NCBI GenBank assembly: GCA_026683435.1
Contig: GCA_026683435.1_4866.1
DNA from: a phage
Length of the DNA stretch: 64,000 nt
Strand: one strand, 5' to 3'
Below, piece by piece: positions 1 through 64,000 of this stretch (the first letter of the stretch is position 1; the number at the start of each line of letters is the position of its first letter). The translations under genes were made by a program, and so were the position numbers. A model generated the notes under the pieces. The model made no database searches. It had not been told where the DNA came from and saw only the letters and a list, made by a program, of their open reading frames with translations.

Positions 1-393
1 ATCGGCATCGATATCATCGTATAGTTTACCCTGACGGTTTAATACGTTCAGAATACGTTGCAGGGACTTGATACAGTTACCGCGTCCTGCGTTGATGCCG
101 AAGTCAAACATCCGGTCAGCTAGCAGGACATTCATTTTCATAATCTGGTCTAAGCGCATCCGCTGCCACCAGAGCTTGTTGTAAATGTCTAACGCGATTT
201 CTAAGCTCAGGTCACGCATATCCCCTTTATAGCCATATTCTCGCGCAGTGAGTTCAGTGACACCGCGGTTCGTTGCTTTGCCCAAATCTTTCGGGTTATT
301 AACGTAACCGGCTTCGATGTTTACTTTGGCACGAATAATGCCCTCTTTACTCCAACGATCGACCACGATAACCTCCTGAGTTGATAGGGTCAT
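1..393 (-). CDS. endolysin, GH108-type lysozyme catalytic domain (partial; 3' end lies beyond window start)
   Basis: ATG at 393-391, open to window edge (131 codons). Translation ...SKEGIIRAKVNIEAGYVNNPKDLGKATNRGVTELTAREYGY... fits the GH108 signature E-G-G-Y-V-x-D-P-x-D-P-G-G-x-T-x-x-G-I-T. Confidence 0.7.
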   Translation of the reverse strand, partial: MTLSTQEVIVVDRWSKEGIIRAKVNIEAGYVNNPKDLGKATNRGVTELTAREYGYKGDMRDLSLEIALDIYNKLWWQRMRLDQIMKMNVLLADRMFDFGINAGRGNCIKSLQRILNVLNRQGKLYDDIDAD

Positions 394-428
394 AAAAAGA
401 AAGCCTCTTCCCCGTGGGGAAGAGGGCA
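394..428 (-). terminator. rho-independent terminator after gene 472..2649
   Basis: Stem cctcttcccc / ggggaagagg with GTG loop; T-run on minus strand (plus-strand aaaaagaaag precedes the stem). Confidence 0.65.
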
Positions 429-471
429 TGGATTATCTTTAGGCTTTAAACCCGTCAAGTTCCTCGTTAAA

Positions 472-2649
472 TTACGATAACGGTATCGTTGGCCGCACCC
501 ACGGTTTAGGGGCAGATTTGGTATACGGATTACATTCCATCATTTTACCGAGATACGCATCGTAATACACGAAGCGATCGACGTAGAACTTCTCCACCGG
601 TGCACTACTGGTAGCCGATTTCACCCGGTTGCGTTCCACAGCGAGGCTAATCGCCCCGGTAGGTGCGGGTTTTAGCGTGAACATCACCGCGCGGTTGTAA
701 CGCCAAGTGTCGTGCACAATATCAAACTCCGATACACAGTGTGCCATGATACCAAACAATGTGGTGGCTGGTAAGTTGGCTACAGCATCGCCGTATGGTG
801 TTCCCACCAAACCGCCGGGTATGTTTTGCTTTTGGAACAGCGTACCTGAAATAATCGTACCTAAGAACTCCACAACTACAGGCTTGGTTGGGTCGGTGAC
901 TTTATCTATCCCATCCGCACTGGCCAATCGGTTGGCATCTAAATCTGCGAGGTAGTCGAGGAACTCTTGGTACTCGTTGGTGACATTCGGTTTCACCGTT
1001 CCGACGGATACCCAGTTGACGATACTTTTATTCCCACCGACGGCTTCGCCTGCCATCCCAGGGCGAGTCCATGACATCCCGTCTTCACGACCGTAGACAT
1101 AGATCGGCGAGCCGGTAGCCGGGGTGTTCCATTGCTCGAACGCTGTATATCGTCCCGGCTGGCCCCAATCCCCACCCGGACCGCCATAGTAGCGACTCTG
1201 GTAGCCGGTAAATTGTGCGACGACTAACTGAGTAGCACCGCCTTTGTCACGGGACCCAGCTAAGCCGTTACGGTTATTGGTGCCGCTGGGCACCACCGCG
1301 CCTGTCCCGAGTGGCGCACCACCAGCTCCACCGATCTTGGTGGTGCTAAACGCATAGTAGTCGCCCCCACCCCCACCTCCGGCGATGGTGCCGTAGTTTT
1401 CGATGGTGACTTTGCCACGGAAGGCATCGGTAATGTGGATTGCGTCAGCTCCGTCTGCTGATGTGTTCGCAGGCAGAGAATAGACCATACCCGAACCACC
1501 ACGACCAAGAATGGTTCCCCGGTTAACGAAGTTCCAAACCACCTCGCCAATTTGCGGCAATTCGTCGATAACGAACGTCGGTTTCAGGTTGCTGTCGCGA
1601 TAAACGAAAGCCCCCGCATCTACGGTCACGTTAACAAACAAACGCCCGCACGCCGCATGGTTGGTCAACGTCGTGGCCCAGTAGCTGTCCGAAACTTGCG
1701 ACGTAGTTGTGTAGTTCAGGTTAAGGGTTTGCTCGTTATCTTGATAGCGTGCCACATTCAACGTGGCACTGCCCATGACTTTGTACGAACCCTCCACGGG
1801 TGCCAATTGCACTTGTCTTGGCCACTCGCCTGTCAAGTTCTCTACAGGAGCAATTTCGTTTACATCAAAAACACTCCGAATGCCGAGTGTCTCGATGGCC
1901 AGAGCATCGTGCAGGCTACCGGTGAAATCATCCGGGACGTATGTGGTTTTGCCTGCATATGTCTCGAGTTTGTTACGTGAAAAGAACACATACTTCGTTC
2001 CAAACATCCCGCTCCCCGGTCTAGCGGTCAAAGCTACGACGCTGTTATACGCAGAGGTTTGGCCTATATCCTCCGGGGACATAGGGGAGCTGACATCGAC
2101 TTTATCAAGATCCACGATCCGTTTGGTTGCATTAGAGTAGAAGTTAATCCACTGCTGTTTATTCGCAGCCTTTAGCGTGAGAATGATGTTGGTAACAGTG
2201 TAGACGGTGTTGATATCCACGTCACCGTTTATCACATCTAGCGTTTGGCTGCCGTACCAGATAAGACTTGTCTGTTTCGTCTGGAACGTGATGCGCGCAG
2301 CATTGTTTGTCCAAGTGATAGGCAGGTCTTCAAAGTCGTCAGTTAAAAAGGTAATCCCTAGTAGAGTGTCTAAATGCGGCAACAGTTCGTGGATGGACGC
2401 ACAAGTGGGAATGGCATCCAACTTAACCTTGGCGAAATAATCAGCAATATTTTGCTTCGTGACTTGGGCCGTAATTTGACCGTAATTTGAATACCCCGGA
2501 CCCCCTGTCAGTGTGACGTCTAGGGTTTTTTCGTCACGATGCGCCACGGACACCAGGCGTACGTTAGCGGGGTCTACTGCTTTGGCGACCGCGTTTTTAC
2601 GGTTGAGCGACCGAATCACGGTCGCCACTAAATCAGGAGTGTAGGACAT
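472..2649 (-). CDS. N-module paralog family, 725 aa, glycine-rich; putative tail-fibre/virion protein
   Basis: ORF track 725 aa. N-terminal blocks (TLTGGPGYSNYGQIT...NIADYF; LLGITFLTDDF) shared with array paralogs; Gly tracts; C-terminal ...SAPKPWVRP resembles the end of the 2664..3983 product. Confidence 0.6.
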   Translation of the reverse strand: MSYTPDLVATVIRSLNRKNAVAKAVDPANVRLVSVAHRDEKTLDVTLTGGPGYSNYGQITAQVTKQNIADYFAKVKLDAIPTCASIHELLPHLDTLLGITFLTDDFEDLPITWTNNAARITFQTKQTSLIWYGSQTLDVINGDVDINTVYTVTNIILTLKAANKQQWINFYSNATKRIVDLDKVDVSSPMSPEDIGQTSAYNSVVALTARPGSGMFGTKYVFFSRNKLETYAGKTTYVPDDFTGSLHDALAIETLGIRSVFDVNEIAPVENLTGEWPRQVQLAPVEGSYKVMGSATLNVARYQDNEQTLNLNYTTTSQVSDSYWATTLTNHAACGRLFVNVTVDAGAFVYRDSNLKPTFVIDELPQIGEVVWNFVNRGTILGRGGSGMVYSLPANTSADGADAIHITDAFRGKVTIENYGTIAGGGGGGDYYAFSTTKIGGAGGAPLGTGAVVPSGTNNRNGLAGSRDKGGATQLVVAQFTGYQSRYYGGPGGDWGQPGRYTAFEQWNTPATGSPIYVYGREDGMSWTRPGMAGEAVGGNKSIVNWVSVGTVKPNVTNEYQEFLDYLADLDANRLASADGIDKVTDPTKPVVVEFLGTIISGTLFQKQNIPGGLVGTPYGDAVANLPATTLFGIMAHCVSEFDIVHDTWRYNRAVMFTLKPAPTGAISLAVERNRVKSATSSAPVEKFYVDRFVYYDAYLGKMMECNPYTKSAPKPWVRPTIPLS

Positions 2650-2663
2650 GGTGACACCTTAGT

Positions 2664-3983
2664 CTATAGCGGTGGATACCAAGGGACCGGGGCGGTTTTG
2701 CTATATGGACTGTAGACCATATAGCCGCCTTTGCTTGGGTCGTAATAGATGAAATAGTTACAGTAATTCGAGTAGAGGCTCGTCATTTGTTTGGATTGGT
2801 ATCCGTTACGGTATAGTCCCTGGTAAGTAGTAGCTGATGTCGTGGTGGTGTAAGCAGTGTGGTACAGTACCCGACGCCGGTTAGCAATACTTTCTTGGAA
2901 CATCTCTTCGGTCGGAAACGCGTGTTGCATCAGCCGTCGAATACTCCCGGTACAGTATCGAGTGCCATACGGGGAACCCGTTAAATCATCCGCCGTTTCA
3001 GGCGATTCTGCCCGAGTCAACACGTACTCGTTTTGATACAACGTGACGCTCATCGAATTTGGGCTGGTTTCCCGGAAACTCATGTAACGCGCATAACGTT
3101 CGACGTCCTCTTCCTGCGCCAAATAGGCCACGTTATTTTTCGGACCAAAGTGCAAGAAGAACGGACGACGGAGATTACCCATATCCTCAGGTGGCGTCAA
3201 CTTCACGCAGTAATTGTACTCCCCACGCATATCAGGGTCTAAGCCTGGGTTGTTATTGCGTGTAGCGACATACCCATAGAGGTCATACGGGTTATCAGTA
3301 GCAGCATTACCGATAGTGAACGGGATGCCCGACCATGCCGACAGCGCCGCGATGAACTGGGTCATGTACGAGTTACTGTTTAGTCGCAGCGGGGTACCCA
3401 TTGGAATATTGATTATCTGTTGGGTGTACATGCTCCAGTCGAGTCGATAGACCGTGCTGTAAACATCCATGGGTTCCCAAGCCCCGGTTTCGGTGGTGTG
3501 GTACAAGTCGGCAAAGCTGGGCTCTTCACGAATAAAGCTAATAGGAATGTGACCCGTGAATGCGGGGTTATCCGATTTAATCGCCACCGTCCGATCGCCC
3601 GTTGCCACAGTGATCATTGCAAACTGGCTGTCGGGATACGTTAAATCGTCAGCAGTAAGCACCAACCCACAAGCTGCGGAAATCCGGTCGATGATGTCGC
3701 GGTAGGACGTCGCCCGATAAGGTACTTTAACCGGTACGCTGACGCCTTTAAAATACTGCGAAAGGTTTAAGCGGTCGTAGTAGATGTCCATCTTACCGCT
3801 GTAACCACCACCCTGTAATCCGTTTACCACTATACGGCTGTTGCGGCCATCGCGCAAGGCATTGGTTAAAGGACCTTGTAATAACGCCACGTTTGTTGCG
3901 TTGAGTGGTTTCTTGAGCTGCGGGTTATCACGATTAATCTGATCCCAAACCAGCTGCATGACAGGTTTGTTATAGTTGATCAT
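2664..3983 (-). CDS. N-module paralog family (A-type), 439 aa; putative tail-fibre/receptor-binding-like protein
   Basis: N-terminus MINYNKPVMQLVWDQINRDNP...GRNSRIVVNGLQGGGYSGKMDIYYDRLNLSQYF...CGLVLTADDL matches the family module; ATG at 3983. Confidence 0.6.
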   Translation of the reverse strand: MINYNKPVMQLVWDQINRDNPQLKKPLNATNVALLQGPLTNALRDGRNSRIVVNGLQGGGYSGKMDIYYDRLNLSQYFKGVSVPVKVPYRATSYRDIIDRISAACGLVLTADDLTYPDSQFAMITVATGDRTVAIKSDNPAFTGHIPISFIREEPSFADLYHTTETGAWEPMDVYSTVYRLDWSMYTQQIINIPMGTPLRLNSNSYMTQFIAALSAWSGIPFTIGNAATDNPYDLYGYVATRNNNPGLDPDMRGEYNYCVKLTPPEDMGNLRRPFFLHFGPKNNVAYLAQEEDVERYARYMSFRETSPNSMSVTLYQNEYVLTRAESPETADDLTGSPYGTRYCTGSIRRLMQHAFPTEEMFQESIANRRRVLYHTAYTTTTSATTYQGLYRNGYQSKQMTSLYSNYCNYFIYYDPSKGGYMVYSPYSKTAPVPWYPPL

Positions 3984-3993
3984 TGCAACGTCC

Positions 3994-4030
3994 TAAAAAA
4001 AGAAAATAGGCCCTTCGGGGCCTATTTTTA
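3994..4030. terminator. hairpin terminator (TTCG loop) upstream of gene 2664..3983, A/T runs on both sides
   Basis: aataggccc-ttcg-gggcctatt flanked by aaaaaaagaaa and ttttt. Confidence 0.6.
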
Positions 4031-4034
4031 GCTG

Positions 4035-4637
4035 TTATGGTGAAGTACGCTATCCCTTTAACTCCAGCTGATTCGACCTGCGTGTTGGGGATTATCCCGC
4101 TGAATGAGCCGACACAACAGCTCAAGTGCAGTGGATGAGTAAAACCCCATATTAGCTCCTGTTAGCTAAGAACCAATTCGATAACGTGGACTACCGACGC
4201 GCTACTGTTCGAAGAGATGTACGATGGTGAGTCTGGATAAGTGGCGCGATAATACCACGTGTTGGCGTTGCCAGCGATTTGATAGGCGCGTCTACCGACT
4301 GTACACTGCTATCAGATAACCAAACACCGTATAAATCACGTAGAGCTGGGAGAAGATCCCGCACGGTCTTGGCCGTTTGTGGTACGTAGACGCGCGGAGC
4401 TATTTAAAATAGATCTGATAATGTTAAACGGTCGTAATAAACCGTGCACTCCCCAGAGAAACCTTTACCGGGTTTACCTACCAACGTAATTACCGTGTTA
4501 CGACCATTCTTAGTGGTCTCGGCAGGAATACCCCTCACCCCAATCGAATCAGCGCTGATTCTTCCTGCGAGTTCAGGGTTATCCCTTACAACCTGTTGGC
4601 AGAGCAGTTCCAGTTCGGGTGCGCTATACAATCCCAT
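4035..4637 (-). pseudogene. decayed array copy: intact 77-codon N-module fragment (4404..4637) followed by non-coding remnant
   Basis: Fragment MGLYSAPELELLCQQVVRDNP...VYYDRLTLSDLF is about 74% identical by eye (57/77) to the N-terminus of the 6550..7968 product; no ORF in 3984..4403; 4130..4400 keeps residual nucleotide similarity to the 3' end of gene 4649..5548. Confidence 0.55.
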
Positions 4638-4648
4638 GAAGTCTCCTG

Positions 4649-5548
4649 TTAAGGCAGAACGAGTTCAAGTACCGCAATAGAACGTATTGTATCGGTTTCG
4701 TATCTACCGTTCGACGGCGACTCTGGGTAAGGTGGACGGCTGTACCACTGATTGTAAATGTCAGACATAGTCGCAAAGAGTGCAGATTGCGGGGCAGTAG
4801 TCGAATCGGTTGGACCGACCGGAAGGTCGTCAAAGCGCGGCAACTGCCCACTGTAGTTGTACAGGCGCGCGAAAGTGTTAAACCACTCACCGTCGAGATA
4901 CAGCTCGGTCTTACCGCTTCTAACGTTAGTCGTCCAGAATCTGTAGTCGAACAAATACGGCAAACGCACCACGTATTCGTAACCGTTCTTCGCCACCGTG
5001 CGGCGTTGGTTACGTGCAGTGGCCCAGCTCGGTACAAATCCATTGCCATCCTGGCCGTACATCAGCCCCTGGTTATAAATGAACTGCGGGCTAGCGTATA
5101 TTATCGCGTTATCGGACATAAACAGAATACGGTTTTTGTAAATGAACTTATGCCAGGCACCAACGGCGGAACTGAACATATTCACCACGAGGCTGTTCAG
5201 TTCCGTGTTAGTGAATAACTCTGTTGGCGTTACTGTTCCAAAGTATCCAGCGTGCCAGTCGCCGTATAACAGCTTCTGGGGGCCAGGCCCGGTGTCTAAA
5301 AAGAACCCTTGGGCGGTAGGGGTGTTGAAGACACGCTCACCGTCTTTAACCGCAGCTATCCAATAACGGTAAGTGGTGTTGTTTTCCACAGCGTTGTCTT
5401 CGTACGATGTAGCGTCACCCGGAAGGGTTGCCAGAGGCGTTCCCGGTGCATTAACATCAATGGTGGCGTTGCCCGGCGTCTTGCGATAGATTTCGATGCT
5501 ATCGAGCGCCTGTGGCTTCCGTTGTGCAAAGTTTAATGTAATAGGCAT
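4649..5548 (-). CDS. array paralog B'-type (beta-sandwich-like N-terminus + shared core domain)
   Basis: Track ORF 4649..5584 starts at TTG; first ATG at 5548 (MPITLNF...) 2 nt after the upstream stop. Motifs IEIYRK...TYRYWIAAVKD, GPGPQKLL...GYFGTV, C-terminal ELVLP shared with 7982..8905. Confidence 0.6.
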   Translation of the reverse strand: MPITLNFAQRKPQALDSIEIYRKTPGNATIDVNAPGTPLATLPGDATSYEDNAVENNTTYRYWIAAVKDGERVFNTPTAQGFFLDTGPGPQKLLYGDWHAGYFGTVTPTELFTNTELNSLVVNMFSSAVGAWHKFIYKNRILFMSDNAIIYASPQFIYNQGLMYGQDGNGFVPSWATARNQRRTVAKNGYEYVVRLPYLFDYRFWTTNVRSGKTELYLDGEWFNTFARLYNYSGQLPRFDDLPVGPTDSTTAPQSALFATMSDIYNQWYSRPPYPESPSNGRYETDTIRSIAVLELVLP

Positions 5549-5550
5549 GA

Positions 5551-6537
5551 TTAATCCTCGATAAGCTCGATTACTGGAATCCAAACACCGCCCGCGGTCG
5601 CACCAGCGACATGTTGTATACGCTGGAGGTTATCCACGGTATCAGTGGAACCCGCCGCCGTTCCGCGCGTCAGCCCCAACTTACGGTCTGGGTCAAACTC
5701 CTGACAATGCGCCCCGCGGCCACTCACCGCCGATCCACTTCCGAATATGCTGGTGTTCGACCACTTTATCAGGGACATCACTTTTTTCTTTTCTGGGAAC
5801 CAGCTACTTATCCCATAGATGAGTCGGTTGTATTCGCTATCGGCAGTATACGGTGACGCGTCATGGAGTTTACCGTCCCACTGTGCATCGAGTGTCATGA
5901 CCGGGCTTTCACTGTCGAGTGTTAAACCGCGCAGCAGGCGCATCCGATAGCGGTCACCCAACCACGTAAACTCCCCAGCCTGGTCAACGTCAGGTAAATC
6001 ACCATGACCGCCTTCCGGACCAGGTCCCGCCACACCGTACAGCAAACCCGCGTTATAAATCGCATCACGGCTATACAGCGTGTTGCCGTTCACACGAAGA
6101 CCACTAAACAGATACAGAATTTTACCGTCTAGCTGGAACTTCATCAAGCCCGGCTTAACAGTTGGGTCGTATCCAGAAAGGGCCACAAACCCTGGCGGAT
6201 AATCAGCCGCGCTAGGCAATTCACCGTACGCCACATACCCGTAATACGCAAAGCGGTCATCACCGTACTGTGGAGCCACGATGCCGATACCGCGACGGTT
6301 CTGAATTAGAATTGATTTCTGCGGACTGAACAGTGTCCGACTTCCCACTGTCACGGTGGTCATGTAGTAATACGTTGTCCCCAGTATCGCTGTTCGGTCA
6401 GTATACTCAGTTTCCCCGTTAGTGAACGTTGCCAGGGGTTCAGGTAATGCCGTACGCACCAGAGGTTTGGTGTCGCGGTACAGCTTCACGGTCGAAGCCC
6501 CAGGGTTATTGTTCGTCCAACGAATTGTAAAAGCCAT
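5551..6537 (-). CDS. array paralog B-type
   Basis: 328 aa; MAFTIRWTNNNPG...VKLYRD...TYYYMTTVT; core motifs AIYNAGLLYGVAGPGPEGGHG, RMRLLRG; paralog of 8915..9913. Confidence 0.6.
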   Translation of the reverse strand: MAFTIRWTNNNPGASTVKLYRDTKPLVRTALPEPLATFTNGETEYTDRTAILGTTYYYMTTVTVGSRTLFSPQKSILIQNRRGIGIVAPQYGDDRFAYYGYVAYGELPSAADYPPGFVALSGYDPTVKPGLMKFQLDGKILYLFSGLRVNGNTLYSRDAIYNAGLLYGVAGPGPEGGHGDLPDVDQAGEFTWLGDRYRMRLLRGLTLDSESPVMTLDAQWDGKLHDASPYTADSEYNRLIYGISSWFPEKKKVMSLIKWSNTSIFGSGSAVSGRGAHCQEFDPDRKLGLTRGTAAGSTDTVDNLQRIQHVAGATAGGVWIPVIELIED

Positions 6538-6549
6538 TGTCGTTACCTC

Positions 6550-7968
6550 TTATTGGAATCCATCCAACTCACCGTTAGTATCGCCCAGAGTAATTTTTGA
6601 AGGTTGGGCGATTTGGTCAGTCGTGAGAATAATCGGTCTAATCTTAACGCTAGCCATGCCTGTTACCGCGACGGAATATGCACGTTCATCATTGTCCGTC
6701 GTGGCAAGCAGAGGACGTGGATTCGCTGCAGCGGAGGTTTCCGTAATAGGCACCACACGAAGCGATTCGTTTTGGTCGATGTCTGTCAGAGTAACCACGG
6801 ACGGTGCCCATGTCAGTTCTGCACCTTCGTCAATCAACGGCACAGGTTCATTGGCAACATCAAACATCTCCAGGATTGGCCAAAAGCCAGAAGAGGTGTG
6901 GATGTATGTGTATGAACGATAGCTCCCACTGATAGACTGGTAATACGCTTGGTCGGCACCGAACTGGTGTCGTAACCACACGTAATCCAGGAAGTTAGCA
7001 TCAGTCGTGCTAAGAGTTCCCCATTCCCCATATACGTTCACCGACCCCAATTTGCTGGTCAGTGACAGGATAGAGGTGATTGACGGCGGTTTACTCCAAT
7101 CAGGCGCGGCGGCGTTCTCGGTGTAATACGGGATAGACATTCTGAAATAATGCGTTCCTTCATCATCCCGTTTTACCATGTATTTCAACTGTTCAACATC
7201 GACAGGTGTGTAAGTCGACTTCGGGCGAGGTCCTGCGTCTCCGGAATCAAATATTGCACCCTTGTTGTACAGGTCTGCCCAGGTAACGTTGCAAATCGCA
7301 CGGGTCGGAACAAACACTACCGCCCCATTCAGAAAGAATTTGAGCCACTTGATAGCGTAGCGGTTAGGCCAGTTGGTGCCGTTATAGAGGGCATACACCA
7401 TTTCATCAGATGTGAATAACTCTTCCGCGCTTACCAACCCAAAGAATCCGTATAACTCATTACCGGCCATTAATCCTTTTGGCCCAGGACCCGATTTCGG
7501 ATACATCGCAATCGGTTCGTAAACATAGGTCATCTTGCATGACCCGGTATAACACAAGGAGTTAGCGTGCGCCGTCAGAGTTACAGTTTCCGGCGTAGCG
7601 TATTTCATTAATGCAACGTTTGGACTGGTGATGTCACTCGCGGTTAAGTTCAACCCGTTCAATTCATTGAACGCCGGTAACGCTTCCGCATGGGTTTGTG
7701 CGCTACGTGGAATACTCACCATATTCGGGCCAGACTTGAACAGACTGGCCAGATTCAACCGGTCGTAATATACCGTTATTTCCCCAGCAAATCCTTTACC
7801 GGGTTTTCCTACCAACGTAATCTGTGTGTTTCGTCCGTTAACGTTTTTCGCAACAGGAACACCCCTGACCCCAATGGAGTCAGCGGTGATTTTTCCTGCT
7901 AAACCGGGATTGTCACGCACAATTTGTTGGCAGAGCAGTTCCATTGAAGGTTCTGTATACAACCCCAT
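6550..7968 (-). CDS. array paralog A-type (N-module + core domain), 472 aa
   Basis: N-module MGLYTEPSMELLCQQIVRDNP...GRNTQITLVGKPGKGFAGEITVYYDRLNLASLF; core GPGPKGLMAGNELYGFFG; C-terminal NGELDGFQ shared with 9925..11337. Confidence 0.6.
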   Translation of the reverse strand: MGLYTEPSMELLCQQIVRDNPGLAGKITADSIGVRGVPVAKNVNGRNTQITLVGKPGKGFAGEITVYYDRLNLASLFKSGPNMVSIPRSAQTHAEALPAFNELNGLNLTASDITSPNVALMKYATPETVTLTAHANSLCYTGSCKMTYVYEPIAMYPKSGPGPKGLMAGNELYGFFGLVSAEELFTSDEMVYALYNGTNWPNRYAIKWLKFFLNGAVVFVPTRAICNVTWADLYNKGAIFDSGDAGPRPKSTYTPVDVEQLKYMVKRDDEGTHYFRMSIPYYTENAAAPDWSKPPSITSILSLTSKLGSVNVYGEWGTLSTTDANFLDYVWLRHQFGADQAYYQSISGSYRSYTYIHTSSGFWPILEMFDVANEPVPLIDEGAELTWAPSVVTLTDIDQNESLRVVPITETSAAANPRPLLATTDNDERAYSVAVTGMASVKIRPIILTTDQIAQPSKITLGDTNGELDGFQ

Positions 7969-7981
7969 GGTATTTACTCCA

Positions 7982-8905
7982 TTACGGTAAGACTAATTCA
8001 AAAGCAAAGAACATCGTGGCCGAGTTCCCGACACCTGAGGTGTTACTAATCCCCATAGGCGCATAACCGTACGCATAAGCGAAAATGTTGTTGCTCCATA
8101 AAGGAGCTAATGCAGCAGCACCTGTTTCGTTAGGCTGGTAAGTTGAACCTTGCGCCGGTATTGAATCGATGGCACCAAGACCAATAGGCGGGAACTGTGA
8201 ACCGACAGGATACAAACGGCCCATTGTGTTTCGCCATTCACCGTTGTTGTAATCCTGTCCTGAGAGTGCCGCGTCGTACGGGACTGCGTAAGGTAACCGG
8301 ATACGGTACGTACGACCATCCTTCGTGACCTTACAATCTTGTTTGGTCGCCGTGGCCCCCAGCGGAACAATACTTCCGTCATCATCGGTCCCGTACATCA
8401 TGCCGTACTGATACGCCATTTGTACCGAGTTGCTTTTCGAATGCATCGTCGCTGGGAAGAAGACAATTCGCCCACGGAAAATAAACTTGTGCCATTCCTG
8501 AGGGTCGTAAGTAAACATGTTTCCCTGCTGCGCGGTTAACATGAGTTTTAACTCGGCAGTATTAAAGAACTCGGTATTAGATACCGTACCGAAATAGCCT
8601 GACGCCCAATCGCCACGCAAAATAGTTTGTGGCCCCGGTCCAGTGTCCGGATAGAACCCTTGCGTAATCGGATTGCCGATAAGTCGTTCATTATCTTTCA
8701 CAGCAGCTACCCAGTAACGATAAGTTGTATTCTTCGTCAGGGTATCGATATTATCTACGAACTCTACCGCGCTACCGGATAAGGTGGCGTGGGGTGTACC
8801 TGGGTTGTAAACGTCGATTGTTGCGTTCCATCCTTCCTTGCGGTAGATTTCAATCGCGGTAAGACCTTTGCTGGCTTGGGACGGCCAGCTTAACCGTATA
8901 GTCAT
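7982..8905 (-). CDS. array paralog B'-type
   Basis: 307 aa; IEIYRKEGWNATIDVYNPGTP...TYRYWVAAVKD...GPGPQTILRGDWASGYFGTV; C-terminal FELVLP. Confidence 0.6.
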   Translation of the reverse strand: MTIRLSWPSQASKGLTAIEIYRKEGWNATIDVYNPGTPHATLSGSAVEFVDNIDTLTKNTTYRYWVAAVKDNERLIGNPITQGFYPDTGPGPQTILRGDWASGYFGTVSNTEFFNTAELKLMLTAQQGNMFTYDPQEWHKFIFRGRIVFFPATMHSKSNSVQMAYQYGMMYGTDDDGSIVPLGATATKQDCKVTKDGRTYRIRLPYAVPYDAALSGQDYNNGEWRNTMGRLYPVGSQFPPIGLGAIDSIPAQGSTYQPNETGAAALAPLWSNNIFAYAYGYAPMGISNTSGVGNSATMFFAFELVLP

Positions 8906-8914
8906 GACTGCCCC

Positions 8915-9913
8915 TTACTCGACCAGTTCAAAGATAGGGTAGTAGCGCCCTTTCGTGGTGGGTGATAAATAGTTTATACGCTGAATCGTGGATACGGGTG
9001 TTCCACCGGCATTGTTAAAAATACCACGATGGAGCACACGGTCTTCCGCGGTATCGTGTTCCATACAGAGAACACCACCGCCGAAATACTGTGCCAAGGT
9101 TCCCAAAGTACCCTGTCCCAGATAAGTATAACCGATTGTTGCCCAGTTAGCCCAACGCTGTTTCTTCGGCACCTCGTTAACCATCGTGTAAAGTAAATCG
9201 TTATACTCACACGGGTTGGTTAGAGAAGCGATTTCATCATGGGTTTTCCCATTATAGTCAGCTACGAAAGGATACGCAGGAGGCTCGCTAGACGTCGTCA
9301 GGCCGCGAGGAAGACGCATAATGTACGTATCCCCTTTGTGGACTATCTTAGCGTCTTGTGGAGTGGCCGGTAGCGTTCCATGGCCGTTCTCTGGGCCAGC
9401 ATCGCCCGTACCATAGACTAAACCAGCTTGATAGAGGGAAGCCCAGTCCACAGGCGTATTCGGGAACTGCGACGTGTTAGATAGCATGTAATAGATCTTC
9501 CCGTTTCGGGTAAATTTATACAACGCCACACGATCGGTTAGTAGGTTAGGGAACATCGCCAAAAATGCAGGTGGCATTTGCGACGGAAGCCACTGTTCGT
9601 CGTAAGGAACCGCACCCATAAACCCTAAACGGTCGTCACCGTTTAGAATAGTCATTGGGCCTATCCCGCGTTTTACCTCAACAGTATATTTCTGGCTAGA
9701 CGATGCCACTGTTTTACCGTTGGCGGTTACCGTCAGAAGGTAATAATAGGTTGCGCCTGGTGTGGCGGTGGTATCACGCCATTCTGTCTCGCCATTTGAG
9801 AGCGTTGCAATCGGTTCAGGCAAAGCGCCTGGTGTGATATCTTTAACATCACGGTAGATTTTTACTACCGTAGGGATTACGTTTGGATTTTTCCAACGCA
9901 AAGTAAAAGACAT
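8915..9913 (-). CDS. array paralog B-type
   Basis: 332 aa; MSFTLRWKNPN...VKIYRD...TYYYLLTVT; LYQAGLVYGTGDAGPENGHG; C-terminal PIFELVE. Confidence 0.6.
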   Translation of the reverse strand: MSFTLRWKNPNVIPTVVKIYRDVKDITPGALPEPIATLSNGETEWRDTTATPGATYYYLLTVTANGKTVASSSQKYTVEVKRGIGPMTILNGDDRLGFMGAVPYDEQWLPSQMPPAFLAMFPNLLTDRVALYKFTRNGKIYYMLSNTSQFPNTPVDWASLYQAGLVYGTGDAGPENGHGTLPATPQDAKIVHKGDTYIMRLPRGLTTSSEPPAYPFVADYNGKTHDEIASLTNPCEYNDLLYTMVNEVPKKQRWANWATIGYTYLGQGTLGTLAQYFGGGVLCMEHDTAEDRVLHRGIFNNAGGTPVSTIQRINYLSPTTKGRYYPIFELVE

Positions 9914-9924
9914 GGATGATACCT

Positions 9925-11337
9925 CTACTTAAAGCCGTCCAGTTCACCGTTAAGAGACGTTAACGTTGTCTTGTCGGGGGGAGTATACATTTCAGCGGTA
10001 GCCGCAATAGGTTGGAAGTCGACTGTCTTCGGCAGCATTAATGCAGGCGGATGCAGTGCGAAACTGTTTTCTGAAGTAACAACTACCGGTTCGAAATCGG
10101 TAGTATCTGGATTACCGAGCACCAACGGCTTGAGACTAAACGTGTTTTCTGCGGACACGCTGCACGGTTGGAGGCTGTAATCTACCGCGCCGTGGATATC
10201 TTCTAAGCCCAAGGTAACCGTGGACTTATCCACCAACTCTAGCACCGGGAACCAGTAGTAGTTGCCTGCGCTCGATGATTTTTCTAAGTTTGTCCAACTG
10301 GCTCCAGACAACGTCGCCATGCGATGATAGGCGACGTTGGTCTTCAGTGTATCTTTCAATAAACAGAACAGCGTCCAGTAACTGTTAATCGGTTTGTCCC
10401 ACGTTCCATTATACAGAAAGTTGAACATCTCAAACTCACTACCTGCTAACTCAGCGGCAGTTGGGGTGCCGCTGACGTATGGGTCTTTCCCGGCACTAGG
10501 TAGACGAACACGGAAGTAAAACCTTTTGTTGTCTGCGCCTGTAAAGCTAATGATGCGTCCCTGGTTAACGGGCGTCGCCGCAGGGTATTTACCATTATCA
10601 TCTGTTCCGTAAACGAGTCCGTTTGTATATAATGTATTCCAGGAGATGGAGCTAGCGACAGGACTGATCGGGAGGTAAATAACCCTACCCTGGTAAAAGA
10701 ACTTGTACCAACCTTCGGCACCAGAATGTACCGGTGGTAACGCACCGGCCGATATAGTGGCATTAAGAAGTTGAGAGTGTGTAAACAACTCTGCAATTGT
10801 GGTTGTTCCGAAATAACCCGCAATAGTGTTACCTTGCAGCAACGTTTTAGGGCCAGGTCCAGAATCGGGGTAAATTGCACCGCTCGGGACGGTATAACGT
10901 ATCGTTAAGCTGCCTGTAAACGCAGGGCAATTACCTGAGATATTTAATTTCAGCGTCTGCGGCGAAGCGCTCGGTTTAGGTAGACTTGCGTCAGGTAACT
11001 GCAAATCAGAAGCAACTAATGTAAGCCCCAATGCGTCGTTTATTGCAGGTAGCGCGTCTCGTACCGTTAAGACTGTATCTTTGATAGCCACAGTCGGCAC
11101 AAAATTAAATAAAGTGGCCAGGTTAATCCGGTCGTAGTACACGGTAACATTACCTTGTACACCTGTCCCTGGATACCCGGTGAAAACAGCTTTGGTGTTA
11201 CGTTGGTTTAACGTAACTGAAGTTGGGCCGCTGGTTAAAGCAGCGATAGCCGGCGTCAGCTTAACAACTAAATCAGGGTTATCCCGATTGACTTGGTCGT
11301 ATACAAGCAGTGCCGACTCCTTCGAGTAAAATAGCAT
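9925..11337 (-). CDS. array paralog A-type, 470 aa
   Basis: ATG at 11337; N-module ...NQRNTKAVFTGYPGTGVQGNVTVYYDRINLATLF; core DSGPGPKTLLQGNTIAGYFG, LYTNGLVYGTDDNG; C-terminal NGELDGFK. Confidence 0.6.
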   Translation of the reverse strand: MLFYSKESALLVYDQVNRDNPDLVVKLTPAIAALTSGPTSVTLNQRNTKAVFTGYPGTGVQGNVTVYYDRINLATLFNFVPTVAIKDTVLTVRDALPAINDALGLTLVASDLQLPDASLPKPSASPQTLKLNISGNCPAFTGSLTIRYTVPSGAIYPDSGPGPKTLLQGNTIAGYFGTTTIAELFTHSQLLNATISAGALPPVHSGAEGWYKFFYQGRVIYLPISPVASSISWNTLYTNGLVYGTDDNGKYPAATPVNQGRIISFTGADNKRFYFRVRLPSAGKDPYVSGTPTAAELAGSEFEMFNFLYNGTWDKPINSYWTLFCLLKDTLKTNVAYHRMATLSGASWTNLEKSSSAGNYYWFPVLELVDKSTVTLGLEDIHGAVDYSLQPCSVSAENTFSLKPLVLGNPDTTDFEPVVVTSENSFALHPPALMLPKTVDFQPIAATAEMYTPPDKTTLTSLNGELDGFK

Positions 11338-11352
11338 AGGGACTCCGCATCG

Positions 11353-11382
11353 CCAAAAGAGGGGGGGCTCCGAAGAGCCCCT
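11353..11382 (-). terminator. hairpin terminator after gene 11387..12214
   Basis: ggggctc-cgaa-gagcccc, G7 run in 5' arm; T-rich on minus strand. Confidence 0.55.
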
Positions 11383-11386
11383 ACAC

Positions 11387-12214
11387 TTAGCTGTTATAGT
11401 GGTAGTACGCCACGCCTTTCACGCCTTCCTCATCGATACCCGTTTGGACAACCACGCGGTCGTACGATTTGTTAGCGAACTGAGCGGTGGATGTCGGCAC
11501 ATCCTGAACGGTGTTACTGTTCAGTGGCCCCGCGTAGTTCGGAATACCCAGGTCATCCAACACCTTACGCAAACCAGCCCACTGCGGTAGGCCAGAAGCA
11601 TCTACTGTCAGTAGGTTTTTATACGCGGTAAAGTCAATACCGTACGTCAACAAATCAATACACTTCTTACCGAGAGACGGTGAAATAGGCTCTTGAATCG
11701 CATTCAAGACATCCGATTTCACCGAAGTGTCTAGTACCGGTAAACCACGGTTATAACGCAACGTCGCAGAACCGATATAAGCCGGAGATGTCGATAGCGC
11801 TACGATGTTCTGTGTATTGGTGTAATTTGGGGTATTGGGACCCGCCAGTGGGAGGTTATAGATATCGATTGCAGAGAAGTTTACTCCGTAAGTATCCAAG
11901 AGCACCGAAAAGGCTGAGTGGAGGTTGGGAGCGTCAAACGTGACGAACTGCGCCTGGACAGAAGGACCCCACGGCAATAACCGCGCTAAGTTCACACGGT
12001 CGTAGTAAACGGTGATTGCGTCTCGAAATCCAGAACCCTGAATACCGCGCAAGCGTGCCGACGTATTGCGGTTGTTGGAAGCTGCATTAACGGGAACCTG
12101 TGTCACTTTCTCCACGTAGCAGTTTGCCGGCGACGCTTTAATAGGTAGGTTTGGGTTATCCCGGTTAATGAGGTCAAAGACCAACTCGTTTGACGGCTTA
12201 GCATAGTTGATCAT
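11387..12214 (-). CDS. N-module paralog, 275 aa, C-terminal YYHYNS (C-type end motif)
   Basis: Track start 12217 is TTG; ATG at 12214, 4 nt after upstream stop. MINYAKPSNELVFDLINRDNP...NNRNTSARLRGIQGSGFRDAITVYYDRVNLARLL. Confidence 0.6.
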   Translation of the reverse strand: MINYAKPSNELVFDLINRDNPNLPIKASPANCYVEKVTQVPVNAASNNRNTSARLRGIQGSGFRDAITVYYDRVNLARLLPWGPSVQAQFVTFDAPNLHSAFSVLLDTYGVNFSAIDIYNLPLAGPNTPNYTNTQNIVALSTSPAYIGSATLRYNRGLPVLDTSVKSDVLNAIQEPISPSLGKKCIDLLTYGIDFTAYKNLLTVDASGLPQWAGLRKVLDDLGIPNYAGPLNSNTVQDVPTSTAQFANKSYDRVVVQTGIDEEGVKGVAYYHYNS

Positions 12215-12217
12215 CAA

Positions 12218-13105
12218 TTATACCTCGCTTGGATCGTCCAGATCGTTGAACTGGAGATACAACGTTCCGACGATGGTGGTACAGGTAACAGGCAGTTTCA
12301 ACACCAGCGCATACTTGTACTTCGCGTTTGTCGGCATTGCAACAGGGTCATTCAGACCAACGCTGATAACCTCCGCGCCCGCCAAACCGTAGGAAGCGGA
12401 AGTGGTCGCTACCCATGCAGTACCCGTGATATCTTTCAGCAGGTTAACCATATCCGTCAACGGCTGTCCAGACAGAATACCCGGCTTGTATGCCAGCAGA
12501 GCATCTCGGTACTTAGTGAAGTTGTACGGGTAGGAATAGACCTCTGCAATGACCGCAGTAACATTTTCGGAACCCATCTGACCGTTCGGGTATTTCAGAC
12601 CGGTCAGGACGTTAGTAGTGACCGCAGAGACTAACGACTCATCGCCTTTCACGACTTTAAATGTCGCCTGTCCAACCCAACCGATAGACTCTGGATGTGC
12701 AACAACACGCACAGTACCTTCGGTCTTATCACCGTTCCATTCGATATCTGCGTCCTGCAGGTCAGCTTCTTCCAGAACAAAACCGTAACGTTGGTTCAGT
12801 CCAGGAATGGCCGCATACAAGGTTTCGTTGGATGGGCCGATCGCCAACGTGTCACCAATCAACACTAACAAGTCTTCGACTTTCATGCGGTTGTAGAAGA
12901 CATTTTTCTTACCCGACCAGGTAGAGCCCGTTACCCCATCTGCCGTAATTTTAATTTGCGTGTTACGGTTAGTCAGCGTTTCCTTTTCCGTACCACGGAT
13001 GTCCTTTGGCGTGGACCAGATGATGTCAGTCATCTTAACAGCAAGCGAGTTCTGTGCGTTCACTGCTGCCAACAGGACGTCTTTAGAAGGTTGATAAATA
13101 GCCAT
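12218..13105 (-). CDS. N-module paralog C-type, 295 aa
   Basis: MAIYQPSKD...TNRNTQIKITADGVTGSTWSGKKNVFYNRMKVEDLL...RYGFVLEEADL; C-terminal LYLQFNDLDDPSEV. Confidence 0.6.
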   Translation of the reverse strand: MAIYQPSKDVLLAAVNAQNSLAVKMTDIIWSTPKDIRGTEKETLTNRNTQIKITADGVTGSTWSGKKNVFYNRMKVEDLLVLIGDTLAIGPSNETLYAAIPGLNQRYGFVLEEADLQDADIEWNGDKTEGTVRVVAHPESIGWVGQATFKVVKGDESLVSAVTTNVLTGLKYPNGQMGSENVTAVIAEVYSYPYNFTKYRDALLAYKPGILSGQPLTDMVNLLKDITGTAWVATTSASYGLAGAEVISVGLNDPVAMPTNAKYKYALVLKLPVTCTTIVGTLYLQFNDLDDPSEV

Positions 13106-13115
13106 TCGCTAATTC

Positions 13116-13955
13116 CTAGTTGTTGTAGTGCAACATACACTCGCCGATTACTTTCGGGTCGTTCTGAATGCCGGTAATCAGCAATACGTTATCGTACGCT
13201 TTATTGGCGGTCGCCAACTCACTCGTTTTGTAGCGGGTAATTGTGCAGTTCGTCGGATCAAACGACGGTACCCCACGTGCGACCAATGTGGCCATCAGAT
13301 TGGACGTGTAACCCAAATCAAAGTTACTTCCTACGTCCATTCGCCCGTTCTTAAACGAGGCCATAACCTGCACTTCATCGGTAAAGTCTTCCCCGTACGT
13401 CAAGAAGCCCATGTATTTCTTACCAGTGCTTGCTGCTGCAGGGTGGTTCAAAGCCAACAAGATGTCGTTTACCACGAGGTCTTCGAGGCTATTCTTACCC
13501 CGGATAGACATAAAGGTGATGCTGCCAGTGTATTGGATACAGCTAGCGTTAATACGCATCGTGTTGTTTACGTTCAGATAAACGTATTGTTCTGGGATAT
13601 CATCTGCAACCAGGTTTAATCCATAACGACCGTTCAGGTTCTGCGCAAACGCAGTACGTTTCGACTCCACGTTCAACCAACCGTAGGCATTCGGTGCAGT
13701 TACCTGAGGTGTCATGTTCTTAAATAAGTCGTTCAGCGACAAGCGCTTATAACGGAACGTTTGAGGACCGATATAACCACGACCTTGACGACCACGAATG
13801 ATAATCTCGGTGTTGGCACCGCTTGCTGTCGGTGTGATTGCTTTCGGCGTACCGATGATAGCATTGTCTAAACCCATCGGTAGAACAGCATCCGGGTTTT
13901 CGGCATTAATCGCATCGTACAGATATTGTCGCTGAGACAGACTATATAAAGCCAT
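13116..13955 (-). CDS. N-module paralog C-type, 279 aa
   Basis: Track start 13973 is TTG; ATG at 13955 with GAGGAGG 4 nt upstream (MALYSLSQRQ...). Module ...GRQGRGYIGPQTFRYKRLSLNDLF...RYGLNLVADDI; C-terminal MLHYNN. Confidence 0.65.
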   Translation of the reverse strand: MALYSLSQRQYLYDAINAENPDAVLPMGLDNAIIGTPKAITPTASGANTEIIIRGRQGRGYIGPQTFRYKRLSLNDLFKNMTPQVTAPNAYGWLNVESKRTAFAQNLNGRYGLNLVADDIPEQYVYLNVNNTMRINASCIQYTGSITFMSIRGKNSLEDLVVNDILLALNHPAAASTGKKYMGFLTYGEDFTDEVQVMASFKNGRMDVGSNFDLGYTSNLMATLVARGVPSFDPTNCTITRYKTSELATANKAYDNVLLITGIQNDPKVIGECMLHYNN

Positions 13956-13970
13956 AATAGCCTCCTCGGC

Positions 13971-14012
13971 CAAAAAAGAAAGGAGTAGCCAGGAGGAGGA
14001 TTTCCTCCTCCC
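13971..14012 (-). terminator. hairpin terminator after gene 14025..14936
   Basis: ggaggagg-attt-cctcctcc; minus-strand T-run (plus caaaaaagaaagg). Confidence 0.6.
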
Positions 14013-14024
14013 AGCGAGGCCTAA

Positions 14025-14936
14025 TTAGGCATTAAAGTGCAGGTACATGATACCCTGGAAGTTGGTGCACAGAGTGTCATCCAGCTGCAGCAGCAGAACC
14101 TGGTTGTAAGCAGTGTTTGCACCTTCAACCGGTTTCTTAGGTTCGTCGCCTGAAGCAGTGCCATCGTCAGTAGTAGAACCAACGTACAACACGTTAGCGC
14201 CTTTCAGGTTATAATCCGCAGGCTTATCAGATGCAACCCACAGTTCCGGCACAACTTTATTCAGCTCAACCGGGAATGCAGAGTCGCCAGCGATAACACC
14301 TTTCGCCTGTACTTTCAGGAATGCTGCGATTGCTGTGCAGTCTACACCGTAAGAGTAGATGTAACCCTGACCCTTCGCAGCGCTTGGACCATCTGGGTAA
14401 ACCAGGCCGTCGAGCTTGGTTTGTGTTACCACCAGACTCAGACGTTCACCAACCTGAGGCTTAGCACCGATTTTAACCGGGATGCTGCCCAGATAAGCGT
14501 AGCAGTCTTCTTTGAAAGTAATGACGTGGTCAACCGGTGCTGGGTCCGGATCGTTCGGGTTAGTCAGCGGCGGGTTGGTATTTTCCGGAATAGCCGCCGG
14601 AACGATATCGTCTTCGGTCAGCTTCAATCCGTATTGGGTGTTCAGGGTCGTCAGCAGGTCGGTGGTGGTTTTCGGCAGTTTAACGTCGAGGTATGCGGTT
14701 ACATTACGGAACAGCGCACTGCCTTCCAGGCGATTATAAGTCACGTCCTGAGTACCGATGTACCCGGAGTTCTTTTTCGCAGTCAGGGTCATGCTGGTAT
14801 TGCGATCGGCACCTTCATCGCTAATAGGGGTCGGTGTGCCGAGCGTTATTTTAGAAAGTTCCAGTTCTGCGTCTGGGTTTTTCTCATTAATAAAATCCAG
14901 AACCAGCTTATCGGACGTTTTGTTTAAAGGTTTCAT
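14025..14936 (-). CDS. N-module paralog C-type, 303 aa
   Basis: MKPLNKTSDKLVLDFINEKNP...ADRNTSMTLTAKKNSGYIGTQDVTYNRLEGSALF...QYGLKLTEDDIV; C-terminal MYLHFNA. Confidence 0.6.
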   Translation of the reverse strand: MKPLNKTSDKLVLDFINEKNPDAELELSKITLGTPTPISDEGADRNTSMTLTAKKNSGYIGTQDVTYNRLEGSALFRNVTAYLDVKLPKTTTDLLTTLNTQYGLKLTEDDIVPAAIPENTNPPLTNPNDPDPAPVDHVITFKEDCYAYLGSIPVKIGAKPQVGERLSLVVTQTKLDGLVYPDGPSAAKGQGYIYSYGVDCTAIAAFLKVQAKGVIAGDSAFPVELNKVVPELWVASDKPADYNLKGANVLYVGSTTDDGTASGDEPKKPVEGANTAYNQVLLLQLDDTLCTNFQGIMYLHFNA

Positions 14937-14957
14937 TCTTACTTCCTTTACTCAGGA

Positions 14958-15803
14958 TTAATCAGGGTCGTTGTAATGCAAATACAAACGCCCGCCAAAA
15001 TTCAGACAGTACAACGACAGCTCCACAATCAGCACGTTGTCGACTGCTGGGTTGGTTGGTAATTCCGCTTTGTTACGCCCGTTATAGACGACGACGGCTT
15101 CACGAAGGTTAAAGTCGATAGGGTTGCGGTACGTTGTCCAGTTATCACCGGTGACCGTTTTGAGAATCTGTGCCAGACGTTCTGTGGTTATCGCAGCACC
15201 TAGTCGTTGAAATTCCTCCGCGAAATTATCAAAGCGCCAGGGATACGAATAAACTGCACCTTGACCGACCTTGATGTTAAAATACGGATACTCGTAAGGC
15301 ATCACTGTTAACGGTTCGAAGTTTGCAGGAAGCAACGCATCGCCTGGTAACAGCTGTACCTGTTGTTGCCCTATCCAACCTAAAGAAGTGGGCGTGGCAA
15401 TCAGATCCACACGCCATGTCTTCCTGTCGATTTCGGTATTCACCACATCTGCAGGTTTAAGGCTGAGACCGTAATACTGGTTAATTAACCCGACCACGTC
15501 ATGCATCTGGTAAACAGCATCGAGACGTGCAGGAACACGTAGAGGTTGAATCCCGTCCGGATCGGTAAACATGTCTGCGAAGTCAACACGATCGTAGTAC
15601 ACGGTAGTGGCACCGATAGCATTAGCCGTGGCCAATGCCTGAATGCGCACCATCGCGTTGTGACCGTTAGCTTTTGCCAGGTCTTCGTCAGACGTCGGAA
15701 TCGCAGGGACACCAAAAACAACATCTTCGACTTTTAAATCGAGATTGTTTTCGACGTTAACTTCCGCGATAATAATCTTTTCAGCTGTGGCTAAAAGTGG
15801 CAT
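14958..15803 (-). CDS. N-module paralog C-type, 281 aa
   Basis: ...TTVYYDRVDFADMF...YYGLSLKPADVV; C-terminal LYLHYNDPD. Confidence 0.6.
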   Translation of the reverse strand: MPLLATAEKIIIAEVNVENNLDLKVEDVVFGVPAIPTSDEDLAKANGHNAMVRIQALATANAIGATTVYYDRVDFADMFTDPDGIQPLRVPARLDAVYQMHDVVGLINQYYGLSLKPADVVNTEIDRKTWRVDLIATPTSLGWIGQQQVQLLPGDALLPANFEPLTVMPYEYPYFNIKVGQGAVYSYPWRFDNFAEEFQRLGAAITTERLAQILKTVTGDNWTTYRNPIDFNLREAVVVYNGRNKAELPTNPAVDNVLIVELSLYCLNFGGRLYLHYNDPD

Positions 15804-15813
15804 GTCAAAATCC

Positions 15814-16656
15814 TTATATCGGGAGATAATGAAGGATGAGATTACCGGCGTAGTTGCTGTCCGCAGCTAGCTTGATAATCGCCACACGCTGATAATCGGG
15901 GTTGTAACTATCGTTCGGTGTGACTGAAGTTATCCCCATAAATCGTGCACCTTGGAGTGCAATTTGTTCAGGTTGCGCATTCGCCCCCGTCACATATGCA
16001 AACTTTAATGGCACCACTTCATTCAACAACTCAACATCCGCTGCAGTGATTGCACGGTTGTAAACCCAATCGGTGGTGAACTGTTTTTGCAGTTCAGTCC
16101 AATCGTAACCATACGCCACATACTCAGCCTGCGGTTTACTAGCAACCACGAACGGCGCGATAATTGCGCTGAGGTCAACATCCGTCACCACATCCGCCAA
16201 GTTCGGGAAGAACTTCGCAAAGCGTAAACGGAAACCACCTTGCCAGGCCAAGCAACCGGGCTTAATAGTCACATCGATTAACCAGCTTTCTCCCAAATCT
16301 TTTACTGACTGGTCAACGATATCGTCGGCAACTAAAGACAAGCCGTATTTCGCATTCAGAAACGGCAACAACTCAGAGAGTTTATTTACCGGGTCGGCAA
16401 CGACTACCGGTATTACGTTCCTGAACAGAATTTCCATTTCGATACGGTCGTATTCGAGCGTAACGTTGCCTTTGTAGCCCTTGCCGTTCAACCCGTATAA
16501 GAGCACACGCGTATTCCGGTCAGCGCCAGGCGTTTGGACAGACTCAGGGAAGCCAGTTGCAACCTGCTCCCATGTGAGTGGATTGGCCGTTAATCCGTTC
16601 TGTCGGTTAATAGCATCTAACAACATCTCTTTCGAGGGCTTATCGTAAATAGACAC
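15814..16656 (-). CDS. N-module paralog C-type, 280 aa
   Basis: MSIYDKPSKEMLLDAINRQNG...ADRNTRVLLYGLNGKGYKGNVTLEYDRIEMEILF...KYGLSLVADDIV; C-terminal LILHYLPI. Confidence 0.6.
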   Translation of the reverse strand: MSIYDKPSKEMLLDAINRQNGLTANPLTWEQVATGFPESVQTPGADRNTRVLLYGLNGKGYKGNVTLEYDRIEMEILFRNVIPVVVADPVNKLSELLPFLNAKYGLSLVADDIVDQSVKDLGESWLIDVTIKPGCLAWQGGFRLRFAKFFPNLADVVTDVDLSAIIAPFVVASKPQAEYVAYGYDWTELQKQFTTDWVYNRAITAADVELLNEVVPLKFAYVTGANAQPEQIALQGARFMGITSVTPNDSYNPDYQRVAIIKLAADSNYAGNLILHYLPI

Positions 16657-16666
16657 CTATACCCTC

Positions 16667-17464
16667 CTAGTTGTTAAAGTGTAGGTTGAGGCTGCCCTGG
16701 AAGTTCGTACATTTATCGGTCAGTTGCACTGACACGACTTTCGCGAACGCCGTATTTGCTCCCGGCAAGTCTGCAGGTACGCCGTCGAATACGACAGTGG
16801 CACCACGCAGGTTATACGGGGATGGGGTATCTTCAGCTACCCAAATCTCAGGAACACATTTGTTGAGTTCGATTGCCAACGCCGTGTCATCTACCTCGAT
16901 ACCGACCGCTAAGAGGCTCAGGAAACGAGAGATGTGGCTACAATCGATGTCACGCGAATAGATATACGCCTGACCCAACTGGATGTCCTGGTGATCCGGG
17001 TACAGAAGACCGCTCAACTCTGTATTGGTTACTACTTCTGCCAGAGGTGTAGCAGGTTTCAGCTCGATGACCGCTTGACTTCGCCACTCGTGGGAAGTTT
17101 CAACAGCAACGACTGTGTGCGTCTGTCCATCAATGGGGTTATCTTCGATATCCTCAGGTAAGATAGACAGATTAAAACGCTCGTTAATCGCCGCGAGTAA
17201 GTCGTGCGTGGTTTGCACGTCCTCGTCTCCAAAGGCAACATCGCCTGTAAGGTAGTCCTCTAATGGGCGACGATGGTAGTCCACAATCACTTGCGTACCT
17301 TCATCACCGCGCATCTTCGAGGTAAGGACTACCTCCGAATCACGACCGTCTACTGACACAACCTCCGGCAGTCCGATATCAACATCGTCAAAGGTAAGCG
17401 GTGGGCTTATCTTATTCTCTTCGTTGATGAGTTTTAGCAGATTCTGTTTTGAAGTAAAAGACAT
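16667..17464 (-). CDS. N-module paralog C-type (first gene of array), 265 aa
   Basis: MSFTSKQNLLKLINEENK...; C-terminal SLNLHFNN; divergent N-module. Confidence 0.55.
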   Translation of the reverse strand: MSFTSKQNLLKLINEENKISPPLTFDDVDIGLPEVVSVDGRDSEVVLTSKMRGDEGTQVIVDYHRRPLEDYLTGDVAFGDEDVQTTHDLLAAINERFNLSILPEDIEDNPIDGQTHTVVAVETSHEWRSQAVIELKPATPLAEVVTNTELSGLLYPDHQDIQLGQAYIYSRDIDCSHISRFLSLLAVGIEVDDTALAIELNKCVPEIWVAEDTPSPYNLRGATVVFDGVPADLPGANTAFAKVVSVQLTDKCTNFQGSLNLHFNN

Positions 17465-17565
17465 CGCGTTAACTCGAGTTAAGGGATTATTGAGGTCGTA
17501 AGATTTTTAGACCCCCTGCCAGCATATTAAAAGCGTAGTGCGTACCAGAATCCGAACAAGAGCAA

Positions 17566-17618
17566 ACAAAAAAAGAAAAGGAAACAAAAAAGAAGGGGAG
17601 CCGAAGCTCCCTTTTCTT
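17566..17618. terminator. hairpin terminator after gene 17643..17861; T-run also on plus side
   Basis: gggagc-cgaa-gctccc preceded by long A-rich tract and followed by ttttcttc. Confidence 0.6.
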
Positions 17619-17642
17619 CACGACTATATCCTCAATCGTCGA

Positions 17643-17861
17643 TTAACAGACCCACACAAGGCCGTTATTCTTTGGGCGGTCTTTAACACCGTAGGTTACT
17701 TCAACATTGTCAATCTTTTTTTCGTCGTCTTTCATTGTATTCATGAAAGCTTTGGCTTCTGCTGCAGACATTTTCAGCAGCAGGTCAATCATGTCGGGCT
17801 TACGTTTGGCTGCGGTTTCAACAACAGGTTTGATTTCAGATTTGGAGAACAGGTTGCGCAT
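17643..17861 (-). CDS. small hypothetical protein (72 aa)
   Basis: ORF with AAGGAA-type SD before ATG at 17861; lysine-rich. Confidence 0.45.
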   Translation of the reverse strand: MRNLFSKSEIKPVVETAAKRKPDMIDLLLKMSAAEAKAFMNTMKDDEKKIDNVEVTYGVKDRPKNNGLVWVC

Positions 17862-17922
17862 GGGATATTCCTTTTTTGTAGATTGCGGGTGAATTGGCGG
17901 GACTTTGCCCGCCGGGTTATTA

Positions 17923-18369
17923 TTAGTGTACTTCTTTTTCTAAACGCAGGCGATGCGTCGCTAAGGCAACCGCGCGGTTTTCGAATTCAAGACTGAATGG
18001 ACTGATTTGTGCCATGTATTTCTTTACAACATCGTCAGAGACAACTTGACGACGATAATCACGAATCATTTCAGCGAAGCTGCTAGTAGGAAGTTCGTCG
18101 TATTCGATTTCCATACCACGTCTATTGATGTAATACGAAGCAACCATGTCGTTAAACATTACGTCACCGGCTTCACCTAAAGGGAACTCGTCACGTGTGG
18201 GTTCCGTAGTCTGGAACGTGGCTTCTTTGGCGTTGGCGATAATCTCTTCGAAGTCCTCAGTAGTGAATTCGCTAGGGTCTTGTTTGTTGGCCGCCATCAC
18301 GATTAGGAAAGAAATCATAATCGGGTTTTTGCTAGCGTACTTAGTAAGTTCGTTATTCAGAATGTACAT
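17923..18369 (-). CDS. hypothetical protein (148 aa)
   Basis: ATG at 18369 preceded by AAGGAG; downstream of promoter-like element copy 1. Confidence 0.7.
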   Translation of the reverse strand: MYILNNELTKYASKNPIMISFLIVMAANKQDPSEFTTEDFEEIIANAKEATFQTTEPTRDEFPLGEAGDVMFNDMVASYYINRRGMEIEYDELPTSSFAEMIRDYRRQVVSDDVVKKYMAQISPFSLEFENRAVALATHRLRLEKEVH

Positions 18370-18370
18370 G

Positions 18371-18450
18371 TTAAAACTCCTTAAGATAATGGTCGATTAG
18401 ATAAGAGTTAATGGTTAACTCTCACCTAAGTAATATATATCTGAAAATAA
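18371..18450 (-). repeat. duplicated promoter-leader unit (copy 1 of 2; partner 37126..37205)
   Basis: About 80% identity by eye with small indels; both contain the core motif, a stem-loop (agagttaa...ttaactct) and an AAGGAG SD. Confidence 0.6.
18424..18448 (-). promoter_or_regulatory. conserved quasi-palindromic promoter/operator-like element, copy 1
   Basis: Plus-strand cacctaagtaatatatatctgaaaa; coding-strand core AGATATATATTACTTAGG contains a -10-like TATATT. Confidence 0.5.
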
Positions 18451-18465
18451 TTGTAATCGGACTAG

Positions 18466-18504
18466 ACAAAAAAAGAAGAAACCCTACTCCCGAAGGAGTA
18501 GGGT
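18466..18504 (-). terminator. hairpin terminator after gene 18541..18969
   Basis: ccctactcc-cgaa-ggagtaggg preceded (plus) by aaaaaaagaagaa. Confidence 0.7.
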
Positions 18505-18540
18505 ACTGCTTTATTCGCTACCCTTGGGATAAGCGTCATC

Positions 18541-18969
18541 CTAGTTGATGTGGAGTAGAGTGTCCTTCAACGCCTTCTGCTTTTCGTACGACTGACGACA
18601 CAAGGAAGTCAGCGTCGAATACGCCGTGCCGGTACGCACCGGTAATTCGCCACCCGCTTCGGTGGGTTCTGTACGAACAAAAGACCCTTCTTCAAACGGC
18701 GGCGCTGCGTGTGGGAAGTTCTTTTTCATGTATCGCTTATACCAGCCGGCTACAACACGGATAACTTTTGGCATCTGAGATCGTCGGTCACGTACTTTCT
18801 TCCCGTGCATCTGATTCATCTCGGAAGACATGCATAGCGAGGTGTACTGACTGAATCCGTCACTGACCCACTTACCGTCCTGGACCAGTAATTTCTTACC
18901 AACTGCTACAGCGATTCTCGGAGAGAAAATGACCGCACCATCTTTACGTTTCTTAGGCTTAAGCATCAT
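18541..18969 (-). CDS. hypothetical protein (142 aa), basic N-terminus
   Basis: MMLKPKKRKDG...; N-terminus resembles that of the next gene (MLKPRKQKR). Confidence 0.6.
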   Translation of the reverse strand: MMLKPKKRKDGAVIFSPRIAVAVGKKLLVQDGKWVSDGFSQYTSLCMSSEMNQMHGKKVRDRRSQMPKVIRVVAGWYKRYMKKNFPHAAPPFEEGSFVRTEPTEAGGELPVRTGTAYSTLTSLCRQSYEKQKALKDTLLHIN

Positions 18970-19762
18970 TATCGTCCTTGTATAGGGAGTCGTAAGGGCT
19001 GTTAGTGTTCATGTTAAATTCTTGTTCTACTTCAGGATGTTGTGAAAGGGAATCCAGAAAGATCGGTTGATATCCACCCTCTGTACGTTTCTTTATCATT
19101 TCAAGGAACGACTTTCCATCAGGAACATCAGGTGTTGATACTAACACCGTGTCAGAGACTGTCGGTAAACGCGTGCAGCCTTCAGTGTTCAGCTGTAGTA
19201 CCGCGTCTGGTGCGATGTGTCTGATGTTAGGAAACTTCAACGCGATCTCTTCCATCTTCGCTTTCAATGCATCACCGTTTAGCAGCGGTACAGTCGGCGT
19301 CATATAAGCGAACTCAACATCTCGATCGGCCACATAATCGCGTAAGTGTTTTCGGGCTGCTACTGTAGCAGAAACTTGCTCTTTATTAGCGTTTATGCCG
19401 ATGTCATTAAAGCGTTTTAGTTTGTCTAAGAAAACGCTAATGTTTTCCTTCGGCATAGGGCGTGGGAACTTACGCAGAAAATAAAGTTGTTCGCGGCCAG
19501 GCACCCAGCTGAGTACCCAGCACGCTTTTAGTGTACGGAAGATATCACGATAGGGTTTCTTCTCTTGAAAGAAATCCCCTTTTAACTGGCAACGGTCTTC
19601 AACCATTGCCTGGAGTTGGGTGGCTACGTTGGCCATTGCCGACCAGGTGATAAGACGACTACGGTGTTTACCCACGTAGAGACGTCCACCTGTAACACGA
19701 CGGGACTGTGGATGTACTATTTTGACAAACTGTAATCTTTTCTGTTTGCGTGGTTTTAACAT
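18959..19762 (-). CDS. hypothetical protein (267 aa)
   Basis: Track ORF extends to 19831; first ATG at 19762 (MLKPRKQKRLQ...) with AAGGAG SD. Confidence 0.6.
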   Translation of the reverse strand: MLKPRKQKRLQFVKIVHPQSRRVTGGRLYVGKHRSRLITWSAMANVATQLQAMVEDRCQLKGDFFQEKKPYRDIFRTLKACWVLSWVPGREQLYFLRKFPRPMPKENISVFLDKLKRFNDIGINANKEQVSATVAARKHLRDYVADRDVEFAYMTPTVPLLNGDALKAKMEEIALKFPNIRHIAPDAVLQLNTEGCTRLPTVSDTVLVSTPDVPDGKSFLEMIKKRTEGGYQPIFLDSLSQHPEVEQEFNMNTNSPYDSLYKDDNDA

Positions 19763-19839
19763 TTTAATACTCCTTATGGTCGTAACTAATTTGAAACTGT
19801 TGCTTTTAAGGATTAACGAACAGCCTGCCAACCTCTAAT

Positions 19840-20241
19840 TTACTCATCTTTTACCTCGAAACCGTGACTACGGAAATACTCGATGGCCGCAGAACGTTTA
19901 CCTACACAGGAGAGTTTTTCATAGAGCAACTCAAGGAGTGTTTTTGGTTCCCAACGTTGCTCTATGAAATAGATTAGGGCACCCAGGTTCCGTCCTAACA
20001 TCTTGTCACGCAGATCCGCATCTCGTCGGGCATCCCGTAGCTCATCTTCGAGTTTCCGGTTCTTAGACTGTTCCTCAGAAAGTAGTCGTGTAAGCTTACG
20101 GCGTTCTTCGAAAGATTCATCAAGATTTCTTTTCCACGCTTCTTTCGAAATTTCCAACTCAGTCTTTGATAGGCTGAGTTCCAATTCCAGTATTTCTAAT
20201 TGGCGACGCAACTGTTTTTTCTCCTGAAACAGGCCGAACAT
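19840..20241 (-). CDS. coiled-coil protein (133 aa)
   Basis: Track start 20256 is TTG; ATG at 20241 with AAGGAG SD; charged heptad-like sequence (LEILELELSLSKTELEISKEAWKRNLDESFEERRK). Confidence 0.6.
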   Translation of the reverse strand: MFGLFQEKKQLRRQLEILELELSLSKTELEISKEAWKRNLDESFEERRKLTRLLSEEQSKNRKLEDELRDARRDADLRDKMLGRNLGALIYFIEQRWEPKTLLELLYEKLSCVGKRSAAIEYFRSHGFEVKDE

Positions 20242-20306
20242 GTTTTCTCCTTGCAATAGCTCTATCGATTCTGTTACGAATTTCTGCTAACGTTAACGGT
20301 TCCCAC

Positions 20307-20627
20307 TTAAAATCCATTGCGACCTCCATGTGCGATGTATAACGCACATTTCGCATTGAGTGCTTCGATATTAGCGATAAGTATCATCACCCCGCCGAGT
20401 GTTCGTGGTACGCGAACTGCTTCGTACTCGCGACTTTGTGTACGGACACAATATTCATCGCCCAGGAACGCGATTTCGTAATACTCAGCACGTAACGGTA
20501 CAAATGACTGTAGCAACATATCTGCGGTTTGATAGTCGTCAGTCAGTTTCCCGCCCTCGAGTAAATATTTCTGAATCTCGTGAATAGTCAGTCCCCGTAA
20601 TGAAATAGACACCGGCTTCTCCTTCAT
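20307..20627 (-). CDS. hypothetical protein (106 aa)
   Basis: ORF track; start uncertain (overlaps upstream ORF). Confidence 0.5.
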   Translation of the reverse strand: MKEKPVSISLRGLTIHEIQKYLLEGGKLTDDYQTADMLLQSFVPLRAEYYEIAFLGDEYCVRTQSREYEAVRVPRTLGGVMILIANIEALNAKCALYIAHGGRNGF

Positions 20628-20970
20628 GGTCGATTAATAACAGTTCAGGTGGTACGTCGTAGTCGATGGGTGCGGACTCCTCCATCACGCTATACAATCG
20701 CTGATAGAACTCTCTGGAGGTTTCCAGGTGCCCTCTTGACACGTGTCTGACATGCGGTGTATTAGGATGATAAAACTCGCCGTAGGTTATCGCTAACTCG
20801 ACAAACCATAGACATAGTTCTCTTGGCCCGTATCGGTTATAAAACTTTATCACCCCAACATCAAACATCTTGTTGTAATGCGGTAAATCACGATAACGAA
20901 GTTTTAGTGTACCTACACCGATGCGTTGAAGCTCGATAGAGATAGCTACGTCTATGGTTAACATTATCAA
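20539..20970 (-). CDS. hypothetical protein (143 aa)
   Basis: ORF track; colinear with neighbours. Confidence 0.55.
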   Translation of the reverse strand: MIMLTIDVAISIELQRIGVGTLKLRYRDLPHYNKMFDVGVIKFYNRYGPRELCLWFVELAITYGEFYHPNTPHVRHVSRGHLETSREFYQRLYSVMEESAPIDYDVPPELLLIDHEGEAGVYFITGTDYSRDSEIFTRGRETD

Positions 20971-20987
20971 TTACCCTTATCTACCGA

Positions 20988-21371
20988 TCAGTTAAATCCG
21001 GTATATTCGTTGATGCTACCGTCCTTGATATACACGCCTGGCGTCAGTGCAACTTTACGTGGATCGTTATCAGCACGCTCGCCGTTACACTGAACGTTCC
21101 ACTCGTTGACTAAGCGCTCCATTTCGCGCGATGCATATAGGCGCACGTCTGTAACCAGCTCGCTGGCCTCACCCAGATGCGTTGCGTGAAGCACGCTATT
21201 CTCCAGGCCGTAGAGTTTAGCGAGCAGGATTTTGTTAAGTTCTAACGCTGCTTTTGCAACGAGCGCGTACCCTTGACGTTGTCCATCTATGTCTGCGTTC
21301 AGTAACGTCAGCTGATGATTTTTCATGTGCTCGATAGCCAGTGCTAAATCGGTGTTCGGTGGTGTTTCCAT
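20988..21371 (-). CDS. hypothetical protein (127 aa)
   Basis: ORF track; colinear with neighbours. Confidence 0.6.
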   Translation of the reverse strand: METPPNTDLALAIEHMKNHQLTLLNADIDGQRQGYALVAKAALELNKILLAKLYGLENSVLHATHLGEASELVTDVRLYASREMERLVNEWNVQCNGERADNDPRKVALTPGVYIKDGSINEYTGFN

Positions 21372-21691
21372 TAGTTTTTATCCTCACGTTTACTAAATTC
21401 TTCTAACATCTCGTCGTACGCACTCCTGGTATCTTTTAATCCCTGAACGGCCGCGTCATAGGCACGCCGCGCAGGGGACGTAAGATGGTAGTGCCCAATA
21501 CGTTCGATAATGTCGTGACAGCGACTTATGTGCGTGCAGAGCCTACTCGCATTAACGCCCAGTTCCGCGAGGTCGTGTCTTAACTGCAAGTTATCGGCCT
21601 GTACACGACGGTTAGCGGCAGCTAATTCTCGGTTTTCTTCGTACAGTTGTTTTTGTCGCTTGTTAATCAGCGCCAGTAACCAGTTCAACAT
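21371..21691 (-). CDS. hypothetical protein (106 aa), helical/coiled-coil
   Basis: ORF track; start/stop overlap with neighbours. Confidence 0.6.
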   Translation of the reverse strand: MLNWLLALINKRQKQLYEENRELAAANRRVQADNLQLRHDLAELGVNASRLCTHISRCHDIIERIGHYHLTSPARRAYDAAVQGLKDTRSAYDEMLEEFSKREDKN

Positions 21692-21701
21692 CCTGTCCCC
21701 C

Positions 21702-22220
21702 TTAACGCTTCAGATAGATAACGTTATGGTTTTCGTACTTCGCGTCTACCCAGGAAAATTCCCAGTAATGTCTCGGACGATCGGCGATTTTCATGTCCAG
21801 TTCCAGTATACCGTCTAAAGGTACCTGTCTGAGCACCTCTACGATGCTCTGCAGCTCGTTACGAGGCCGGTCGTGGATTAGCTCCAGATAACGCTCCAAA
21901 CGCGCAGGCGTCGCTACAGTGCGAATATGAGTACGTTTATCATCGTCGTGCAGGTAAAGGAAGTTTGGTGTGCGTGGAACGTACCAGTGCCAGGTACCGA
22001 TATACGGACCGGGCTGATAATCAGACAGTTGTTTGATTGCATTTAATACCGACGAACAACGGAAATACCAGATGTCCCATTCATCACGAGGGAACAGTTC
22101 CGCGACTTTCACTTTCAATGGGTCGATACTAATATCCCCCGCAGCCAATACTTCCGGGGCAACGCCCGATTCTAAAACGTTACGTTCCCGTTTGGTATAC
22201 AGGTTCATGATAATATTCAC
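21702..22220 (-). CDS. hypothetical protein (172 aa)
   Basis: ORF track. Confidence 0.6.
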   Translation of the reverse strand: MNIIMNLYTKRERNVLESGVAPEVLAAGDISIDPLKVKVAELFPRDEWDIWYFRCSSVLNAIKQLSDYQPGPYIGTWHWYVPRTPNFLYLHDDDKRTHIRTVATPARLERYLELIHDRPRNELQSIVEVLRQVPLDGILELDMKIADRPRHYWEFSWVDAKYENHNVIYLKR

Positions 22221-22247
22221 TTAATGCTCCTTAGGATTTAAAATAGC

Positions 22248-22583
22248 TTACTGTTTAGCCCAGTATTCGGCTAACGTTTGGTCACCTTTACCGATGCGAG
22301 CATGAATGCCCATTTTACGCAGCCGGTACAGTTCAAGGGACATGGTGTTTAGTTTGATAAGATTTACGTCCGTTGGGCTCTTAAGGCAATCGTCTAATAC
22401 ATTAACGAATTTATCCAGCGCCTCTTGCGGAACTTTGCCTTCTGGGTAGTCGTACAGTGTTATCACTTTAAAGGTGTAACCGTCGATATTCGACAACTGT
22501 TTTACAGCTTCACCGATATCACGATTTATCATTGGTGTCCTATTGAGACGCATTGGTCTGGCAACACGGATTACTCTACCCAT
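22248..22583 (-). CDS. hypothetical protein (111 aa)
   Basis: ORF track. Confidence 0.6.
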   Translation of the reverse strand: MGRVIRVARPMRLNRTPMINRDIGEAVKQLSNIDGYTFKVITLYDYPEGKVPQEALDKFVNVLDDCLKSPTDVNLIKLNTMSLELYRLRKMGIHARIGKGDQTLAEYWAKQ

Positions 22584-22908
22584 TGACCACCCCCAAATCG
22601 CTTACAGTGGATGCTGCGGGGACATCCAGGTTATTCATCCATAACGACAGCTTGTTCATCTTCGCCGCGGTTTCAGGACTAGGGTTATTGCGCAAGTCAC
22701 TTAAAGCCATCGCAAACTGGGTTGCCAGGATTTGACTGCCGTAGAAAGCACTGCGGCTTACTGGTAACGCTTCGAAGCGTGCATCGAAATTGTTTGCTTG
22801 GTTAAGTTCTTTAACAGTGCTCAGAATGGCTTCCTGCATTCGAAGTTCACCGTCGCCTTCAAGGTCAGTTGCCTGACGCAATACCGCAATGTGATAGACT
22901 TTAGACAT
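22576..22908 (-). CDS. hypothetical protein (110 aa)
   Basis: ATG at 22908 with AAGGAG SD; downstream of promoter-like element copy 2. Confidence 0.65.
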   Translation of the reverse strand: MSKVYHIAVLRQATDLEGDGELRMQEAILSTVKELNQANNFDARFEALPVSRSAFYGSQILATQFAMALSDLRNNPSPETAAKMNKLSLWMNNLDVPAASTVSDLGVVNG

Positions 22909-22967
22909 TTTAAGTGCTCCTTAATACATGACATAAGCTCTGATTGAAACGTAAATTTCAGAGGTTC

Positions 22968-22992
22968 ACTGAGATAATATCTATCTGAAATA
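22968..22992 (-). promoter_or_regulatory. promoter/operator-like element, copy 2
   Basis: Plus cactgagataatatctatctgaaat; leader stem ctctga...tcagag follows. Confidence 0.5.
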
Positions 22993-23031
22993 AAATAAAG
23001 GTTAGGTGGTACCTCGTAGAGGTACCACCTA
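22991..23031 (-). terminator. hairpin terminator after gene 23037..25196
   Basis: aggtggtacctc-gta-gaggtaccacct (12-bp stem) followed on minus strand by a T-rich run. Confidence 0.7.
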
Positions 23032-23036
23032 GACAC

Positions 23037-25196
23037 TTACTGATATATTTTGATTTGTGGGTAACTATAGCTATAGCTATCGCTATCAACATCCTGACCG
23101 ACAAACAAAATGCCTGTGTTAGAAAACGCCGCGCTGCAATACAATGTTAGCCCGGCGGGGTTAGAAATCGTATTACCGTAGTAGGCGCTGTAGCGCATGT
23201 ACTTACCGTCATTCTTCACAAACAGGCTGCCTAACGATCCAACCATTCCGAAGATCAAACAAGCACCATCGGGAGAAACACAGACATTGCCGTTCGGATA
23301 TCGAGTGGATGTTACACTATAATCAATTTCCGTGTAATCCAACTCACGTGTCGCCACCCAACCATCGGCGCGTTTTTCGAAGATGTTGTATTTGTGGGTT
23401 TCAAGGACGGATACCAGTATGACTGAAAAGTTCGAAGATGCTGCCACCTTCAACGTCGAGGCTTCTGCTAACCCTGGGATGTCTAGCTTAGCGGTTTCAA
23501 CATAGAGTCCTTCTGAACCTTTAGTTACGATATGAACAGATTTTCCATTGTGCTCTGAAAAAGCAACGCTGGTGCCATCGGCGGTCATCGCAATACTGTC
23601 GTACGAACCACACAGAGCACCAGAATCGTCGAAGTCAAACGTGAGCGTTTCGTAATTTGAAAACCCATCACTTTTTTGGTAAACAGCTATTTCGCGCGTA
23701 CCATTCCCAACGAACAGTGTCTCTCCGTCCGGGGTGAGTTTGACCAACTTACCGTTTACACCGGTGGCCGGGAGATTGGTAATTGCTGTTGGCGTCACTT
23801 TGCCCCACGGCATGTCGGCACTGTTGTCGTAAACCAGCACTGCGCCCTTCGTTGTTTCCCCAGTTATCGCGGAAGGAATCCCGACGACGAACAAATCGCC
23901 TGACTTGTTTATCGATACCGGACAACGCCCATCGGTTTCCGCATTTTCACCAGTATCAAAAGTTAGATCCATCAGAATGCTGGCATCGTGTCTATAGCCT
24001 GGGAAATCTTTTCTATATATAGAAATTGTAGTTGAACGCTTTGCAAGTGGAGTGGTAATCAGTACATTTGCATCGCTACTACAATCCAATTCTGCACCCA
24101 ACGAATAATTATTTTCCGAAGACACGTTCAACGACTGGAATTCATTCGATGGGTATACGTTTCGGCTTATCTTTATCCGATAAGGATCGGACCACTGTCC
24201 GACGGTGTCCTCACCACGATATCTGACGCGTAGCCAATAACTACTACCGTATTGAAGCACGTTATCCGGCAGAGTTATCGTTGTAAGGTTTCGCATATCG
24301 AACAATGAAGAGAATGGTAGGTTGCTACTAGGACTAAAATCTAACGTATCGCCATAGTTATAATAGAGTTTCCAATCTGTAGCAATATGCGTTTCCGTGC
24401 CTGAAGTTTCAAACGTCGATGTTTCTATCGTTAAACCTGACGGTCCGTTCACATCGGTTGGGGTTGGCGACACTATCGTCGGTTTTTGGATTGTGGTCTC
24501 TATTACCGAAAACATGGTTACTGACCAGTCACTATTAACCGTATCTGAGTGAAATTTAGCACGGGCGTAATACGTCTTGTTTCCTACCAGTGTGCCGGGT
24601 GGTAAAGTTAGAAATTTTTTAGCATCCTGAGATTCGAGCAATTGGTAAACCGTAGTGGAAAAATCTTCATTTTCAGACACTTCCCAACTCGTCGCTCTAT
24701 GAGGTGTTGTTTGAAACGGCCTTGCAGTGAAGCCATTGAGGATAAAATCCAGATCACTAGCTGAACTAGAACCGTAGTACGGGGAAATCCATGTAGGCGC
24801 GTCCACTACATTAGAGACCACCTCAATTTCATAGGTTTTGGTGATGCCGTTAGCAGAAACGGTCAGCGTAATAATTTGTCCTAACTGCCGAGGATCTTCG
24901 ATAAACAACGTATAGTTTAAACCTCCATAATGCCTGATTATTGCTTCAGGGCACGTTACCTGATAAACCGACGGTTCTTCATTACCGGCAATGTAAAAAA
25001 ACGTTTCCCTGCCTAGAATGCATTTTTTTTCATCTCCGTCGGAAAAGATTACAGTGAATGATGACTCTGCAGAAGCATCTGACAACGGTATCTTGTATTC
25101 GATTCCATCCTTACTAAATAAAACAACCCCACCCGTTTTATCCCCAGTAAATTCAGGCAGTTCGTGTAAACGTTTCTTTTTGACTACAGTTGCCAT
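23037..25196 (-). CDS. large structural-type protein (719 aa) with beta-sandwich-like and beta-propeller-like repeats; putative fibre/adhesin
   Basis: Repeated segments ending ...W(S/E)...Y (HRATSWEVSENEDFSTTVY, SSYWLRVRYRG...WSDPYRI); C-terminal repeats TADGTSVAF / SPDGACLIF; start overlaps the upstream N-module gene. Confidence 0.55.
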   Translation of the reverse strand: MATVVKKKRLHELPEFTGDKTGGVVLFSKDGIEYKIPLSDASAESSFTVIFSDGDEKKCILGRETFFYIAGNEEPSVYQVTCPEAIIRHYGGLNYTLFIEDPRQLGQIITLTVSANGITKTYEIEVVSNVVDAPTWISPYYGSSSASDLDFILNGFTARPFQTTPHRATSWEVSENEDFSTTVYQLLESQDAKKFLTLPPGTLVGNKTYYARAKFHSDTVNSDWSVTMFSVIETTIQKPTIVSPTPTDVNGPSGLTIETSTFETSGTETHIATDWKLYYNYGDTLDFSPSSNLPFSSLFDMRNLTTITLPDNVLQYGSSYWLRVRYRGEDTVGQWSDPYRIKISRNVYPSNEFQSLNVSSENNYSLGAELDCSSDANVLITTPLAKRSTTISIYRKDFPGYRHDASILMDLTFDTGENAETDGRCPVSINKSGDLFVVGIPSAITGETTKGAVLVYDNSADMPWGKVTPTAITNLPATGVNGKLVKLTPDGETLFVGNGTREIAVYQKSDGFSNYETLTFDFDDSGALCGSYDSIAMTADGTSVAFSEHNGKSVHIVTKGSEGLYVETAKLDIPGLAEASTLKVAASSNFSVILVSVLETHKYNIFEKRADGWVATRELDYTEIDYSVTSTRYPNGNVCVSPDGACLIFGMVGSLGSLFVKNDGKYMRYSAYYGNTISNPAGLTLYCSAAFSNTGILFVGQDVDSDSYSYSYPQIKIYQ

Positions 25197-25747
25197 TATA
25201 CATCGTCTCCGTAGGTTAACACTGCATCATCACCGATGCATAAAACAGTTTCTTCATCCAGACTTGCCACAGCTTCTTTTTCATTAAACGCCGTGAATGT
25301 AAAGGTAGCCGTCCAAGCCGGTGAATCGTCACTCATCGCTGCAATCAATGGCTCGTTTGTTGGTGTAATAACCCCTGTCGAGATGTCTTCACGTGACAAG
25401 TTTAAACCGCATAACTGGTTTACAACTGTCGCTAAATCAGCATAGGTGTCGCCGGGAGCTACAGTAACCAGTATCGGTCCTTGCGGGTCGATAATCTTAT
25501 TAGCGACTAGACGGTCGTAATAGACGGTAACCTTCTTGCCGTTAGGTTTACGTGCTTTCGCAATGTACGCTTGCGAGGTACGGGCACTTTCAACACCTAA
25601 GTCGATTGGCCCTACTCCGCTTATCACAATCTCGTCAGGCGATAATGACAAGCCGTTATCGTGATTAATCAACGCCACGACAAGCGCTTTCGACGAGAGT
25701 GTTAGGTCTGGCTGATAGCGGTCTGCCATTAACGCCTCCAGAAACAA
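25196..25747 (-). CDS. stand-alone N-module protein (183 aa)
   Basis: ...KVTVYYDRLVANKII...QLCGLNLSREDIS matches both N-module blocks; followed directly (overlapping start/stop) by the 719-aa gene. Confidence 0.6.
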   Translation of the reverse strand: MFLEALMADRYQPDLTLSSKALVVALINHDNGLSLSPDEIVISGVGPIDLGVESARTSQAYIAKARKPNGKKVTVYYDRLVANKIIDPQGPILVTVAPGDTYADLATVVNQLCGLNLSREDISTGVITPTNEPLIAAMSDDSPAWTATFTFTAFNEKEAVASLDEETVLCIGDDAVLTYGDDV

Positions 25748-25784
25748 AAAAATAAGCTACCACACATATGATCGTGTGGTAGCC
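25744..25784 (-). terminator. hairpin terminator after gene 25798..26193
   Basis: gctaccacac...gtgtggtagc with T-run on minus strand. Confidence 0.6.
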
Positions 25785-25797
25785 TACTCGTACGCTG

Positions 25798-26193
25798 TTA
25801 GTGCAGTGTAGCACTGTGCACAACAGTTAACCCGCGACGTTTGATCTCATCCGCGATGGATTGCAATAGCTTATCGTAACCCACCTTTACAAATTCAGGT
25901 AAGCCACGGTCAACCATCTCCATCTCGGTGATTTCTTCACGGAAAACTTGACAACAGCCTTCTAAATAACGTTTAGCTTCTGTCACGTCATCGACATACC
26001 GCGCATAACTCAGGGCGATCGCGTAACCTTCTGCAATAAACGCATACTTCATGAAGACTTCAGGGTCGAGTTCTTCAACTGCCACGTCTAGACGTGAAGC
26101 GGTCTGACGTACAGAGTTGCGTAATGATTCAGAAAACAGTGTAGTCGTAACCATATCCTGATTAGGAACGGTTTTAGGCATAATCAATTTCAC
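25798..26193 (-). CDS. hypothetical protein (131 aa)
   Basis: ORF track; last gene of the 27537..28022 operon. Confidence 0.6.
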   Translation of the reverse strand: MKLIMPKTVPNQDMVTTTLFSESLRNSVRQTASRLDVAVEELDPEVFMKYAFIAEGYAIALSYARYVDDVTEAKRYLEGCCQVFREEITEMEMVDRGLPEFVKVGYDKLLQSIADEIKRRGLTVVHSATLH

Positions 26194-26204
26194 GAGGACT
26201 CTCC

Positions 26205-26588
26205 TTACGATAACTCGCCCATGTAAATTACTTCATAACCGAACCACTCACCGATTTCAATAAGGTAAGAAACTAGCAAGTGGCGATGACAGAATTTCCC
26301 CGGTGGGCAATAGCACATTAGTACGACCTCGCCCTGGCGGAGAATCTCTATCAACTTATCAGTGTCTTCATCAAACAACCGACTAAGTTTCTGCAGGTAG
26401 CGTTTGGTATACGCAGCTTCTGCGTCGGGGCCTTTGTCAGACTTCTTGTAGTCCATCAGAAAGTCCCAGTCGGGTGCCAAATATTTCAGCCCCGACTTAA
26501 CCGTTATATCCAGCTTTGGCAAATTCCGTTTTTCAGCTATCCGCCACTTCGCCAGTTGGAGCGTCCACAGCTTTACTTGCTTTGGCAT
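26205..26588 (-). CDS. DUF488-family protein
   Basis: C-terminal LMCYCPPGKFCHRHLL and central KYLAPDWDFL...YTKRYLQKL fit the DUF488 pattern. Confidence 0.5.
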   Translation of the reverse strand: MPKQVKLWTLQLAKWRIAEKRNLPKLDITVKSGLKYLAPDWDFLMDYKKSDKGPDAEAAYTKRYLQKLSRLFDEDTDKLIEILRQGEVVLMCYCPPGKFCHRHLLVSYLIEIGEWFGYEVIYMGELS

Positions 26589-27540
26589 TTTTCGCTATCT
26601 CTTTTTCTTTCTCCTGAAGCGCTTTAAAATGTGGCGCATACGCGCACCACTCTTCCGCGGTAAACGATGTGATACATAACCGGTTAGTATCTTCACTTAC
26701 CGTAAAGGTCGTGTGGTTTCTTTCCGGGTCCTTAAAGTTAGCAAAAGCCGGTACGCCCAAACCCATAGCAGAAATAGCACTACCGAGAGCAGAACACCAT
26801 ACCCGTCTGTAAGCATCGTTGATTTTAATCTCCCATCCCACAGACGGTGTAATACCAAGACTACGATAATTCTGCGACTTTGCCGACGGATGGGCATAAA
26901 CGATGAGCACGTTATTCTCACGGTCTATCGCGAATTCGTAGTTGTTGTTGTTACTGACCTGTACCAACCTACGAATATCTTCCGGCAACTCCTGCCACAT
27001 TTCCAGTTTCTCTTTATCCCACGCAGGTGTTAGAAGCGGTGGAACGCGACCGGCATGATCTTGGAAATACATCAATTCGCTATAGAGGTTCTTTAAGCGA
27101 GCGTACTCGTCTAATGTCCAATCTCCCAGCTCTAGACTATTCTCCAACGCATCTAGCTTATTCCAACCAACAACTGCATAGGCGTGGTGCTGTTTGCGCG
27201 TAATACCACACATCAGTTTAGCGAGACCGTTAACAACATTGCCCTGCTGAACCAGAGGCGACCAGCCGTTAGCATATCCAGCGGTAACGACAGGCTGGAA
27301 GTTCTCTTCCCCGAGCACCGCCCATGTAACATGTTCGGTTTGTGCATGGTGTCTATCCATCAACCGTTCAACAATGGCCACGCTACAAAGAATTTCCATG
27401 AAGTTCGCGTTACCTCCATTCCACATGGAGAAATATGCAGGACGGACATGTCGCGCTTCATTGGCCGGTGCTTTGCACAACAGCTGATACATTATCCAGG
27501 TGGAATCCAACCCTGCTGAAAACGAAACAAGCTTTGTCAT
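26533..27540 (-). CDS. PP-loop superfamily ATP pyrophosphatase-like protein
   Basis: Track start 27609 is TTG; ATG at 27540 forms an ATGA overlap with the upstream stop. N-terminus MTKLVSFSAGLDSTW resembles the SGGxDS PP-loop. Confidence 0.4.
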   Translation of the reverse strand: MTKLVSFSAGLDSTWIMYQLLCKAPANEARHVRPAYFSMWNGGNANFMEILCSVAIVERLMDRHHAQTEHVTWAVLGEENFQPVVTAGYANGWSPLVQQGNVVNGLAKLMCGITRKQHHAYAVVGWNKLDALENSLELGDWTLDEYARLKNLYSELMYFQDHAGRVPPLLTPAWDKEKLEMWQELPEDIRRLVQVSNNNNYEFAIDRENNVLIVYAHPSAKSQNYRSLGITPSVGWEIKINDAYRRVWCSALGSAISAMGLGVPAFANFKDPERNHTTFTVSEDTNRLCITSFTAEEWCAYAPHFKALQEKEKEIAKNAKASKAVDAPTGEVADS

Positions 27541-28022
27541 TGTTTCACCGTATGTAGAAATTGATAACGTGGGGTTTCTTCTGCCACAACATCGAAAGAT
27601 GGGATGCAAACAATCTTCCCATATCCATCGAGTTCTATACGTGGAGAAATCGTGATGGTGCCTGCACGCATCACTTCAATCGCTAACGCTTTGAGTGGGC
27701 CGTGTGGTGTGAATTCACCGCGGAGTTGAAAGTAACCATCGACAACGCCATAGCAGACGTTCGATACATAACCGCAAACGCGTACGAGTTCAATACAACG
27801 TATCCGATCAATGGCGGCCTTTACTTCCCCGAACGATTGACACGGTTTAATCACAGGCGCGTCGAATTCACAGAAAACGTGTCCGCGACGTAATGCTAAC
27901 GATATCGTTTCGTCGGGACGGGCCGAGTCTTTAAATTCGTCGCACGGTATAGACAGTATCAGTCCACTCGCGGATGCCACGGTTTGTGCGGGTATTTCCT
28001 TAACCTCGGTTTGTAGTTTCAT
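27537..28022 (-). CDS. Cys-rich hypothetical protein (161 aa)
   Basis: ORF track; translationally coupled to the PP-loop gene. Confidence 0.55.
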   Translation of the reverse strand: MKLQTEVKEIPAQTVASASGLILSIPCDEFKDSARPDETISLALRRGHVFCEFDAPVIKPCQSFGEVKAAIDRIRCIELVRVCGYVSNVCYGVVDGYFQLRGEFTPHGPLKALAIEVMRAGTITISPRIELDGYGKIVCIPSFDVVAEETPRYQFLHTVKQ

Positions 28023-28112
28023 TTATTCACTCGATAATTAATGGGGTTAAAATCAAATCCATGTAACCTAGGGTTAATAGCGCCACTATCTCAATCGGCG
28101 TGAGGTTTTCCA

Positions 28113-28322
28113 TTATTTTTCCTCTTTCAATATCTCAGCAACCGCTTTGCGACACGCGTTCACAGCGTCAGGATAAGTGCTATTGTTCGGGTCTACTCGA
28201 TCAATACACATTCTGAACGTGCTGGTTGCGGTCTCTCGACGTTCTGCAGTGCGGGTACTGGTACTGACGGCGATATAAATACAGAACAACACAGCAGCTG
28301 CGATCGGCCAACGTAGATTCAT
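28113..28322 (-). CDS. small membrane protein (69 aa, one N-terminal TM helix)
   Basis: WPIAAAVLFCIYIAVS hydrophobic segment followed by a charged tail. Confidence 0.45.
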   Translation of the reverse strand: MNLRWPIAAAVLFCIYIAVSTSTRTAERRETATSTFRMCIDRVDPNNSTYPDAVNACRKAVAEILKEEK

Positions 28323-29020
28323 CAGTAATCCCCTGTTGCCCCTATCGCAGTCGCTACTTTACCGACGACCTCGTCAACCGGAAGTACCACCTCGTCTTTC
28401 TTGCTCACAATCTCTGGTACTTCTTTGACATGTTCAACGGTCACGTCAAACTTCCGAGTATAACCAACAAGTAACTTTGCCATATCTGCACGACTAACGA
28501 ACTGTTGTTCTTCCGACAGATGTAACGACGTATCAAGTAGTCCAGAATGCATGAAGTTTTCAATGAGTTGGTCTTCTTCCTCTTTGAAGTCGTACCGCTC
28601 GTTCGGGGCGGCCACAAATGCATAACCGAAATACTTCCCCTCTTCCTGTTCAGGGCGTAACGATTTAACTAACTCCTCAGCGTGTTCACAGAAGTCCGCC
28701 AAAGTATAATCGTCAAGTGTGGCAACTGCGGTTTCTGTTACAATTTCACCGGTGTCGAGTTCAGTGAGGTGCATCACCCAAAGATGCCATGGTCGCGGTT
28801 GGTCGAACAGCCCACCGACTAACATATCTGTGGCGATAGCACGAATGCGAGGACTTGCCGTAAAGTGAAAACCACGGCCCGCGTACGGCCCGAGGCGACG
28901 AATCGAACTGCCGATAAACGTGATACGATTCAGAGCGTTTTCAGCGACGGTGTGTGCCGTACGTTCTGTGGCAACTTTCGGGTTATACTTTTTGTTACGG
29001 GGTTTCTTTTGCTTAGCCAT
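28322..29020 (-). CDS. hypothetical protein with basic N-terminus (232 aa)
   Basis: Track ORF extends to 29149; ATG at 29020 (MAKQKKPRNKKYNPK...) avoids overlap with the upstream gene. Confidence 0.55.
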   Translation of the reverse strand: MAKQKKPRNKKYNPKVATERTAHTVAENALNRITFIGSSIRRLGPYAGRGFHFTASPRIRAIATDMLVGGLFDQPRPWHLWVMHLTELDTGEIVTETAVATLDDYTLADFCEHAEELVKSLRPEQEEGKYFGYAFVAAPNERYDFKEEEDQLIENFMHSGLLDTSLHLSEEQQFVSRADMAKLLVGYTRKFDVTVEHVKEVPEIVSKKDEVVLPVDEVVGKVATAIGATGDY

Positions 29021-29063
29021 GTTCTGATTCTCTTTGTGGGTTACATTAAATGTGGCGGTGATG

Positions 29064-29621
29064 TTAAAAATAGTCTTTCTTATTTTCGCTACGCGGGAAC
29101 TCAGCGAAGGGGACGGTTCCGTTTTCATCGAGCTTTGCAACCAGCTCACTGAATTTCATGAACGGTACAAAACGGTTATTGCCGGGGAACACCGAACAGA
29201 TTTTCTCAATGCGCTCAATCGTCCAGTTCCCGTTTTCAGGATCAAGGTCAGGGTTTAATGCGAGGTGCTCAATAAAGGTCGACAGCAGCGACGATTCTCT
29301 ATCTTCGGGAATCACCACTACGCGATGATGACTGTGGGTTGAAACCAAACGATAGTTCGGCCCCGCTAACTTGACGTCTAAGATTTCACCCCCTGCTCGA
29401 ATCAACGTACCGGCGTAAGTGATTTCTTCATGACGCAGGTTATCCTTACCCGTGTTCAGTACGTCCGTTAACATCCGTACGTTTTCCGTTGGGAACCACC
29501 AACCGTGTATGGTGAAGTGTTCTTCTGGGTTACTGGGCATGGGTAGGTTTAAGCCAACGTGGTTCGTGTTGACGTAAATCTGGTCGTCGATAATAACGCC
29601 TGAGATATAAACGTTATTCAT
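29064..29621 (-). CDS. hypothetical protein (185 aa)
   Basis: ORF track; ATGA-type overlap with upstream gene. Confidence 0.6.
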   Translation of the reverse strand: MNNVYISGVIIDDQIYVNTNHVGLNLPMPSNPEEHFTIHGWWFPTENVRMLTDVLNTGKDNLRHEEITYAGTLIRAGGEILDVKLAGPNYRLVSTHSHHRVVVIPEDRESSLLSTFIEHLALNPDLDPENGNWTIERIEKICSVFPGNNRFVPFMKFSELVAKLDENGTVPFAEFPRSENKKDYF

Positions 29622-30142
29622 TTACGCAAATCCTCTCTGTAAACCACGTCGCATTTACGACTGGTCATGGGGTCAATGTACGATACCAACTGAACGATGT
29701 TCTTCGGCTCCATCCCGCAAGCCCAACCACAGATTGCTAAATCCCCTCCGCTACCAAACCCAATAGGTGCACGCAAGTCCAGCTCATCAACCATCAGTAT
29801 TTTGTTGGGTTCTGGCATGTTGGTGTTCGGGTCTTCCAACGACATCATGGAGTTATGCAATTTAAAGGATTTGGTGCGGGTCATTATCAGCAACGTATCG
29901 AATGCAATGAACTGGTTGATAAATGCTTCCGCTGCTTCGCGTGCTTTACGCTTGCCAAATACGAAAGCGTAGACCGCCTTGTCGAGTTTTACACGTTGTT
30001 CGGTAGTTGGGTGGCTGGAACCAAAGAAATACGCTATACGGCCTTTTAAGACCTGTATTTTCGTATCATCAACAACCATTCCATTCAGCAACACTGCGCG
30101 GTCACCAACGAGGTAGTCTTGAGTGAATAATACCGTGGTCAC
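29618..30142 (-). CDS. HslV/proteasome-beta-like Ntn-hydrolase (tentative)
   Basis: GTG start with AAGGAGG SD; N-terminus M-TTVLFTQDYLVGDRAV (compare HslV TTIVSVRRNGHVVIAGDG) and PIGFGSGGDLAI (compare HslV IAIGSGG). Confidence 0.4.
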   Translation of the reverse strand: MTTVLFTQDYLVGDRAVLLNGMVVDDTKIQVLKGRIAYFFGSSHPTTEQRVKLDKAVYAFVFGKRKAREAAEAFINQFIAFDTLLIMTRTKSFKLHNSMMSLEDPNTNMPEPNKILMVDELDLRAPIGFGSGGDLAICGWACGMEPKNIVQLVSYIDPMTSRKCDVVYREDLRK

Positions 30143-30152
30143 GCGACCTCCT

Positions 30153-30194
30153 TAAAAAAGAAAAAAGACGTCCTACTCCCGAAGGAGTAGGACA
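30153..30194 (-). terminator. hairpin terminator after gene 30200..30544
   Basis: gtcctactcc-cgaa-ggagtaggac preceded (plus) by aaaaaagaaaaaag. Confidence 0.7.
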
Positions 30195-30199
30195 CCGAA

Positions 30200-30544
30200 T
30201 TAGAAGTGCTTACGGAAGATAGACTCGTTGCAGGTCTCCCCACGCGTCTTACCACGAGACACGGTGGTTTTGTTTGCAGCAGTTTTACCATCACCCACAG
30301 CGGTCTTCGCCAGCGGCAGACGTTCGCTTGCACCACGGAATGCGTAGTAGCGAATGTTTTCTGGGGCAGCGACATCGCCTTCGAACTGGAAGGTGATACC
30401 TTTACGCAGTGACTTGTAGGTGTAGCCTTTCAAGTCCAGCGTCTGCGGCAGTGCATTTTCATCGGCACCATGTTGGTAGTGGATAACCGTACCTACACGT
30501 TTGATGACGATATACATCTGCGCTGCTTTTGGTGCTTTGGCCAT
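30200..30544 (-). CDS. small, apparently highly expressed protein (114 aa), N-terminus MAKAPK
   Basis: ATG at 30544 with AAGGAG SD; strongly biased codon choice (ctg, cgt, ggt, aaa); own promoter-like element and terminator. Confidence 0.65.
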   Translation of the reverse strand: MAKAPKAAQMYIVIKRVGTVIHYQHGADENALPQTLDLKGYTYKSLRKGITFQFEGDVAAPENIRYYAFRGASERLPLAKTAVGDGKTAANKTTVSRGKTRGETCNESIFRKHF

Positions 30545-30592
30545 TCTCGATACTCCTTATAGATTAAAATGTGAGGGAGAAAACAATCTTCT

Positions 30593-30618
30593 CCCCTAGA
30601 TAACATCTATCTGAAAAG
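30593..30618 (-). promoter_or_regulatory. promoter/operator-like element, copy 3
   Basis: Plus cccctagataacatctatctgaaaag; leader stem gggagaa...ttctccc. Confidence 0.5.
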
Positions 30619-30625
30619 TAATGCG

Positions 30626-30952
30626 TTAGAGGCGGATTTGCAGCTGGATAGGATCGCTGTTTTCTCTGTGGGTATCAGGCCAGCAGAAAATACGATGATG
30701 TACGCGACTTATCTCAACCACTAACCCGATAGCGGGTACAAACAGGAACACGTTCAGCGGCATGGTGAAGTCAATCTTACTTTCAAGATTGGTGAAGTGG
30801 ACTTCTTTGTTATCCACCCCAATCACCTGTGCGTACACCTGCCGTGCTTCCGGCGGACACCCTAACGACTTCTGAAACGCAGACTGCATCCGAATGAGTA
30901 GCTCACTCGGCGACAGTTCATCGCGGACATCAATGAGGGATGGGCTCGACAT
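30626..30952 (-). CDS. hypothetical protein (108 aa)
   Basis: ORF track. Confidence 0.55.
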   Translation of the reverse strand: MSSPSLIDVRDELSPSELLIRMQSAFQKSLGCPPEARQVYAQVIGVDNKEVHFTNLESKIDFTMPLNVFLFVPAIGLVVEISRVHHRIFCWPDTHRENSDPIQLQIRL

Positions 30953-31244
30953 GGTGGTTGGTATCCAGTACGAAGGAGTTCTCGCCGGTCTTTTTCGCCA
31001 GCGCCCACATCCACTTGTCGGTGGACTTGTCGTGCCACGATGCTAACCACACGCCATCGACAATGCCTGCGGTGTCAACTTCCGGGTGGAACAGCATGTA
31101 TTCGTTTTCTTCCGCATCGAGGACAACGAACTGCCCTTCCTCCATACGGTCGAAGTTAGCGACACCAACGGTAATCGGTTCCGCATCGACAGAAAGGGTC
31201 ACTTCACGTTTTGGCAGGTCACGATGAATAGCACTTAACCACAT
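30930..31244 (-). CDS. hypothetical protein (104 aa)
   Basis: ORF track. Confidence 0.55.
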   Translation of the reverse strand: MWLSAIHRDLPKREVTLSVDAEPITVGVANFDRMEEGQFVVLDAEENEYMLFHPEVDTAGIVDGVWLASWHDKSTDKWMWALAKKTGENSFVLDTNHHVEPIPH

Positions 31245-31340
31245 TCTCTTAATTCCTCTTTACGTGGGTTGTTTCACATAAGTTAGTGGACTGATGTAAA
31301 TAAAAAGGGACCCCCTCACCCGTGGGCAAGGAGGCAAACC

Positions 31341-31835
31341 TTACAGTTGGTTTTCTTCGCGGTCGTCTGTCAGGACGGCTGCGCAGATAAAGCGCGCGAG
31401 TTTCAATTTCGCAGCCGCTGTCTCCTCTGCAGACGGATTCGGGTCAACCGGCGCAGCCAAATCAACATCTGCCAGCTCTTCCGCGTATTTCTCAGCAGCT
31501 TCATCGAAGCCTGCACGGATACCTGCCAGAAGGTCTTGTACTTCATCGCTTGGCACAGGACCATCGATAAGAATCTTCTGAGCATCTGATGGCTCTACAT
31601 CGGCAAAGTTCATTTCGTTCAACATGCCAATGCGTTCTGCGTTAGAGGTGATGAGTTGTGCCAACAGTTTTTCAAAACGGTTGATATACTCATCGTCCAA
31701 CGGTTGACCGGTCAGTAGCTCGTAGTAGCGGGCCATTAGTGTGTTCGCGTCGGCCCCTTCCTCATGACGCACGCCTAAATCAAAATCGTGCTGAGGGAGC
31801 TGACCTAATTCGATCATATCCATAGTTAACCTCAA
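31341..31835 (-). CDS. acidic hypothetical protein (164 aa)
   Basis: ORF track; D/E-rich. Confidence 0.6.
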   Translation of the reverse strand: MRLTMDMIELGQLPQHDFDLGVRHEEGADANTLMARYYELLTGQPLDDEYINRFEKLLAQLITSNAERIGMLNEMNFADVEPSDAQKILIDGPVPSDEVQDLLAGIRAGFDEAAEKYAEELADVDLAAPVDPNPSAEETAAAKLKLARFICAAVLTDDREENQL

Positions 31836-31863
31836 CGGTGTTTAAGGGTCATACAATGGCGAA

Positions 31864-32154
31864 TTACGCCGTTACCGGAACAGGGGTGATTAACAGCTCC
31901 CCTTCCACCTCACGTAACTGATAACCGTACATAACGTTGTAGGATTTAATGCCGTCGCGCTGTTTGGCTTTCGCGACGAGCTTTTCCAACACGCGACTAT
32001 GTGCACGAGTCATCTCTTCTTTCGAATAAACAACTTGGAGTACGTGCTGTTCGTCAATAACGGCACGGAACTGCATTACGTCGCCATCCTCAACGTTGTA
32101 AACGACTTCTTTAGACTTCGACACTGTACGATTAATTTGCATTATTTTCTCCAT
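31864..32154 (-). CDS. hypothetical protein (96 aa)
   Basis: ORF track. Confidence 0.55.
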   Translation of the reverse strand: MEKIMQINRTVSKSKEVVYNVEDGDVMQFRAVIDEQHVLQVVYSKEEMTRAHSRVLEKLVAKAKQRDGIKSYNVMYGYQLREVEGELLITPVPVTA

Positions 32155-32944
32155 TAGTAGTTTTCAGGGCACGTCCGTACACATAACTTTCGGGTAGCCA
32201 ACCGTTTTCTAATAACCACATTGCGGCTGGTCCCCCAGTATATTGGTGGTAAGTGTAAACTAATTCATCCCCCACCGGTAATTCAGACTGGATACAATGC
32301 ATCAACAGTCCGAACTCCTCTCGAGTTAGAGTAACCACCCCTTCTGCGGTAAACCATCCACCAATAACCCAGCGTTGTCCACGATGTGAGAGCACTGTCA
32401 ACTTGTAGCTATCAGCGTTTCGCCACGACATCAGCCTCCCACCCATGACAAGCGTTGAGTAGATTGAGCTTGTACCGTAAAGCATCCTAACCCAATCCAA
32501 GAACGCTTTCTTACTATCGAACAACGAACTGACATCCCCACAGAAATCCTCATCGTGGCTAGGCACCGATGAATTAATTTTGCGGTAGTTTATCGTTTCG
32601 CAACAAAAGCCCATGCGAGCATATTCGTCCCCTTCAGAACGAGTAAAATGCATCGCGTAGTTACGCCCAGCTGCACGAAGTAAGGAATCCGCAAGCGAGG
32701 TTAACTGGGCGTCTAAAGCACGAACCATATTGATAACTTCTAACATGTATCCGTGGTCCAGACAGAGCACGATCGCATCAGGCGCAACTGTGTCCCGACT
32801 GAAAACTTCAAAGATTCGGTAGTAAAGACGACGTTCATCTTGTAACGTGGAAGGATCGATATCATTTAACAACGATAACGCTTTACGGTCTTCCAACCAC
32901 GTTCGGTCCAGAATCCTCTCCGTGCGTTCGATAACTCTCAGCAT
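32132..32944 (-). CDS. hypothetical protein (270 aa)
   Basis: ORF track. Confidence 0.6.
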   Translation of the reverse strand: MLRVIERTERILDRTWLEDRKALSLLNDIDPSTLQDERRLYYRIFEVFSRDTVAPDAIVLCLDHGYMLEVINMVRALDAQLTSLADSLLRAAGRNYAMHFTRSEGDEYARMGFCCETINYRKINSSVPSHDEDFCGDVSSLFDSKKAFLDWVRMLYGTSSIYSTLVMGGRLMSWRNADSYKLTVLSHRGQRWVIGGWFTAEGVVTLTREEFGLLMHCIQSELPVGDELVYTYHQYTGGPAAMWLLENGWLPESYVYGRALKTTNGENNAN

Positions 32945-32953
32945 ATTCTCTCC

Positions 32954-33757
32954 TTACGCAAGGGTGTAGTGATGCGTGATTACACGATACTCTAACCCAT
33001 CGATAGAAGGAAACTCGTGCTCTATCGCAACACCCATGTTGACCTTCTTACCTTTCTGTCCCGCCAAATGCAAAATGGCGTGGTAGTGTTTTAGAAACTC
33101 TACCGAGTAGGCAATCGGGTCAAAAGTTTGGCAGCAGAATTGCTCAGTAATGATGCTCTTCGGGAACTCCTTATAAAGCATTAATGAAAACGGTTTCTGA
33201 CCGTGCAACCCCACGAACGCAGAGACAAAACCATTTGCTAATTCACCCAACATCTCACGCGTTCCTGCGTCTTTTAGCGTAGGTCGCATTAGATAGCAAA
33301 CATCTTGGGTTTGTTCTAATGACAATGTCTCCAACGGGACAACCGATGGGTCTGACGTAAAACCGTATTTCGGACTGACAGTAATCTCCACACGCTTCGT
33401 TACAGCTTCGAACCCCAGACGTTGGTACAATGCCGCATGTTCGGTGTCATGCGGAAAACAGGTAATATCAAGCATCTGCACTTCCAGGAGTCGCGTTAAA
33501 CGCTTCCACTCGTGGAACAGGGGCTCGGAAAGCACGTGCAACTCGTAGATGTAGTAAACAATACCTGAACGACATCCACGAAAATACATTTGCGCACGAC
33601 CGCTATTGCTCAACACTAACCAATGATCGTCTTCTTGGTCTGCGACGGGTCGCAAATCTTGAATCCGTTCACGGAGTTGCCCCAAGGTGGTCAATCGACC
33701 ACTAAACTCTACGGTCAGGTCATTTTTGTCCATACCGTATAGATTAAATAGTTGCAT
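32954..33757 (-). CDS. hypothetical protein (267 aa), possible GNAT-like N-terminal half
   Basis: ...TEHAALYQRLGFEAV resembles a GNAT C-terminal motif; weak. Confidence 0.5.
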   Translation of the reverse strand: MQLFNLYGMDKNDLTVEFSGRLTTLGQLRERIQDLRPVADQEDDHWLVLSNSGRAQMYFRGCRSGIVYYIYELHVLSEPLFHEWKRLTRLLEVQMLDITCFPHDTEHAALYQRLGFEAVTKRVEITVSPKYGFTSDPSVVPLETLSLEQTQDVCYLMRPTLKDAGTREMLGELANGFVSAFVGLHGQKPFSLMLYKEFPKSIITEQFCCQTFDPIAYSVEFLKHYHAILHLAGQKGKKVNMGVAIEHEFPSIDGLEYRVITHHYTLA

Positions 33758-33766
33758 GTTGGTACC

Positions 33767-34585
33767 TTATAAGGTGCCGATTAGCTCTGTCACCGCTTTA
33801 CGTTTATTCGCATCCGCAGACATATATCGACCTACTTGAACTTCGCGCCAAGTAAAGCCGTAATAAATATCGCGTGTGAGTAACGTATCTGCGTTTGACA
33901 GAACGATCTTATTGCCATCGGCAGCTTGTTGTTTTAAAAGTTTCGCTAACTCGCGGTGGTCAGCTTGTGAAAATTCCTTGCTGTGATACTGCGCATGTTT
34001 AGCCGTATCCGAAAGTGGGATGTATGGCGGGTCAGCGTATATCACTGCGTTAGATGGGCACTTATTTAAGATGTCGCGGAAGTCGGCGCAGAGCAGCTCG
34101 ACGTTGGTTTCCGAACAACGTTTCGCCCACGCCAGAATTTCCTCTTCAGGGAAATAGACACCGTTCGGATGTTGACCATAAGGCACGTTAAACCCACCCG
34201 ACTGATTGTATCTGCACAAGCCGTTGTAACCATGACGTGTAAGATACAGGAACATCGCAGCGCGCTGGAGATTAGGTTTCCCCGTGGTTGTCTCGCTGTT
34301 AAATTCCTCGCGTCGTTTCATGTACAGACCGCGGTCCGTCCCATTTGCAAAGAGCGCCTTTGCTTCCAGTATCAACGCCTCCGGACGATCGCGCGCCATG
34401 GTCAATAACTCGATTAAGTCCGGGTTCGTGTCGCCGAGAATATAGTTCGGGTATTTAGTGTTTAAAAACACTGACCCTGCACCCACAAACGGTTCAACGA
34501 AATACTCAGCATCTGGAAGCACCTGTAGCAGCTCGGGAAGTACGCGACTCTTACCACCCATCCATTTTAAAATTGGTCTTATCAC
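33767..34585 (-). CDS. dam: DNA adenine methyltransferase (Dam-type, GATC-specific family)
   Basis: KWMGGKSRVLPEL...VEPFVGAGSVFLNT...YILGDTNPDLIEL and IYADPPYIPLS (DPPY motif) closely match E. coli Dam blocks. Confidence 0.9.
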   Translation of the reverse strand: MIRPILKWMGGKSRVLPELLQVLPDAEYFVEPFVGAGSVFLNTKYPNYILGDTNPDLIELLTMARDRPEALILEAKALFANGTDRGLYMKRREEFNSETTTGKPNLQRAAMFLYLTRHGYNGLCRYNQSGGFNVPYGQHPNGVYFPEEEILAWAKRCSETNVELLCADFRDILNKCPSNAVIYADPPYIPLSDTAKHAQYHSKEFSQADHRELAKLLKQQAADGNKIVLSNADTLLTRDIYYGFTWREVQVGRYMSADANKRKAVTELIGTL

Positions 34586-34591
34586 CCGTTA

Positions 34592-35620
34592 TCATCCTCT
34601 CATGCCAGATTGAAACATATCACTGATAGTCAGCCTGGTTGTAGTCTCCACCGGAATGCTAGGTTCTTCTTTCAGCACTCGATCGGCGCGGTTCCCATTC
34701 ACCCGTTTCCAGCTAATAAGTTCAGGATCGCGTTTCAACGTTAGTGTACGCAGTACCTGCTTGCAACGTAAGATGTTACCGTACAGGTGATTTGCTGGAT
34801 TATTATCAGCAGCTGTTTCAATATAGACTTGGTCGGAATGACGTTGTGCGAAATCGAACAGCGCGCCCATTAGCCGGCGACCAATGCCACGTTTACGATG
34901 CGTAGGTGCAACCGTCAAGCCAGAGAGTTCAACGACGCCTGGCGCGACCAAACGCATTTGGGCAATGCCGACGATATCACGACCGTCTCGCCAAATCGCG
35001 GTTTCCACATTAGCGTGCTGAATTCTTGCTATCACGGTTTCTGCCAAAGGACCAATGTGTGTATAATAGCCACGAATGTCATACCCCAGTTCCTCGCAAA
35101 TTGCACCACTGACCAGATTCAGGATAACGTCTTTGTCGTCCTTGGAAAGTTCTGCGTATGCGTCACCAGAAATAATCTTGATTTCCGATGCAGTTATTAC
35201 TTTATCAAACAGTTTAGAATGACATGCCCAGACGATATCTGAAAGAACAAACCCTTTTTCGACCAGTTTTTGTTCAACATCGCCAGTAGGTGCCGGGCAC
35301 GACATATATTCGAAGCCTGTGTGGTCGAGCACAAGGGCTAAACCAACTTTATCGAATGCCCCAGGTACAAACTCCTCAAAATAGTGACAGGTTAGTGTAG
35401 GGTCACCGTGTCGATAGGTGGCCACTAAATAACCCTCCCAGGTTTCTCTATTCCGTACCACGTAAACAGAATAAGTCTCGTCCTTTAGAAACTCTTTTAG
35501 GCGGCGTGCTCGTACAGTATCGCTACCGACGTTATTTTGGAACTCGGCAGAGCGAATGCTGCTGCGGAACAATTTAGCCACAGTTTTCATTGTAATGCCC
35601 TCAAAAGGTAATGCTGTCAC
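34592..35620 (-). CDS. two-domain protein with C-terminal GNAT acetyltransferase domain
   Basis: GNAT motif A LTVAPTHRKRGIGRRLMGALFDFAQ; start may be GTG at 35620 or ATG at 35590. Confidence 0.65.
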   Translation of the reverse strand: MTALPFEGITMKTVAKLFRSSIRSAEFQNNVGSDTVRARRLKEFLKDETYSVYVVRNRETWEGYLVATYRHGDPTLTCHYFEEFVPGAFDKVGLALVLDHTGFEYMSCPAPTGDVEQKLVEKGFVLSDIVWACHSKLFDKVITASEIKIISGDAYAELSKDDKDVILNLVSGAICEELGYDIRGYYTHIGPLAETVIARIQHANVETAIWRDGRDIVGIAQMRLVAPGVVELSGLTVAPTHRKRGIGRRLMGALFDFAQRHSDQVYIETAADNNPANHLYGNILRCKQVLRTLTLKRDPELISWKRVNGNRADRVLKEEPSIPVETTTRLTISDMFQSGMRG

Positions 35621-35640
35621 AACATGAGGATAATGCGTAA

Positions 35641-35677
35641 AAAGACAAAAAATTAAGGGGTCCGAAGACCCCTTAAT
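35641..35677 (-). terminator. hairpin terminator after gene 35680..36336
   Basis: ttaaggggtc-cgaa-gaccccttaa preceded (plus) by aaaaagacaaaaaa. Confidence 0.7.
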
Positions 35678-35679
35678 GA

Positions 35680-36336
35680 TTACAGTTCAGGTTTGGAGAC
35701 AAGCGCCGTCCAAGTTTCAGAATGTTTGATACTGACGTGCGCCAAGCGATTCACCATGAACGCAAATTTGTCCATATGCTTCTGCACTTCGTTATCAGTC
35801 AGATTACCAGCGATAACTTTACCGTCTTTGGTCAGCACGATATAACCGTGGTTGTTGTCTACAGTAGTAAACGCCACGTCAATCGTAACTGGGTACAGTT
35901 TCACCAGCGTCGGCAGAATATGACCAACACGATCCGCCATACCCGCAAGCTGACCACAAAGGTCGGCTTTATCCTGCATGAACAAACGCAACATCGCTAC
36001 TGCAAACACCGGATAGATGTTTTCGATTTGCGTGTCGTAACGAGACAGACCGATAACTTCATCACCACGGGTTAGCACCATGTTGTTCAGATGCGCGCCT
36101 TTATAGATGGTAAAGCGTACGTCGCTACCAAGGTTAACCGCAACGATTTCCTGACCAAGGTCAATCGGATATTCGCGCTCGATGTGAATTGTTTTCAGAC
36201 GTTCACTGATTGGTACAATTACATCCGGTTTAGGAATGGTAGGTGGGCGTGGAGATTCGGTAGTACGCGTTTTTGTGGCTTTAATCGCGTTGCTTGCCGT
36301 TGAATCTTTTGCTACAGTTTTAGGGGCCTTCGCCAT
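35680..36336 (-). CDS. hypothetical protein (218 aa), N-terminus MAKAPK
   Basis: Track ORF extends to 36414; ATG at 36336 with AAGGAG SD. Confidence 0.6.
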   Translation of the reverse strand: MAKAPKTVAKDSTASNAIKATKTRTTESPRPPTIPKPDVIVPISERLKTIHIEREYPIDLGQEIVAVNLGSDVRFTIYKGAHLNNMVLTRGDEVIGLSRYDTQIENIYPVFAVAMLRLFMQDKADLCGQLAGMADRVGHILPTLVKLYPVTIDVAFTTVDNNHGYIVLTKDGKVIAGNLTDNEVQKHMDKFAFMVNRLAHVSIKHSETWTALVSKPEL

Positions 36337-36358
36337 GATATACTCCTTAAGGGTTATA

Positions 36359-36748
36359 TTAGTTATCCCAGAAAGCTGCTTCTGGAAAGTCGTGTTCAAA
36401 TGCCCGACGGTCATTCTCTACACGGTTTAAATGTGTCGGTAAAGACACACAGTTATTACAGATACAAAGTTCTTTATCCCCTTGACTGGGGTCAAAGTCG
36501 TGCCATTTCCACTCAACAGTATCCCGTTTCGGGAAGGTACCTTTGCAATCGTCGCAGACCACTTCTTCAGCTGCAATTTCAGCCTGCAGTTTTTCCCAGC
36601 AGTCTTCGCACATGTAATACGTTTCGCGGCCCCATGGGTCGCACTCTGCCGTATAGCGCGGGGCTATAGAGCCCACTTTAAGATGTTTACATCGATCATC
36701 CTCTTCCGTCATCACGCGACGGGTGATACCATTTACAAACCAATTCAT
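36359..36748 (-). CDS. Cys-rich zinc-ribbon protein (129 aa)
   Basis: Multiple CxxC pairs (CEDCW, CDDCKG, CICNNC). Confidence 0.55.
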   Translation of the reverse strand: MNWFVNGITRRVMTEEDDRCKHLKVGSIAPRYTAECDPWGRETYYMCEDCWEKLQAEIAAEEVVCDDCKGTFPKRDTVEWKWHDFDPSQGDKELCICNNCVSLPTHLNRVENDRRAFEHDFPEAAFWDN

Positions 36749-36759
36749 ATGTTTGCTCC

Positions 36760-37125
36760 CTACATTACTGCAGAAGGTTTACGTGCCATGACTTTGAGTC
36801 CTGTTTCTCGTACCCGGATAGGACAGTTATTCATGTAGTCGGTGCAGGATTCAATTTTGAAGCTATGGCGGCATTTGCCGTTGATGGAACGGTAAACGAT
36901 TTCGTAATTCAGGCGCAGTGTATCGGCAACACGCATCAGAGTTTCGATAGTCACGGCTTTCTCGCGTTCATTTTTAATCGCAGAGATTTGTGACGGTGAG
37001 CAGCCTACCAACAATGCAATGTCTTTCTGCGTAACATCCTTCGCAGTGACACGAGTAATAATGTAAGAGAGACGAACCAGAAATGCTTTCTTTGCCAACA
37101 CAACGGTTTGATGTTTAAAACGCAT
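36760..37125 (-). CDS. XRE-type helix-turn-helix DNA-binding protein
   Basis: TQKDIALLVGCSPSQISAIKNEREKAVTIETLMRVADTL fits the Cro/C1 HTH pattern; ATG at 37125 with AAGGAG SD, directly downstream of element copy 4. Confidence 0.7.
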   Translation of the reverse strand: MRFKHQTVVLAKKAFLVRLSYIITRVTAKDVTQKDIALLVGCSPSQISAIKNEREKAVTIETLMRVADTLRLNYEIVYRSINGKCRHSFKIESCTDYMNNCPIRVRETGLKVMARKPSAVM

Positions 37126-37205
37126 TAGAATACTCCTTTAGATTAATAGTCGATTAGAGAGTTTAGTAGTAACTCTCACCTAAGTAATATATATCTGAAA
37201 TTTAG
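37126..37205 (-). repeat. duplicated promoter-leader unit (copy 2 of 2; partner 18371..18450)
   Basis: Shares core motif, stem-loop (gagagtt...aactctc) and SD with the 18.4-kb copy. Confidence 0.6.
37177..37201 (-). promoter_or_regulatory. promoter/operator-like element, copy 4
   Basis: Plus cacctaagtaatatatatctgaaa (identical core to copy 1). Confidence 0.5.
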
Positions 37206-37243
37206 TGGAGTGGAAGCAAAAAGCATAAGACTGTTCTGATCTG

Positions 37244-37283
37244 TAAAAAAAGACAATACCCTCTTACCCGAAGGTAAGAGGGG
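37244..37283 (-). terminator. hairpin terminator after gene 37289..37912
   Basis: ccctcttacc-cgaa-ggtaagaggg preceded (plus) by aaaaaaagacaa. Confidence 0.7.
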
Positions 37284-37288
37284 TACAA

Positions 37289-37912
37289 CTAACCTGCCAG
37301 AATACGTTCAACGATACGCGCGGCTTGTAACGCTATATCGTCGTCAGCCGTAACACGCATCAGCGGGAACTTATCGCCGCCATCTGTGGTGATGTGGAAA
37401 GCAAAACGGTAATGGTCGCGTAAGGCGTCCCAATCGGTCTGTGAGCGCAGATACTTCGCTGTCAGTACCTCATCATCCCAGTTCTTACCTTGTGCCTCTA
37501 CGCGCTTCTTAAAGCGTTCTGTGGCGGTTTCGTAAGATACATCGGTTGCCACGTAAAGCTTTGGTGCGTTAATGTGGTCTAATACCCGCGAACGGAAAAC
37601 TTCCCCTTTACCATCGACGCCCTGGTAGACAATAGTCGATTGACAAAAACGGTCAAAAATAACGACATCGTGCTCTGGTACAACGAGGTCCATCGTGTAT
37701 TGGAAATCCAGACACATCGCTTTAGCAATGCGTTCGTTAGAAGCGTGCTGGATAACCAGAGAACGTGCACTAATACCGGCTTCAGTGGTATTCGTCGGGT
37801 GATTGACGATGATGACATTAACGCCAGCGGAGCGCAACATCGCTTGAATCATTTTCGCGAGTGTTGATTTGCCAGAAAAATCTGGACCATCCAGCGCCAC
37901 TGAGTTTAACAT
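37289..37912 (-). CDS. tmk: thymidylate (dTMP) kinase-like P-loop kinase
   Basis: Walker A DGPDFSGKST; DRFCQSTIVYQG matches the Tmk DR...ST.AYQG block; track start 37954 is GTG, first ATG at 37912. Confidence 0.65.
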   Translation of the reverse strand: MLNSVALDGPDFSGKSTLAKMIQAMLRSAGVNVIIVNHPTNTTEAGISARSLVIQHASNERIAKAMCLDFQYTMDLVVPEHDVVIFDRFCQSTIVYQGVDGKGEVFRSRVLDHINAPKLYVATDVSYETATERFKKRVEAQGKNWDDEVLTAKYLRSQTDWDALRDHYRFAFHITTDGGDKFPLMRVTADDDIALQAARIVERILAG

Positions 37913-37973
37913 TTTATTCTTCCCCAAAAGTTTAATTAATTGTAGTGGTGTCACAATATAGCGAGCATACGTA

Positions 37974-38009
37974 AAGAAAAAAAATAATAGGCACTCCGAA
38001 GAGTGCCTA
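37974..38009 (-). terminator. hairpin terminator after gene 38016..38780
   Basis: aggcactc-cgaa-gagtgcct preceded (plus) by an A-run. Confidence 0.7.
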
Positions 38010-38015
38010 GCTTAC

Positions 38016-38780
38016 TTAGAAGTCAACTCGCGTTTTCGATTTTTCCTCAATGCCTTCTGGCCATGAATCAATCCACGCTTGCAGCACCGCAGCTACACGG
38101 GGCTCAGCTAAGAACCTCTTCAATAACGGCCATGACTGGAGAGGATATAAAAACTTCAACGAAACTTGACCTGGGTCAAACTCATTCCGAACAGTAAACG
38201 GTAAACGGAAATCATAAGTTACCTGAACAACTGGCTCACTGAAAGGCTGGCCAAAGAAACTCAGGTTCCGAGTTACCGAAAGGACATGCCCTGCAAACTC
38301 ACCCCGAATCAGTTCGCTGCTCTTAACGGAGACAAACGAATAACCGTCGGTGTTCGGCTTACGCAGTCGTTCGGTTTTCATCACGTTAGCGAAGAAGTTA
38401 TCAATCACTTCTTCGACCAATACGTAATTCAGACACTCCCCACGCAACGCCTCGAGATTGTGTTGAGACCATGCATCCCATAGCGCCGGTTTTCTGGCAA
38501 TCAGCTTAAAGAACAGACGTGCAGAAACCGCCCGGAGTTCGCCGAGCATTTTCTTGGTCAGTTCAGTTTGATCCCAACTGGGGGCACAAAAGATTGTCCT
38601 TCCGCCGGAACCTACTAAGGTGGCACCGGTCACGCTGTTAATCAGTTTGTGACTTAACATGTGCGGAATACCTTTTGCCGTCAGGTCATTTTCGTCATAC
38701 GTGAATACGTAGCGATACTGACCATCTGCGGTAGGTACGGAAAGCCATTCTTTGGTTGCTGCTTTATTGAGTTTTGACAT
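38016..38780 (-). CDS. hypothetical protein (254 aa)
   Basis: ORF track; own promoter-like element (copy 5) and terminator. Confidence 0.6.
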   Translation of the reverse strand: MSKLNKAATKEWLSVPTADGQYRYVFTYDENDLTAKGIPHMLSHKLINSVTGATLVGSGGRTIFCAPSWDQTELTKKMLGELRAVSARLFFKLIARKPALWDAWSQHNLEALRGECLNYVLVEEVIDNFFANVMKTERLRKPNTDGYSFVSVKSSELIRGEFAGHVLSVTRNLSFFGQPFSEPVVQVTYDFRLPFTVRNEFDPGQVSLKFLYPLQSWPLLKRFLAEPRVAAVLQAWIDSWPEGIEEKSKTRVDF

Positions 38781-38876
38781 TTTGTTTACTCGCTTTTAAG
38801 TTTAAGTTGGTGAGTTTTAACCGACTCACAACGGCTTCTAGCATATGCTAAGGATGAAACGTAATTTTTGCACGTC

Positions 38877-38904
38877 TCCCTAAGATAACATCTATCCAAA
38901 AAAG
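38877..38904 (-). promoter_or_regulatory. promoter/operator-like element, copy 5
   Basis: Plus tccctaagataacatctatccaaaaaag. Confidence 0.45.
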
Positions 38905-38936
38905 AATAGAGTCGACCCACTCCCGAAGGAGTGGGT
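38898..38936 (-). terminator. hairpin terminator after gene 38942..39541
   Basis: cccactcc-cgaa-ggagtggg preceded (plus) by aaaaaagaatag. Confidence 0.7.
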
Positions 38937-38941
38937 ATAAC

Positions 38942-39541
38942 TCACTGATGATCAACTGTCGGTTCAGACCACTCTGGGACTGGCGGAAGCTTAATATCAG
39001 CTGCATACTCTGAAGGTACTGCAAGTGTGGTAAAGCCTCGACATGCTAAATAGTGCTGCATTCGTGCTGCCTGGTTTGGTGTATCAGTAATCACCAAATG
39101 GGTCTTACGCATAAGTGCGAGTACCGCCTGTCCTTCTTGCGGTGTAGGTGTACGTGGATGCTTACTGATAATGCTCATTAACCAGTCACGTGCAATACCG
39201 CCTACATTACAACTGGCCTCACGCAAATCAACCACACCTTCTCCCTCACCGACCACCTGTTTCGTGGAGTTAGGATAAAAGCGATACGGTGCACGACGAC
39301 GCTTACGACGTACTTCTGAAATAGCACGCCCGAGTATCATCTGTGCATGTTTAACGCTACAGCCTTCCACCGGTCTACGCATGTTCGTTACTAAACAGGC
39401 AATCTCTAGTACCTTACCGATTTGATAACGACGCTTAAAGCCATGACGACTTATGTCTACGTATTCTGGAAGATTGCCGTTTTTATTGATGTTTGCAACC
39501 GTAATCAAAAACAGCGAATCGAGAATCATCTCAGACATCAC
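38942..39541 (-). CDS. hypothetical protein (199 aa)
   Basis: ORF track. Confidence 0.6.
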   Translation of the reverse strand: MMSEMILDSLFLITVANINKNGNLPEYVDISRHGFKRRYQIGKVLEIACLVTNMRRPVEGCSVKHAQMILGRAISEVRRKRRRAPYRFYPNSTKQVVGEGEGVVDLREASCNVGGIARDWLMSIISKHPRTPTPQEGQAVLALMRKTHLVITDTPNQAARMQHYLACRGFTTLAVPSEYAADIKLPPVPEWSEPTVDHQ

Positions 39542-39550
39542 AGTCTCCCC

Positions 39551-39922
39551 TTAAAACCCCGCAACGACTGCAGCCATAAAGTCATGGACGACTTTACGTT
39601 GTTCTGCAAGCGGGTAGCCAAATTTAGTAATGTCGTGCATCCACCGAACTCGGTGGGTCCGACCATCGTGACTGAATGTGGAGCGCAGTACCAGGAAATA
39701 ATCCGCACTGACTCGAAAATGTAACGAGCAGCTGCCATGTTTGGCTCGCACGGTCAACTGAATACGCTTTACACCGCCGCCTAAATACTTAGCGTCGATG
39801 TCGACCTGGTCAACCTCCGGCACAGCCCGTAAGGCTTGCGCGACGTCTTCCAGGTCCCCGTTCTTGCTCACATTAGCGCCATGGAGCGCTGCGGTACAGA
39901 GTTGAAGCTCTCGATAGAACAT
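39551..39922 (-). CDS. hypothetical protein (123 aa)
   Basis: ORF track; overlaps next ORF by about 55 nt, start uncertain. Confidence 0.5.
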   Translation of the reverse strand: MFYRELQLCTAALHGANVSKNGDLEDVAQALRAVPEVDQVDIDAKYLGGGVKRIQLTVRAKHGSCSLHFRVSADYFLVLRSTFSHDGRTHRVRWMHDITKFGYPLAEQRKVVHDFMAAVVAGF

Positions 39923-40476
39923 CCTTCTAGTCTCCTGTCCCTCCCATAGTTCAAGGGATTTTTATAATACCAATCTTCATGCACAGGAGTCACGCGGATA
40001 TACCGGCTGTAAAACAACAAGTATTTGTAAAAGGTATCAATACTGACGTCTTTGTCCACTGATAAAAAGTAGTTTAAAGACGGGTCGTCTGGGAACGACA
40101 CAAAGATACCGGTGAAGTGCGCATCGGAATAGGGGCCATTAAACGGCGTCACTTCACACTTCAGGCAAGGTAAGCCAACCTGAAACGCGTTCTGTCCTGT
40201 CCAGTAGATTCCACGTGTGGTTGCATCGCGTGTTTTCCCATCGGGACGACAAACGATCCCTGCCATAAAACTGGAGCGTTGACTTGGGTCAGCCGCATTT
40301 AAGAACCGGATTATTCTGTCTACTGAAAAATATTTTAACGTGCCGGGCGGTAATTGCCAGAACTGTCCCATCGCACGTACCACCTTCCAACCAGGGCGAT
40401 TTCTTGCCCCGAAACGCTTTACACAAAAAGTATATCGCGAGCCAGTCTGATGTGGCACGCTGCGGACAGCCACCAT
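39868..40476 (-). CDS. hypothetical protein (202 aa)
   Basis: ORF track. Confidence 0.55.
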   Translation of the reverse strand: MVAVRSVPHQTGSRYTFCVKRFGARNRPGWKVVRAMGQFWQLPPGTLKYFSVDRIIRFLNAADPSQRSSFMAGIVCRPDGKTRDATTRGIYWTGQNAFQVGLPCLKCEVTPFNGPYSDAHFTGIFVSFPDDPSLNYFLSVDKDVSIDTFYKYLLFYSRYIRVTPVHEDWYYKNPLNYGRDRRLEGCSIESFNSVPQRSMALM

Positions 40477-40477
40477 G

Positions 40478-40954
40478 TTAAAGCTCCTTTACCATATCCT
40501 GGTATTCAGTTCGAAAACCGAAACGTTCATAAAACGCAATAGCACGGTCATTATTACCGAGCACGTTAAGCTGCATCCATGCGCAGCCTTTTGATTTGCC
40601 GTAATTTTCTACGGCTTCAATTAACTCATGACCGACGCCTTGAGAGCGAACTGATTCATCTACAAAAAAGTTATATACCCAGAGGAAACGTTGTCCCTTT
40701 TTGGTGTAGCCGAAGGTGATGAAACCAACAGCCACACCACGGTCATCAACGGCGCAAGCGCACAGCGTACCTTCACCCCAAACCTCCTCCAGTTTTGAGA
40801 TTTGATTAAACCCTTCACGACCGTTTAAGTCGGCGAGTTTTATTTTCTGATCGTCGTATAACTTGTTGTGTAGTCCTAACAAGTCGGCGTAGTATTTCTT
40901 TCCATACGGGGAGTTGGGCTTGGTGACAAAAACGATTTTCATCACACCCTCCAA
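40478..40954 (-). CDS. GNAT-family N-acetyltransferase (tandem paralog 1)
   Basis: Motif A RSQGVGHELIEAVENYGKSKGCAWMQLNVLGNNDRAIAFYERFGF; N-terminus MKIVFVTKPNSPYGKKY parallels the neighbouring paralog. Confidence 0.75.
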   Translation of the reverse strand: MEGVMKIVFVTKPNSPYGKKYYADLLGLHNKLYDDQKIKLADLNGREGFNQISKLEEVWGEGTLCACAVDDRGVAVGFITFGYTKKGQRFLWVYNFFVDESVRSQGVGHELIEAVENYGKSKGCAWMQLNVLGNNDRAIAFYERFGFRTEYQDMVKEL

Positions 40955-41436
40955 TACATCTGGTAAGCACCTACCTTAAAGCCAGCTTTGTCGTAGAGCG
41001 ACTTCGCGGCAGCGTTACCGGCGTTCACGGACAGGTGAACAACTGTACACCCTTTTTCCGTTGCGGATTTCTTTACCGCATCCATCAACGCGGTGCCGTA
41101 ACCTTTACCACGTGCGCTGCTGCTAACGACCAGTGAGGATACCGACATCATCGTCACACCCTCTTCAGTCATCGTGCGGTATTGCGCAAAGCCATACAAG
41201 ACACCGTCGTCCACGACCGCCAGTAAACGACCCCGGAAGCGCTCGGCTAACGATTTAGCCGGCGTAAAACGGACATTAATACCCGTCTCTTTTCGATAGC
41301 TTTCTATTTCGCTTTTGTCCAGCTCGTTATAAAGCGCGAGGATATCTGTGGAATATTTCCTGCCGTTAGCCGTGTCTGGCCCCACTATGGTAATAATCTT
41401 CATCAGTTCACCTCGGCCAGCGATTGCTTCGTCCAC
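40942..41436 (-). CDS. GNAT-family N-acetyltransferase (tandem paralog 2)
   Basis: SARGKGYGTALMDAVKKSATEKGCTVVHLSVNAGNAAAKSLYDKAGF; N-terminus MKIITIVGPDTANGRKY. Confidence 0.75.
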   Translation of the reverse strand: MDEAIAGRGELMKIITIVGPDTANGRKYSTDILALYNELDKSEIESYRKETGINVRFTPAKSLAERFRGRLLAVVDDGVLYGFAQYRTMTEEGVTMMSVSSLVVSSSARGKGYGTALMDAVKKSATEKGCTVVHLSVNAGNAAAKSLYDKAGFKVGAYQMYWRV

Positions 41437-42536
41437 TCCATTAGACCCTCCGCCACGCGTACCAGTGCCGTGGTGAATGCGTCTTCCATTGCCATTGCAT
41501 TGCGATAGCGCAGAGTAGCTTCCTTCAGCTCAGCCCCTTCCAGGTTCTTAAGCTCGGACTTCATCGCTTCCACTTCTTCGTAAATGCCGGTGTAACCCAC
41601 AACACGGTTCTTTGTTCCACGTGCAGCAATAGATTTGATAAGTGCTTCCACAGCCTCTATTGCTTTCCCACACTGATGCATATCCAGCGACTTAATGGTT
41701 TCACCATACTCACCGTCACGCGCAATTGCCCAACTGACCTTACCACTATGGTGCTCAACCACAACGATATTTCCAGGGACAGGAAAAGCTTCCACCTTTT
41801 TAAAGGGATCGATGATGCCAAGCAACCCAGCAGCACGCTTAACTGCCCAGTTCGTGGACTTGCTGATTTGTTTTAAGCCCGGCCCTTCGAATGCTTTGCT
41901 TTTCTTCAGAGCAGTGCGTGTGTAAACCGTGTACTTTTGCACGACGCCTTCGTACGCATTTGTTTGTTTAGAAAACTTAACACACGCTTCAAAATCGGGT
42001 CGATCTTCAAAGCAAATTTTAGACGTCCAGCTACTCGTGTGAACGTCGACCGCAGCGAGTGTTTTGTGGTCATCTAACAGCGACATTCGCGTTTTAAGCT
42101 TATTGAGCTTACGTTCCATGAAAGCAGCTTTCGAAGTTATTTCTTTCAAACGGTCGGCTTGTTCTTTCGCTAGCGCTTCCGCGAAATCGTAAAAGCGTAA
42201 TGCGAGCTTTTTCGAGAGTTTACCCGCGCCCTTTGCGGTTGCACCTAGTCCGGCACCCACTAACTTTCCAGTACCTTTAACAGCTTTCGCAGTAATGCGC
42301 CCTGCTGCGCGATGGATGCCAGCCCGCGGGTCAGTATCAGTCATAAACTGAGCACGCTCCATCGCTTCGCGCGATTCACGAGCAACCAACATATCTTCAC
42401 CGTCGTCGGTTAAGCACCAACGCTGACGAATCGCGCAAACCGCAGGGAAGTCGGGCTTAACTCCCAGACCTTCGAGTGCGACCAGGCGATCGTAGTCGTC
42501 AGTCAGGACTTCTAAATCTAAATCGAGCGTCGACAT
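41403..42536 (-). CDS. hypothetical protein (377 aa)
   Basis: ORF track. Confidence 0.6.
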   Translation of the reverse strand: MSTLDLDLEVLTDDYDRLVALEGLGVKPDFPAVCAIRQRWCLTDDGEDMLVARESREAMERAQFMTDTDPRAGIHRAAGRITAKAVKGTGKLVGAGLGATAKGAGKLSKKLALRFYDFAEALAKEQADRLKEITSKAAFMERKLNKLKTRMSLLDDHKTLAAVDVHTSSWTSKICFEDRPDFEACVKFSKQTNAYEGVVQKYTVYTRTALKKSKAFEGPGLKQISKSTNWAVKRAAGLLGIIDPFKKVEAFPVPGNIVVVEHHSGKVSWAIARDGEYGETIKSLDMHQCGKAIEAVEALIKSIAARGTKNRVVGYTGIYEEVEAMKSELKNLEGAELKEATLRYRNAMAMEDAFTTALVRVAEGLMEWTKQSLAEVN

Positions 42537-42546
42537 CCCCTGCTCC

Positions 42547-42819
42547 TTACATCTGCGTCAAAGTATAGTAGTAGTTGCGATGTGGCCATCGAACACACAA
42601 GGCAAATATCTCTCCCGTATCCGGCGTGGTGTAAACTGTCTGAATTGGGTCATTTTCTTGTGGTGCGACTTTCGAATCAAAACCGTGGCGTTCCAGGTAA
42701 TCGAAGAACTCATCCTCGGAGCCTGGGAACAAGCGAAGGCTAGTCACCTTCTTAATCGGTTTTGACGGCGTAGGGAAGAATGCTTCCCACAAACGACGAG
42801 CTAAACTGGTAGTTTGCAT
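42547..42819 (-). CDS. hypothetical protein (90 aa)
   Basis: ORF track. Confidence 0.5.
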   Translation of the reverse strand: MQTTSLARRLWEAFFPTPSKPIKKVTSLRLFPGSEDEFFDYLERHGFDSKVAPQENDPIQTVYTTPDTGEIFALCVRWPHRNYYYTLTQM

Positions 42820-42849
42820 AATAGCGACCTCTGATTAAAGGCAACGTGG

Positions 42850-43449
42850 TCATAATAAGCACAAGCTCTCAAGCCACAGATGTCCTTCAAGCGCATGGTG
42901 GTAACAAGGAATACCACACTGCTTAGCGTATTTCACGCCCATGGCAGTACCGCCGGTCGGATTACCTTGTTTATCTAAAGGCGCAGAGTAATAAACTGCG
43001 TCTACAGGCGTTGCTAAATCATCGCCCATAATTATATTCAGATTACGGCCATGAAGCGCCCAGGCGAACTCCTGGAGCTTTTCTGGCGCGGGATGAAGCT
43101 TACCTACTATCTCACGATAGCGGTCATCCTGAGGGATTACACGGAACTCTACGTTGGGATTCTGTTTCTTGAGCCAGAGCTTTTTCTCATCGGGTAGGTA
43201 ACAAATGAACTCATCATCCCACGCCACTTTCTTGCCGGTATCTTGGTCTATTGTATTCGCCCACTGTCGGGCAAATCGGAATTGCAATTGGTCTGGACCA
43301 CACCAGCAGCCGCCAGAAGAAAAATGAATCGTGTAATCTTTGGCGTGCAGCGCATTAAACCCACGTAACAATCGCATGTACATTTCAGACATGGTATCTT
43401 CATCAGTCTTCCGAGAACCGATTACCGCAATTTTATAAATCTTTTTCAT
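42850..43449 (-). CDS. DprA/SLOG-like Rossmann-fold protein (tentative)
   Basis: IAVIGSRKT...FSSGGCWCGPDQ resembles the DprA/SLOG GSR...SGG.G.D pattern. Confidence 0.35.
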   Translation of the reverse strand: MKKIYKIAVIGSRKTDEDTMSEMYMRLLRGFNALHAKDYTIHFSSGGCWCGPDQLQFRFARQWANTIDQDTGKKVAWDDEFICYLPDEKKLWLKKQNPNVEFRVIPQDDRYREIVGKLHPAPEKLQEFAWALHGRNLNIIMGDDLATPVDAVYYSAPLDKQGNPTGGTAMGVKYAKQCGIPCYHHALEGHLWLESLCLL

Positions 43450-43484
43450 GGACTTACCTCCTATACGGAGTGGACGATTCGTAA

Positions 43485-43527
43485 GAAAAAAATAAATACC
43501 TACCCTCGCTAAACGGGCGAGGGTAGT
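43485..43527 (-). terminator. hairpin terminator after gene 43531..44148
   Basis: taccctcgc...gcgagggta preceded (plus) by aaaaaaataaat. Confidence 0.6.
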
Positions 43528-43530
43528 GTC

Positions 43531-44148
43531 TTAAACAAACTCACGATAACGAAAACCGTTAAGCTTCGTGATAGTCACTTCTTCTAACAGCTTACGCCCC
43601 CAGAAACCAGCCAAGTCGTATTCCAGACCAGGCAGCGTTGTCTTGGTTAAGTCTTGGCCGATATGGTACGGTAGCGTAATGCGTGTGCGCGATTCGTAAA
43701 CAAATGATTCACATTCATAGACGAGGACGTATCGATCAGTCGGGATGTCGTACTCTACGTGGCATTGCGCGGGGTTTTCCCACGCCTTACTTACAACGAT
43801 GCCGCGTTCTGCACACGCCGATTCAAAACTGACCATTGCAGGTTCAGACCATACGCGCAAATCGGCCGGTTTACCTTTCGACAAATCAAACCATGTGAGA
43901 TGTTCAGGCTTCAACGTGATTATATCATTTAAGCTCAATTTGCGGTAACGCACAACCACATAGTCATCTGGCTTACTCTTATTAGTCAGCAAAGCACTTA
44001 CACGACCGTCCGGTTCCGGTGGACCATAACTCTCCACTCGGATACGTTCTGTGGTCAGGGGCGTATAAACGGTTTCAGCATTAAAAGCATTGACTAAATC
44101 GAGCAAGGTTTGACTATGATGGTGGTTAAAGTCAATAACAAAAGACAT
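43531..44148 (-). CDS. stand-alone N-module-like protein (205 aa; weaker match)
   Basis: ...DYVVVRYRKLSLNDIITL resembles module block 1; own terminator. Confidence 0.5.
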   Translation of the reverse strand: MSFVIDFNHHHSQTLLDLVNAFNAETVYTPLTTERIRVESYGPPEPDGRVSALLTNKSKPDDYVVVRYRKLSLNDIITLKPEHLTWFDLSKGKPADLRVWSEPAMVSFESACAERGIVVSKAWENPAQCHVEYDIPTDRYVLVYECESFVYESRTRITLPYHIGQDLTKTTLPGLEYDLAGFWGRKLLEEVTITKLNGFRYREFV

Positions 44149-44195
44149 GCCTCGCTCCTGGTATTTGATTAAGGGGGGTCATAATACTTCACAGG

Positions 44196-44231
44196 AAAAT
44201 AATAAACAGTATAGGGGCCGAAGCCCCTATA
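44196..44231 (-). terminator. hairpin terminator after gene 44240..44629
   Basis: ataggggc-cgaa-gcccctat preceded (plus) by aataataaacag. Confidence 0.65.
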
Positions 44232-44239
44232 CGCTGTGT

Positions 44240-44629
44240 TTAATAATCGTACAAAGGATACCGTGCGGAAATTTCTTTACCTACCCAAAAAGTTAACTGG
44301 TGGGTATTAACGCTGCGGTGTGTTCGTACTGACGGGACAATTGTCGCTTTAACTTTCGGCGAACACGTACCGGCATCTATTGGCTGGTACGTCTTGCGCT
44401 TTGTGTTAACGAGATAAAAGCCACCGCCCGGACACAGTTCAGAACGCCCGTAGTTGACCACGGCAAACTCACCCTTCTCCACTGTCACGACTGGTTCATC
44501 TTTGTCGCTAAATTTTACAGGTGCGTCAGTTTCCCACATCGGTTTATACTGCGGGAAGTCCTGAATGGTAAAGGCGTTTACTGGCGCAGTAACGCAGACT
44601 ATAAACACAGCTAATACAGCACGCATCAT
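44240..44629 (-). CDS. secreted/periplasmic protein with cleavable signal peptide (129 aa)
   Basis: MMRAVLAVFIVCVTAPVNA|FT: basic n-region, hydrophobic core, A-x-A-like cleavage site. Confidence 0.6.
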   Translation of the reverse strand: MMRAVLAVFIVCVTAPVNAFTIQDFPQYKPMWETDAPVKFSDKDEPVVTVEKGEFAVVNYGRSELCPGGGFYLVNTKRKTYQPIDAGTCSPKVKATIVPSVRTHRSVNTHQLTFWVGKEISARYPLYDY

Positions 44630-44631
44630 AT

Positions 44632-45108
44632 CTAGTCCTCTTCCAGATAGGGTAGAAGCCAGTCCATTTTCTCCAAACGGTGAATCATGTTGCGAGTGTT
44701 TGGCGATACCTGTAGGGCATCATGGAACTGTTTTTTGAAGTGATGCCAGTGATAAGAGAAAGGTTTTGTTGGATAGCCCGCTTCCTTGAGAACTTCTTCC
44801 CACTCCAACCTCTGGATAAGGTGCTCGTCGACCAAAACCTCAACTAAAGCCTTCCAGGCACTCCGACGAAAATGCCGGGACAACCGACGTTTTAAATCGG
44901 CATAACTTTTTCTTTTACTGGACCGTATTGCTGGTGATGTCTTACTGTGATGAAAAGAACGTCTCGTAAGATTCAGAATCTTAACAGGAGTGCCCCTAAG
45001 CGAACTGTCTGCAATATTCAGTTCATGCTGAGGAACAAGCTCCACACGGCGGATGACGTTTATACGGGTTCCATCCGTATCTCGTGTTTCGTAAGCAACA
45101 CGTATCAT
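44632..45108 (-). CDS. basic hypothetical protein (158 aa)
   Basis: ORF track; R/K-rich. Confidence 0.55.
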   Translation of the reverse strand: MIRVAYETRDTDGTRINVIRRVELVPQHELNIADSSLRGTPVKILNLTRRSFHHSKTSPAIRSSKRKSYADLKRRLSRHFRRSAWKALVEVLVDEHLIQRLEWEEVLKEAGYPTKPFSYHWHHFKKQFHDALQVSPNTRNMIHRLEKMDWLLPYLEED

Positions 45109-45125
45109 TATACACTCTCGCTCGT

Positions 45126-45611
45126 TTAGACGAAATGACCTTCTGCCATCGAAAGAAAAATGGGAACGCTTTCAGCGTAATGAGTTAAAAACTTTTCCTC
45201 CGGTGGCGTGTGTGACGAAATAACATTGTAGTTCGTCATACGAAAATACCGTTGGCCGTCAGCAGCAATATACCATCGGTCAATCTGGAAGCCTTGTTGG
45301 TGAAAGAATCCTAGCGCGGGAATGTTGGTCGGGTGAACACGACAGCTGATGTGTTTACGATCGGAGTTCTGCTGAAGATACTTAAGCATAAATCTGCCGA
45401 CACCGCCCCGCCGCGATTCTTCGGGCACTACCATATAGACCAAATGGCCAGGTTCCCATGCCATGATTCCCCGCACGATATCATCCTCAACAAACATCGT
45501 GAGTTTAATAGGCTCCTCGCGGATACTGTTTAAGTCGCGCACCCATTCAACCAGTTCAGGATAAACATTCGCGGGAATCTTATCCTCGACCACATTAATA
45601 ACAAGCATCAC
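45126..45611 (-). CDS. GNAT-family N-acetyltransferase
   Basis: Motif A VVPEESRRGGVGRFMLKYLQQ and ...ALGFFHQQGF. Confidence 0.65.
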   Translation of the reverse strand: MMLVINVVEDKIPANVYPELVEWVRDLNSIREEPIKLTMFVEDDIVRGIMAWEPGHLVYMVVPEESRRGGVGRFMLKYLQQNSDRKHISCRVHPTNIPALGFFHQQGFQIDRWYIAADGQRYFRMTNYNVISSHTPPEEKFLTHYAESVPIFLSMAEGHFV

Positions 45612-46246
45612 TTCTCTCCACTAAGCAGGTATCTGGCTTCTGCCAATGACAGGGACGGTTTTAACAGCATGTGTAGCGGCAGGATTGTTGAACGGTGAAA
45701 CTGTGCCGGTGTTTTTGCCAGGTGTTCCAGATAGCGATTGACCGACATTTCTTGCCAATCGATAGTAGGACGAACCCAACTTATCTGTAACCATTTCCCC
45801 AATGAGACGTCACGCTTACCGCGTGGCATAATTATACTTAACTTGTACCCGTGGTCAAACTGACGCGGCGGATGGCCTGGCTCCCAAGGAACTTCGGGAC
45901 CTAACGCATCTGCAAGAAACCCTTCTTTAATTAACACATTTCTGACGGCAGCGAATATCCGTCCACGTTGCGCGGTGATCTCTTTGACGTGTGCCATGGC
46001 ATTTAGTTTACGTTTGGTAATTGCAGCGGAAAGCGCGCTGACAAACTGCCCTTCAACATACGGGGCGTTTAAGCAGCTACGAAACGGCACTACGTAAAAC
46101 GCCTCCCACAATACTTCTTCGACTGCCGCCAATAACAACGCTTCTTTCTCAGCTGCAGTAAAATCCACAGACAGCATTTTGGTAAACGAACCTAATATAG
46201 CGCTAAACGGTAGTAGTACAGACCGTTGACGAAATTGTAATTGCAT
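45608..46246 (-). CDS. hypothetical protein (212 aa)
   Basis: ORF track; ATGA-type overlap with downstream GNAT gene. Confidence 0.6.
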   Translation of the reverse strand: MQLQFRQRSVLLPFSAILGSFTKMLSVDFTAAEKEALLLAAVEEVLWEAFYVVPFRSCLNAPYVEGQFVSALSAAITKRKLNAMAHVKEITAQRGRIFAAVRNVLIKEGFLADALGPEVPWEPGHPPRQFDHGYKLSIIMPRGKRDVSLGKWLQISWVRPTIDWQEMSVNRYLEHLAKTPAQFHRSTILPLHMLLKPSLSLAEARYLLSGEK

Positions 46247-46295
46247 TTTTATATTCCTTTTGGGCCGTGCTTACACAGTAATTTACGTAGACGTA

Positions 46296-46339
46296 ATAAA
46301 AAAATAAGAAGCCTCTTCTCCAGGAGGAGAAGAGGGCTT
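46296..46339 (-). terminator. hairpin terminator after gene 46342..46914
   Basis: agcctcttctcc-agga-ggagaagagggct (12-bp stem) preceded (plus) by aaaaaaataagaa. Confidence 0.7.
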
Positions 46340-46341
46340 AA

Positions 46342-46914
46342 TTACACTTTAGGTGCGGTAGTCTGTTGCTTCGCGTTGCTCTTATTCAGCTTGTATTCAA
46401 CAACCTTGGCACCAATGGCCATCGAATTGTAAGCAAGTGTCTTAATCGGCCATGTAAAGAACACGGCCTGAGCAAACAAAGGTAAGAGCGCCACAATCAG
46501 CACATCCGTTAACTCCTGTGGATAATGTAGGTGCGTGTCCCAGGCCATCGCGCCAGTAATCACCACAGTGGTCAGCACCAACAAAACGATAAGGACTTTC
46601 TGCGGACCTTTCAAATTTGGCCACAGGGTCAATAACGTTTCTTTGGCGAGCTTTTCATCCATGCTTTCTACGGCGGCTTTTGCTTGCGATTCAAACGTTT
46701 TCGCCATGTTCCCTACCTGCTCAAGGATGAGGGGGCGTAAAGAAGTAAGAATCACGTTAGCAGGTTTAGTGACATCAATTTCAACATCACTTCCCAAAGC
46801 GGTCTGGGCGGCTGTTTTTAGTCGGTTACTCTCTTCCAGGCTTAATTTATTGGTGCCCGCCTGGATAAGAACATCCAACACATCCGTCGAGGCTTCTTGC
46901 AAAGACTGCGACAT
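46342..46914 (-). CDS. membrane protein with two C-terminal TM helices (190 aa)
   Basis: Hydrophobic segments VLIVLLVLTTVVITGAMAW and VLIVALLPLFAQAVFFTWPI. Confidence 0.55.
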   Translation of the reverse strand: MSQSLQEASTDVLDVLIQAGTNKLSLEESNRLKTAAQTALGSDVEIDVTKPANVILTSLRPLILEQVGNMAKTFESQAKAAVESMDEKLAKETLLTLWPNLKGPQKVLIVLLVLTTVVITGAMAWDTHLHYPQELTDVLIVALLPLFAQAVFFTWPIKTLAYNSMAIGAKVVEYKLNKSNAKQQTTAPKV

Positions 46915-46916
46915 CG

Positions 46917-47567
46917 CTATTTCCTCCGGCGTCTTCCTTTCCGCTTACCGGCCTTAGCTTTAGGAACTTTAACCTTGGGCGGAAGAAGACTATTTAGGTT
47001 TAATAAGTTGACCCTGACGAAGATATTGCCCACCGCCACGGCATCGATACTGTGTTCATCCAATACCGATAAGTCGCACCGGGTATGGTTCGCGTAGAGT
47101 TTGGTCACCGCTTGTTGCATATGCGATTTATCTGTACCCTTTGCTTCCACACCAACGTACGACTTCACAATAATAGGATTAAACCCATGGAGATATTTTT
47201 CGGGAAACACGTCCCAAAGCGTTCGCCGCAACATCAGTTGCAACTCCACCCCAGATTCGTACGCTGAGAGCTTAGCTCTTCGCATGAACGGTGTTTCGGT
47301 AGCGACAAAAGTCGGCCTTGCCAGTTTTAAAAACTCACGAAAGCGTTCTTCTAATTCTACCAAACGCGCATCGCGTTTCCCTACGCACTCACCAAAAGAG
47401 CCATTGTGCGTAGGGTCCGCAACATGAGCCGTGCCCGCCCAGACAACTTCACCTTGAGGTTGGCCAAATTCCCAGTCGATAACCGCCATCCCAAGATGGG
47501 CAGTACCGGGGTCAACAGCCGCAATCCTCACCATACTGTCGGGTAACCTCGGCTCAGGAATCAGCAT
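46917..47567 (-). CDS. RuvC-like Holliday-junction resolvase with polybasic C-terminal tail
   Basis: IAAVDPGTAHLGMAVID (compare RuvC IGIDPGSRVTGYGV); ...ATETPF...; C-terminal DEHSIDAVAVG; tail KAKAGKRKGRRRRK. Confidence 0.55.
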   Translation of the reverse strand: MLIPEPRLPDSMVRIAAVDPGTAHLGMAVIDWEFGQPQGEVVWAGTAHVADPTHNGSFGECVGKRDARLVELEERFREFLKLARPTFVATETPFMRRAKLSAYESGVELQLMLRRTLWDVFPEKYLHGFNPIIVKSYVGVEAKGTDKSHMQQAVTKLYANHTRCDLSVLDEHSIDAVAVGNIFVRVNLLNLNSLLPPKVKVPKAKAGKRKGRRRRK

Positions 47568-48454
47568 CAGTTAGCTGTCCCTAAGAACCACGGTGCCGGC
47601 TGGCCGATACGGATGGTCAGTGACAGACGATCGTTGGTCTGTGCCAGGTTAGTGAACAGGGAGATGTAGTACAACGCCTGCACACCGATAGCTTCGTCGT
47701 AGCTGAACTGTGAACCGGTAGCCGACTCACCCGTTTCAGGGGTATCAACGCCAGAGCACAGCGCAATTTCAGAGATAATCGAACTGCGTGGCGTACCACG
47801 TAGAATCGCCGTCACGTTCATGTATTCCTGAACATCAAACTCAGTCCATGGAATCACCAGGTCTGCGCCCGATTCAACATAACGACCGTCGGGGATCTCT
47901 ACAGTGCCGTCATCGTCGTAATCGTAGTCTGGGAGTTCTTTCGGTACCGGGTTCAGTTCCGCATCGGTATAGACGAAATCTTTGACGGTTTCAACACCGT
48001 TTTCGCGAGTGATATCCAGGTCAGTGGTCTTCACTGCGCGCATGTCGATACGTTTCAGATAATACGCCCAGTAATCCCGCGCGCCGATAGTTTCACGAGT
48101 ACGGAAAGCGTACTGTTTACGTTGCTCATCAGACAAGTCATTATCCAACGTACGCAGTACCAATGGAACGCGCGAGAACATCCCTGACGCAATCGGGGAT
48201 TTCGCGACGGGAACAACGTCTGCCACAACATCAGACTGATCAACGATGTGACCACGGTTACCCACGCACATGTATCCTAAATGCGGACGTGTAGCGCCAT
48301 CGGGAACTTTCGAGGTCATGAGTTTATAAAACTCGTTCATCGTGGATTTCTGTGGGTACTGCACGTCAGCACCTGTCAATAACGCGGTCGTAAGTCGCAT
48401 CGCGTTAAGAGTCACTGTTGACAGTTTACCATCGTAAACTTTGGTGTTAGCCAT
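47567..48454 (-). CDS. structural-type hypothetical protein (295 aa), biased codon usage
   Basis: ORF track; preceded by a stand-alone N-module gene. Confidence 0.6.
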   Translation of the reverse strand: MANTKVYDGKLSTVTLNAMRLTTALLTGADVQYPQKSTMNEFYKLMTSKVPDGATRPHLGYMCVGNRGHIVDQSDVVADVVPVAKSPIASGMFSRVPLVLRTLDNDLSDEQRKQYAFRTRETIGARDYWAYYLKRIDMRAVKTTDLDITRENGVETVKDFVYTDAELNPVPKELPDYDYDDDGTVEIPDGRYVESGADLVIPWTEFDVQEYMNVTAILRGTPRSSIISEIALCSGVDTPETGESATGSQFSYDEAIGVQALYYISLFTNLAQTNDRLSLTIRIGQPAPWFLGTAN

Positions 48455-48974
48455 TTAAAAATTCTCCTGGGCGAAACCCGTCGAGTGCCCGTTTAGTTAC
48501 CAGCTGCGCCAGCTTACGGGGAGTTGGGTCAACAAAAGTAATCGCAATCGTGCCTTTGAAAGATAGATGGTGCGGGATTAAGCGCGCCTCATACGATTCC
48601 ATTTCTGGGGTAATCGGTTCAACCATGATATCGTAGGTGTCAAGCTGGAGACCCAGCTCATCGACAATATACGGAACTAATTCATGGCTCCACTCCGTTG
48701 CACCCTTCGGGACTTCAACCGTTACGCCTCTAAGTAACTTGTTTAAATCCGCGCGAGTCAGGTAAAACTCTTGGGTGCCGTGTACCCCGTTTACAAAGCG
48801 CGCTGCAACTTTAGACTCCACGCCTTTAGCGCGTCGCTCTGCTCGTGTCAGTGGCCACACCCCACGTGGGTTAAACTCGTAGTTATTTTCACTATACGAT
48901 AACTTAAAAACGTAATTGATTCTCTCAACCAGAATCTGTTTCGGGGTTTTTGATAAATCTATACGGTATCCCAT
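48447..48974 (-). CDS. stand-alone N-module protein (175 aa)
   Basis: ...TQEFYLTRADLNKLL...VDELGLQLDTYDI matches both module blocks. Confidence 0.55.
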   Translation of the reverse strand: MGYRIDLSKTPKQILVERINYVFKLSYSENNYEFNPRGVWPLTRAERRAKGVESKVAARFVNGVHGTQEFYLTRADLNKLLRGVTVEVPKGATEWSHELVPYIVDELGLQLDTYDIMVEPITPEMESYEARLIPHHLSFKGTIAITFVDPTPRKLAQLVTKRALDGFRPGEFLNG

Positions 48975-48981
48975 AAGTCTC

Positions 48982-51165
48982 TCACTTTGGTAATTGGTCT
49001 AGCCGGAAGCCATCCATGTCACGGTCGGCCACGCGCTCGGCAAGCGTCCACTCCTCAAATGACGTCCGCACACGGATAATATCAATAGGCGGCTGTACCA
49101 TATCGACCACAACATCCTGCTCGACCTTCACGCGGATACCAGGGTAGACATTCATCCGCAACTTAATACGTTGCGGGATTGCCATTTCCTTTATCACGGG
49201 AGCGACAGGGATGGGCTTATCCGTCGTCATGAATGAACTACGGCTCACACGCTGCACGTCTGTCAGAGGGTAAATGATATTTGTTGTATCGGCAGCCTCT
49301 GCGAGAATATCATCCAGAATCGGGATGACTGGGTCGGTGACATCGTAGGTGTCAGAACCCATACGTGCGGCAAAATGGACAGTATACGACGAGAGTTTCG
49401 TCATTAACCGCACCATCGCGCGTTGTATTTCAGCTTGTGAGACAGACGCACGTGTTTCCAGATTAGTGGCCACGTTTAAAGCGTCGGTGGCGATGTCCTG
49501 CCAGGTTTCCGCAGAGACTAACTCGTAATCAAAACCAAACGTTTTGAAGAACTCGTCGTAATCGCGGTAAGGTAGGTCAAGATCGCACTTATAGTCACGG
49601 TAGTGGTAGGTAAACAACATTGTGCCGGCAGCACGGTCGGCTAGCTTGTGTCGATTATACGAGTAACGGTAACGACGACGCTTCTGCACCATGATTTCGC
49701 TGATTTCATCGTACAACTCATCTGCAGACGTCAAATTACCGATAACTTCATGATGTGTGTCCGTGTAGTAGTTAATCAACGCATTAAAACGGCCGGGCCA
49801 TGAGCTTGGCAGATGCTGCTCCATCTCATCAAAACCAACCCAGCGTTTGATTAGCACACCAAACACGTTCCACACCGGGATCTTATCCAGTGCTACACCC
49901 GAATAACCTTTGAAGCTCGCATACAAGAACAGTGCCAGCAGCTCTTTTGAAGTGAGCTTTAGCGTATCCCCGTTCGTTGGGTTAAGAATTTCGTGGTAAA
50001 TCTTGTACTGTCCACGTGCCACGATATGCATCCACTCGTTGAACAAGCCATGCATAAATTCCCAACGTTCGATGGCCTCTGGGTCAATCGCCGTTACCTC
50101 AACTAACTTCGTTGGCAGGTTCGGATACTGCGTCAAGCTCAAACGCCGATCGAGGTCTTCCTGATAGTCAGGTTCGTGCACTGGGTTATTGTACGCCAGA
50201 TTGATTTCTTTCTGGATGATGTCAGTTGTGCTAACAATGTCCAGGTCACGGCCCGAGTCACGTTCAGTATAGTTAAGCGATGACTGGTAGCCGATCGGGA
50301 GTGGTGTCAGGTCATCATCACTGCCCGTCGTCGGGTCGTGAATCTGCTGGGCGACCTTATATCCAACAGCAGGCATACCCCAACCCGTCAGCAGGGTGTC
50401 AATCATCCAGGTAAAGATTTCTTCCTTACCAGAGTTACGTTCCCAGTAACGGATATTGCGATACAGTGTGAATTTCTGCTTGAGGGTCAGGTACGGCATG
50501 AACTCGTGCAGTTCTTGGTGTGAAGCCAAGAACTCGGTCACGTAGTAGGAGTGCGTTTCGGTCGTAAACTGTAACCGTTTGCGGATGTACATGATAAGCC
50601 CCGGCCACACCGGGTACTGTTGCATGTAAAAGGCCAGTACGAAACAGTCGTTGTGAACTTTCCAGCCATCGGCCATGAAACGCACATGTGCTGCACGAAT
50701 AAAGTTCTCAATATGTGTAATTAACGACGTCTCCTGCGGTTCAACTAAAGCAGGATCGTAATACAAAATTGAGCAGTCATCGACACGTATCGCATATGCA
50801 ATATCAATCGGATTGAAAGTACCGCGAATATATACTGCGTAGTCCGGATACTCGGCGATTAAGTCGTCGATATACTCCGGGTTAGAACGATATACGTTTG
50901 AGGTCTTTTTATGACGGGAGAGGTTCTGCGTCGTTAACTCTATCTGCTCTTGCGTGTCGAGTGACGTAATGTATATCGGCTTGTCGATTGCATGTCGTTT
51001 ACCTGCTAAGTGTAGGTAATACCGCCACGTCTCACGGTTCTCGGAAACGAAACCGCCGTTTTTGGTTATTGCCAGGTTCATCTGTTGTGCGATGCTCTCT
51101 GATTTGACAATCAGGGATTTCGCTAACTGGATAGCCTGGTCACGAAAAATGTTAAATCTCTGCAT
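48982..51165 (-). CDS. large hypothetical protein (about 728 aa)
   Basis: Track start 51177 is TTG; ATG at 51165 (MQRFNIF...); no nucleotide-binding motif seen. Confidence 0.7.
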   Translation of the reverse strand: MQRFNIFRDQAIQLAKSLIVKSESIAQQMNLAITKNGGFVSENRETWRYYLHLAGKRHAIDKPIYITSLDTQEQIELTTQNLSRHKKTSNVYRSNPEYIDDLIAEYPDYAVYIRGTFNPIDIAYAIRVDDCSILYYDPALVEPQETSLITHIENFIRAAHVRFMADGWKVHNDCFVLAFYMQQYPVWPGLIMYIRKRLQFTTETHSYYVTEFLASHQELHEFMPYLTLKQKFTLYRNIRYWERNSGKEEIFTWMIDTLLTGWGMPAVGYKVAQQIHDPTTGSDDDLTPLPIGYQSSLNYTERDSGRDLDIVSTTDIIQKEINLAYNNPVHEPDYQEDLDRRLSLTQYPNLPTKLVEVTAIDPEAIERWEFMHGLFNEWMHIVARGQYKIYHEILNPTNGDTLKLTSKELLALFLYASFKGYSGVALDKIPVWNVFGVLIKRWVGFDEMEQHLPSSWPGRFNALINYYTDTHHEVIGNLTSADELYDEISEIMVQKRRRYRYSYNRHKLADRAAGTMLFTYHYRDYKCDLDLPYRDYDEFFKTFGFDYELVSAETWQDIATDALNVATNLETRASVSQAEIQRAMVRLMTKLSSYTVHFAARMGSDTYDVTDPVIPILDDILAEAADTTNIIYPLTDVQRVSRSSFMTTDKPIPVAPVIKEMAIPQRIKLRMNVYPGIRVKVEQDVVVDMVQPPIDIIRVRTSFEEWTLAERVADRDMDGFRLDQLPK

Positions 51166-51176
51166 CGGAGACCCCA

Positions 51177-53921
51177 ATGGAAGATATTAGTAAATTAACG
51201 GGCGACCCCGCGGTAGCTGCCATACTGCGTAAGTCCACGAGCCCGTCGGCTCAGCAGCAACGCGGTAAGCGTGAAGATGGCGGTGTTACACCAACCCGTA
51301 CAGAACTCACGGGCATTGCGAGTAGCCGCATTCGCACCGTTAAAAATGCCGAACGTATCTTTGATGCGCTCCCTGAGTTAGAGGTCATTGTTACCATCGC
51401 GACCTCCTCGCTCCTGTCCACAAAAGATTTGATTAACACCACGCTGATTTACGACAACGTGGCTGATATCCCGATCGACCTGCGTCAGCAGTTATTGGAA
51501 CCTGTGCGTGAATTCCATGACCACACGCGTCAGTTACCCAACAAACTGTATCAGTGGATTTACGATGCACTGAAATCCAAAGGCGCGAGCCCGGTGTTGC
51601 TGATTTCAGATACCGGATTCGATGAACTCTTCGGCTTAAAGCCGTCTGTTGCAACCGAATCGTTGCGCCGTAGCCAATCCGACTTCTTTGAACGTCAGTT
51701 GGGTATCCTGGGCAAGATTGGCGGTGAAAACAAACCGAAGGTTGGTGTAGAAAGTATTCTGGGTCGTGCACGTGGAGCTGACAAGCCCACCAAGCCACAA
51801 ACCATTAAACTTAACTTTGCAGCAGCCCCTAACAGTCCGTTTAAAGCAGACGGTATGTTAGCTTCCCTGGATATCGTTATCACCGACAACCCGCGTATTA
51901 CCCTGCTACCAGAGGCTTATCGCCGTGTGGCACAGGAGAATGCTCGCACCGGCCTGTTCGGTCAGTTAGAGCAGTACGCATATGAACAACCTTCTACGCC
52001 GACAGGTGCGTCAGCGTATAACGCTGACCAGTTCACAGACAGCGAACAAGAGAAGGCAAAACTCGGTTTAATCAACATCGGCGACCTCAACGAAGCGTAC
52101 CAGAAAACGCCTGAGCAAAAGCTTTACGGCGAAGTACCGAAGATGAGTTTCTCCGATGCCAACAAAATCGAATACACGGAACGATTACTGCCAGCAGAGT
52201 CCACACTCCCACTCGTTATCGGTGACGATGTTCGTAACCCCATAGGTTATCTGGCCATCGTTGACGAAATGGGTAACTTCATTAACTCGCGTTCCACACT
52301 TTACGGTGATGCGAACTTCATGAACTACCTGAACAACGACGGTATGGTGGATTCAACAATCAACCGTGCAAATCTGGGGATGGGCAACACAACCCGAATC
52401 ACACCAGACATTGCTAACCGCTTAACAGCGCGTTATGGTGAGATTGCTGAAGACCAGCTAACCAAAGCTCTGGGTGAGGCGTTGGGTGGTGCTGAGATTA
52501 GCATGACAGTAACCGAAACGTTCAGCCGTATCATGTTAGCACGCCATCTGGCAAAACGCCACACGCAGGTTATCTATATTCCTGCGGAAAACCTTTGCTA
52601 CTTCGCCACAGACTTTGATGAAGACGGCATCGGTGTGTCTATTACCGAACGTTCGTTCGTTATCTCTACTGTCCGTATGGCGCTGCTGTTCGCTACCATG
52701 AACTCTGCGGTGTTAAACTCTGCCCGTCACATGCAGTACGACATTGAGTTGGCACCAGACGACATGAACGGTCAGAAAACAATTGACCAGCTGAAAACAG
52801 ACATCATGAACTCCTATAACCGTCGTCAACCGATGTGGGGGGACATGAACGACACCTGGGCAATGACGACAAACGCAGGTATTGCGTTTAACGTTATTGG
52901 TAACGACTACTACGGTAGTACCAAAGTGTCTGTGTCGGATACTACGCCGGATTATAAATACCCGGATAAGGATTTCGACGAAGGTCTGTTACGTCGCACT
53001 TGTCACATCGCTGGCGTTGACCCCGACCTGGTAATGACCCCCGAGAACATCGAATTCGCTTCACAGATTTTCTCTAAATCGTTACTGGTCACCCAGCAGG
53101 TTGTTAAGAAGCAAGAGATTCTCTCTAAGCCGCTGACACGTTACGTAGTTAATGGGATGTTGGCCTCTCCGTCGTTGCAATCAGCGATGATTAAAATCAT
53201 TGCAGAGTACATCAACGCTAACGGTAATGGGATGACTACTGACCAGATTACGAAAAAGGTCTCTGAGTACCTGGCTGCGTTTATCAACGGTATGAAAGTA
53301 ACCTTACCACCGCCAGACACCTCTGCAGCAGCTTCGCAGATGGAGCTGTTCGATAAACGTACGGAGTTCTTTGAGAAGCTGGCTGATCTGGTTGTAACGG
53401 ATGACATTGCTGCGCAACTCCAGCAAGAAGGCATCACGATGGACCCGAACGATCTGAAGACGATGATCAAGTCCTTCTATACGCGCAACTGGCTGCGTAA
53501 ACAAGGCATTGAAACCGACTTCTTCGATCTGGTTTACGACGATGATTCTCGTCAGGACAACATCACCATGATGACTGATGAAGCGATGGCTGCTTCGAAA
53601 ACGCTGATTCAATTGGCGAAACGTTTTACAGGTCGTCTGGAAACGTTGGCGAAAAATGCTGACCTTGACCCTAACGAATCTGCTGGCGGATTCAGCGGTG
53701 GTTTTGATGCGGGCGGTGACACCGGTGGCGGCGAGGGAGATCTCGGTGGTGGAGGTGACGATGATTTAGACCTCGATTTCGATACGGATAACGGAACCGA
53801 CGGGGATAGTACAGGGGAAACGACTGAGTCGACCGAAACCACGGAAACAACTACCGAGGGAACGGAAGGCACAGAAGGTGGTGAAGGAACTACCGACGAC
53901 AACCCAGACAACGTCCTCTAA
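51177..53921 (+). CDS. 914-aa protein with acidic low-complexity C-terminal tail; candidate portal protein (speculative)
   Basis: ATG at 51177 with GGAG SD; C-terminus DLDLDFDTDNGTDGDSTGETTESTETTETTTEGTEGTEGGEGTTDDNPDNVL; one of only two plus-strand genes. Confidence 0.65.
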   Translation: MEDISKLTGDPAVAAILRKSTSPSAQQQRGKREDGGVTPTRTELTGIASSRIRTVKNAERIFDALPELEVIVTIATSSLLSTKDLINTTLIYDNVADIPIDLRQQLLEPVREFHDHTRQLPNKLYQWIYDALKSKGASPVLLISDTGFDELFGLKPSVATESLRRSQSDFFERQLGILGKIGGENKPKVGVESILGRARGADKPTKPQTIKLNFAAAPNSPFKADGMLASLDIVITDNPRITLLPEAYRRVAQENARTGLFGQLEQYAYEQPSTPTGASAYNADQFTDSEQEKAKLGLINIGDLNEAYQKTPEQKLYGEVPKMSFSDANKIEYTERLLPAESTLPLVIGDDVRNPIGYLAIVDEMGNFINSRSTLYGDANFMNYLNNDGMVDSTINRANLGMGNTTRITPDIANRLTARYGEIAEDQLTKALGEALGGAEISMTVTETFSRIMLARHLAKRHTQVIYIPAENLCYFATDFDEDGIGVSITERSFVISTVRMALLFATMNSAVLNSARHMQYDIELAPDDMNGQKTIDQLKTDIMNSYNRRQPMWGDMNDTWAMTTNAGIAFNVIGNDYYGSTKVSVSDTTPDYKYPDKDFDEGLLRRTCHIAGVDPDLVMTPENIEFASQIFSKSLLVTQQVVKKQEILSKPLTRYVVNGMLASPSLQSAMIKIIAEYINANGNGMTTDQITKKVSEYLAAFINGMKVTLPPPDTSAAASQMELFDKRTEFFEKLADLVVTDDIAAQLQQEGITMDPNDLKTMIKSFYTRNWLRKQGIETDFFDLVYDDDSRQDNITMMTDEAMAASKTLIQLAKRFTGRLETLAKNADLDPNESAGGFSGGFDAGGDTGGGEGDLGGGGDDDLDLDFDTDNGTDGDSTGETTESTETTETTTEGTEGTEGGEGTTDDNPDNVL

Positions 53922-53922
53922 A

Positions 53923-53986
53923 CAAAAAAAAGAAAAAGAAATAAGGTTTACCTCTCCCTTCGGGGAGAGGTACCTTTTCTTTTTTA
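53923..53986. terminator. bidirectional hairpin terminator between convergent genes
   Basis: acctctccc-ttcg-gggagaggt flanked by an A-run upstream and ttttcttttttaat downstream. Confidence 0.75.
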
Positions 53987-54286
53987 ATCTTCTGTAGCAG
54001 CTTTGGGTTTATTAACCAGTTCGTCGAGCATGATACCAATCGCCAGAGGGTCGTTCTGGAAAGGTTCTAGCTTTTCCAATACCTTTGTATCCTTTGCTGC
54101 TTTTAACGCCTTCAGGAGGCCTTTACGGGCGTTATAGAAGATTTGCCAGCGACGTCCATGACTGATCGCTGTTTTGGCTTTGTGGAAGTCGGCTAAGAAA
54201 GCTTCAGTCGCTTTGTTTTCAGGTAACTCAAAGCGAAAACGCACACTACGCTCAAAATCCATATTGACAACAATGAACTTTACCAT
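53984..54286 (-). CDS. hypothetical protein (100 aa)
   Basis: ORF track. Confidence 0.6.
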   Translation of the reverse strand: MVKFIVVNMDFERSVRFRFELPENKATEAFLADFHKAKTAISHGRRWQIFYNARKGLLKALKAAKDTKVLEKLEPFQNDPLAIGIMLDELVNKPKAATED

Positions 54287-54320
54287 GCTCGAACCTCATT
54301 ATAGAGCTACTCTATAATAA

Positions 54321-54605
54321 TTACGCCAGCGTAATGTGGTACTTATCAATGTCAGGGAATCGCTCTTTGATCATCCCGCAGAACATATCCAACACCGGAT
54401 CAGTTTTTGCGGCCTTCTCCATCTCAGGAAAAACACTACGCAGTGGCACGCCAGGGTTCTGCCCTGCCGTTTTCTTAAGCTCTTCTTTATACTTTGCCAA
54501 CAGAGATTTAACCCCTGTTGTCTTCGGGAAGCCACACCCTGCGACCCCATCGTTTTCAAAATAGATTACTGCTTCAACACTAGACATTTTAATACTCCTT
54601 TTCAT
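54321..54605 (-). CDS. hypothetical protein (94 aa)
   Basis: ORF track. Confidence 0.6.
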   Translation of the reverse strand: MKRSIKMSSVEAVIYFENDGVAGCGFPKTTGVKSLLAKYKEELKKTAGQNPGVPLRSVFPEMEKAAKTDPVLDMFCGMIKERFPDIDKYHITLA

Positions 54606-54610
54606 GATAG

Positions 54611-54646
54611 AATAAAAAATAATAATAGGAGACCCGAAGGTCTCCG
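54611..54646 (-). terminator. hairpin terminator after gene 54653..56323
   Basis: ggagacc-cgaa-ggtctcc preceded (plus) by aaaaaataataatag. Confidence 0.65.
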
Positions 54647-54652
54647 TATTAC

Positions 54653-56323
54653 TTAGTACAACACTGGTGCAGTTTTCTCACCATTGCTCAGAAGCAGGTA
54701 GGTGCGCTGCGGCAGCTGCATTAACACAATTGCATGTGGCACGTTTTCCTGTACTGCTTCGTAGATAGACACAACCGGGTCTGCGGTATTGCCCAGAGAC
54801 GCTACCGTAACTACGTCGTGTTTATCAACAGAATGGTACATGCCTGGAATCACGATGGTGAACTGGCTCTGAATCAGGTTAACCACCTTGCCAGAATCGC
54901 TCAGCTTGATAGTCAGTTTGCGCAGAGAGTTCGCTACCATCAGGAACAGGTCACGGAACCAGTCTTCATATTCACTTACGCCGTTGTCGCCAGCGGTTGC
55001 AGTGAACAGATCTTTTACGAAGAAATCAATATCGCTGATCTTCCGTTCGAAATCGATAGCTTTGAACTTCGGCACATCTTTACCGCGCTTAGTGCCCAGC
55101 GACAGCGCGTTGTGTACCAGGAAAGTGATATTCGCCAGGTACGCATTAGCAAAGCGAGAAATCTCACTGATAACCACTTCTGCTTCACTGCTGTTCGCAA
55201 TCGCATATTCGTGCAGTTCTTTCGTGTTCTTACGCAGTTCATCGATCGTACGCTTCACCTTAGCCATGATAGTTTCAACATCTTCTACCAACGCCAAGTT
55301 GTCGAGATCGGATTTCAGTGCGTCGTGCTTAGCAACAAATTGTTTCATACGCTCGCACATATCAGTGTTAACACCGACCAGATACGCGCGATAACTATCC
55401 CGTGCACGCACAATCAGGTCAGCCCCGTCGTAGAAAACAACCTCTTCATTACCGTTAAAGATATCTTGCAACGGTGTAGCCCAATCACGCGTTTCCGCGT
55501 AAACAGATTGCTTAATGCGACTGTTAGCTTCCTTCGCTGGAATCGACATTTTAAGCTCGGGGGTTTTCAGCTCGTGAAGTGCGTAGTCTTCCATCAAATC
55601 AATCTCCTGCAGAATGTTGTTAATTGGGCCATTGATAGTGTCCTTCTCGGTTTCTTCTGTTGCGCCGAGTGGGGAAAGCACTGGGTTATTAACTGTAGCA
55701 TTAGACACCGGCATTGGTTGTACAGGCACCGGTGCTGGTTCAGGCCGGGGCTGTTGTGCTGGGGCTACTTGCGCCGGTTGCGGGTTCAGAATAGGATCAT
55801 TGACCAGGTTAAGACCTTCACCGCCAGCAATCACGGTTAGTGCCGCATCTGTGTTACCAATCTTAACACCACCAGATGGCGCAGAAGACATGGTCAGGCC
55901 ATCAGTAACACGAACACCGCCAGAACTGTTACCGCCCAGTAACCCACCTGCGTTGCTACCACCACCTAAACCACCACTGCCACCCAAACCGCCAGACTGC
56001 TGAGAACGAATTTCGGCAAGAATCTTACCGACTTGTTCCCAAGCATTAACCAGTTTGGTGTGACGATCGTCGTTGTACGCGTCGCCTGCGTTATGCACCT
56101 GCTGATAGGCAGCTGCTTTATACGCATCGACCGCATATGCGATAACCTGTGCTTCACTACCCCCTTTGGATGCTGCCCATGCCGCAACATACGTCGCAAT
56201 CTTTAACGCCTGATCTGGCGGAATGCTACGGCTGCGCATCACATTATTCAGCTGCGACAGTACCGCGTCCTGATCGAGGTGTTTAACGATGACGTTTTTG
56301 ATTTGTTCAACAGTAATGCTCAT
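54653..56323 (-). CDS. structural-type protein (556 aa) with Gly-rich linker
   Basis: QQSGGLGGSGGLGGGSNAGGLLGGNSSGG linker, then Pro/Ala/Gln-rich stretch. Confidence 0.7.
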   Translation of the reverse strand: MSITVEQIKNVIVKHLDQDAVLSQLNNVMRSRSIPPDQALKIATYVAAWAASKGGSEAQVIAYAVDAYKAAAYQQVHNAGDAYNDDRHTKLVNAWEQVGKILAEIRSQQSGGLGGSGGLGGGSNAGGLLGGNSSGGVRVTDGLTMSSAPSGGVKIGNTDAALTVIAGGEGLNLVNDPILNPQPAQVAPAQQPRPEPAPVPVQPMPVSNATVNNPVLSPLGATEETEKDTINGPINNILQEIDLMEDYALHELKTPELKMSIPAKEANSRIKQSVYAETRDWATPLQDIFNGNEEVVFYDGADLIVRARDSYRAYLVGVNTDMCERMKQFVAKHDALKSDLDNLALVEDVETIMAKVKRTIDELRKNTKELHEYAIANSSEAEVVISEISRFANAYLANITFLVHNALSLGTKRGKDVPKFKAIDFERKISDIDFFVKDLFTATAGDNGVSEYEDWFRDLFLMVANSLRKLTIKLSDSGKVVNLIQSQFTIVIPGMYHSVDKHDVVTVASLGNTADPVVSIYEAVQENVPHAIVLMQLPQRTYLLLSNGEKTAPVLY

Positions 56324-56354
56324 TGTAAATAATACTCCTTAAGAGATGTAATAA

Positions 56355-58133
56355 TTAGCGGCCGATTTTAGCAATGTCTTCTTCGGTCGGTCTGATGTAC
56401 GGGTCCAGTTTAGGATTCCGCATCATTACCAAACTTGGGTTGGTCTTCATGTACGGGTTGAGGATGTTTGCCTTAAACGGTGCCGACTTAGGAATATAGT
56501 AGACGTTACCGCATTCCAGATGCGACGCAGATGCGTGCTTAGTACGGTCGTTCAAGTTAACGGTCTTGCCTCCTTTCTTCGAACGCTTAGCATCGGTTTC
56601 GGTTTGACCGATGGCGTGCGTAGACACTGCCAATACCATTGATTCTGTAGAGGCATTGAAGAAACTGATACCGCCGTTGCTCGTAATGGTGCGCATCACC
56701 AGATTGAGCACGATCTGTTTGTTCAGTGCGTCTCGAATAGACTTCGCCGCTGTCTCTGGAGTCCGATGTTCCAGCTGCCCCAGTTTCCAACGTATTTTCG
56801 AGATCGTTGTGGTAAAGCCGCGTTGACCCAACAGTAAATAATCGGTTACCGTGAGACGTTTTCCGTACATAGACGGAATATCATCTTGTTTGGTAAGACG
56901 AGTACGCACCATCAGCTGCGTGGTGTACCAGAGGAAATCAAACATATCCAAATCATCAGGGATGGACGGATCGTTTGCCATCAGCTCACCACGGAAGGTG
57001 CTGTTGACATAGCGTTCGCATTCCTGGAAGTGGCTGTCCATACTGCGACTCAGTTCGATATCCGAGGGCTTCAGTCCGCGAATACTACGACCCAACACTT
57101 CGCGCCAGGAGGCTGCAGAGTTGAGGTTCGCAATATCTTCGTCCATTGCCATTTCGTTAATCTGTGTAAACAGCCCCGGCAGTGTTGGTGCACGACCGTT
57201 CTTACTGTTCTGTTTACCTGCGTAGTAGTGCGCTGCTTTGAAGAACGCAGCAGTCGCTACCAGCAACAGATGTTCATTCTGATCCCAACGCCCTGCATCG
57301 GTGTTAGGCATATCTTCACGTTTAACCAACAGTACGTACTGGATGGTCTTCGCGAGTTGTGGCTCACCGGACTGAATCACCACATACTTCGTTAAGTCCA
57401 CATCACGTACTTTAATCGCTGGCCAAATCGCCACATCAACACCCGCATAACGCTTCACAGCTTGTTTAAAGCCGTAGCGCCCGAAGAGCCAATACATCAA
57501 CGGCTTCTCATCGGTGTCGTGTCCAATCTGTCCGGTTGAGACAAACAGATTCGATGTACCTGGCAAGAACAGCTGCTCAGGGCGACCATTCACCAGAATC
57601 TTCGTTGGTTTCTTACAGAACTTGATAGACACCTTGCGGGTGAAGTCAAAGTTAATAAAGATACCACCGTGCTCACGACAAATACCAGGTTGGTGGATTA
57701 CAGGTGCTACGTGGTACGTTGTACCGTAGTAGTTCATTAAGCCGCCACGACGAATAAACGGCAGGCTCATTGGTCGTTGCACCGGGCGAGGATCGCCTGG
57801 AACTCGGAACGAGGCCATTACCATATACGTGTCAGTGGATGAGATGTTAATAATTGACCGGCCACGATTGTTTCGTGAATTGTTATCCGACTTCGATAAC
57901 TTAAAGATAAAAGCTTCAAACGGGGACATCTGACGGCAGCCTAACACCGTTAACCCTTCTGGTAATTTCGGGTTATCGATTTCATCATACGTCAACTCAC
58001 GACGTAGAATGGTTGCCACACGATCATGTATCCCGTCTTTAGCTTGTGTGTACCCAACTCCTTCTGCAATTGCACGATTAAAAGGCACTATTTCGCCTGC
58101 CTCTTTAATCTTCCTAATCGCATCTTTAAACAC
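56355..58133 (-). CDS. large hypothetical protein (592 aa)
   Basis: ORF track; no recognisable motif. Confidence 0.7.
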   Translation of the reverse strand: MFKDAIRKIKEAGEIVPFNRAIAEGVGYTQAKDGIHDRVATILRRELTYDEIDNPKLPEGLTVLGCRQMSPFEAFIFKLSKSDNNSRNNRGRSIINISSTDTYMVMASFRVPGDPRPVQRPMSLPFIRRGGLMNYYGTTYHVAPVIHQPGICREHGGIFINFDFTRKVSIKFCKKPTKILVNGRPEQLFLPGTSNLFVSTGQIGHDTDEKPLMYWLFGRYGFKQAVKRYAGVDVAIWPAIKVRDVDLTKYVVIQSGEPQLAKTIQYVLLVKREDMPNTDAGRWDQNEHLLLVATAAFFKAAHYYAGKQNSKNGRAPTLPGLFTQINEMAMDEDIANLNSAASWREVLGRSIRGLKPSDIELSRSMDSHFQECERYVNSTFRGELMANDPSIPDDLDMFDFLWYTTQLMVRTRLTKQDDIPSMYGKRLTVTDYLLLGQRGFTTTISKIRWKLGQLEHRTPETAAKSIRDALNKQIVLNLVMRTITSNGGISFFNASTESMVLAVSTHAIGQTETDAKRSKKGGKTVNLNDRTKHASASHLECGNVYYIPKSAPFKANILNPYMKTNPSLVMMRNPKLDPYIRPTEEDIAKIGR

Positions 58134-58144
58134 ACCGGCCTCCC

Positions 58145-59149
58145 TCAGAGAATCATCCCAACGAGTGCTACCCCTGCAGCCAAATACGCGGGAATGGATT
58201 TCAAGAACTCCGAGCTATCTTTTCGCTGATAAGCTCGGGACTCGTATTGGTCTTTACGAACATCGGAACGCAACTTAAGCTCATTCGTCTGGATTGTGTT
58301 AAGGGTGTTAATCCTCTCCTTCTCTAGCGCCAGATTATTAAGTTGTGTACGATAATCGAGGTCTTGCCGATTCTTTTTCTCATCGAGATCTTGCAACTTG
58401 GCCTGATACGTGGCTTCCAGCTTCGCACGAACATCTCGCAACTCTGGAATGTTATCGAGCCACCGATAACGCCTCGCTTCATCTTCAGATGCAAACGCCC
58501 GGAACGGGGACATCGGGTCATCGAAAGAGTACATTATCATCTTACCCCCTTCGACGCACTCCGCACCACCGATTACCATGTAAATACCCTCGTCGTAATA
58601 CTTCGATCGAATCGGTTCGACTTCCAACATCGTTGTATAGAACCTCAGCCACTTTAAAGGTGCTGGGTCTTCGTACTTCTGTACAACTACCACGCCCAAG
58701 GCAAATTCTTTACGATCCCCTCCTGGCTTACCAATGACCTCAGAATCGAGTTTTACTGGTTGGGTAGAGAAAGCCATTCCTAGCTTCTTCAACACCACCA
58801 AGTCGCCTCGCATTAACGCACCGATATCATCAACTACATACATCAGCGTTGTTTCGCCGTTCGTAGTTAATTCCTTACATATCTGCGCATACTGCTTTGG
58901 CGAATGTGCGTCGCGCAAACCAGATAGGTTAGCACCGTTCGCAAACACCGTATAGGTCACGTAAATAACAATCCCAAATTCCGCCGCTGTGGTGGACGAC
59001 GGGGCTAAAACAAAATGCCCGCCACTGAGTTCAGTGACGTATATGGGAAACCCGGTATTATTTTCGTACGTGATAGTCTTCGACACGGCACCACGGTGCA
59101 TGGGCCGCTGGGTTAGCGTTGGCTGAACGTCTAAATCATAACGGTTCAT
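58145..59149 (-). CDS. coiled-coil protein with C-terminal transmembrane anchor (334 aa)
   Basis: Track start 59173 is TTG; ATG at 59149 (MNRYDL...); C-terminal IPAYLAAGVALVGMIL. Confidence 0.65.
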   Translation of the reverse strand: MNRYDLDVQPTLTQRPMHRGAVSKTITYENNTGFPIYVTELSGGHFVLAPSSTTAAEFGIVIYVTYTVFANGANLSGLRDAHSPKQYAQICKELTTNGETTLMYVVDDIGALMRGDLVVLKKLGMAFSTQPVKLDSEVIGKPGGDRKEFALGVVVVQKYEDPAPLKWLRFYTTMLEVEPIRSKYYDEGIYMVIGGAECVEGGKMIMYSFDDPMSPFRAFASEDEARRYRWLDNIPELRDVRAKLEATYQAKLQDLDEKKNRQDLDYRTQLNNLALEKERINTLNTIQTNELKLRSDVRKDQYESRAYQRKDSSEFLKSIPAYLAAGVALVGMIL

Positions 59150-59183
59150 TGAACATCCCAGTAATAATACCAAAAGAATTATT

Positions 59184-59209
59184 CACGTAGATAATATCTA
59201 TCTCAGATT
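59184..59209 (-). promoter_or_regulatory. promoter/operator-like element, copy 6
   Basis: Plus cacgtagataatatctatctcagatt, about 40 nt upstream of ATG 59149. Confidence 0.5.
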
Positions 59210-59262
59210 ACTTTGGGCACGGGTTCATACCCAGTGCCCTTAACGTAAAAAACTTTAGGGTA

Positions 59263-59346
59263 TCAAACGTGGTGACCGTTCGCCATAGAACCGCGCCCAT
59301 CAAACATCGGTGCAACTAGTCTTGATCTCTCTAAATTGACTTCCAT
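59263..59346 (-). CDS. possible 27-codon small ORF between two promoter-like elements
   Basis: ATG at 59346 with AAGGAG SD; MEVNLERSRLVAPMFDGRGSMANGHHV. Confidence 0.3.
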   Translation of the reverse strand: MEVNLERSRLVAPMFDGRGSMANGHHV

Positions 59347-59380
59347 TACTGTCTCCTTAAGTTAAAACCGAATGACTCTC

Positions 59381-59406
59381 TCCCTAAGATAATATCTATC
59401 TATAAA
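59381..59406 (-). promoter_or_regulatory. promoter/operator-like element, copy 7
   Basis: Plus tccctaagataatatctatctataaa, just downstream (minus sense) of the terminator. Confidence 0.5.
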
Positions 59407-59410
59407 TTTT

Positions 59411-59451
59411 TAGAAAAAAAGAAAAAGCTTACTCCCCGAAGGGAGTAAGCT
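59411..59451 (-). terminator. hairpin terminator after gene 59482..61782
   Basis: gcttactccc-cgaa-gggagtaagc preceded (plus) by aaaaaaagaaaaa. Confidence 0.75.
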
Positions 59452-59481
59452 AATCTTAGGCAACGTAATCCTTACGGATTA

Positions 59482-61782
59482 TTAGCCGCCAGCGCCTTCA
59501 CCGCCAGTACCTGGCTGGGTAGCGCCGCCGCCAACATCACCCGCATTACCGCCATTAGTACCGCCAGTACCGTTGGAAGTAGTAGTGACGTTGAACGCCA
59601 GTTTCTCTTCCACGAACTTGGTGATACCTTTAATCCAGATCAGACCAGTGATCGGGCAGTGGCAGATGTGTGCGTTACGAGGCTGTACTGCCAGCTCTTT
59701 GCTGGTAGCGCCGTTACGCTGGATGTTGATGTTGGTTACCATGATCGGAGACCAGAAGTGGTTACCCCAGTTCAGAACACAGTAAGAACCATCATCAGCG
59801 GTTGGAACTTTCAGAACCCACTGCAGGCGGCGAGTCCAGCTGCCGTCAGCTTCGTTCTTCACACGCCAGCGGTCATCGTTGGTGGTGATAACTTCGTACT
59901 CGTAGCGATCGCCCAGCAGACGCTGGTCACCCTGAACCAGCAGCAGCATTGCAGCAGTCGGTTCGTCAGTTGCGATAACAACTTTCGGCAGTGCGTTCGG
60001 ATCCGCGGTCAGCAGGCGCAGAGCCGGCATGAAACGAGAATCCTGGATAGCACGAGTTACCTGGTCGCCGATACGCTGTACCAGACCCTGACGGGCGTTG
60101 ATGAGCGCATCTTTGGTATCCAGAGACTGGATCACTTTGTCCACTTCGTAGTCGCTTTCGCTGTACCACGGAGCAACCCAGTGACGGCCCAGGCCGCGGA
60201 TAGCAGGTTTGTCCCACGGAGTGATCATGGACGCAGCTGCGTTCTTAACCGCTTCGGTGTAAGACAGAGTCTGAGTGATAGCCAGCATTTCGTTACGGAT
60301 GTTAACCGCAGAAACGAGGTCGTCCAGACGTTCGGTGTCGTCGTATTCAACGCCAACCGGAGATTTGGTCATGATCGGAGAACCGTACTGCAGTTTGTAG
60401 TTCTCTTGTTCCCAAATCGGGTCGAGCAGAAGACCCTGGGTTCTCCGGTTCTCGTTGGTACGAGTACCGTCGAAGCGCCAGCCCAGCAGCTCCAGTTTCA
60501 GGTTGTCGATGATCACTTTACCGGTGCCGCTTTCGATATCAACAGCAGTACCAGTTGCGTCGTACAGACCTTCGATTTCCAGAGACGGTGCAGTCACGTC
60601 AACACGACCAGAGAACTGACCGTTGGTGAACAGAGACATGCTGATGTTCATGGAATAACGAATGGTGTAATCGTTCTGTGCCAGAGCGGCCAGTGCCGGG
60701 ATTTCAGCACCTTTCCAGTCCAGAGACTTGGCGTTCAGGGAGAACACAGTGCGACGGAACTGCAGGACCAGCTCACGGCCATCACCTTCAGGAGGACGCT
60801 GGAAGGTAGCGAACTGCATGTCGCGTACGTTCAGTTTGATCAGCGCACCATCTTTCGCTTCTTCAGTCGGCTTACGCACAGACAGCAGCAGGCTACCCAG
60901 CGCTGCACCCGGTGCGATTTCGTCGGTTTCATCGTAACCTTCCTGCACGATACCTGGATGGGCAGACAGCTGGAACAGATTCAGACGACGTTCAGAGAAG
61001 CTCAGGTAGTTGGTCGGATACGCCGGCACACGACCCAGCTGAACGTTTTCGTTTTCGATGATGTCTTCGGATACGAAGAACTTCGCGTTCTCACCGGTTT
61101 CCATCACGTAAGGTACGATACGGATAGCATCGTCCTGCAGGACTTTGTGGTTAGACAGCGCGTTATGCAGCGGCTGACGGTTGTCTTCAACCACGTCTTT
61201 GGTCAGCAGGGCGTTCAGGATACCACGAGTTACAGTAGTAACTTTGGTACGAACGGTGATGCCGACGTCGTTGGTGTCCACAGTGATGGTCGGGAACAGG
61301 GTTTCTGCAAACTTGGATTGAGTTTCCAGAGCACGCACGTTCAGCGTCCAGGTCAGACCCAGGTTTTTGTCCAGGTCTTTGTTGGTGTAGTATTCGGTTG
61401 CGACCAGCGGAGTTTTACCGTAGTCAGCAGCCAGAGATGCTGCACCAGAAATAGCGATCGGCATGTAGCTGGCATATTCCGGCTTCGCGCTCTCAGCAGC
61501 AACACGGGTCATGAAGTCGTCTTCGTGACCGGCAGCAGCCAGAATCATCGCAGAAGCAACCTGAGCAGCGTGGCTCATGGTTTTGCCAGGGTTTACAGCT
61601 TCGTAGTGCTGCTGAGCAGTGTCACGCAGGTTGGTGAAGCCGGCAGCATTTTTACGTACAGATTCGCCAACGGCTACGGTTTGCCATACGTCATTAGCGG
61701 AAGAGCCTGCCTTGGCAGCAGCGACCAGAGCATTGCCCTGCTGAACCAGCTGGTCCAGACTAGCGATACGGGTATCTTTCAT
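59482..61782 (-). CDS. abundant structural protein, 766 aa; candidate major capsid protein of a large phage (speculative)
   Basis: Strongly optimised codon usage (ctg, cgt, ggt, acc, gaa); Gly-rich C-terminal tail; strong terminator; a capsid protein of this size would suggest a jumbo phage. Confidence 0.7.
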   Translation of the reverse strand: MKDTRIASLDQLVQQGNALVAAAKAGSSANDVWQTVAVGESVRKNAAGFTNLRDTAQQHYEAVNPGKTMSHAAQVASAMILAAAGHEDDFMTRVAAESAKPEYASYMPIAISGAASLAADYGKTPLVATEYYTNKDLDKNLGLTWTLNVRALETQSKFAETLFPTITVDTNDVGITVRTKVTTVTRGILNALLTKDVVEDNRQPLHNALSNHKVLQDDAIRIVPYVMETGENAKFFVSEDIIENENVQLGRVPAYPTNYLSFSERRLNLFQLSAHPGIVQEGYDETDEIAPGAALGSLLLSVRKPTEEAKDGALIKLNVRDMQFATFQRPPEGDGRELVLQFRRTVFSLNAKSLDWKGAEIPALAALAQNDYTIRYSMNISMSLFTNGQFSGRVDVTAPSLEIEGLYDATGTAVDIESGTGKVIIDNLKLELLGWRFDGTRTNENRRTQGLLLDPIWEQENYKLQYGSPIMTKSPVGVEYDDTERLDDLVSAVNIRNEMLAITQTLSYTEAVKNAAASMITPWDKPAIRGLGRHWVAPWYSESDYEVDKVIQSLDTKDALINARQGLVQRIGDQVTRAIQDSRFMPALRLLTADPNALPKVVIATDEPTAAMLLLVQGDQRLLGDRYEYEVITTNDDRWRVKNEADGSWTRRLQWVLKVPTADDGSYCVLNWGNHFWSPIMVTNINIQRNGATSKELAVQPRNAHICHCPITGLIWIKGITKFVEEKLAFNVTTTSNGTGGTNGGNAGDVGGGATQPGTGGEGAGG

Positions 61783-61794
61783 TTCAAGTTTACC

Positions 61795-62319
61795 TTATTT
61801 AGATAAATGACATGCGTACAACTGCGTCAGCACTTCGTGCGCAGCAAACTGCGTCGACGTACTGAACGTATCATCCACGACACGAGTCTTGGGACGCATA
61901 TATTTAAAAAGTTCTGCGCAGAACATCTTTTTCGCAGCGTGGTCTTCACTTAAAGAAAAACCCGGTCCGGATTTAGCTTCTGCAAAAGACGCCACAACAA
62001 CATCGCCACGTTGTGAGAACACCCAACGTAAACGACCGTCGAATGATTCCCCATATAAATCAGCAAGGGTTTCATTCGTACCTTTCTCAACCAGGTTTAA
62101 GACCTGGTCATAATAAAGAGTCGGAAGTGCAGGTGGTGCCATAATCGATTTATAAATCGAAATAGGGTCACTCACTGGCAGTATGATGGAACTAAAGCCC
62201 GACGAGCAGTCATATAACCAGTTAAAGAAGCTTGCTTGGAGTTCCTCCAACTTTTTAACGCCAGCCCCTTTATCTATGTTAGATTGAACTTCCCACGGTG
62301 GACTAAAACGAATTTGCAT
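61795..62319 (-). CDS. hypothetical protein (about 174 aa)
   Basis: Track ORF extends to 62373; first ATG at 62319 (MQIRFSPPWEV...). Confidence 0.55.
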   Translation of the reverse strand: MQIRFSPPWEVQSNIDKGAGVKKLEELQASFFNWLYDCSSGFSSIILPVSDPISIYKSIMAPPALPTLYYDQVLNLVEKGTNETLADLYGESFDGRLRWVFSQRGDVVVASFAEAKSGPGFSLSEDHAAKKMFCAELFKYMRPKTRVVDDTFSTSTQFAAHEVLTQLYACHLSK

Positions 62320-62333
62320 TTTAAGGATGCTCC

Positions 62334-63896
62334 ATGAATAGTAAAATGATGTTGATAACCGCCTTAGCCGCACTGTATACAGAATCTATGCTGACGGACC
62401 CTAGCAAGGATCATGATGTCATAAGAAAAGTTCTGATGCAGATCAAGCTTCCGGAATATGCGGAAGATGGCGAAGAGCGCTTTGCACTCATCGAGATCAA
62501 GGACATTATCACATCTATCATAGACGGCGGCATGGAATACGACCACGCGAGCGTTATGAAGCGCTTGAAGCTGGCCACCACTCAAGTACGTCCTCTATAC
62601 GATACGATTACCAAATTCCTCGAAGACGATTTGCCCGAGGAAGAAGACAAACGTACCGAGCATCTTAATCGACAACTGTCTCAATATTATTTCCAATTAC
62701 GTCAATGTTTACAGAGCGTCGAACTCAAAACAAAAATGGGTCGCGCGTTTGGAGCATTGAATGGAACTGAGACACGTGTTGATCTGAACACCGCAGTGCT
62801 CGAACTCAAAGAGGCGCTATCTACGTTCGGTGAACGCTCTCATAATAAGATTCCATCATTGGTCGGTGAGCTGGTTACAGATAATCGGGCTCCGTTTGTT
62901 AAAGTGTTCGACTCGATTAACAAGAAAGCTGCAGGTAATGGTTTGCAGACGGGCTGGAAAGCCATTAACCAAATGCTCGGTTGTAACAAAGGGATTACCG
63001 AAGAACTGTGGCTAATGCCAGCGTTACCTTTTAACTGTAAGTCTTTGTTCAGTCTCTTGCTGAGCCTATCGATTCCTATCTTCAACACGCCTGAGAAAGT
63101 AATGGCGGATGTGAAGGGCACACTGCAACCAATTATTCTTGACTTGAGTTTAGAAAACGAACTCGACGTTAACTTAGCTTACGGCTATCAAGCACTGTAC
63201 GGTCATTTTGAAGGACAAGTTCCACAGATGACCATTTCACAGGATGCAACCGCTGAAGAGAAGTTAGCACACACAACAGCAATGTCTGATTACCTCTGTG
63301 GTAAGATTCGCGCAAACGGTTGGGACTACGTTTTCCAAAAGCACACCAACTCCGATTTTAAAGTGCACTACATCAACGACCTTATTCTCGACTTACGTCG
63401 TCGTGGTTATCATGTTGTTGGCATTCGCGCAGACTACTTAGGCACAATCAGCAAAGCAGGACACGGCAACGGTATTGCCGGGAGTGATATCAAAGAAATT
63501 TATCGTATTGCTCGTAACATTCAAGTGGTACGCAACCGTGGGTTCTTAATTGCCCCACACCAGATTTCCCCAGAAGGTAAGCGCTTAAAAGCGTTAGACC
63601 CGGTAGGCTTCTGTAAGAACTTACCTGGTCGTGGTCTTTACGATAGTTGTTCGAGCCTTGATAACGAGGCCGATGGTGAAATGTATTTTAACAAGCGTGT
63701 GGTCAACGGCCATAGCTTCTTAGAAGTTCAACGCGGTAAACACCGCACCATTATCGATACTAAAGAATCTTATCACTACACAGTGATACCTTTCCAGGAT
63801 GTTGGCATCCTGCCATGGGATTGTGATAAAGAAGAAACCGTAACAGCGTCGTCTATCAACTTCTTCACCGGTGGAATGGGTGATGATTTGTTCTAA
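62334..63896 (+). CDS. hypothetical protein (520 aa), plus strand
   Basis: ATG at 62334 with AAGGA SD; head-to-head with 61795..62319. Confidence 0.7.
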   Translation: MNSKMMLITALAALYTESMLTDPSKDHDVIRKVLMQIKLPEYAEDGEERFALIEIKDIITSIIDGGMEYDHASVMKRLKLATTQVRPLYDTITKFLEDDLPEEEDKRTEHLNRQLSQYYFQLRQCLQSVELKTKMGRAFGALNGTETRVDLNTAVLELKEALSTFGERSHNKIPSLVGELVTDNRAPFVKVFDSINKKAAGNGLQTGWKAINQMLGCNKGITEELWLMPALPFNCKSLFSLLLSLSIPIFNTPEKVMADVKGTLQPIILDLSLENELDVNLAYGYQALYGHFEGQVPQMTISQDATAEEKLAHTTAMSDYLCGKIRANGWDYVFQKHTNSDFKVHYINDLILDLRRRGYHVVGIRADYLGTISKAGHGNGIAGSDIKEIYRIARNIQVVRNRGFLIAPHQISPEGKRLKALDPVGFCKNLPGRGLYDSCSSLDNEADGEMYFNKRVVNGHSFLEVQRGKHRTIIDTKESYHYTVIPFQDVGILPWDCDKEETVTASSINFFTGGMGDDLF

Positions 63897-63902
63897 CGAA
63901 CA

Positions 63903-63925
63903 CTGGGGAGCTTAGGCTCCCCTAC
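63903..63925 (+). terminator. possible stem-loop/terminator after plus-strand gene
   Basis: ggggagc-ttag-gctcccc; weak T-run, low confidence. Confidence 0.4.
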
Positions 63926-64000
63926 GGGCAGTTTATGCGTCCTGCCAAGATCAAAAAAAAATACGACGAACTATTTATATGCATGGAATTACCCGAGTGT

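Follow-up and report, generated by a model that had tools for sequence, protein, structure and literature searches.

The two look-alike intergenic regions at 18371..18450 (unit A) and 37126..37205 (unit B) of the 64,000-nt stretch of phage DNA analysed here (the window) are best explained as paralogous copies of a consensus early promoter-leader cassette, termed class A, in an SPN3US-like, phiKZ-related phage. By analogy with phiKZ, we consider it quite probable that both units belong to an early promoter-leader family of the type read by a virion RNA polymerase (RNAP). The window belongs to a jumbo phage resembling the giant Salmonella phage SPN3US, with a DNA identity of 95-97% over most of the window, and its genes lie on the minus strand. 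RNAP beta/beta'-like genes are present in SPN3US, and its virion RNAP subunits are gp42, gp218, gp240, gp241 and gp244 (PMC5105663). Judging from the high identity, the phage of the window should also possess a multisubunit virion RNAP, encoded outside the 64-kb window.

A sequence-only reading of the window had described the two regions as a promoter-leader unit of about 80% identity with small indels, and both were located where it had placed them. Global alignment of 18371-18450 with 37126-37205 gave 68/84 identical positions (81%). The identical core, put at 25 bp in that reading, is in fact longer and comprises 31 nt (TAACTCTCACCTAAGTAATATATATCTGAAA, plus strand, 18416-18446 and 37170-37200); a 28-nt probe from the shared block matched at the two unit sites only, and had no match in 100 shuffles. 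Pairwise alignment of the leader outside the core, which had been suggested as a check, showed 73% identity (score 17, compared with a mean of -3.2 and a maximum of 11 in shuffles; reached by 0/2000). Identity outside the core was therefore above background, and the outcome that had been named as refuting the proposal did not occur. The similarity ends at both unit edges: the next 60 nt upstream were similar at background level (score reached by 486/2000 shuffles) and the first 60 coding nt behind the units marginally so (24/2000). The stem agagtt...aactct, the block gtcgattaga and the AAGGAG Shine-Dalgarno sequence (SD; ctcctt on the plus strand) were recovered in both units. These elements had been read on the plus strand, where they do occur, but the functional strand is the minus strand and the plus-strand reading is the reverse complement of promoter and leader. 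The genes downstream, described there as unrelated, encode a 148-aa protein without a Pfam match behind unit A and a 121-aa HTH_3/Cro-C1-type protein (Pfam, E = 2e-7) behind unit B; Pfam likewise gave no match for the 72-aa, 114-aa and 129-aa early proteins.

On the minus strand both units show the same order of elements: the terminator of the upstream gene, TTTCAGATATATATTACTTAGGTGAG, a hairpin of 7-9 bp, the box AATCGACYAT, AAGGAG and ATG. The units fill the space between the upstream gene's intrinsic terminator and the start codon, so that a composite of terminator, promoter, stem-loop and SD is present. The 26-nt motif TTTCAGATATATATTACTTAGGTGAG follows an A/T-rich stretch in both units (in unit B this stretch reaches upstream to about 37210), and AAATTTCAGATATATATTACTTAGGTGAG or ATTATTTTCAGATATATATTACTTAGGTGAG, an extended AT-rich consensus with an A/T-rich upstream element, is present in both. 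Terminators bracket the units, as seen in the following features of unit B and its transcription unit:

37289-37954, thymidylate kinase homologue, the gene that ends in the upstream terminator of unit B
37259..37282, minus strand, terminator upstream of unit B, CCCTCTTACCTTCGGGTAAGAGGG plus T-rich tail, 10-bp stem with 6 GC pairs
37175..37200, minus strand, putative class A promoter core TTTCAGATATATATTACTTAGGTGAG, 45.1-bit match to the position weight matrix (PWM), contains the phiKZ core TATATTAC
37157..37177, minus strand, hairpin GAGAGUU-ACUACUA-AACUCUC, minimum free energy (MFE) -7.8 kcal/mol, z = -3.75, begins at the predicted +1
37146..37155, minus strand, leader box AATCGACTAT, 7 nt upstream of the SD
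37133..37138, minus strand, SD AAGGAG, followed by the ATG at 37125-37123
35652..37125, minus strand, predicted transcription unit with the HTH protein (36760-37125, 121 aa), a 129-aa ORF (36359-36748), a 244-aa ORF (35680-36414) and then an intrinsic terminator (35652-35677)

The corresponding features of unit A are:

18481..18504, minus strand, terminator upstream of unit A, ACCCTACTCCTTCGGGAGTAGGGT then TTCTTCTTTT
18421..18446, minus strand, putative class A promoter core TTTCAGATATATATTACTTAGGTGAG, 45.1-bit PWM match
18403..18423, minus strand, hairpin GAGAGUUAA-CCA-UUAACUCUU, MFE -7.5 kcal/mol, z = -3.8
18389..18398, minus strand, leader box AATCGACCAT (ATCGACYAT box)
18377..18382, minus strand, SD AAGGAG, followed by the ATG at 18369-18367
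17596..18369, minus strand, predicted transcription unit with a 148-aa ORF (17923-18369), a 72-aa ORF (17643-17861) and a terminator (17596-17611)

The two units are not alone. A PWM built from the genome-wide SPN3US copies and applied with a cut-off of at least 12 bits gave 21 matches in SPN3US, every one on the gene strand, and 0 in 10 shuffles; seven of the 21 family members are near-identical copies. The window contains seven matches, 7/7 on the minus strand, i.e. units A and B and five more. Searches of the window with short cores (TATATTAC, or a 14-mer with 3 mismatches) stayed at chance level, and the family became visible only by PWM. The further members and their surroundings are:

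22965..22990, minus strand, class B member (AGATAGATATTATCT type), 29.5 bits, directly after the terminator 23003-23031
30591..30616, minus strand, third hairpin-bearing member TTTCAGATAGATGTTATCTAGGGGAG, 38.8 bits, hairpin GAGAAGA/UUUUCUC; would drive the 114-aa ORF 30200-30544 (minus strand), which is followed by the terminator 30167-30196
38876..38901, minus strand, class B member, 25.3 bits, hairpin GAGACGUG/UACGUUUC in the same register, MFE -8.0
59182..59207, minus strand, class B member, 27.1 bits, upstream of a 342-aa ORF and the SPN3US gp77 homologue (56355-58133, mapped by comparison with SPN3US)
59380..59405, minus strand, class B member, 31.5 bits, after a terminator; would drive a 27-codon ORF, in tandem with the 59207 site

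Thus, a special duplication of just two copies 19 kb apart, as had been proposed, did not hold, whereas the terms 'promoter-leader unit' and co-regulation fit the data well: the two units share one ordered anatomy and both fall into a single oriented, over-represented motif family. A family of genome-wide extent supports co-regulation and leaves a single duplication unsupported. The members follow two sub-consensuses, class A (ATATATTACYTAGGTGAG) and class B (ATAGATATTATCT), which may differ in strength, timing or regulator. By blastn, the cassette was found at 5-7 places per SPN3US-like genome and at 1-6 in Erwinia jumbo phages; taken together, all SPN3US-like phages and many of the Erwinia jumbo phages have 1-7 copies each. 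In IMG/VR the strict form of the motif is confined to jumbo-phage contigs; the exact 20-mer AGATATATATTACYTAGGTG occurred 41 times on 14 contigs, 13 of them of 107-246 kb. The IMG/VR pattern used Y instead of N at one position. An N-containing pattern was discarded, its matches being dominated by the unrelated coding motif GATATATATTACGTAGGTGAA (= DIYYVGE) on more than 100 short, unrelated viral contigs.

The core of the motif, TATATTAC between conserved AGAT and TG flanks, is the same as that of the early promoters mapped in phiKZ. Upstream regions of phiKZ carry TATATTAC in the same frame, for example PHIKZ054 with AAAAAAATTTGAGATTTATATTACTAAATTGAA, and also as part of ...GAGATTTATATTACTAAATTG...; the SPN3US-derived PWM matched the PHIKZ054 promoter at 21.4 bits, where the chance expectation from shuffles is about 0. 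For PHIKZ054, a primary start site with an early motif composed of an extended -10 and a T-rich element was determined by dRNA-seq (PMC8244752), and a review describes an AT-rich motif centred near -10 in every RNAP-encoding jumbo phage (PMC7598289). The genes behind the motif are in line with this likeness. Family members precede the non-virion RNAP clusters gp34/35 (SPN3US 28965), gp76-78 (window 59405/59207) and gp22-23 (15610); gp77 is the N-terminal fragment of a non-virion RNAP beta subunit (PMC5105663), and Pfam gave no match for the divergent non-virion RNAP fragment. The non-virion RNAP subunits of phiKZ are early gene products (PMC4666361). No family member was found upstream of virion RNAP genes or annotated structural genes.

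Searches of the available literature yielded no mapped SPN3US promoter, nor any start sites, RNA-seq or proteomic time courses or rifampicin experiments for phages of the SPN3US type; the promoter class, the position of +1 and the early timing are deduced from phiKZ by homology. Early transcripts of the phiKZ type are expected to have their 5' end about 7-10 nt past the core and to be made within minutes by the virion RNAP in a rifampicin-insensitive manner; early promoters of phiKZ were reportedly treated by Ceyssens in 2014, as cited in reviews. By homology, the co-injected virion RNAP (gp42, gp218, gp240, gp241, gp244) would bind the extended -10-type element of units A and B, and +1 would be the G at 37177 (unit B) or 18423 (unit A), give or take about 3 nt. 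Transcription would begin immediately after infection and without the host sigma-70 polymerase, resulting in two insulated early operons, one for the HTH, 129-aa and 244-aa proteins and the other for the 148-aa and 72-aa proteins.

We consider it extremely unlikely that the host sigma-70 polymerase instead reads the units as strong early promoters, in the manner of T4-type phages, and uses TATATT as the -10 element. TATATT/TATATA hexamers do occur in the core, the A/T-rich upstream region could serve as an UP element and the host polymerase transcribes the early genes of many phages; however, a scan detected no minus-strand consensus at unit A or B, a -35-like hexamer is missing at 16-18 nt, and conservation extends over more than 26 contiguous nt, including ACYTAGGTGAG downstream of the hexamer, which is atypical. 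Furthermore, sigma-70-like matches are depleted over 17-37 kb (20 vs 26.8 expected), and the motif is homologous to the early motif of phiKZ, a phage whose transcription needs no host polymerase (PMC7598289; PMC13282480).

Recognition by the non-virion polymerase as a middle or late class, rather than by the virion enzyme, is very unlikely as well. The motif fits the early consensus of phiKZ and resembles neither its middle motif (AAAATTACC/TACT-type near -22) nor its late motif (TATG at +1), and it precedes the non-virion RNAP genes, whose own transcription has to come before there is any such enzyme. The existence of two sub-consensuses, one of which could be a later class, is the point in favour of such a reading.

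Only a slight chance is given to the conserved block being chiefly an operator for a phage DNA-binding protein, such as the HTH protein of unit B, acting as a switch for a gene set. An XRE/Cro-type HTH gene does lie directly behind unit B, reading of the sequences reveals the class B core AGATA-N5-TATCT as an inverted repeat with 10-bp half-site spacing, and DNA-binding proteins are possibly behind the switching of promoter classes in phiKZ (PMC4666361). The class A core of units A and B (AGATA...TACTT), however, is no palindrome, every site points the same way as the genes (21/21 in SPN3US, 7/7 in the window) and the motif shares homology with a promoter element that has been mapped; an operator overlapping the promoter is conceivable but would not replace it.

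Behind the proposed early promoter, the first ~20 nt of the predicted transcript fold as a hairpin of 7-9 bp, the sequence of which varies while pairing is kept by compensatory changes. RNA folding of the two leaders, also suggested earlier, gave MFE values of -7.8 kcal/mol for unit B and -7.5 for unit A. Among unique copies 29/40 folded with z < -1.5, and in 28/37 the hairpin begins at the same G. When arms were swapped between copies, the chimeras reached a mean of -3.3 kcal/mol compared with -5.7 for the native hairpins (p = 1.3e-7). The hairpins were aligned by a covariance model because MAFFT set the 3' arms out of register. In this alignment, which is fitted to the model's structure and has many orthologues among its rows, so that counts are not independent events, 86.7% of cells pair compared with 71.5% after shuffling (reached by 0/500 shuffles), 6/8 pairs show double changes, compensatory cells number 44 compared with 17 ± 3.3, and the covariation score is 0.353 vs 0.144, with at most 0.085 in slid controls. 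G-U occurs at the first pair in 24/40 rows, and also at pairs 5, 7 and 8; as such pairs would turn into A-C mismatches on the opposite DNA strand, the structure is favoured for the sense strand alone. In about a quarter of the class A copies the hairpin is weak or missing, and it is therefore not obligatory. Because it begins at the predicted +1 and covaries, the hairpin is probably a 5'-terminal RNA stem-loop. Rfam, searched with the whole window on both strands, returned 0 matches to curated covariance models at the gathering score. In unit A the stem can be extended to 15 bp, into the promoter, an extension absent in unit B and the other copies.

The N4 virion RNAP is a single-subunit enzyme, and the hairpin of its promoter is a DNA element upstream of the start site. 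If the hairpin in our units were likewise a DNA-level part of the promoter, transcription would start downstream of it. Likenesses to N4 are a polymerase injected with the DNA and acting on it when freshly injected, a conserved early-promoter family and a small hairpin in the unit; moreover, the hairpin stands at a fixed distance from the conserved motif in 28/37 copies, and the AR9 non-virion RNAP reads the template strand and works on single-stranded DNA (PMC7598289). In our units, unlike in N4, the hairpin comes after the -10-type motif, and the frequent G-U (G-T) pairs, which favour the sense strand only, point to RNA. The copies that lack a hairpin, the phiKZ motif centred near -10, which puts +1 at the hairpin start, and a jumbo-phage virion RNAP that is multisubunit and unrelated to the N4 enzyme also argue against a DNA-level role, for which the chance appears slimmer still than for a non-virion polymerase.

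The third element of the cassette, the box AATCGACYAT, stands at a fixed 7-8 nt from AAGGAG. Against an expectation of 1.7 per strand, SPN3US has 12 copies of ATCGACYAT on the gene strand and a single one on the opposite strand. The box belongs to a common translation-initiation leader that occurs also where this promoter is absent. A role as a 16S-rRNA-complementary translational enhancer was not supported: the box is complementary to E. coli 16S rRNA over at most 6 nt, and entire leaders scored within the shuffle range.

The similarity of the units could also result mainly from recent duplication or gene conversion, the cassettes being modules that shuffle early genes in the manner of the PeSLs of T4-type phages, with this as their main significance. 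Several observations fit. The likeness reaches past the promoter into the leader: the 5' arm GAGAGTTA is common to units A and B, and a stretch of 27 leader nt is identical in unit B and the SPN3US copy at 65409. Terminator hairpins are repeated too, the 20-nt hairpin of the unit A terminator recurring at 30172-30191 and, as a compensated variant, at 38916-38935. Compared with SPN3US, the window has 790 bp of inserted DNA immediately upstream of the terminator of unit A, a breakpoint at 23000 that coincides with an edge of the 22990 promoter and a replaced block (29020-31075) that brings its own cassette; in a simple count, a cassette was touched by three of the roughly ten breakpoints that separate the two genomes. 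The 72-aa gene family sits behind a class A promoter in six related phages, in which the first gene after the promoter differs, and PeSLs, which are ~100-bp composites of terminator, promoter and SD, have such a proposed role (PMC2839356; PMC4122927). However, breakpoints of phage genomes lie at gene boundaries in any case. No junction sequence proving exchange from cassette to cassette was found, and the covariation of the stem and conservation across genera indicate selection on function, not only recent copying. We therefore regard recombination as the main explanation as fairly unlikely; besides, it does not compete with the promoter explanation and can hold together with it. Given that certain leaders do not differ at all over 27 nt, cassette copies may have undergone recombination or gene conversion with one another.

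With an early virion-RNAP promoter family as the preferred explanation, the 26-nt consensus and the predicted +1 of each site (7 in the window, 21 in SPN3US) provide a testable list of early transcription units in SPN3US, a genetically tractable Salmonella model for phiKZ-like, nucleus-forming jumbo phages, and the motif family offers a defined DNA substrate for promoter recognition by an uncharacterised virion RNAP. Both the covarying hairpin and the leader box are candidates for elements that control the stability or translation of early mRNAs, and could be used for early-expression cassettes in phage engineering. For annotation, the result shows look-alike intergenic repeats of this sort in jumbo phages to be regulatory families and not isolated duplications.

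Stabilising stem-loops at 5' ends are known from the ompA 5' UTR and the T7 phi10 leader (GGGAGACCACAACGGUUUCCC). As in these, the hairpin of our units starts at the predicted 5' end or no more than 1-2 nt from it, is purine-rich at its beginning (GAGAG) and precedes an unstructured leader that has a strong SD; as in T7 phi10, it follows a putative phage-polymerase promoter. In contrast to both, the stems are AU-rich (-4 to -10 kcal/mol) and not as long, and the 5' end is a prediction. Tentatively, and with the odds somewhat against it, the hairpin may shield early mRNAs from 5'-end-dependent decay (RppH/RNase E) or keep the leader off the ribosome-binding site.

With the T4-type PeSLs the units share the layout of a ~100-bp intergenic composite of terminator, A/T-rich stretch, early promoter, stem-loop and SD (PMC2839356; PMC4122927), as well as the many repeats before small genes of unknown function, and some cassettes lie at mosaic boundaries. 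PeSL promoters, however, are of the sigma-70 type, the consensus of which is absent at units A and B, and the PeSL stem-loop is a GC-rich terminator or attenuator at a variable position around the promoter, whereas the hairpin here is AU-rich, has a fixed start at the predicted +1 and is distinct from the terminator further upstream. It is a rather improbable idea that class A represents a portable early-expression module, made up of virion-RNAP promoter, 5' hairpin, leader box and SD, which is reused and exchanged by recombination in the SPN3US/Erwinia clade, a polymerase-independent analogue of PeSLs, in which hairpin and AAUCGACYAU tag the first mRNAs. If true, the tag would mark the first mRNAs from the injected genome for protection, for export from the early vesicle, or for recognition by an RNA-binding or translational factor.

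The closest counterpart is the early promoters of phiKZ, which have the core TATATTAC, the AGAT and TG flanks and the A/T-rich upstream stretch in common with our family. In both families a genome has tens of copies, which lie on the coding strand, in many cases directly after a terminator, and upstream of non-structural genes including those of the non-virion RNAP. The early promoters are thus of a known, expected kind, while the module of hairpin and leader is possibly undescribed in the searchable literature; inspection of phiKZ upstream sequences, by eye rather than by formal test, revealed no consistent equivalent of hairpin or leader box in early leaders. Relative to phiKZ, the SPN3US/Erwinia clade has a longer, almost invariant consensus (TTTCAGATATATATTACYTAGGTGAG) and a second sub-consensus (AGATAGATATTATCT), and its class A copies add a covarying hairpin at the predicted +1 and a common leader box.

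Nearly all long ORFs of the window lie on the minus strand, and window 2-64000 maps to 135816-67887 of the Salmonella jumbo phage SPN3US in reverse orientation (blastn), so that the finding must be read as its reverse complement. Both regions (unit A, 18371-18450; unit B, 37126-37205) were present as the sequence-only reading had described, and its approximately 80% overall identity agreed with the pairwise alignment of the 80-nt regions (81%, 68/84 columns). The identical block comprises 31 nt (18416-18446 and 37170-37200); a 28-nt probe matched only the two units in the window, with 0 matches in 100 shuffles. The leader outside the core was 73% identical, a score reached by 0/2000 shuffles, so the observation of two similar units stands. 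Over the next 60 nt upstream the similarity was at background. The order of parts is the same in both units, and each promoter is followed by a short operon with a further terminator at its end:

37282-37259, minus: unit B terminator
between this terminator and the promoter motif, minus: unit B A/T-rich stretch
37200-37175, minus: unit B promoter motif TTTCAGATATATATTACTTAGGTGAG
37177-37157, minus: unit B hairpin GAGAGUU/AACUCUC
37155-37146, minus: unit B leader box AATCGACTAT
37138-37133, minus: unit B SD AAGGAG
37125, minus: unit B start codon ATG
35677-35652, minus: terminator after the unit B operon (HTH, 121 aa; 129 aa; 244 aa)
18504-18481, minus: unit A terminator
18446-18421, minus: unit A promoter motif
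18423-18403, minus: unit A hairpin
18398-18389, minus: unit A leader box AATCGACCAT
18382-18377, minus: unit A SD AAGGAG
18369, minus: unit A start codon ATG
17611-17596, minus: terminator after the unit A operon (148 aa; 72 aa)

The terminator hairpin CCTACTCCTTCGGGAGTAGG is exact at 18483-18502 and 30172-30191 (minus strand), and the compensated variant CCCACTCCTTCGGGAGTGGG occurs once, at 38916-38935; shuffles gave 0 matches for this repeat, so the terminators are a repeated module too.

In megablast searches, window 17-38 kb was matched at 95-97% identity by SPN3US-like jumbo phages of Seoulvirus (SPFM phages, SEGD1, EC001, SPN3US). Since no single record covered more than 76%, the window phage is a mosaic relative. 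Segments 18534-19321, 23001-25158, 29021-31074, 38009-38798 and 40945-41391 were not matched in SPN3US by blastn and represent insertions or replacements, and the SPN3US genes ACQ60_gp129, gp133 and gp148 as well as approximately 2.9 kb of its structural paralogue array are absent from the window.

Co-regulation of the two units, as proposed from the sequence alone, was supported, both being members of one oriented promoter family; a promoter duplication private to this pair was not. In SPN3US a position matrix located 21 sites scoring ≥12 bits, every one on the gene strand, with 0 in ten shuffled genomes; in the window it located 7, all of them minus-strand (18446, 37200, 30616, 22990, 38901, 59207, 59405). 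When the complete SPN3US genome was searched with a fuzzy pattern, it revealed seven near-identical copies (4423, 56290, 65409, 94235, 113982, 165683, 223273). With unit B as blastn query, each SPN3US-like phage genome gave 5-7 places and the Erwinia jumbo phages gave 1-6, and the exact 20-mer AGATATATATTACYTAGGTG occurred 41 times in IMG/VR on 14 contigs, 13 of them sized 107-246 kb. An IMG/VR scan whose pattern included an N was swamped by an unrelated coding motif: GATATATATTACGTAGGTGAA, carried by over 100 short viral contigs (most of IMG/VR loci L006-L125), encodes DIYYVGE, a conserved segment in a phage protein unrelated to the family, and its likeness to the promoter core is coincidental.

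The family has two sub-consensuses, class A (...AGATATATATTACYTAGGTGAG, with hairpin and box) and class B (...AGATAGATATTATCT..., with more varied, often short leaders). Class B members lie at window 22965-22990, 38876-38901, 59182-59207 and 59380-59405 (minus) and at 14 or more SPN3US sites. Unlike the class A core, AGATAGATATTATCT forms an inverted repeat, AGATA-N5-TATCT, whose half-sites are spaced by 10 bp; class B may denote a subset under different regulation or overlap with an operator. Unit B itself drives an XRE-type HTH gene. Two family promoters stand in tandem 198 nt apart (window 59264-59405, minus), both upstream of the gp76/gp77 cluster (gp77, N-terminal fragment of non-virion RNAP beta); all that the first one drives is an ORF of 27 codons (MEVNLERSRLVAPMFDGRGSMANGHHV), which has a good SD. 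Before some relatives' cassettes the usual terminator is replaced by a conserved element, GCGTTTTAGAGGGT, sometimes duplicated, 20-45 nt upstream of class A promoters (L059, L070, L134, L136, L137, L139, L148); the window has no match to it at ≤2 mismatches. At SPN3US 165683-165790 a class A copy and hairpin are directly followed by a GC-rich intrinsic terminator (GGCTACCTTCGGGTAGCC and T-run), ahead of leader box and gene. This may yield a short early RNA or act as attenuator, resembling the prematurely terminated 5' UTR transcripts reported in phiKZ (PMC10914365).

No sigma-70 consensus was detected on the coding strand at either unit, and in window 17000-36999 sigma-70-like matches were below expectation (20 versus 26.8 ± 4.5 in shuffles), which fits a phage not relying on host polymerase. 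According to a 2020 review, all RNAP-encoding jumbo phages have, ahead of their early operons, an AT-rich motif of ~10 nt that can be detected bioinformatically and has its centre near -10 (PMC7598289); in phiKZ the early motif is described as consisting of an extended -10 box and, upstream of -19, a T-rich element (PMC8244752). In upstream regions listed from the first 50 kb of phiKZ, the most over-represented 8-mer was TATATTAC, embedded as AAAAAAtaATTaAGATnTATATTACtAannTG, which has the same architecture as AAAAATAATTTCAGATATATATTACYTAGGTG of the SPN3US family. One example precedes PHIKZ054, whose primary start site in dRNA-seq is associated with the early motif (PMC8244752); it scored 21.4 bits with the SPN3US-derived matrix and a second phiKZ site 19.1 bits (20 shuffles: 0, 0, ... 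1 matches). Gene context agrees with the early class. After conversion of SPN3US numbering (original gp number = 266 minus RefSeq number, checked on major capsid protein gp75 and the virion RNAP genes; PMC5105663), family members lie upstream of the non-virion RNAP clusters gp34/35, gp76-77-78 (window sites 59405 and 59207) and gp22-23, and none precedes virion RNAP or annotated structural genes; in phiKZ, non-virion RNAP subunits are early products (PMC4666361; PMC13282480). Because of the phiKZ homology and this context, units A and B probably belong to the early promoters used by virion RNAP, a class already known from jumbo phages. Start-site or timing data for the SPN3US-like clade were not found in the searchable literature; the family provides a ready-made, testable map of promoters and predicted start sites for a tractable jumbo-phage model.

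Copies from the same genome are more alike than their function would appear to demand: the leaders of unit B and SPN3US 65409 are identical over 27 nt, and terminator hairpins are repeated. Cassettes are touched by some of the window-SPN3US breakpoints: an insertion of 790 bp reaches to 18533, a short way upstream of the unit A terminator, homology stops at 23000, adjoining the 22990 promoter, and the replaced block 29020-31075 brings its own cassette. In six phages a class A promoter lies ahead of the 72-aa gene known from unit A, but the gene directly following that promoter is not the same. The arrangement resembles the PeSL cassettes known from T4-type phages. However, the two differ in the type of promoter, and a recombination junction was not found, so that cassettes serving as recombination modules are kept as a secondary reading, compatible with the early-promoter one.

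In SPN3US the gene strand has 12 copies of the leader box ATCGACYAT and the other strand one (1.7 expected per strand). When in a leader, it always lies 7-8 nt before AAGGA; it is also present in leaders without class A promoter (SPN3US 57149, 167593, 224198), and is therefore a module of the translation initiation region rather than a promoter part. Complementarity to 16S rRNA did not exceed chance. Many phiKZ leaders carry a conserved element, (T)AATCG/AGTAAAAAGGAA, just before the SD (e.g. L157 2719, 4219, 6206, 7424, 45648); by eye, this TAATCG(T/A)...AAAGGA is reminiscent of TAATCGACYAT...AAGGAG in the SPN3US clade, and the element may be shared across phiKZ-like phages.

As the motif is taken as centred near -10, the predicted +1 falls within ~3 nt of the last G of GGTG. 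When 40 unique class A copies were folded over 30 nt from this G, 29 had z < -1.5 (mean -2.3); the hairpin started at this G in 28/37 copies, and approximately one-quarter had no good stem. Stem sequences vary by copy (GAGAGUUA/UAACUCUU, GAGAUUGC/GUAAUCUU, GAGCGUUA/UAACGCUU, GAGCAUUGA/UCAAUGCUU, GAGGAU/AUCCUC, GAUAGA/UCUAUC, GAGAAGA/UUUUCUC), and chimeras with 5' arms swapped between copies folded less stably (-3.3 versus -5.7 kcal/mol, p = 1.3e-7). A covariance-model alignment of 47 copies from the window, SPN3US and jumbo loci, fitted to the model and with rows related by descent, had 86.7% pairing cells versus 71.5% in shuffles (0/500 reached the observed value), both-side changes in 6/8 stem pairs, 44 compensatory cells versus 17 ± 3.3, and a covariation score of 0.353 versus 0.144 (≤0.085 with partners slid). 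The frequent G-U pairs favour a sense-RNA structure over a DNA cruciform. Neither the covarying hairpin at the predicted +1 nor the shared leader box was found described in the accessible literature. Protective 5'-terminal stem-loops such as those of ompA and the T7 phi10 leader classically have a stem that begins right at the 5' end. The class A hairpin shares this start at the (here predicted) 5' end, and for this reason we tentatively propose a comparable protective stem-loop as its most likely role.

Follow-up and report, generated by a model that had tools for sequence, protein, structure and literature searches.

Organization of the GNAT locus

The DNA analyzed here, called the window, is a stretch of 64,000 nucleotides from a jumbo phage that belongs to the genus Seoulvirus and is SPN3US-like. 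Two adjacent GNAT genes lie on its minus strand, the upstream one termed A and the downstream one B, in a region of 2.8 kb that shares 98.0% identity with Escherichia phage vB_EcoM_Lh1B and 96–98% with ~34 records of Salmonella, Escherichia and Proteus phages. An earlier note on this DNA had described adjacent GNAT genes in tandem, and two minus-strand ORFs do indeed run head to tail at 40478–40954 and 40942–41436. Those coordinates are of the longest ORFs, with A read from a GTG at 41436 and B from a TTG at 40954, and from them the note had derived a gene overlap of 13 nt. The MKI starts of the two proteins are the ATG codons at 41403 (A) and 40942 (B), each with a Shine-Dalgarno site upstream on the minus strand: GAGGT at 41410–41414, 6 nt 5' of the ATG of A, and GGAGG at 40948–40952, 5 nt 5' of that of B. 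Because the alternative TTG start (40954) falls within the Shine-Dalgarno site of the ATG, and because the ATG is the start of B in almost every annotation and gene call, the 13-nt overlap shrinks to a single nucleotide shared by stop and start (TGATG). Read in this way, A occupies 40942–41403 (minus strand; ATG at 41403, TGA at 40944–40942) and codes for an accessory paralog of 153 aa with a pI of 9.4, and B occupies 40478–40942 (minus strand; ATG at 40942, TAA at 40480–40478) and codes for the conserved copy of 154 aa; these lengths match most annotations and gene calls.

The pair is embedded in a dense minus-strand string made up of a DprA-like gene, gp93, the internal head protein gene gp94, A, B and gp96 through gp99. 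The upstream neighbor, a homolog of the SPN3US internal head protein gp94 (41403–42536, minus strand; 377 aa; PHROG 2497 at 6e-88), is translationally coupled to A, and the 1-nt TGATG overlap is found at both junctions, i.e., between the head protein gene and A and between A and B. At the first (TGATGAAGAT, 41396–41405, minus strand) the stop of the head protein gene overlaps the start of A, and at the second (TGATGAAAAT, 40935–40944, minus strand) the stop of A overlaps the start of B. In all relatives examined, a GNAT gene comes after the head protein gene. Strong terminator-like hairpins at 43526–43500 and 38009–37988 probably delimit one transcription unit; a scan for sigma-70 promoters showed no enrichment (10 found against 10 expected), a comparison that is uninformative for a phage with its own RNA polymerases. 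A third GNAT gene at 45126–45611, the homolog of SPN3US gp88, was considered as a further paralog and set aside, as its product has no BLASTP similarity to A or B. Public records already annotate both A and B as GNATs, and the pair is real but ordinary.

Homology, fold and catalytic features of A and B

Both proteins are recovered by the Pfam Acetyltransf_1 model (PF00583) far above its gathering cutoff of 20.7 bits, A with 64 bits (1.9e-17) and B with 65 bits (9.3e-18). The pairwise alignment proposed in the earlier note as a check was borne out, with homology running from end to end and including the N-terminal part: BLASTP aligns the two at 34% identity over 149 aa (E 1e-20), and an hhalign comparison of the A and B family profiles gives 99.8% probability (E 1.5e-27) across columns 1–145. 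Both also belong to the phage family PHROG 3810 ("acetyltransferase"), B matching it at 2.3e-59 with residues 1–154 on profile positions 1–153 and A at 6.9e-25 with residues 1–149 on profile positions 1–149.

The N-terminal motif that the note had seen in both proteins is significant on its own: residues 1–30 alone reach a BLOSUM62 local score of 69, against 17.5 +/- 3.7 in shuffled sequences, and none of 5000 shuffles attained that score. In this part 12 of 28 residues are identical between A and B, and all 16 members compared from the two families have G14, Y17, L24, N26 and L28. The spacing in the pattern as first written was off by one, the motif proline being residue 9 in both proteins. 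In corrected form the motif, MKI.x.xxPxxxxG(K/R)KYxxD(I/L)LxL(Y/H)N(E/K)L, spans codons 1–28 of A (41320–41403, minus strand), where it covers b1 (residues 2–6) and the start of a1/a2, and likewise codons 1–28 of B (40859–40942, minus strand), where it covers b1 plus a1/a2.

The same note had taken this region for an extension preceding the acetyltransferase core, a view at odds with the structural models. The AlphaFold2 models (pLDDT 88.5 for A and 93.9 for B) have the same predicted topology in both proteins, namely b1 (2–6), a1 (12–16), a2 (18–40), b2, b3, b4, a3, b5, a4 and b6, which is the complete canonical GNAT order in a single domain. In Foldseek, either model aligns from end to end with solved GNATs that consist of one domain of ~150 aa; the best TM scores are 0.79 for B (to BH1408) and up to 0.72 for A, and the matches include BH1408, SSAT, SSAT2, NatD, AAC(3)-I and PaiA. 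By the models, by these structural alignments and by the PHROG 3810 profile, which aligns from position 1, residues 1–40 are the b1-a1-a2 of the fold; there is no extension, because a single GNAT fold takes up all of the 153 or 154 aa. On the modeled structures, the N-terminal motif is rather a clade-specific signature of b1/a1. The b1-a1-a2 segment of the GNAT fold contributes one wall of the acceptor pocket, and in A and B too it would be expected to form such a wall.

The features that define GNATs, an (R/Q)-x-x-G-x-(G/A) loop and an a4 tyrosine, are present in both proteins. The acetyl-CoA pyrophosphate-binding loop after b4 reads R98-G-K-G-Y-G103 in A and R99-S-Q-G-V-G in B, the conserved a4 tyrosine is Y137 in A and Y138 in B, and the arginine and both glycine positions of the loop as well as the tyrosine are invariant across both families. 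In each enzyme a primary amine would receive the acetyl group of acetyl-CoA, and the a4 tyrosine would probably be the general acid. Since it keeps R98-G-K-G-Y-G and Tyr137, A is most likely catalytically competent. B is very probably an active enzyme, given its intact acetyl-CoA loop and Tyr138 and the strong purifying selection acting on it (omega ~0.04).

Gene B and the phage spermidine acetyltransferase lineage

The product of B is 100% identical in amino acid sequence to SPN3US gp95 (SPN3US_0095 / ACQ60_gp171 / YP_009153389), annotated as a GNAT acetyltransferase. By tblastn it is found at 100% identity in SPN3US and ~22 other Seoulvirus records, and at 43–88% identity it fills the corresponding slot of further SPN3US-like Salmonella phages and of many Erwinia jumbo phages (pEa_SNUABM_29, phiEaH2, Asesino, Huxley, Machina, Caitlin, ChrisDB and Wellington, among others); it is kept in every relative examined.

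Phage-encoded polyamine acetyltransferases have been shown only recently. Li et al. (PNAS 2023) expressed three phage GNATs in E. coli BL21 delta-speG: the enzymes of phiEaH2 (YP_007237670) and vB_EamM_Caitlin (YP_009292176) made N-acetylspermidine, whereas SPN3US YP_009153389, i.e., the protein identical to B, gave none above background in the same assay (PMC9992855). B is the syntenic ortholog of the two enzymes that are active on spermidine, sharing 72% identity with that of phiEaH2 and 53% with that of Caitlin (154–155 aa), and their genes lie directly after the internal head protein gene, as in the window. A belongs with these enzymes to the same compact clade and shares their N-terminal motif, but at 31–34% identity it is a paralog only, and phiEaH2 and Caitlin carry no copy of it. 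B is an ortholog within the spermidine N-acetyltransferase lineage rather than a proven spermidine acetyltransferase, and poor expression or a shift in acceptor may underlie the negative assay of gp95. The link between B and this characterized lineage, together with the published negative for the identical protein, is new here.

A more distant parallel can be drawn with the cellular polyamine acetyltransferases, i.e., human and mouse SSAT, SSAT2, Bacillus subtilis PaiA and E. coli SpeG, which at ~20% identity catalyze the reaction that would be expected of B by orthology. SSAT, SSAT2 and PaiA have the same GNAT fold and are among the top Foldseek matches of B, and SSAT2 is also a PDB sequence match of B (5e-6). 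SpeG is a larger, allosteric dodecamer. In an alignment made by eye, the acidic polyamine-binding pair of SSAT (E92-D93, at the start of b4) would have its counterpart in Y-N of B and in S-S of A. Neither protein reaches any NCBIfam equivalog cutoff (for B against PaiA, 23.6 bits with a cutoff of 250), and no SpeG model is among the 25 NCBIfam families listed for A or for B.

Distribution and age of gene A

The distribution of A is of a different order. Within the phage collection it is found at 100% identity in only Lh1B, EC001, JN03 and 1252, the next best matches being B orthologs at ~34%; it is present in 4 of ~23 intact Seoulvirus records and absent in SPN3US and ~19 others. A word-indexed search of 5.8 billion proteins recovered only four A clusters (at 99%, 85% and 76% identity, plus a fragment), and when 1.84 billion representatives were searched exhaustively with phmmer, one further member was added, P0019, at 49%. 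Beyond P0019, phmmer finds only compact phage-type GNATs with the N-terminal motif, at 27–36% identity, and ordinary GNATs match A only in the core, at residues ~58–145. Besides the four phage records, a few assemblies carry A. A scan of metagenomes found A in only two contigs, both of 242 kb and carrying an identical A, and scans of IMG/VR and of GTDB genomes found no A-family members.

All A-family members whose genomic context was examined have an internal head protein gene on one side and a B-type gene on the other, and this order of head protein, A and B is seen in four lineages, which we denote the window type, L003, L007 and L014. In L003 and its companions (L003–L006) the flanks are 97–98% identical to the window in nucleotides, with A at 84% and B at 99% in amino acids. 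In L007 the flanks are at 70–80%, A at 76% and B at 73%, all in amino acids, and in L014, a Caitlin-like contig, A is at 48% and B at 53%. Within each of the four genomes that carry both genes, A and B are only 27–35% identical to each other. Between the window and L007 the two have virtually the same pN (0.163 for A and 0.162 for B), and A is itself under purifying selection (omega ~0.12). In a neighbor-joining tree, A and B fall into separate clades with bootstrap support of 100% and 98%, A together with P0019, P0030 and P0032 and B together with P0052 and P0023, although with ~150 columns at ~30% identity the deep branching of this tree is uncertain.

The occurrence in the same slot, the low identity between A and B, the equal pN and the separate clades point to an old pair that has co-diverged with its neighbors. 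A recent or lineage-specific tandem duplication is contradicted by the 27–35% identity in each genome and by the separate clades that A and B form with other members. Thus, the tandem duplicated pair of the earlier note stands insofar as these are true paralogs in tandem (34% identity, E 1e-20), with the duplication itself moved to the deep past.

Probable loss, and allele exchange, of gene A

What is missing in SPN3US and in most Seoulvirus records is precisely the 461-bp unit of A. Two nearly identical junctions flank this unit in the window, TGATGAAGAT (41405–41396) and TGATGAAAAT (40944–40935), jointly TGATGAARAT. SPN3US has a single TGATGAAAAT junction, with the head protein gene directly abutting gp95, so that the gp95 locus has the same neighbors as B but no A. 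A parallel is provided by L014, which has A, and Caitlin, which does not: here the head proteins are 89% and the B proteins 85% identical, the flanking proteins are at 84–89%, and the ATG of B in Caitlin directly follows the spacer found upstream of A in L014. These comparisons suggest at least two precise excisions of the whole gene unit of A, one toward SPN3US and one toward Caitlin. The matching divergence of A and its surroundings would favor repeated loss of A over repeated homologous transfer into the slot. The similar stop/start junctions, together with the conserved first codons, which are part of the motif, would supply the microhomology for the loss of the unit.

A has also been subject to exchange within the gene. 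Its codons 1–62 show zero differences between the window and the L003 allele, and codons 63–153 (40945–41215, minus strand) are only 65% identical in nucleotides, with 95 mismatches in 271 positions, and 74% identical in amino acids; outside this tract, the 2.7 kb compared are 97.7% identical. Judging from this juxtaposition, the tract is a sharply bounded recombination tract replacing the C-terminal 60% of A. A is recognized here as a rare, optional and recombining paralog.

Functional interpretation and its alternatives

The A family is uniformly basic, with pI values of 9.2–9.6, whereas the B family is neutral to acidic, including the two active spermidine acetyltransferases at 5.6 and 6.1. 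The best PDB sequence matches of A are PA4866-type enzymes (methionine sulfoximine / phosphinothricin-class), tabtoxin-resistance and AAC(3) enzymes, and those of B are BH1408, SSAT2 and YpeA; both the pI split and the PDB matches are weak indicators, as net charge predicts the specificity of GNATs poorly. Of the two proposals that the earlier note had made for the pair, a heterodimer or diverged substrate specificity, the latter, i.e., that A and B have come to differ in their acceptors, is plausible on these sequence features. B would most likely act on host polyamines or a close analogue, and A would most likely acetylate a different acceptor, which would make it an accessory enzyme that varies among strains and not a subunit of B. 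The best explanation, to which we attach moderate confidence when it is taken as a whole, is that A and B are ancient paralogs in a compact, jumbo-phage-associated GNAT clade (PHROG 3810) and act as independent single-domain enzymes, with B belonging to the spermidine lineage and A being optional and having another acceptor. No new mechanism is implied beyond the annotated GNAT pair.

A different kind of substrate would be involved if one or both were protein acetyltransferases, with targets among host proteins, comparable to the action of phiKMV Rac on the alpha subunit of RNA polymerase, or in the internal head protein or other ejected proteins. This we regard as unlikely, though it is the alternative with the most to recommend it. 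The conserved position next to the internal head protein gene and the translational coupling to it, both seen in all relatives, would fit it. gp94 has been detected in SPN3US heads (PMC10052503). The structural neighbors include NatD, Ard1, RimI and Naa50, and RimI is also a weak NCBIfam match; these N-terminal acetyltransferase matches are, however, generic for the fold, with scores about the same as those of SSAT or AAC enzymes. The basic surface of A would disfavor the binding of cationic polyamines, and modification of host proteins has been suggested for jumbo-phage GNATs (PMC7824862). phiKMV Rac and the further phage GNATs so interpreted are likewise small, phage-encoded and possibly devoted to host takeover, but no specific sequence relationship was detected, and the B lineage differs from the Rac type by its demonstrated small-molecule substrate: orthologs of B acetylate spermidine in vivo. 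Further, gp95 is not mentioned in the main texts of three studies of SPN3US virion and head proteomics or in one supplement, which is an absence of mention and not proof of absence.

One could also envisage a closer functional tie between the two genes, in which the optional A is a strain-variable specificity module of phage polyamine/amine acetylation. As such, A might restore or redirect a lost activity of B through a facultative A:B hetero-oligomer, or it might neutralize some other host metabolite or defense-related amine. We consider this improbable. Were it true, the recurrent loss of A and the swap of its C-terminal part would be traces of host-dependent selection, and in the A:B version the negative assay of gp95 would be explained.

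In its strict form, such a tie amounts to an obligate A:B heterodimer or hetero-oligomer, in which A supplies a specificity or activity that B lacks, and this too would account for the negative spermidine assay of SPN3US gp95. Many GNATs are dimers, and A and B are translationally coupled neighbors whose pairing is conserved in four lineages. Yet most Seoulvirus genomes, SPN3US included, are without A and have a 100% identical B, and in L003 B remains 99.4% identical despite the replacement of codons 63–153 of A (74% aa identity). The replaced part includes the C-terminal strands, which in GNATs usually make the dimer contacts. Thus B is 99–100% identical with A present, absent or half-replaced, which argues against an obligate partnership. 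While the protein identical to B was inactive alone in the spermidine assay, the B-type enzymes of phages without A, its orthologs, are active alone (PMC9992855), and the obligate form of the heterodimer proposed earlier is therefore disfavored and quite improbable.

As to origin, the alternative to an old paralog is that A arrived recently, either as a fresh tandem duplicate of B or by a new capture from a bacterium or an unrelated phage. Its presence in only 4 of the ~23 intact Seoulvirus records, the sharp difference between the window-type and L003-type alleles and a GC content of 51% (58% at third positions), higher than the 44% (47%) of B, could all be taken in this sense. The GC of A is nonetheless within the range of the neighboring genes. 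In each genome with both genes, moreover, A and B are too diverged for a recent copy, and A is found in the same slot where the flanks are only 39–80% identical, its divergence tracking theirs. The full-length relatives of A among the 1.84 billion representatives are only phage-type compact GNATs, with no close bacterial homolog. A recent arrival is on these grounds very improbable.

That A is a toxin of the TacT/AtaT type, acetylating charged tRNA and thereby shutting down host translation, is exceedingly improbable: it is basic (pI 9.4), small, dispensable and strain-variable, but no TacT, AtaT, KacT or ItaT chain occurs among its PDB sequence matches at E <= 1e-3 or among its 50 listed Foldseek matches, and it is adjoined by the head protein gene and by B followed by gp96 rather than by an RHH-type antitoxin gene. 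The PDB matches and the listed Foldseek matches of B contain no TacT, AtaT or KacT chain either. PADLOC likewise gave no match for A and one insignificant match for B.

The locus makes testable both why SPN3US gp95 failed the spermidine assay while its orthologs passed and what role the optional paralog A has where it is retained. A comparison set already exists in nature: A-plus (Lh1B, EC001, JN03 and 1252), A-minus (SPN3US) and A-mosaic (L003 type) phages are otherwise ~97–98% identical across the region compared.

Further acetyltransferases around the GNAT pair

A third GNAT gene, encoding a 161-aa homolog of SPN3US gp88, is found at 45126-45611 on the minus strand, the same strand as the paired GNAT genes A (upstream) and B (downstream), and 3.7 kb upstream of them. 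No similarity between its product and either A or B was detectable by BLASTP, and its NCBIfam matches are weak and generic only; it is thus an acetyltransferase independent of the A/B pair. In the distant SPN3US-like contig L018 (Logan DRR477421), a 301-aa protein with GNAT domain matches is encoded at L018:4400-5305 beside a D12 methyltransferase gene, and is a further acetyltransferase variant in the A/B neighbourhood; it lies a few genes downstream of the single B-type gene of that contig.

The B gene itself is matched only as 3-6 broken pieces in several records of the SPFM Salmonella phages (LR535901-LR535917), where its product is labelled a hypothetical protein. The fragmentation looks like the product of frameshift sequencing errors in the assemblies rather than of real pseudogenes.

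Flanking genes and putative signals

Downstream of B, the homologs of SPN3US gp96 (39868-40476, minus strand, 202 aa) and gp97 (39551-39922, minus strand, 123 aa) share 55 nt, which they read in different frames. Annotations or gene calls show this overlap also in Lh1B, SPN3US, the relatives L003 and L007, and the distant L018; it may be a long overlap that has been conserved, or else a site of recoding.

The stretch immediately 5' of the internal head protein gene, which directly precedes A, is also variable (L007:1529-2858; L014:1279-1632; L009:376-1365): relatives carry an additional gene with a BubE domain (PF20137), a second paralog of the internal head protein (328-330 aa), or both of these, and the window and SPN3US have neither. 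A 199-aa ORF at 42850-43449 (minus strand), for which RefSeq relatives give the annotation DprA-like DNA recombination-mediator protein, shows 70-98% conservation across all relatives examined and is clearly better conserved than the head protein next to it (39-99%).

A GC-rich hairpin with a perfect 10-bp stem (GTATAGGGGC-TTCG-GCCCCTATAC, 44209-44232) lies between the 205-aa and 129-aa ORFs and has a terminator score on each of the two strands; similar strong hairpins occur on the minus strand at 43526-43500, 46335-46312 and 38009-37988.

Follow-up and report, generated by a model that had tools for sequence, protein, structure and literature searches.

The gene located at positions 42850-43449 of the window, that is, of the whole stretch of 64,000 nucleotides of phage DNA analysed here, raises two questions: whether its product is a member of the DprA branch of the SLOG superfamily, and what role such a protein could play in a large phage. 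The original prediction, made from the letters of the sequence, described a DprA/SLOG-like Rossmann protein and linked it to families which bind single-stranded DNA (ssDNA) or process nucleotides. The DprA-like classification is itself already public, being found in PHROG 768, in the RefSeq annotation of phage SPN3US and in Iyer et al. 2021. The contributions of the present work are the following. At the level of individual residues, a sequence-based case is made for a DprA ssDNA-binding pocket that would be retained without the catalytic residue of LOG enzymes. The phage family is set clearly apart from the YAcAr-type SLOG protein called 'DprA' in the work on phage RAY. Finally, the domain is repeatedly fused to enzymes that erase ADP-ribose from DNA, which suggests a link to anti-DarT counter-defence.

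Gene structure and phage context

The region 42850..43449 of the minus strand is occupied by one complete open reading frame, as established from the ORF list and the sequence, and it begins with ATG, ends with TGA and has 199 codons for a protein of 199 aa. The coordinates of the original prediction are the exact bounds of this ORF, and the strand, which had not been given, is minus. Both motifs quoted at the time are present in the translation: IAVIGSRKT at residues 7-15 (window 43405-43431) and FSSGGCWCGPDQ at residues 43-54 (window 43288-43323). A strong Shine-Dalgarno sequence, AGGAGGT, can be read 6 nt 5' of the ATG (43456..43462, minus strand). A chance ORF is excluded because the motif residues are conserved across homologues. 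The protein is neutral overall (pI 7.0) and the SLOG domain occupies all of its 199 aa, as judged from secondary structure and from an hhalign alignment spanning residues 3-187.

A GC-rich hairpin followed by a T-run is located on the minus strand at 43500..43526, between the upstream ORF 43531-44148 and the DprA-like gene. It was retrieved by a consensus scan as a pattern match only, with a 10-bp stem containing 7 GC pairs. It resembles an intrinsic terminator of the preceding ORF, in a phage that has its own RNA polymerases, and its sequence suggests that it may mark the boundary of a transcription unit.

This region of the window is 96-99% identical to the Seoulvirus genomes of Salmonella phage SPN3US, Escherichia phage Lh1B, Proteus phage 7 and the SPFM phages, all of them SPN3US-like giant myoviruses with genomes of ~240 kb. 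SPN3US_0092 (gp92), also designated ACQ60_gp174, is the orthologous gene in SPN3US, with a protein identity of 98.5%, and 34 close relatives were found, almost all on ~240-kb contigs of jumbo phages. The orthologues are labelled 'hypothetical protein' or 'Phi92_gp047' in GenBank, the label 'DprA-like DNA recombination-mediator protein' being used for ACQ60_gp174 in RefSeq NC_027402 and in several newer records. No mention of gp92 was found in the SPN3US literature. The present result mainly backs this existing annotation, which is itself a prediction. A paralogue within the window, hinted at by the label 'PHI92_gene_1/2' in the SPFM records, was sought by tblastn and none was found.

Family assignment

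The protein matches PHROG 768 ('DprA-like DNA recombination-mediator protein') with an E-value of 1.8e-47, residues 4-189 being aligned with positions 3-170 of the 191 of the profile. No match to the protein itself was obtained in Pfam, NCBIfam or PADLOC even at E<=10, and sequence searches of the PDB, performed with the single sequence and with the A1 family profile, returned noise only. In consequence, the link to DprA is carried by PHROGs, by structure and by profile-profile methods. The Pfam model PF02481 (DNA_processg_A), which has a gathering score of 29.6 bits, is failed by the protein, and in the per-protein tables its relatives remain under this threshold with 12-23 bits. At E<=0.1, PF02481 is weakly matched by 44 of 70 standalone relatives (best E 3.3e-8); the same 70 proteins give nine Pfam matches to SLOG cluster4, five to YAcAr and none to LOG (PF03641). 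A precomputed PF02481 match was retrieved for 12 of 120 further relatives, and an exhaustive profile search collected 1,853 relatives at E<=1e-3.

Profile-profile comparison was performed with hhalign between a family alignment of 144 sequences and a DprA profile built from five sequences (H. pylori, S. pneumoniae, R. palustris, E. coli and ShosA) transcribed from alignment output. The match covers the whole domain over 137 columns, with a probability of 95.7% and an E-value of 8.9e-9 that, like the other hhalign E-values, refers to a single pairwise comparison and is not database-scale, and all the conserved motifs are in register. The narrow alignment A1 gave an E-value of 1.2e-3 only. When the DprA profile was restricted to enterobacteria, the match was weak (E 0.017 and 4.3e-5), and a more diverse DprA profile was needed.

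Structure prediction, which had been proposed from the outset as a check, produced a confident AlphaFold2 model from a 24-sequence alignment (pLDDT 93.9, pTM 0.90). The model displays an alternating beta/alpha Rossmann-like domain, that is, a SLOG fold resembling the solved DprA domains. Upon comparison of this model to the PDB with Foldseek, H. pylori DprA ranks at the top, and ThsA and LOG-type folds score below DprA. Among the viral structures of BFVD, TM values of 0.56-0.74 were obtained with the 'Phi92_gp047/DprA-like' group, versus 0.40-0.47 with the YAcAr/DUF2493 group. The protein belongs to the former group of phage SLOG proteins, which is separate from the latter. Membership of the YAcAr/DUF2493 and YpsA proteins (PF10686, PF06908; PDB 2NX2; RAY gp153), which have shorter domains without the HPxP...L-H-x-R-N layout, was considered and rejected: neither the best profile match nor the best structural match is to them, YAcAr is matched by 5 of the 70 relatives as against 44 for DprA, and the BFVD values are lower.

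The DprA/SLOG assignment of the original prediction is accordingly upheld by PHROG 768, by profile-profile homology and by the 44 relatives matching PF02481. Profile searches, on which its fate had been made to depend, gave a divided answer, since PHROGs, the structure and the profile-profile link to DprA speak for it while Pfam, NCBIfam and PADLOC provide no direct match. The evidence supports the placement, in the DprA clade of the SLOG superfamily, of a protein that fails the Pfam model, is devoid of SAM and winged-helix domains and carries additional family-specific residues. It is a single-domain member of a large subfamily found in phages and plasmids.

The identity to bacterial DprA/Smf (PF02481; 4LJK/4LJR of H. 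pylori, 3UQZ of S. pneumoniae, 3MAJ of R. palustris) is ~15-18%. Unlike these proteins, the phage protein consists of a single domain, without the N-terminal SAM or the C-terminal winged-helix (DML1) domain, and is encoded by a lytic phage and not within a competence regulon. The DprA domain, with 205 residues, exceeds it in length by ~15-20, and residues 64-80 of the phage protein form an insert specific to its clade. ShosA, the antitoxin of the ShosTA system (PDB 8ZVA/9VZO), possesses an N-terminal SAM domain and a PRTase toxin partner, ShosT, and binds RecA, whereas the phage gene has no PRTase partner and no PADLOC match (E<=10). Among the PHROG 768 or 'Phi92_gp047'-like proteins, of which it is a member, the jumbo-phage clade is distinguished by GGCW[CK]GPDQ in place of the typical GGAxGAD, by the 64-80 insert and by a conserved C-terminal WLESLRLL helix (residues 192-199).

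Conserved residues and the putative ssDNA-binding pocket

Two motifs, G-[STA]-R (Hp G50-R52) and [FLY]-x-x-R-[ND] (Hp F140-N144), are diagnostic of the DprA domain and bind ssDNA (Wang et al., PMC3950713). In the HpDprA-ssDNA complex, a thymine is placed in a pocket and held by Y108, R143, N144 and G164, with R52 as a gate; the substitutions R52E and R143E lower the affinity for ssDNA by ~315-fold and ~173-fold, respectively, and the domain on its own has a Kd for ssDNA of ~30 nM (PMC3950713). ShosA requires R139 and R234 both to bind ssDNA and to function, R261 being dispensable (PMC12961424).

In every alignment, the conserved blocks of the phage family pair with those of DprA as G-S-R with G-S/T-R, S-G-G-x-x-G-x-D with S-G-x-A-x-G-x-D, L-H-x-R-N with F-x-x-R-N and G-G-T with S-G-S. 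The first of them, G11-S12-R13 (43411..43419, minus strand), corresponds to DprA motif 1, G-[STA]-R, and its residues are kept in 142, 138 and 141 of the 144 relatives; in the hhalign register, R13 is equivalent to HpDprA R52 and to ShosA R139. The glycine-rich loop S45-G-G-C-W-C-G-P-D53 (43291..43317, minus strand) is aligned by hhalign with the S-G-x-A-x-G-x-D of DprA, and G46, G51 and D53 are each kept in 143 of 144 relatives. Within this N-terminal part, G11, S12, R13, T15, S45, G46, C48, G51, P52 and D53 show no variation among 24 homologues (43-99% identity), and G11/S12/R13, G46, G51 and D53 are at 96-100% in the 144 diverse relatives. C48 and W49 are peculiar to the clade of the jumbo phages, and SGGAxGAD is found at that spot in the wider family.

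DprA motif 2, [FLY]-x-x-R-[ND], is represented in the hhalign register by L132-H-G-R135-N136 (43042..43056, minus strand), with L132 in 131, R135 in all and N136 in 143 of the 144 relatives. L132 is equivalent to Hp F140, R135 and N136 to HpDprA R143 and N144, and R135 also to ShosA R234. The SLOG phosphate-binding loop, G166-G-T-A-M-G-V-K-Y-A175 (42925..42954, minus strand), is aligned with the S-G-S-x-x-T-A-R of DprA; G166, G167 and T168 are present in 144/144 relatives and G167 is equivalent to HpDprA G164. The aligned region stops near Hp residue 184. The gene is a real and conserved one whose product, by its predicted fold and its family profile, shares homology with the DprA domain and retains the ssDNA-binding motifs. 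By analogy, the protein would bind ssDNA via a pocket formed by R13, R135, N136 and G167.

Such binding would probably take place as a dimer, as all DprA domains are, to our knowledge, dimeric. In the DprA domain, ssDNA binding needs a homodimer formed via a C-terminal hydrophobic interface (Hp P183/L196/F205; PMC3950713). The hydrophobic WLESLRLL helix at the C-terminus of the phage protein is, from its sequence, a candidate for this interface.

The phosphate loop also bears on whether the protein could be a LOG-type phosphoribohydrolase, that is, an enzyme of nucleotide metabolism. LOG enzymes (PF03641) share the SLOG fold, the G-G-T phosphate loop and the h-x-R-[KN] helix motif with the phage protein. 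Their hallmark, P-G-G-x-G-T-x-x-E (cited in PMC3950713), reads T-G-G-T-A-M-G here, the position of the Glu (T168+3) being G171 in the phage protein and, among the 144 relatives, occupied 113 times by Ala and 30 times by Gly. As the catalytic Glu is missing, DprA-type motifs take the place of the LOG motif and PF03641 is matched by 0/70 relatives, this assignment was rejected and is very improbable. The term 'LOG-like' of the original prediction holds at the level of the superfamily only; of the two activities it had mentioned, the sequence evidence favours ssDNA binding of the DprA type over catalysis of the LOG type.

Several positions depart from DprA. The third basic DNA contact (Hp R170, ShosA R261) corresponds to K173 and is not conserved. 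A family-specific 'HPxP' element, H119-P-A-P122 (43084..43095, minus strand), is near-invariant (H119 in 141 and P120 in 134 of 144 relatives) and foreign to canonical DprA; it aligns near the DprA S-E-[FY] segment, in a part of the alignment that is uncertain. Position 133 is either His or Met, near-invariant as a pair, and is likewise a feature outside canonical DprA.

These residues give some ground for seeing in the protein an enzyme acting on nucleic-acid bases, for instance an ssDNA N-glycosidase or de-modifier, in which a base would be flipped into the SLOG pocket and a family-specific His would be catalytic. N-glycosidic bonds are cleaved by the SLOG enzymes of the LOG clade, DprA lacks the near-invariant H119 and H133, and HpDprA does put a base into the homologous pocket (PMC3950713). 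The family is also linked to base-repair enzymes through DarG Macro and NADAR domains and a weak AlkB-like match. An acidic residue is nevertheless absent at the LOG catalytic position, and H133 is replaced by Met in 51/144 relatives, which would be unlikely for a catalytic residue. We know of no precedent of catalysis in the DprA clade, and an enzyme of this kind is considered improbable.

Distribution and gene neighbourhoods

The family was found by tblastn in 648 phage records, mostly of large virulent myoviruses, which include T4-like phages, Vequintavirinae, Nankokuvirus, Ackermannviridae and jumbo phages. The neighbouring genes are three GNAT acetyltransferases, a phiKZ-type internal head protein and unknowns in the window, rnlB and head genes in CC31, genes for PhoH, a ClpP-like protease and a DNA methyltransferase in PVP-SE1 and Av-05, and a DNA helicase and a ligase in PAO1_Ab03. 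No conserved partner gene is present across the window, CC31, PVP-SE1, PAO1_Ab03 and Av-05, and no recombinase gene adjoins the DprA-like gene within the window. The metagenomic contexts of two further relatives (P0033 and P0349) are syntenic or uninformative. On conjugative or large plasmids, the family gene is located among genes of the leading-region type, encoding SSB, an SOS-response-associated peptidase (SRAP), a thermonuclease and RdgC.

In CC31 (L004:3006-4555) and in related Karamvirus and Klebsiella T4-like phages, the gene is placed directly after rnlB (RNA ligase 2) or overlaps it by 1 base. This adjacency may reflect a functional link to nucleic-acid repair.

Domain fusions

The family domain is fused to SF1 helicases (AAA_30/PIF1/UvrD_C) in P0063 and P0097, and fusions to DUF4326 and HTH domains are also present. 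In a protein encoded by the Erythrobacter aureus plasmid NZ_CP031358 (WP_115418205, L011:4821-6068), a macrodomain of the DarG type, with 5M3I (E 2.9e-32) as best PDB match and 5M31 at E 2.1e-27, comes after the family domain (E 6.4e-56). P0100 associates the family domain with NADAR and a DarG-like Macro domain, P0349 with NADAR alone, and P0170 carries a sub-threshold AlkB-like domain. The DarG macrodomains 5M3I/5M31 strip ADP-ribose from the thymidines of ssDNA (PMC5179494), and NADAR enzymes reverse the ADP-ribosylation of guanine in DNA (PMC11543638, PMC11125620).

Fusions of this type have been read in another manner. From the partners Macro, NADAR and DUF4326, most viral SLOG domains were predicted to operate in NAD+/ADPr pathways (Iyer et al. 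2022, PMC9503650), and the same partners occur in the present family. The main rival explanation is accordingly that the protein is a sensor, sponge or hydrolase of a soluble signal derived from NAD+ or ADP-ribose (e.g. cADPR isomers) and serves counter-defence without acting on DNA. The additional invariant polar residues H119, H133, D53 and N136 would suit the pocket of a small ligand. The fused macrodomain is, however, of the DarG type and NADAR reverses the ADP-ribosylation of DNA bases; since both partners act on ADP-ribosylated DNA, the fusions are at least equally compatible with an ssDNA-binding module. DNA is further indicated by the helicase fusions and by the SSB and RdgC neighbours. 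The DprA sequence signature, the lower scores of the ThsA and LOG-type folds and the absence of a PADLOC match also count against a soluble signal, which we hold to be a rather unlikely ligand.

A set of related giant proteins of 4,000-5,200 aa carries the family domain at the extreme C-terminus; it includes P0066, P0099, P0102, P0104, P0108, P0134, P0146, P0156 and P0180, of 4,100-5,200 aa. No Pfam domain was detected anywhere in the two that were scanned, P0066 and P0099. These giant carriers may represent 'polyvalent' proteins that uncultured phages or conjugative elements inject.

RAY gp153 and DarG-like macrodomains in phages

In the nucleus-forming Erwinia phage RAY, a GFP-tagged protein designated 'DprA gp153' was observed in the phage nucleus together with UvsX gp150 (Prichard et al. 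2023). This protein was considered as an orthologue and as direct evidence of localisation, and was rejected as being a YAcAr-type SLOG. RAY gp153 is a protein of 293 aa with a short C-terminal SLOG domain, its best Pfam match is YAcAr (E 1.3e-4), its similarity to the phage DprA-like protein extends over ~57 residues only, and it ranks 26th in the viral fold search with a TM of 0.45. Its N-terminal extension of 150 aa is not detectably NADAR-like. As gp153 is not an orthologue, its nuclear localisation can be transferred at the level of the superfamily only.

RAY gp152, encoded directly upstream of gp153 and labelled 'putative phosphatase', was identified as a DarG-like macrodomain (E 2.1e-20). 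The pair gp152-gp153 (L010:13154-14511) lies three genes from UvsX gp150 and constitutes a Macro-SLOG neighbourhood. In SPN3US, a DarG-like macrodomain is encoded at 174528-174836 of JN641803, ~86 kb from gp92 and outside the window, and is a probable homologue of AdfM. In the related phage Asesino, the orthologous macrodomain, AdfM, has a nuclear localisation, and the AdfM of PhiKZ clears DNA of the ADP-ribosylation introduced by DarT2 (PMC13309987).

Proposed function

Taken with its sequence signature, the protein is best described, with moderate confidence, as a minimal DprA-family protein that would bind ssDNA as an accessory factor in the recombination, replication or repair of phage DNA. 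Acting during infection, it could load or assist a phage UvsX/RecA-like recombinase and so replace UvsY, which is absent from such phages. The simplest reading is the proposal of Iyer et al. 2021, according to which the DprA/Smf of group 1 and 2 jumbo phages could substitute UvsY as an extra ssDNA-binding mediator (PMC7824862). Alternatively, it would dock onto ssDNA or shield it so that repair enzymes can act.

A role on ssDNA is favoured by the DNA-acting fusion partners (SF1 helicases, DarG-type macrodomains and NADAR) and by the plasmid neighbours SSB, SRAP and RdgC. On the other side, the Pfam DprA model is not matched by the protein, the third Arg contacting DNA (Hp R170) is not kept in the family, and the near-invariant H119 and H/M133, foreign to DprA, could point to a different ligand or to catalysis. 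The local neighbours (GNATs, internal head protein and unknowns) give recombination no support, and the pI is neutral.

The same fusions allow for a role other than that of a classical mediator, namely an ssDNA-docking module within a set of phage and plasmid tools for protecting or repairing ssDNA hit by DNA-modifying toxins of the host, the DarT ADP-ribosyltransferases in particular. The domain is, in some elements, joined to the erasers themselves, DarG-type Macro, NADAR and possibly AlkB. In the SPN3US-type phages it would act in trans with the separate DarG-like macrodomain (a probable AdfM homologue) or, alternatively, shield ssDNA inside the phage nucleus. We regard this specialised role as unlikely.

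If the accessory ssDNA-binding role, with assistance to a recombinase, is correct, the protein would fill the vacant slot of a UvsY-like mediator in nucleus-forming giant phages and would help to explain recombination and replication restart inside the phage protein shell. The fusions hint in addition that the widespread phage 'DprA-like' proteins, present in hundreds of genomes, may counter host toxins that ADP-ribosylate DNA.

Other features of the window

The three GNAT acetyltransferase genes (40478-40954, 40942-41436 and 45126-45611, minus strand) are located within 5 kb. Those at 40478-40954 and 40942-41436 overlap by 13 nt and are paralogues with 34% identity. Further away, seven paralogous ORFs (265-303 aa) are arranged in tandem over 11387-17464 (minus strand), with pairwise identities of 22-35%, and a second set of paralogues, 25-41% identical, is found at 4649-5584, 5551-6537, 7982-8905 and 8915-9913. 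In the near-identical phage Lh1B, the members of both sets are annotated as hypothetical or putative virion structural proteins.
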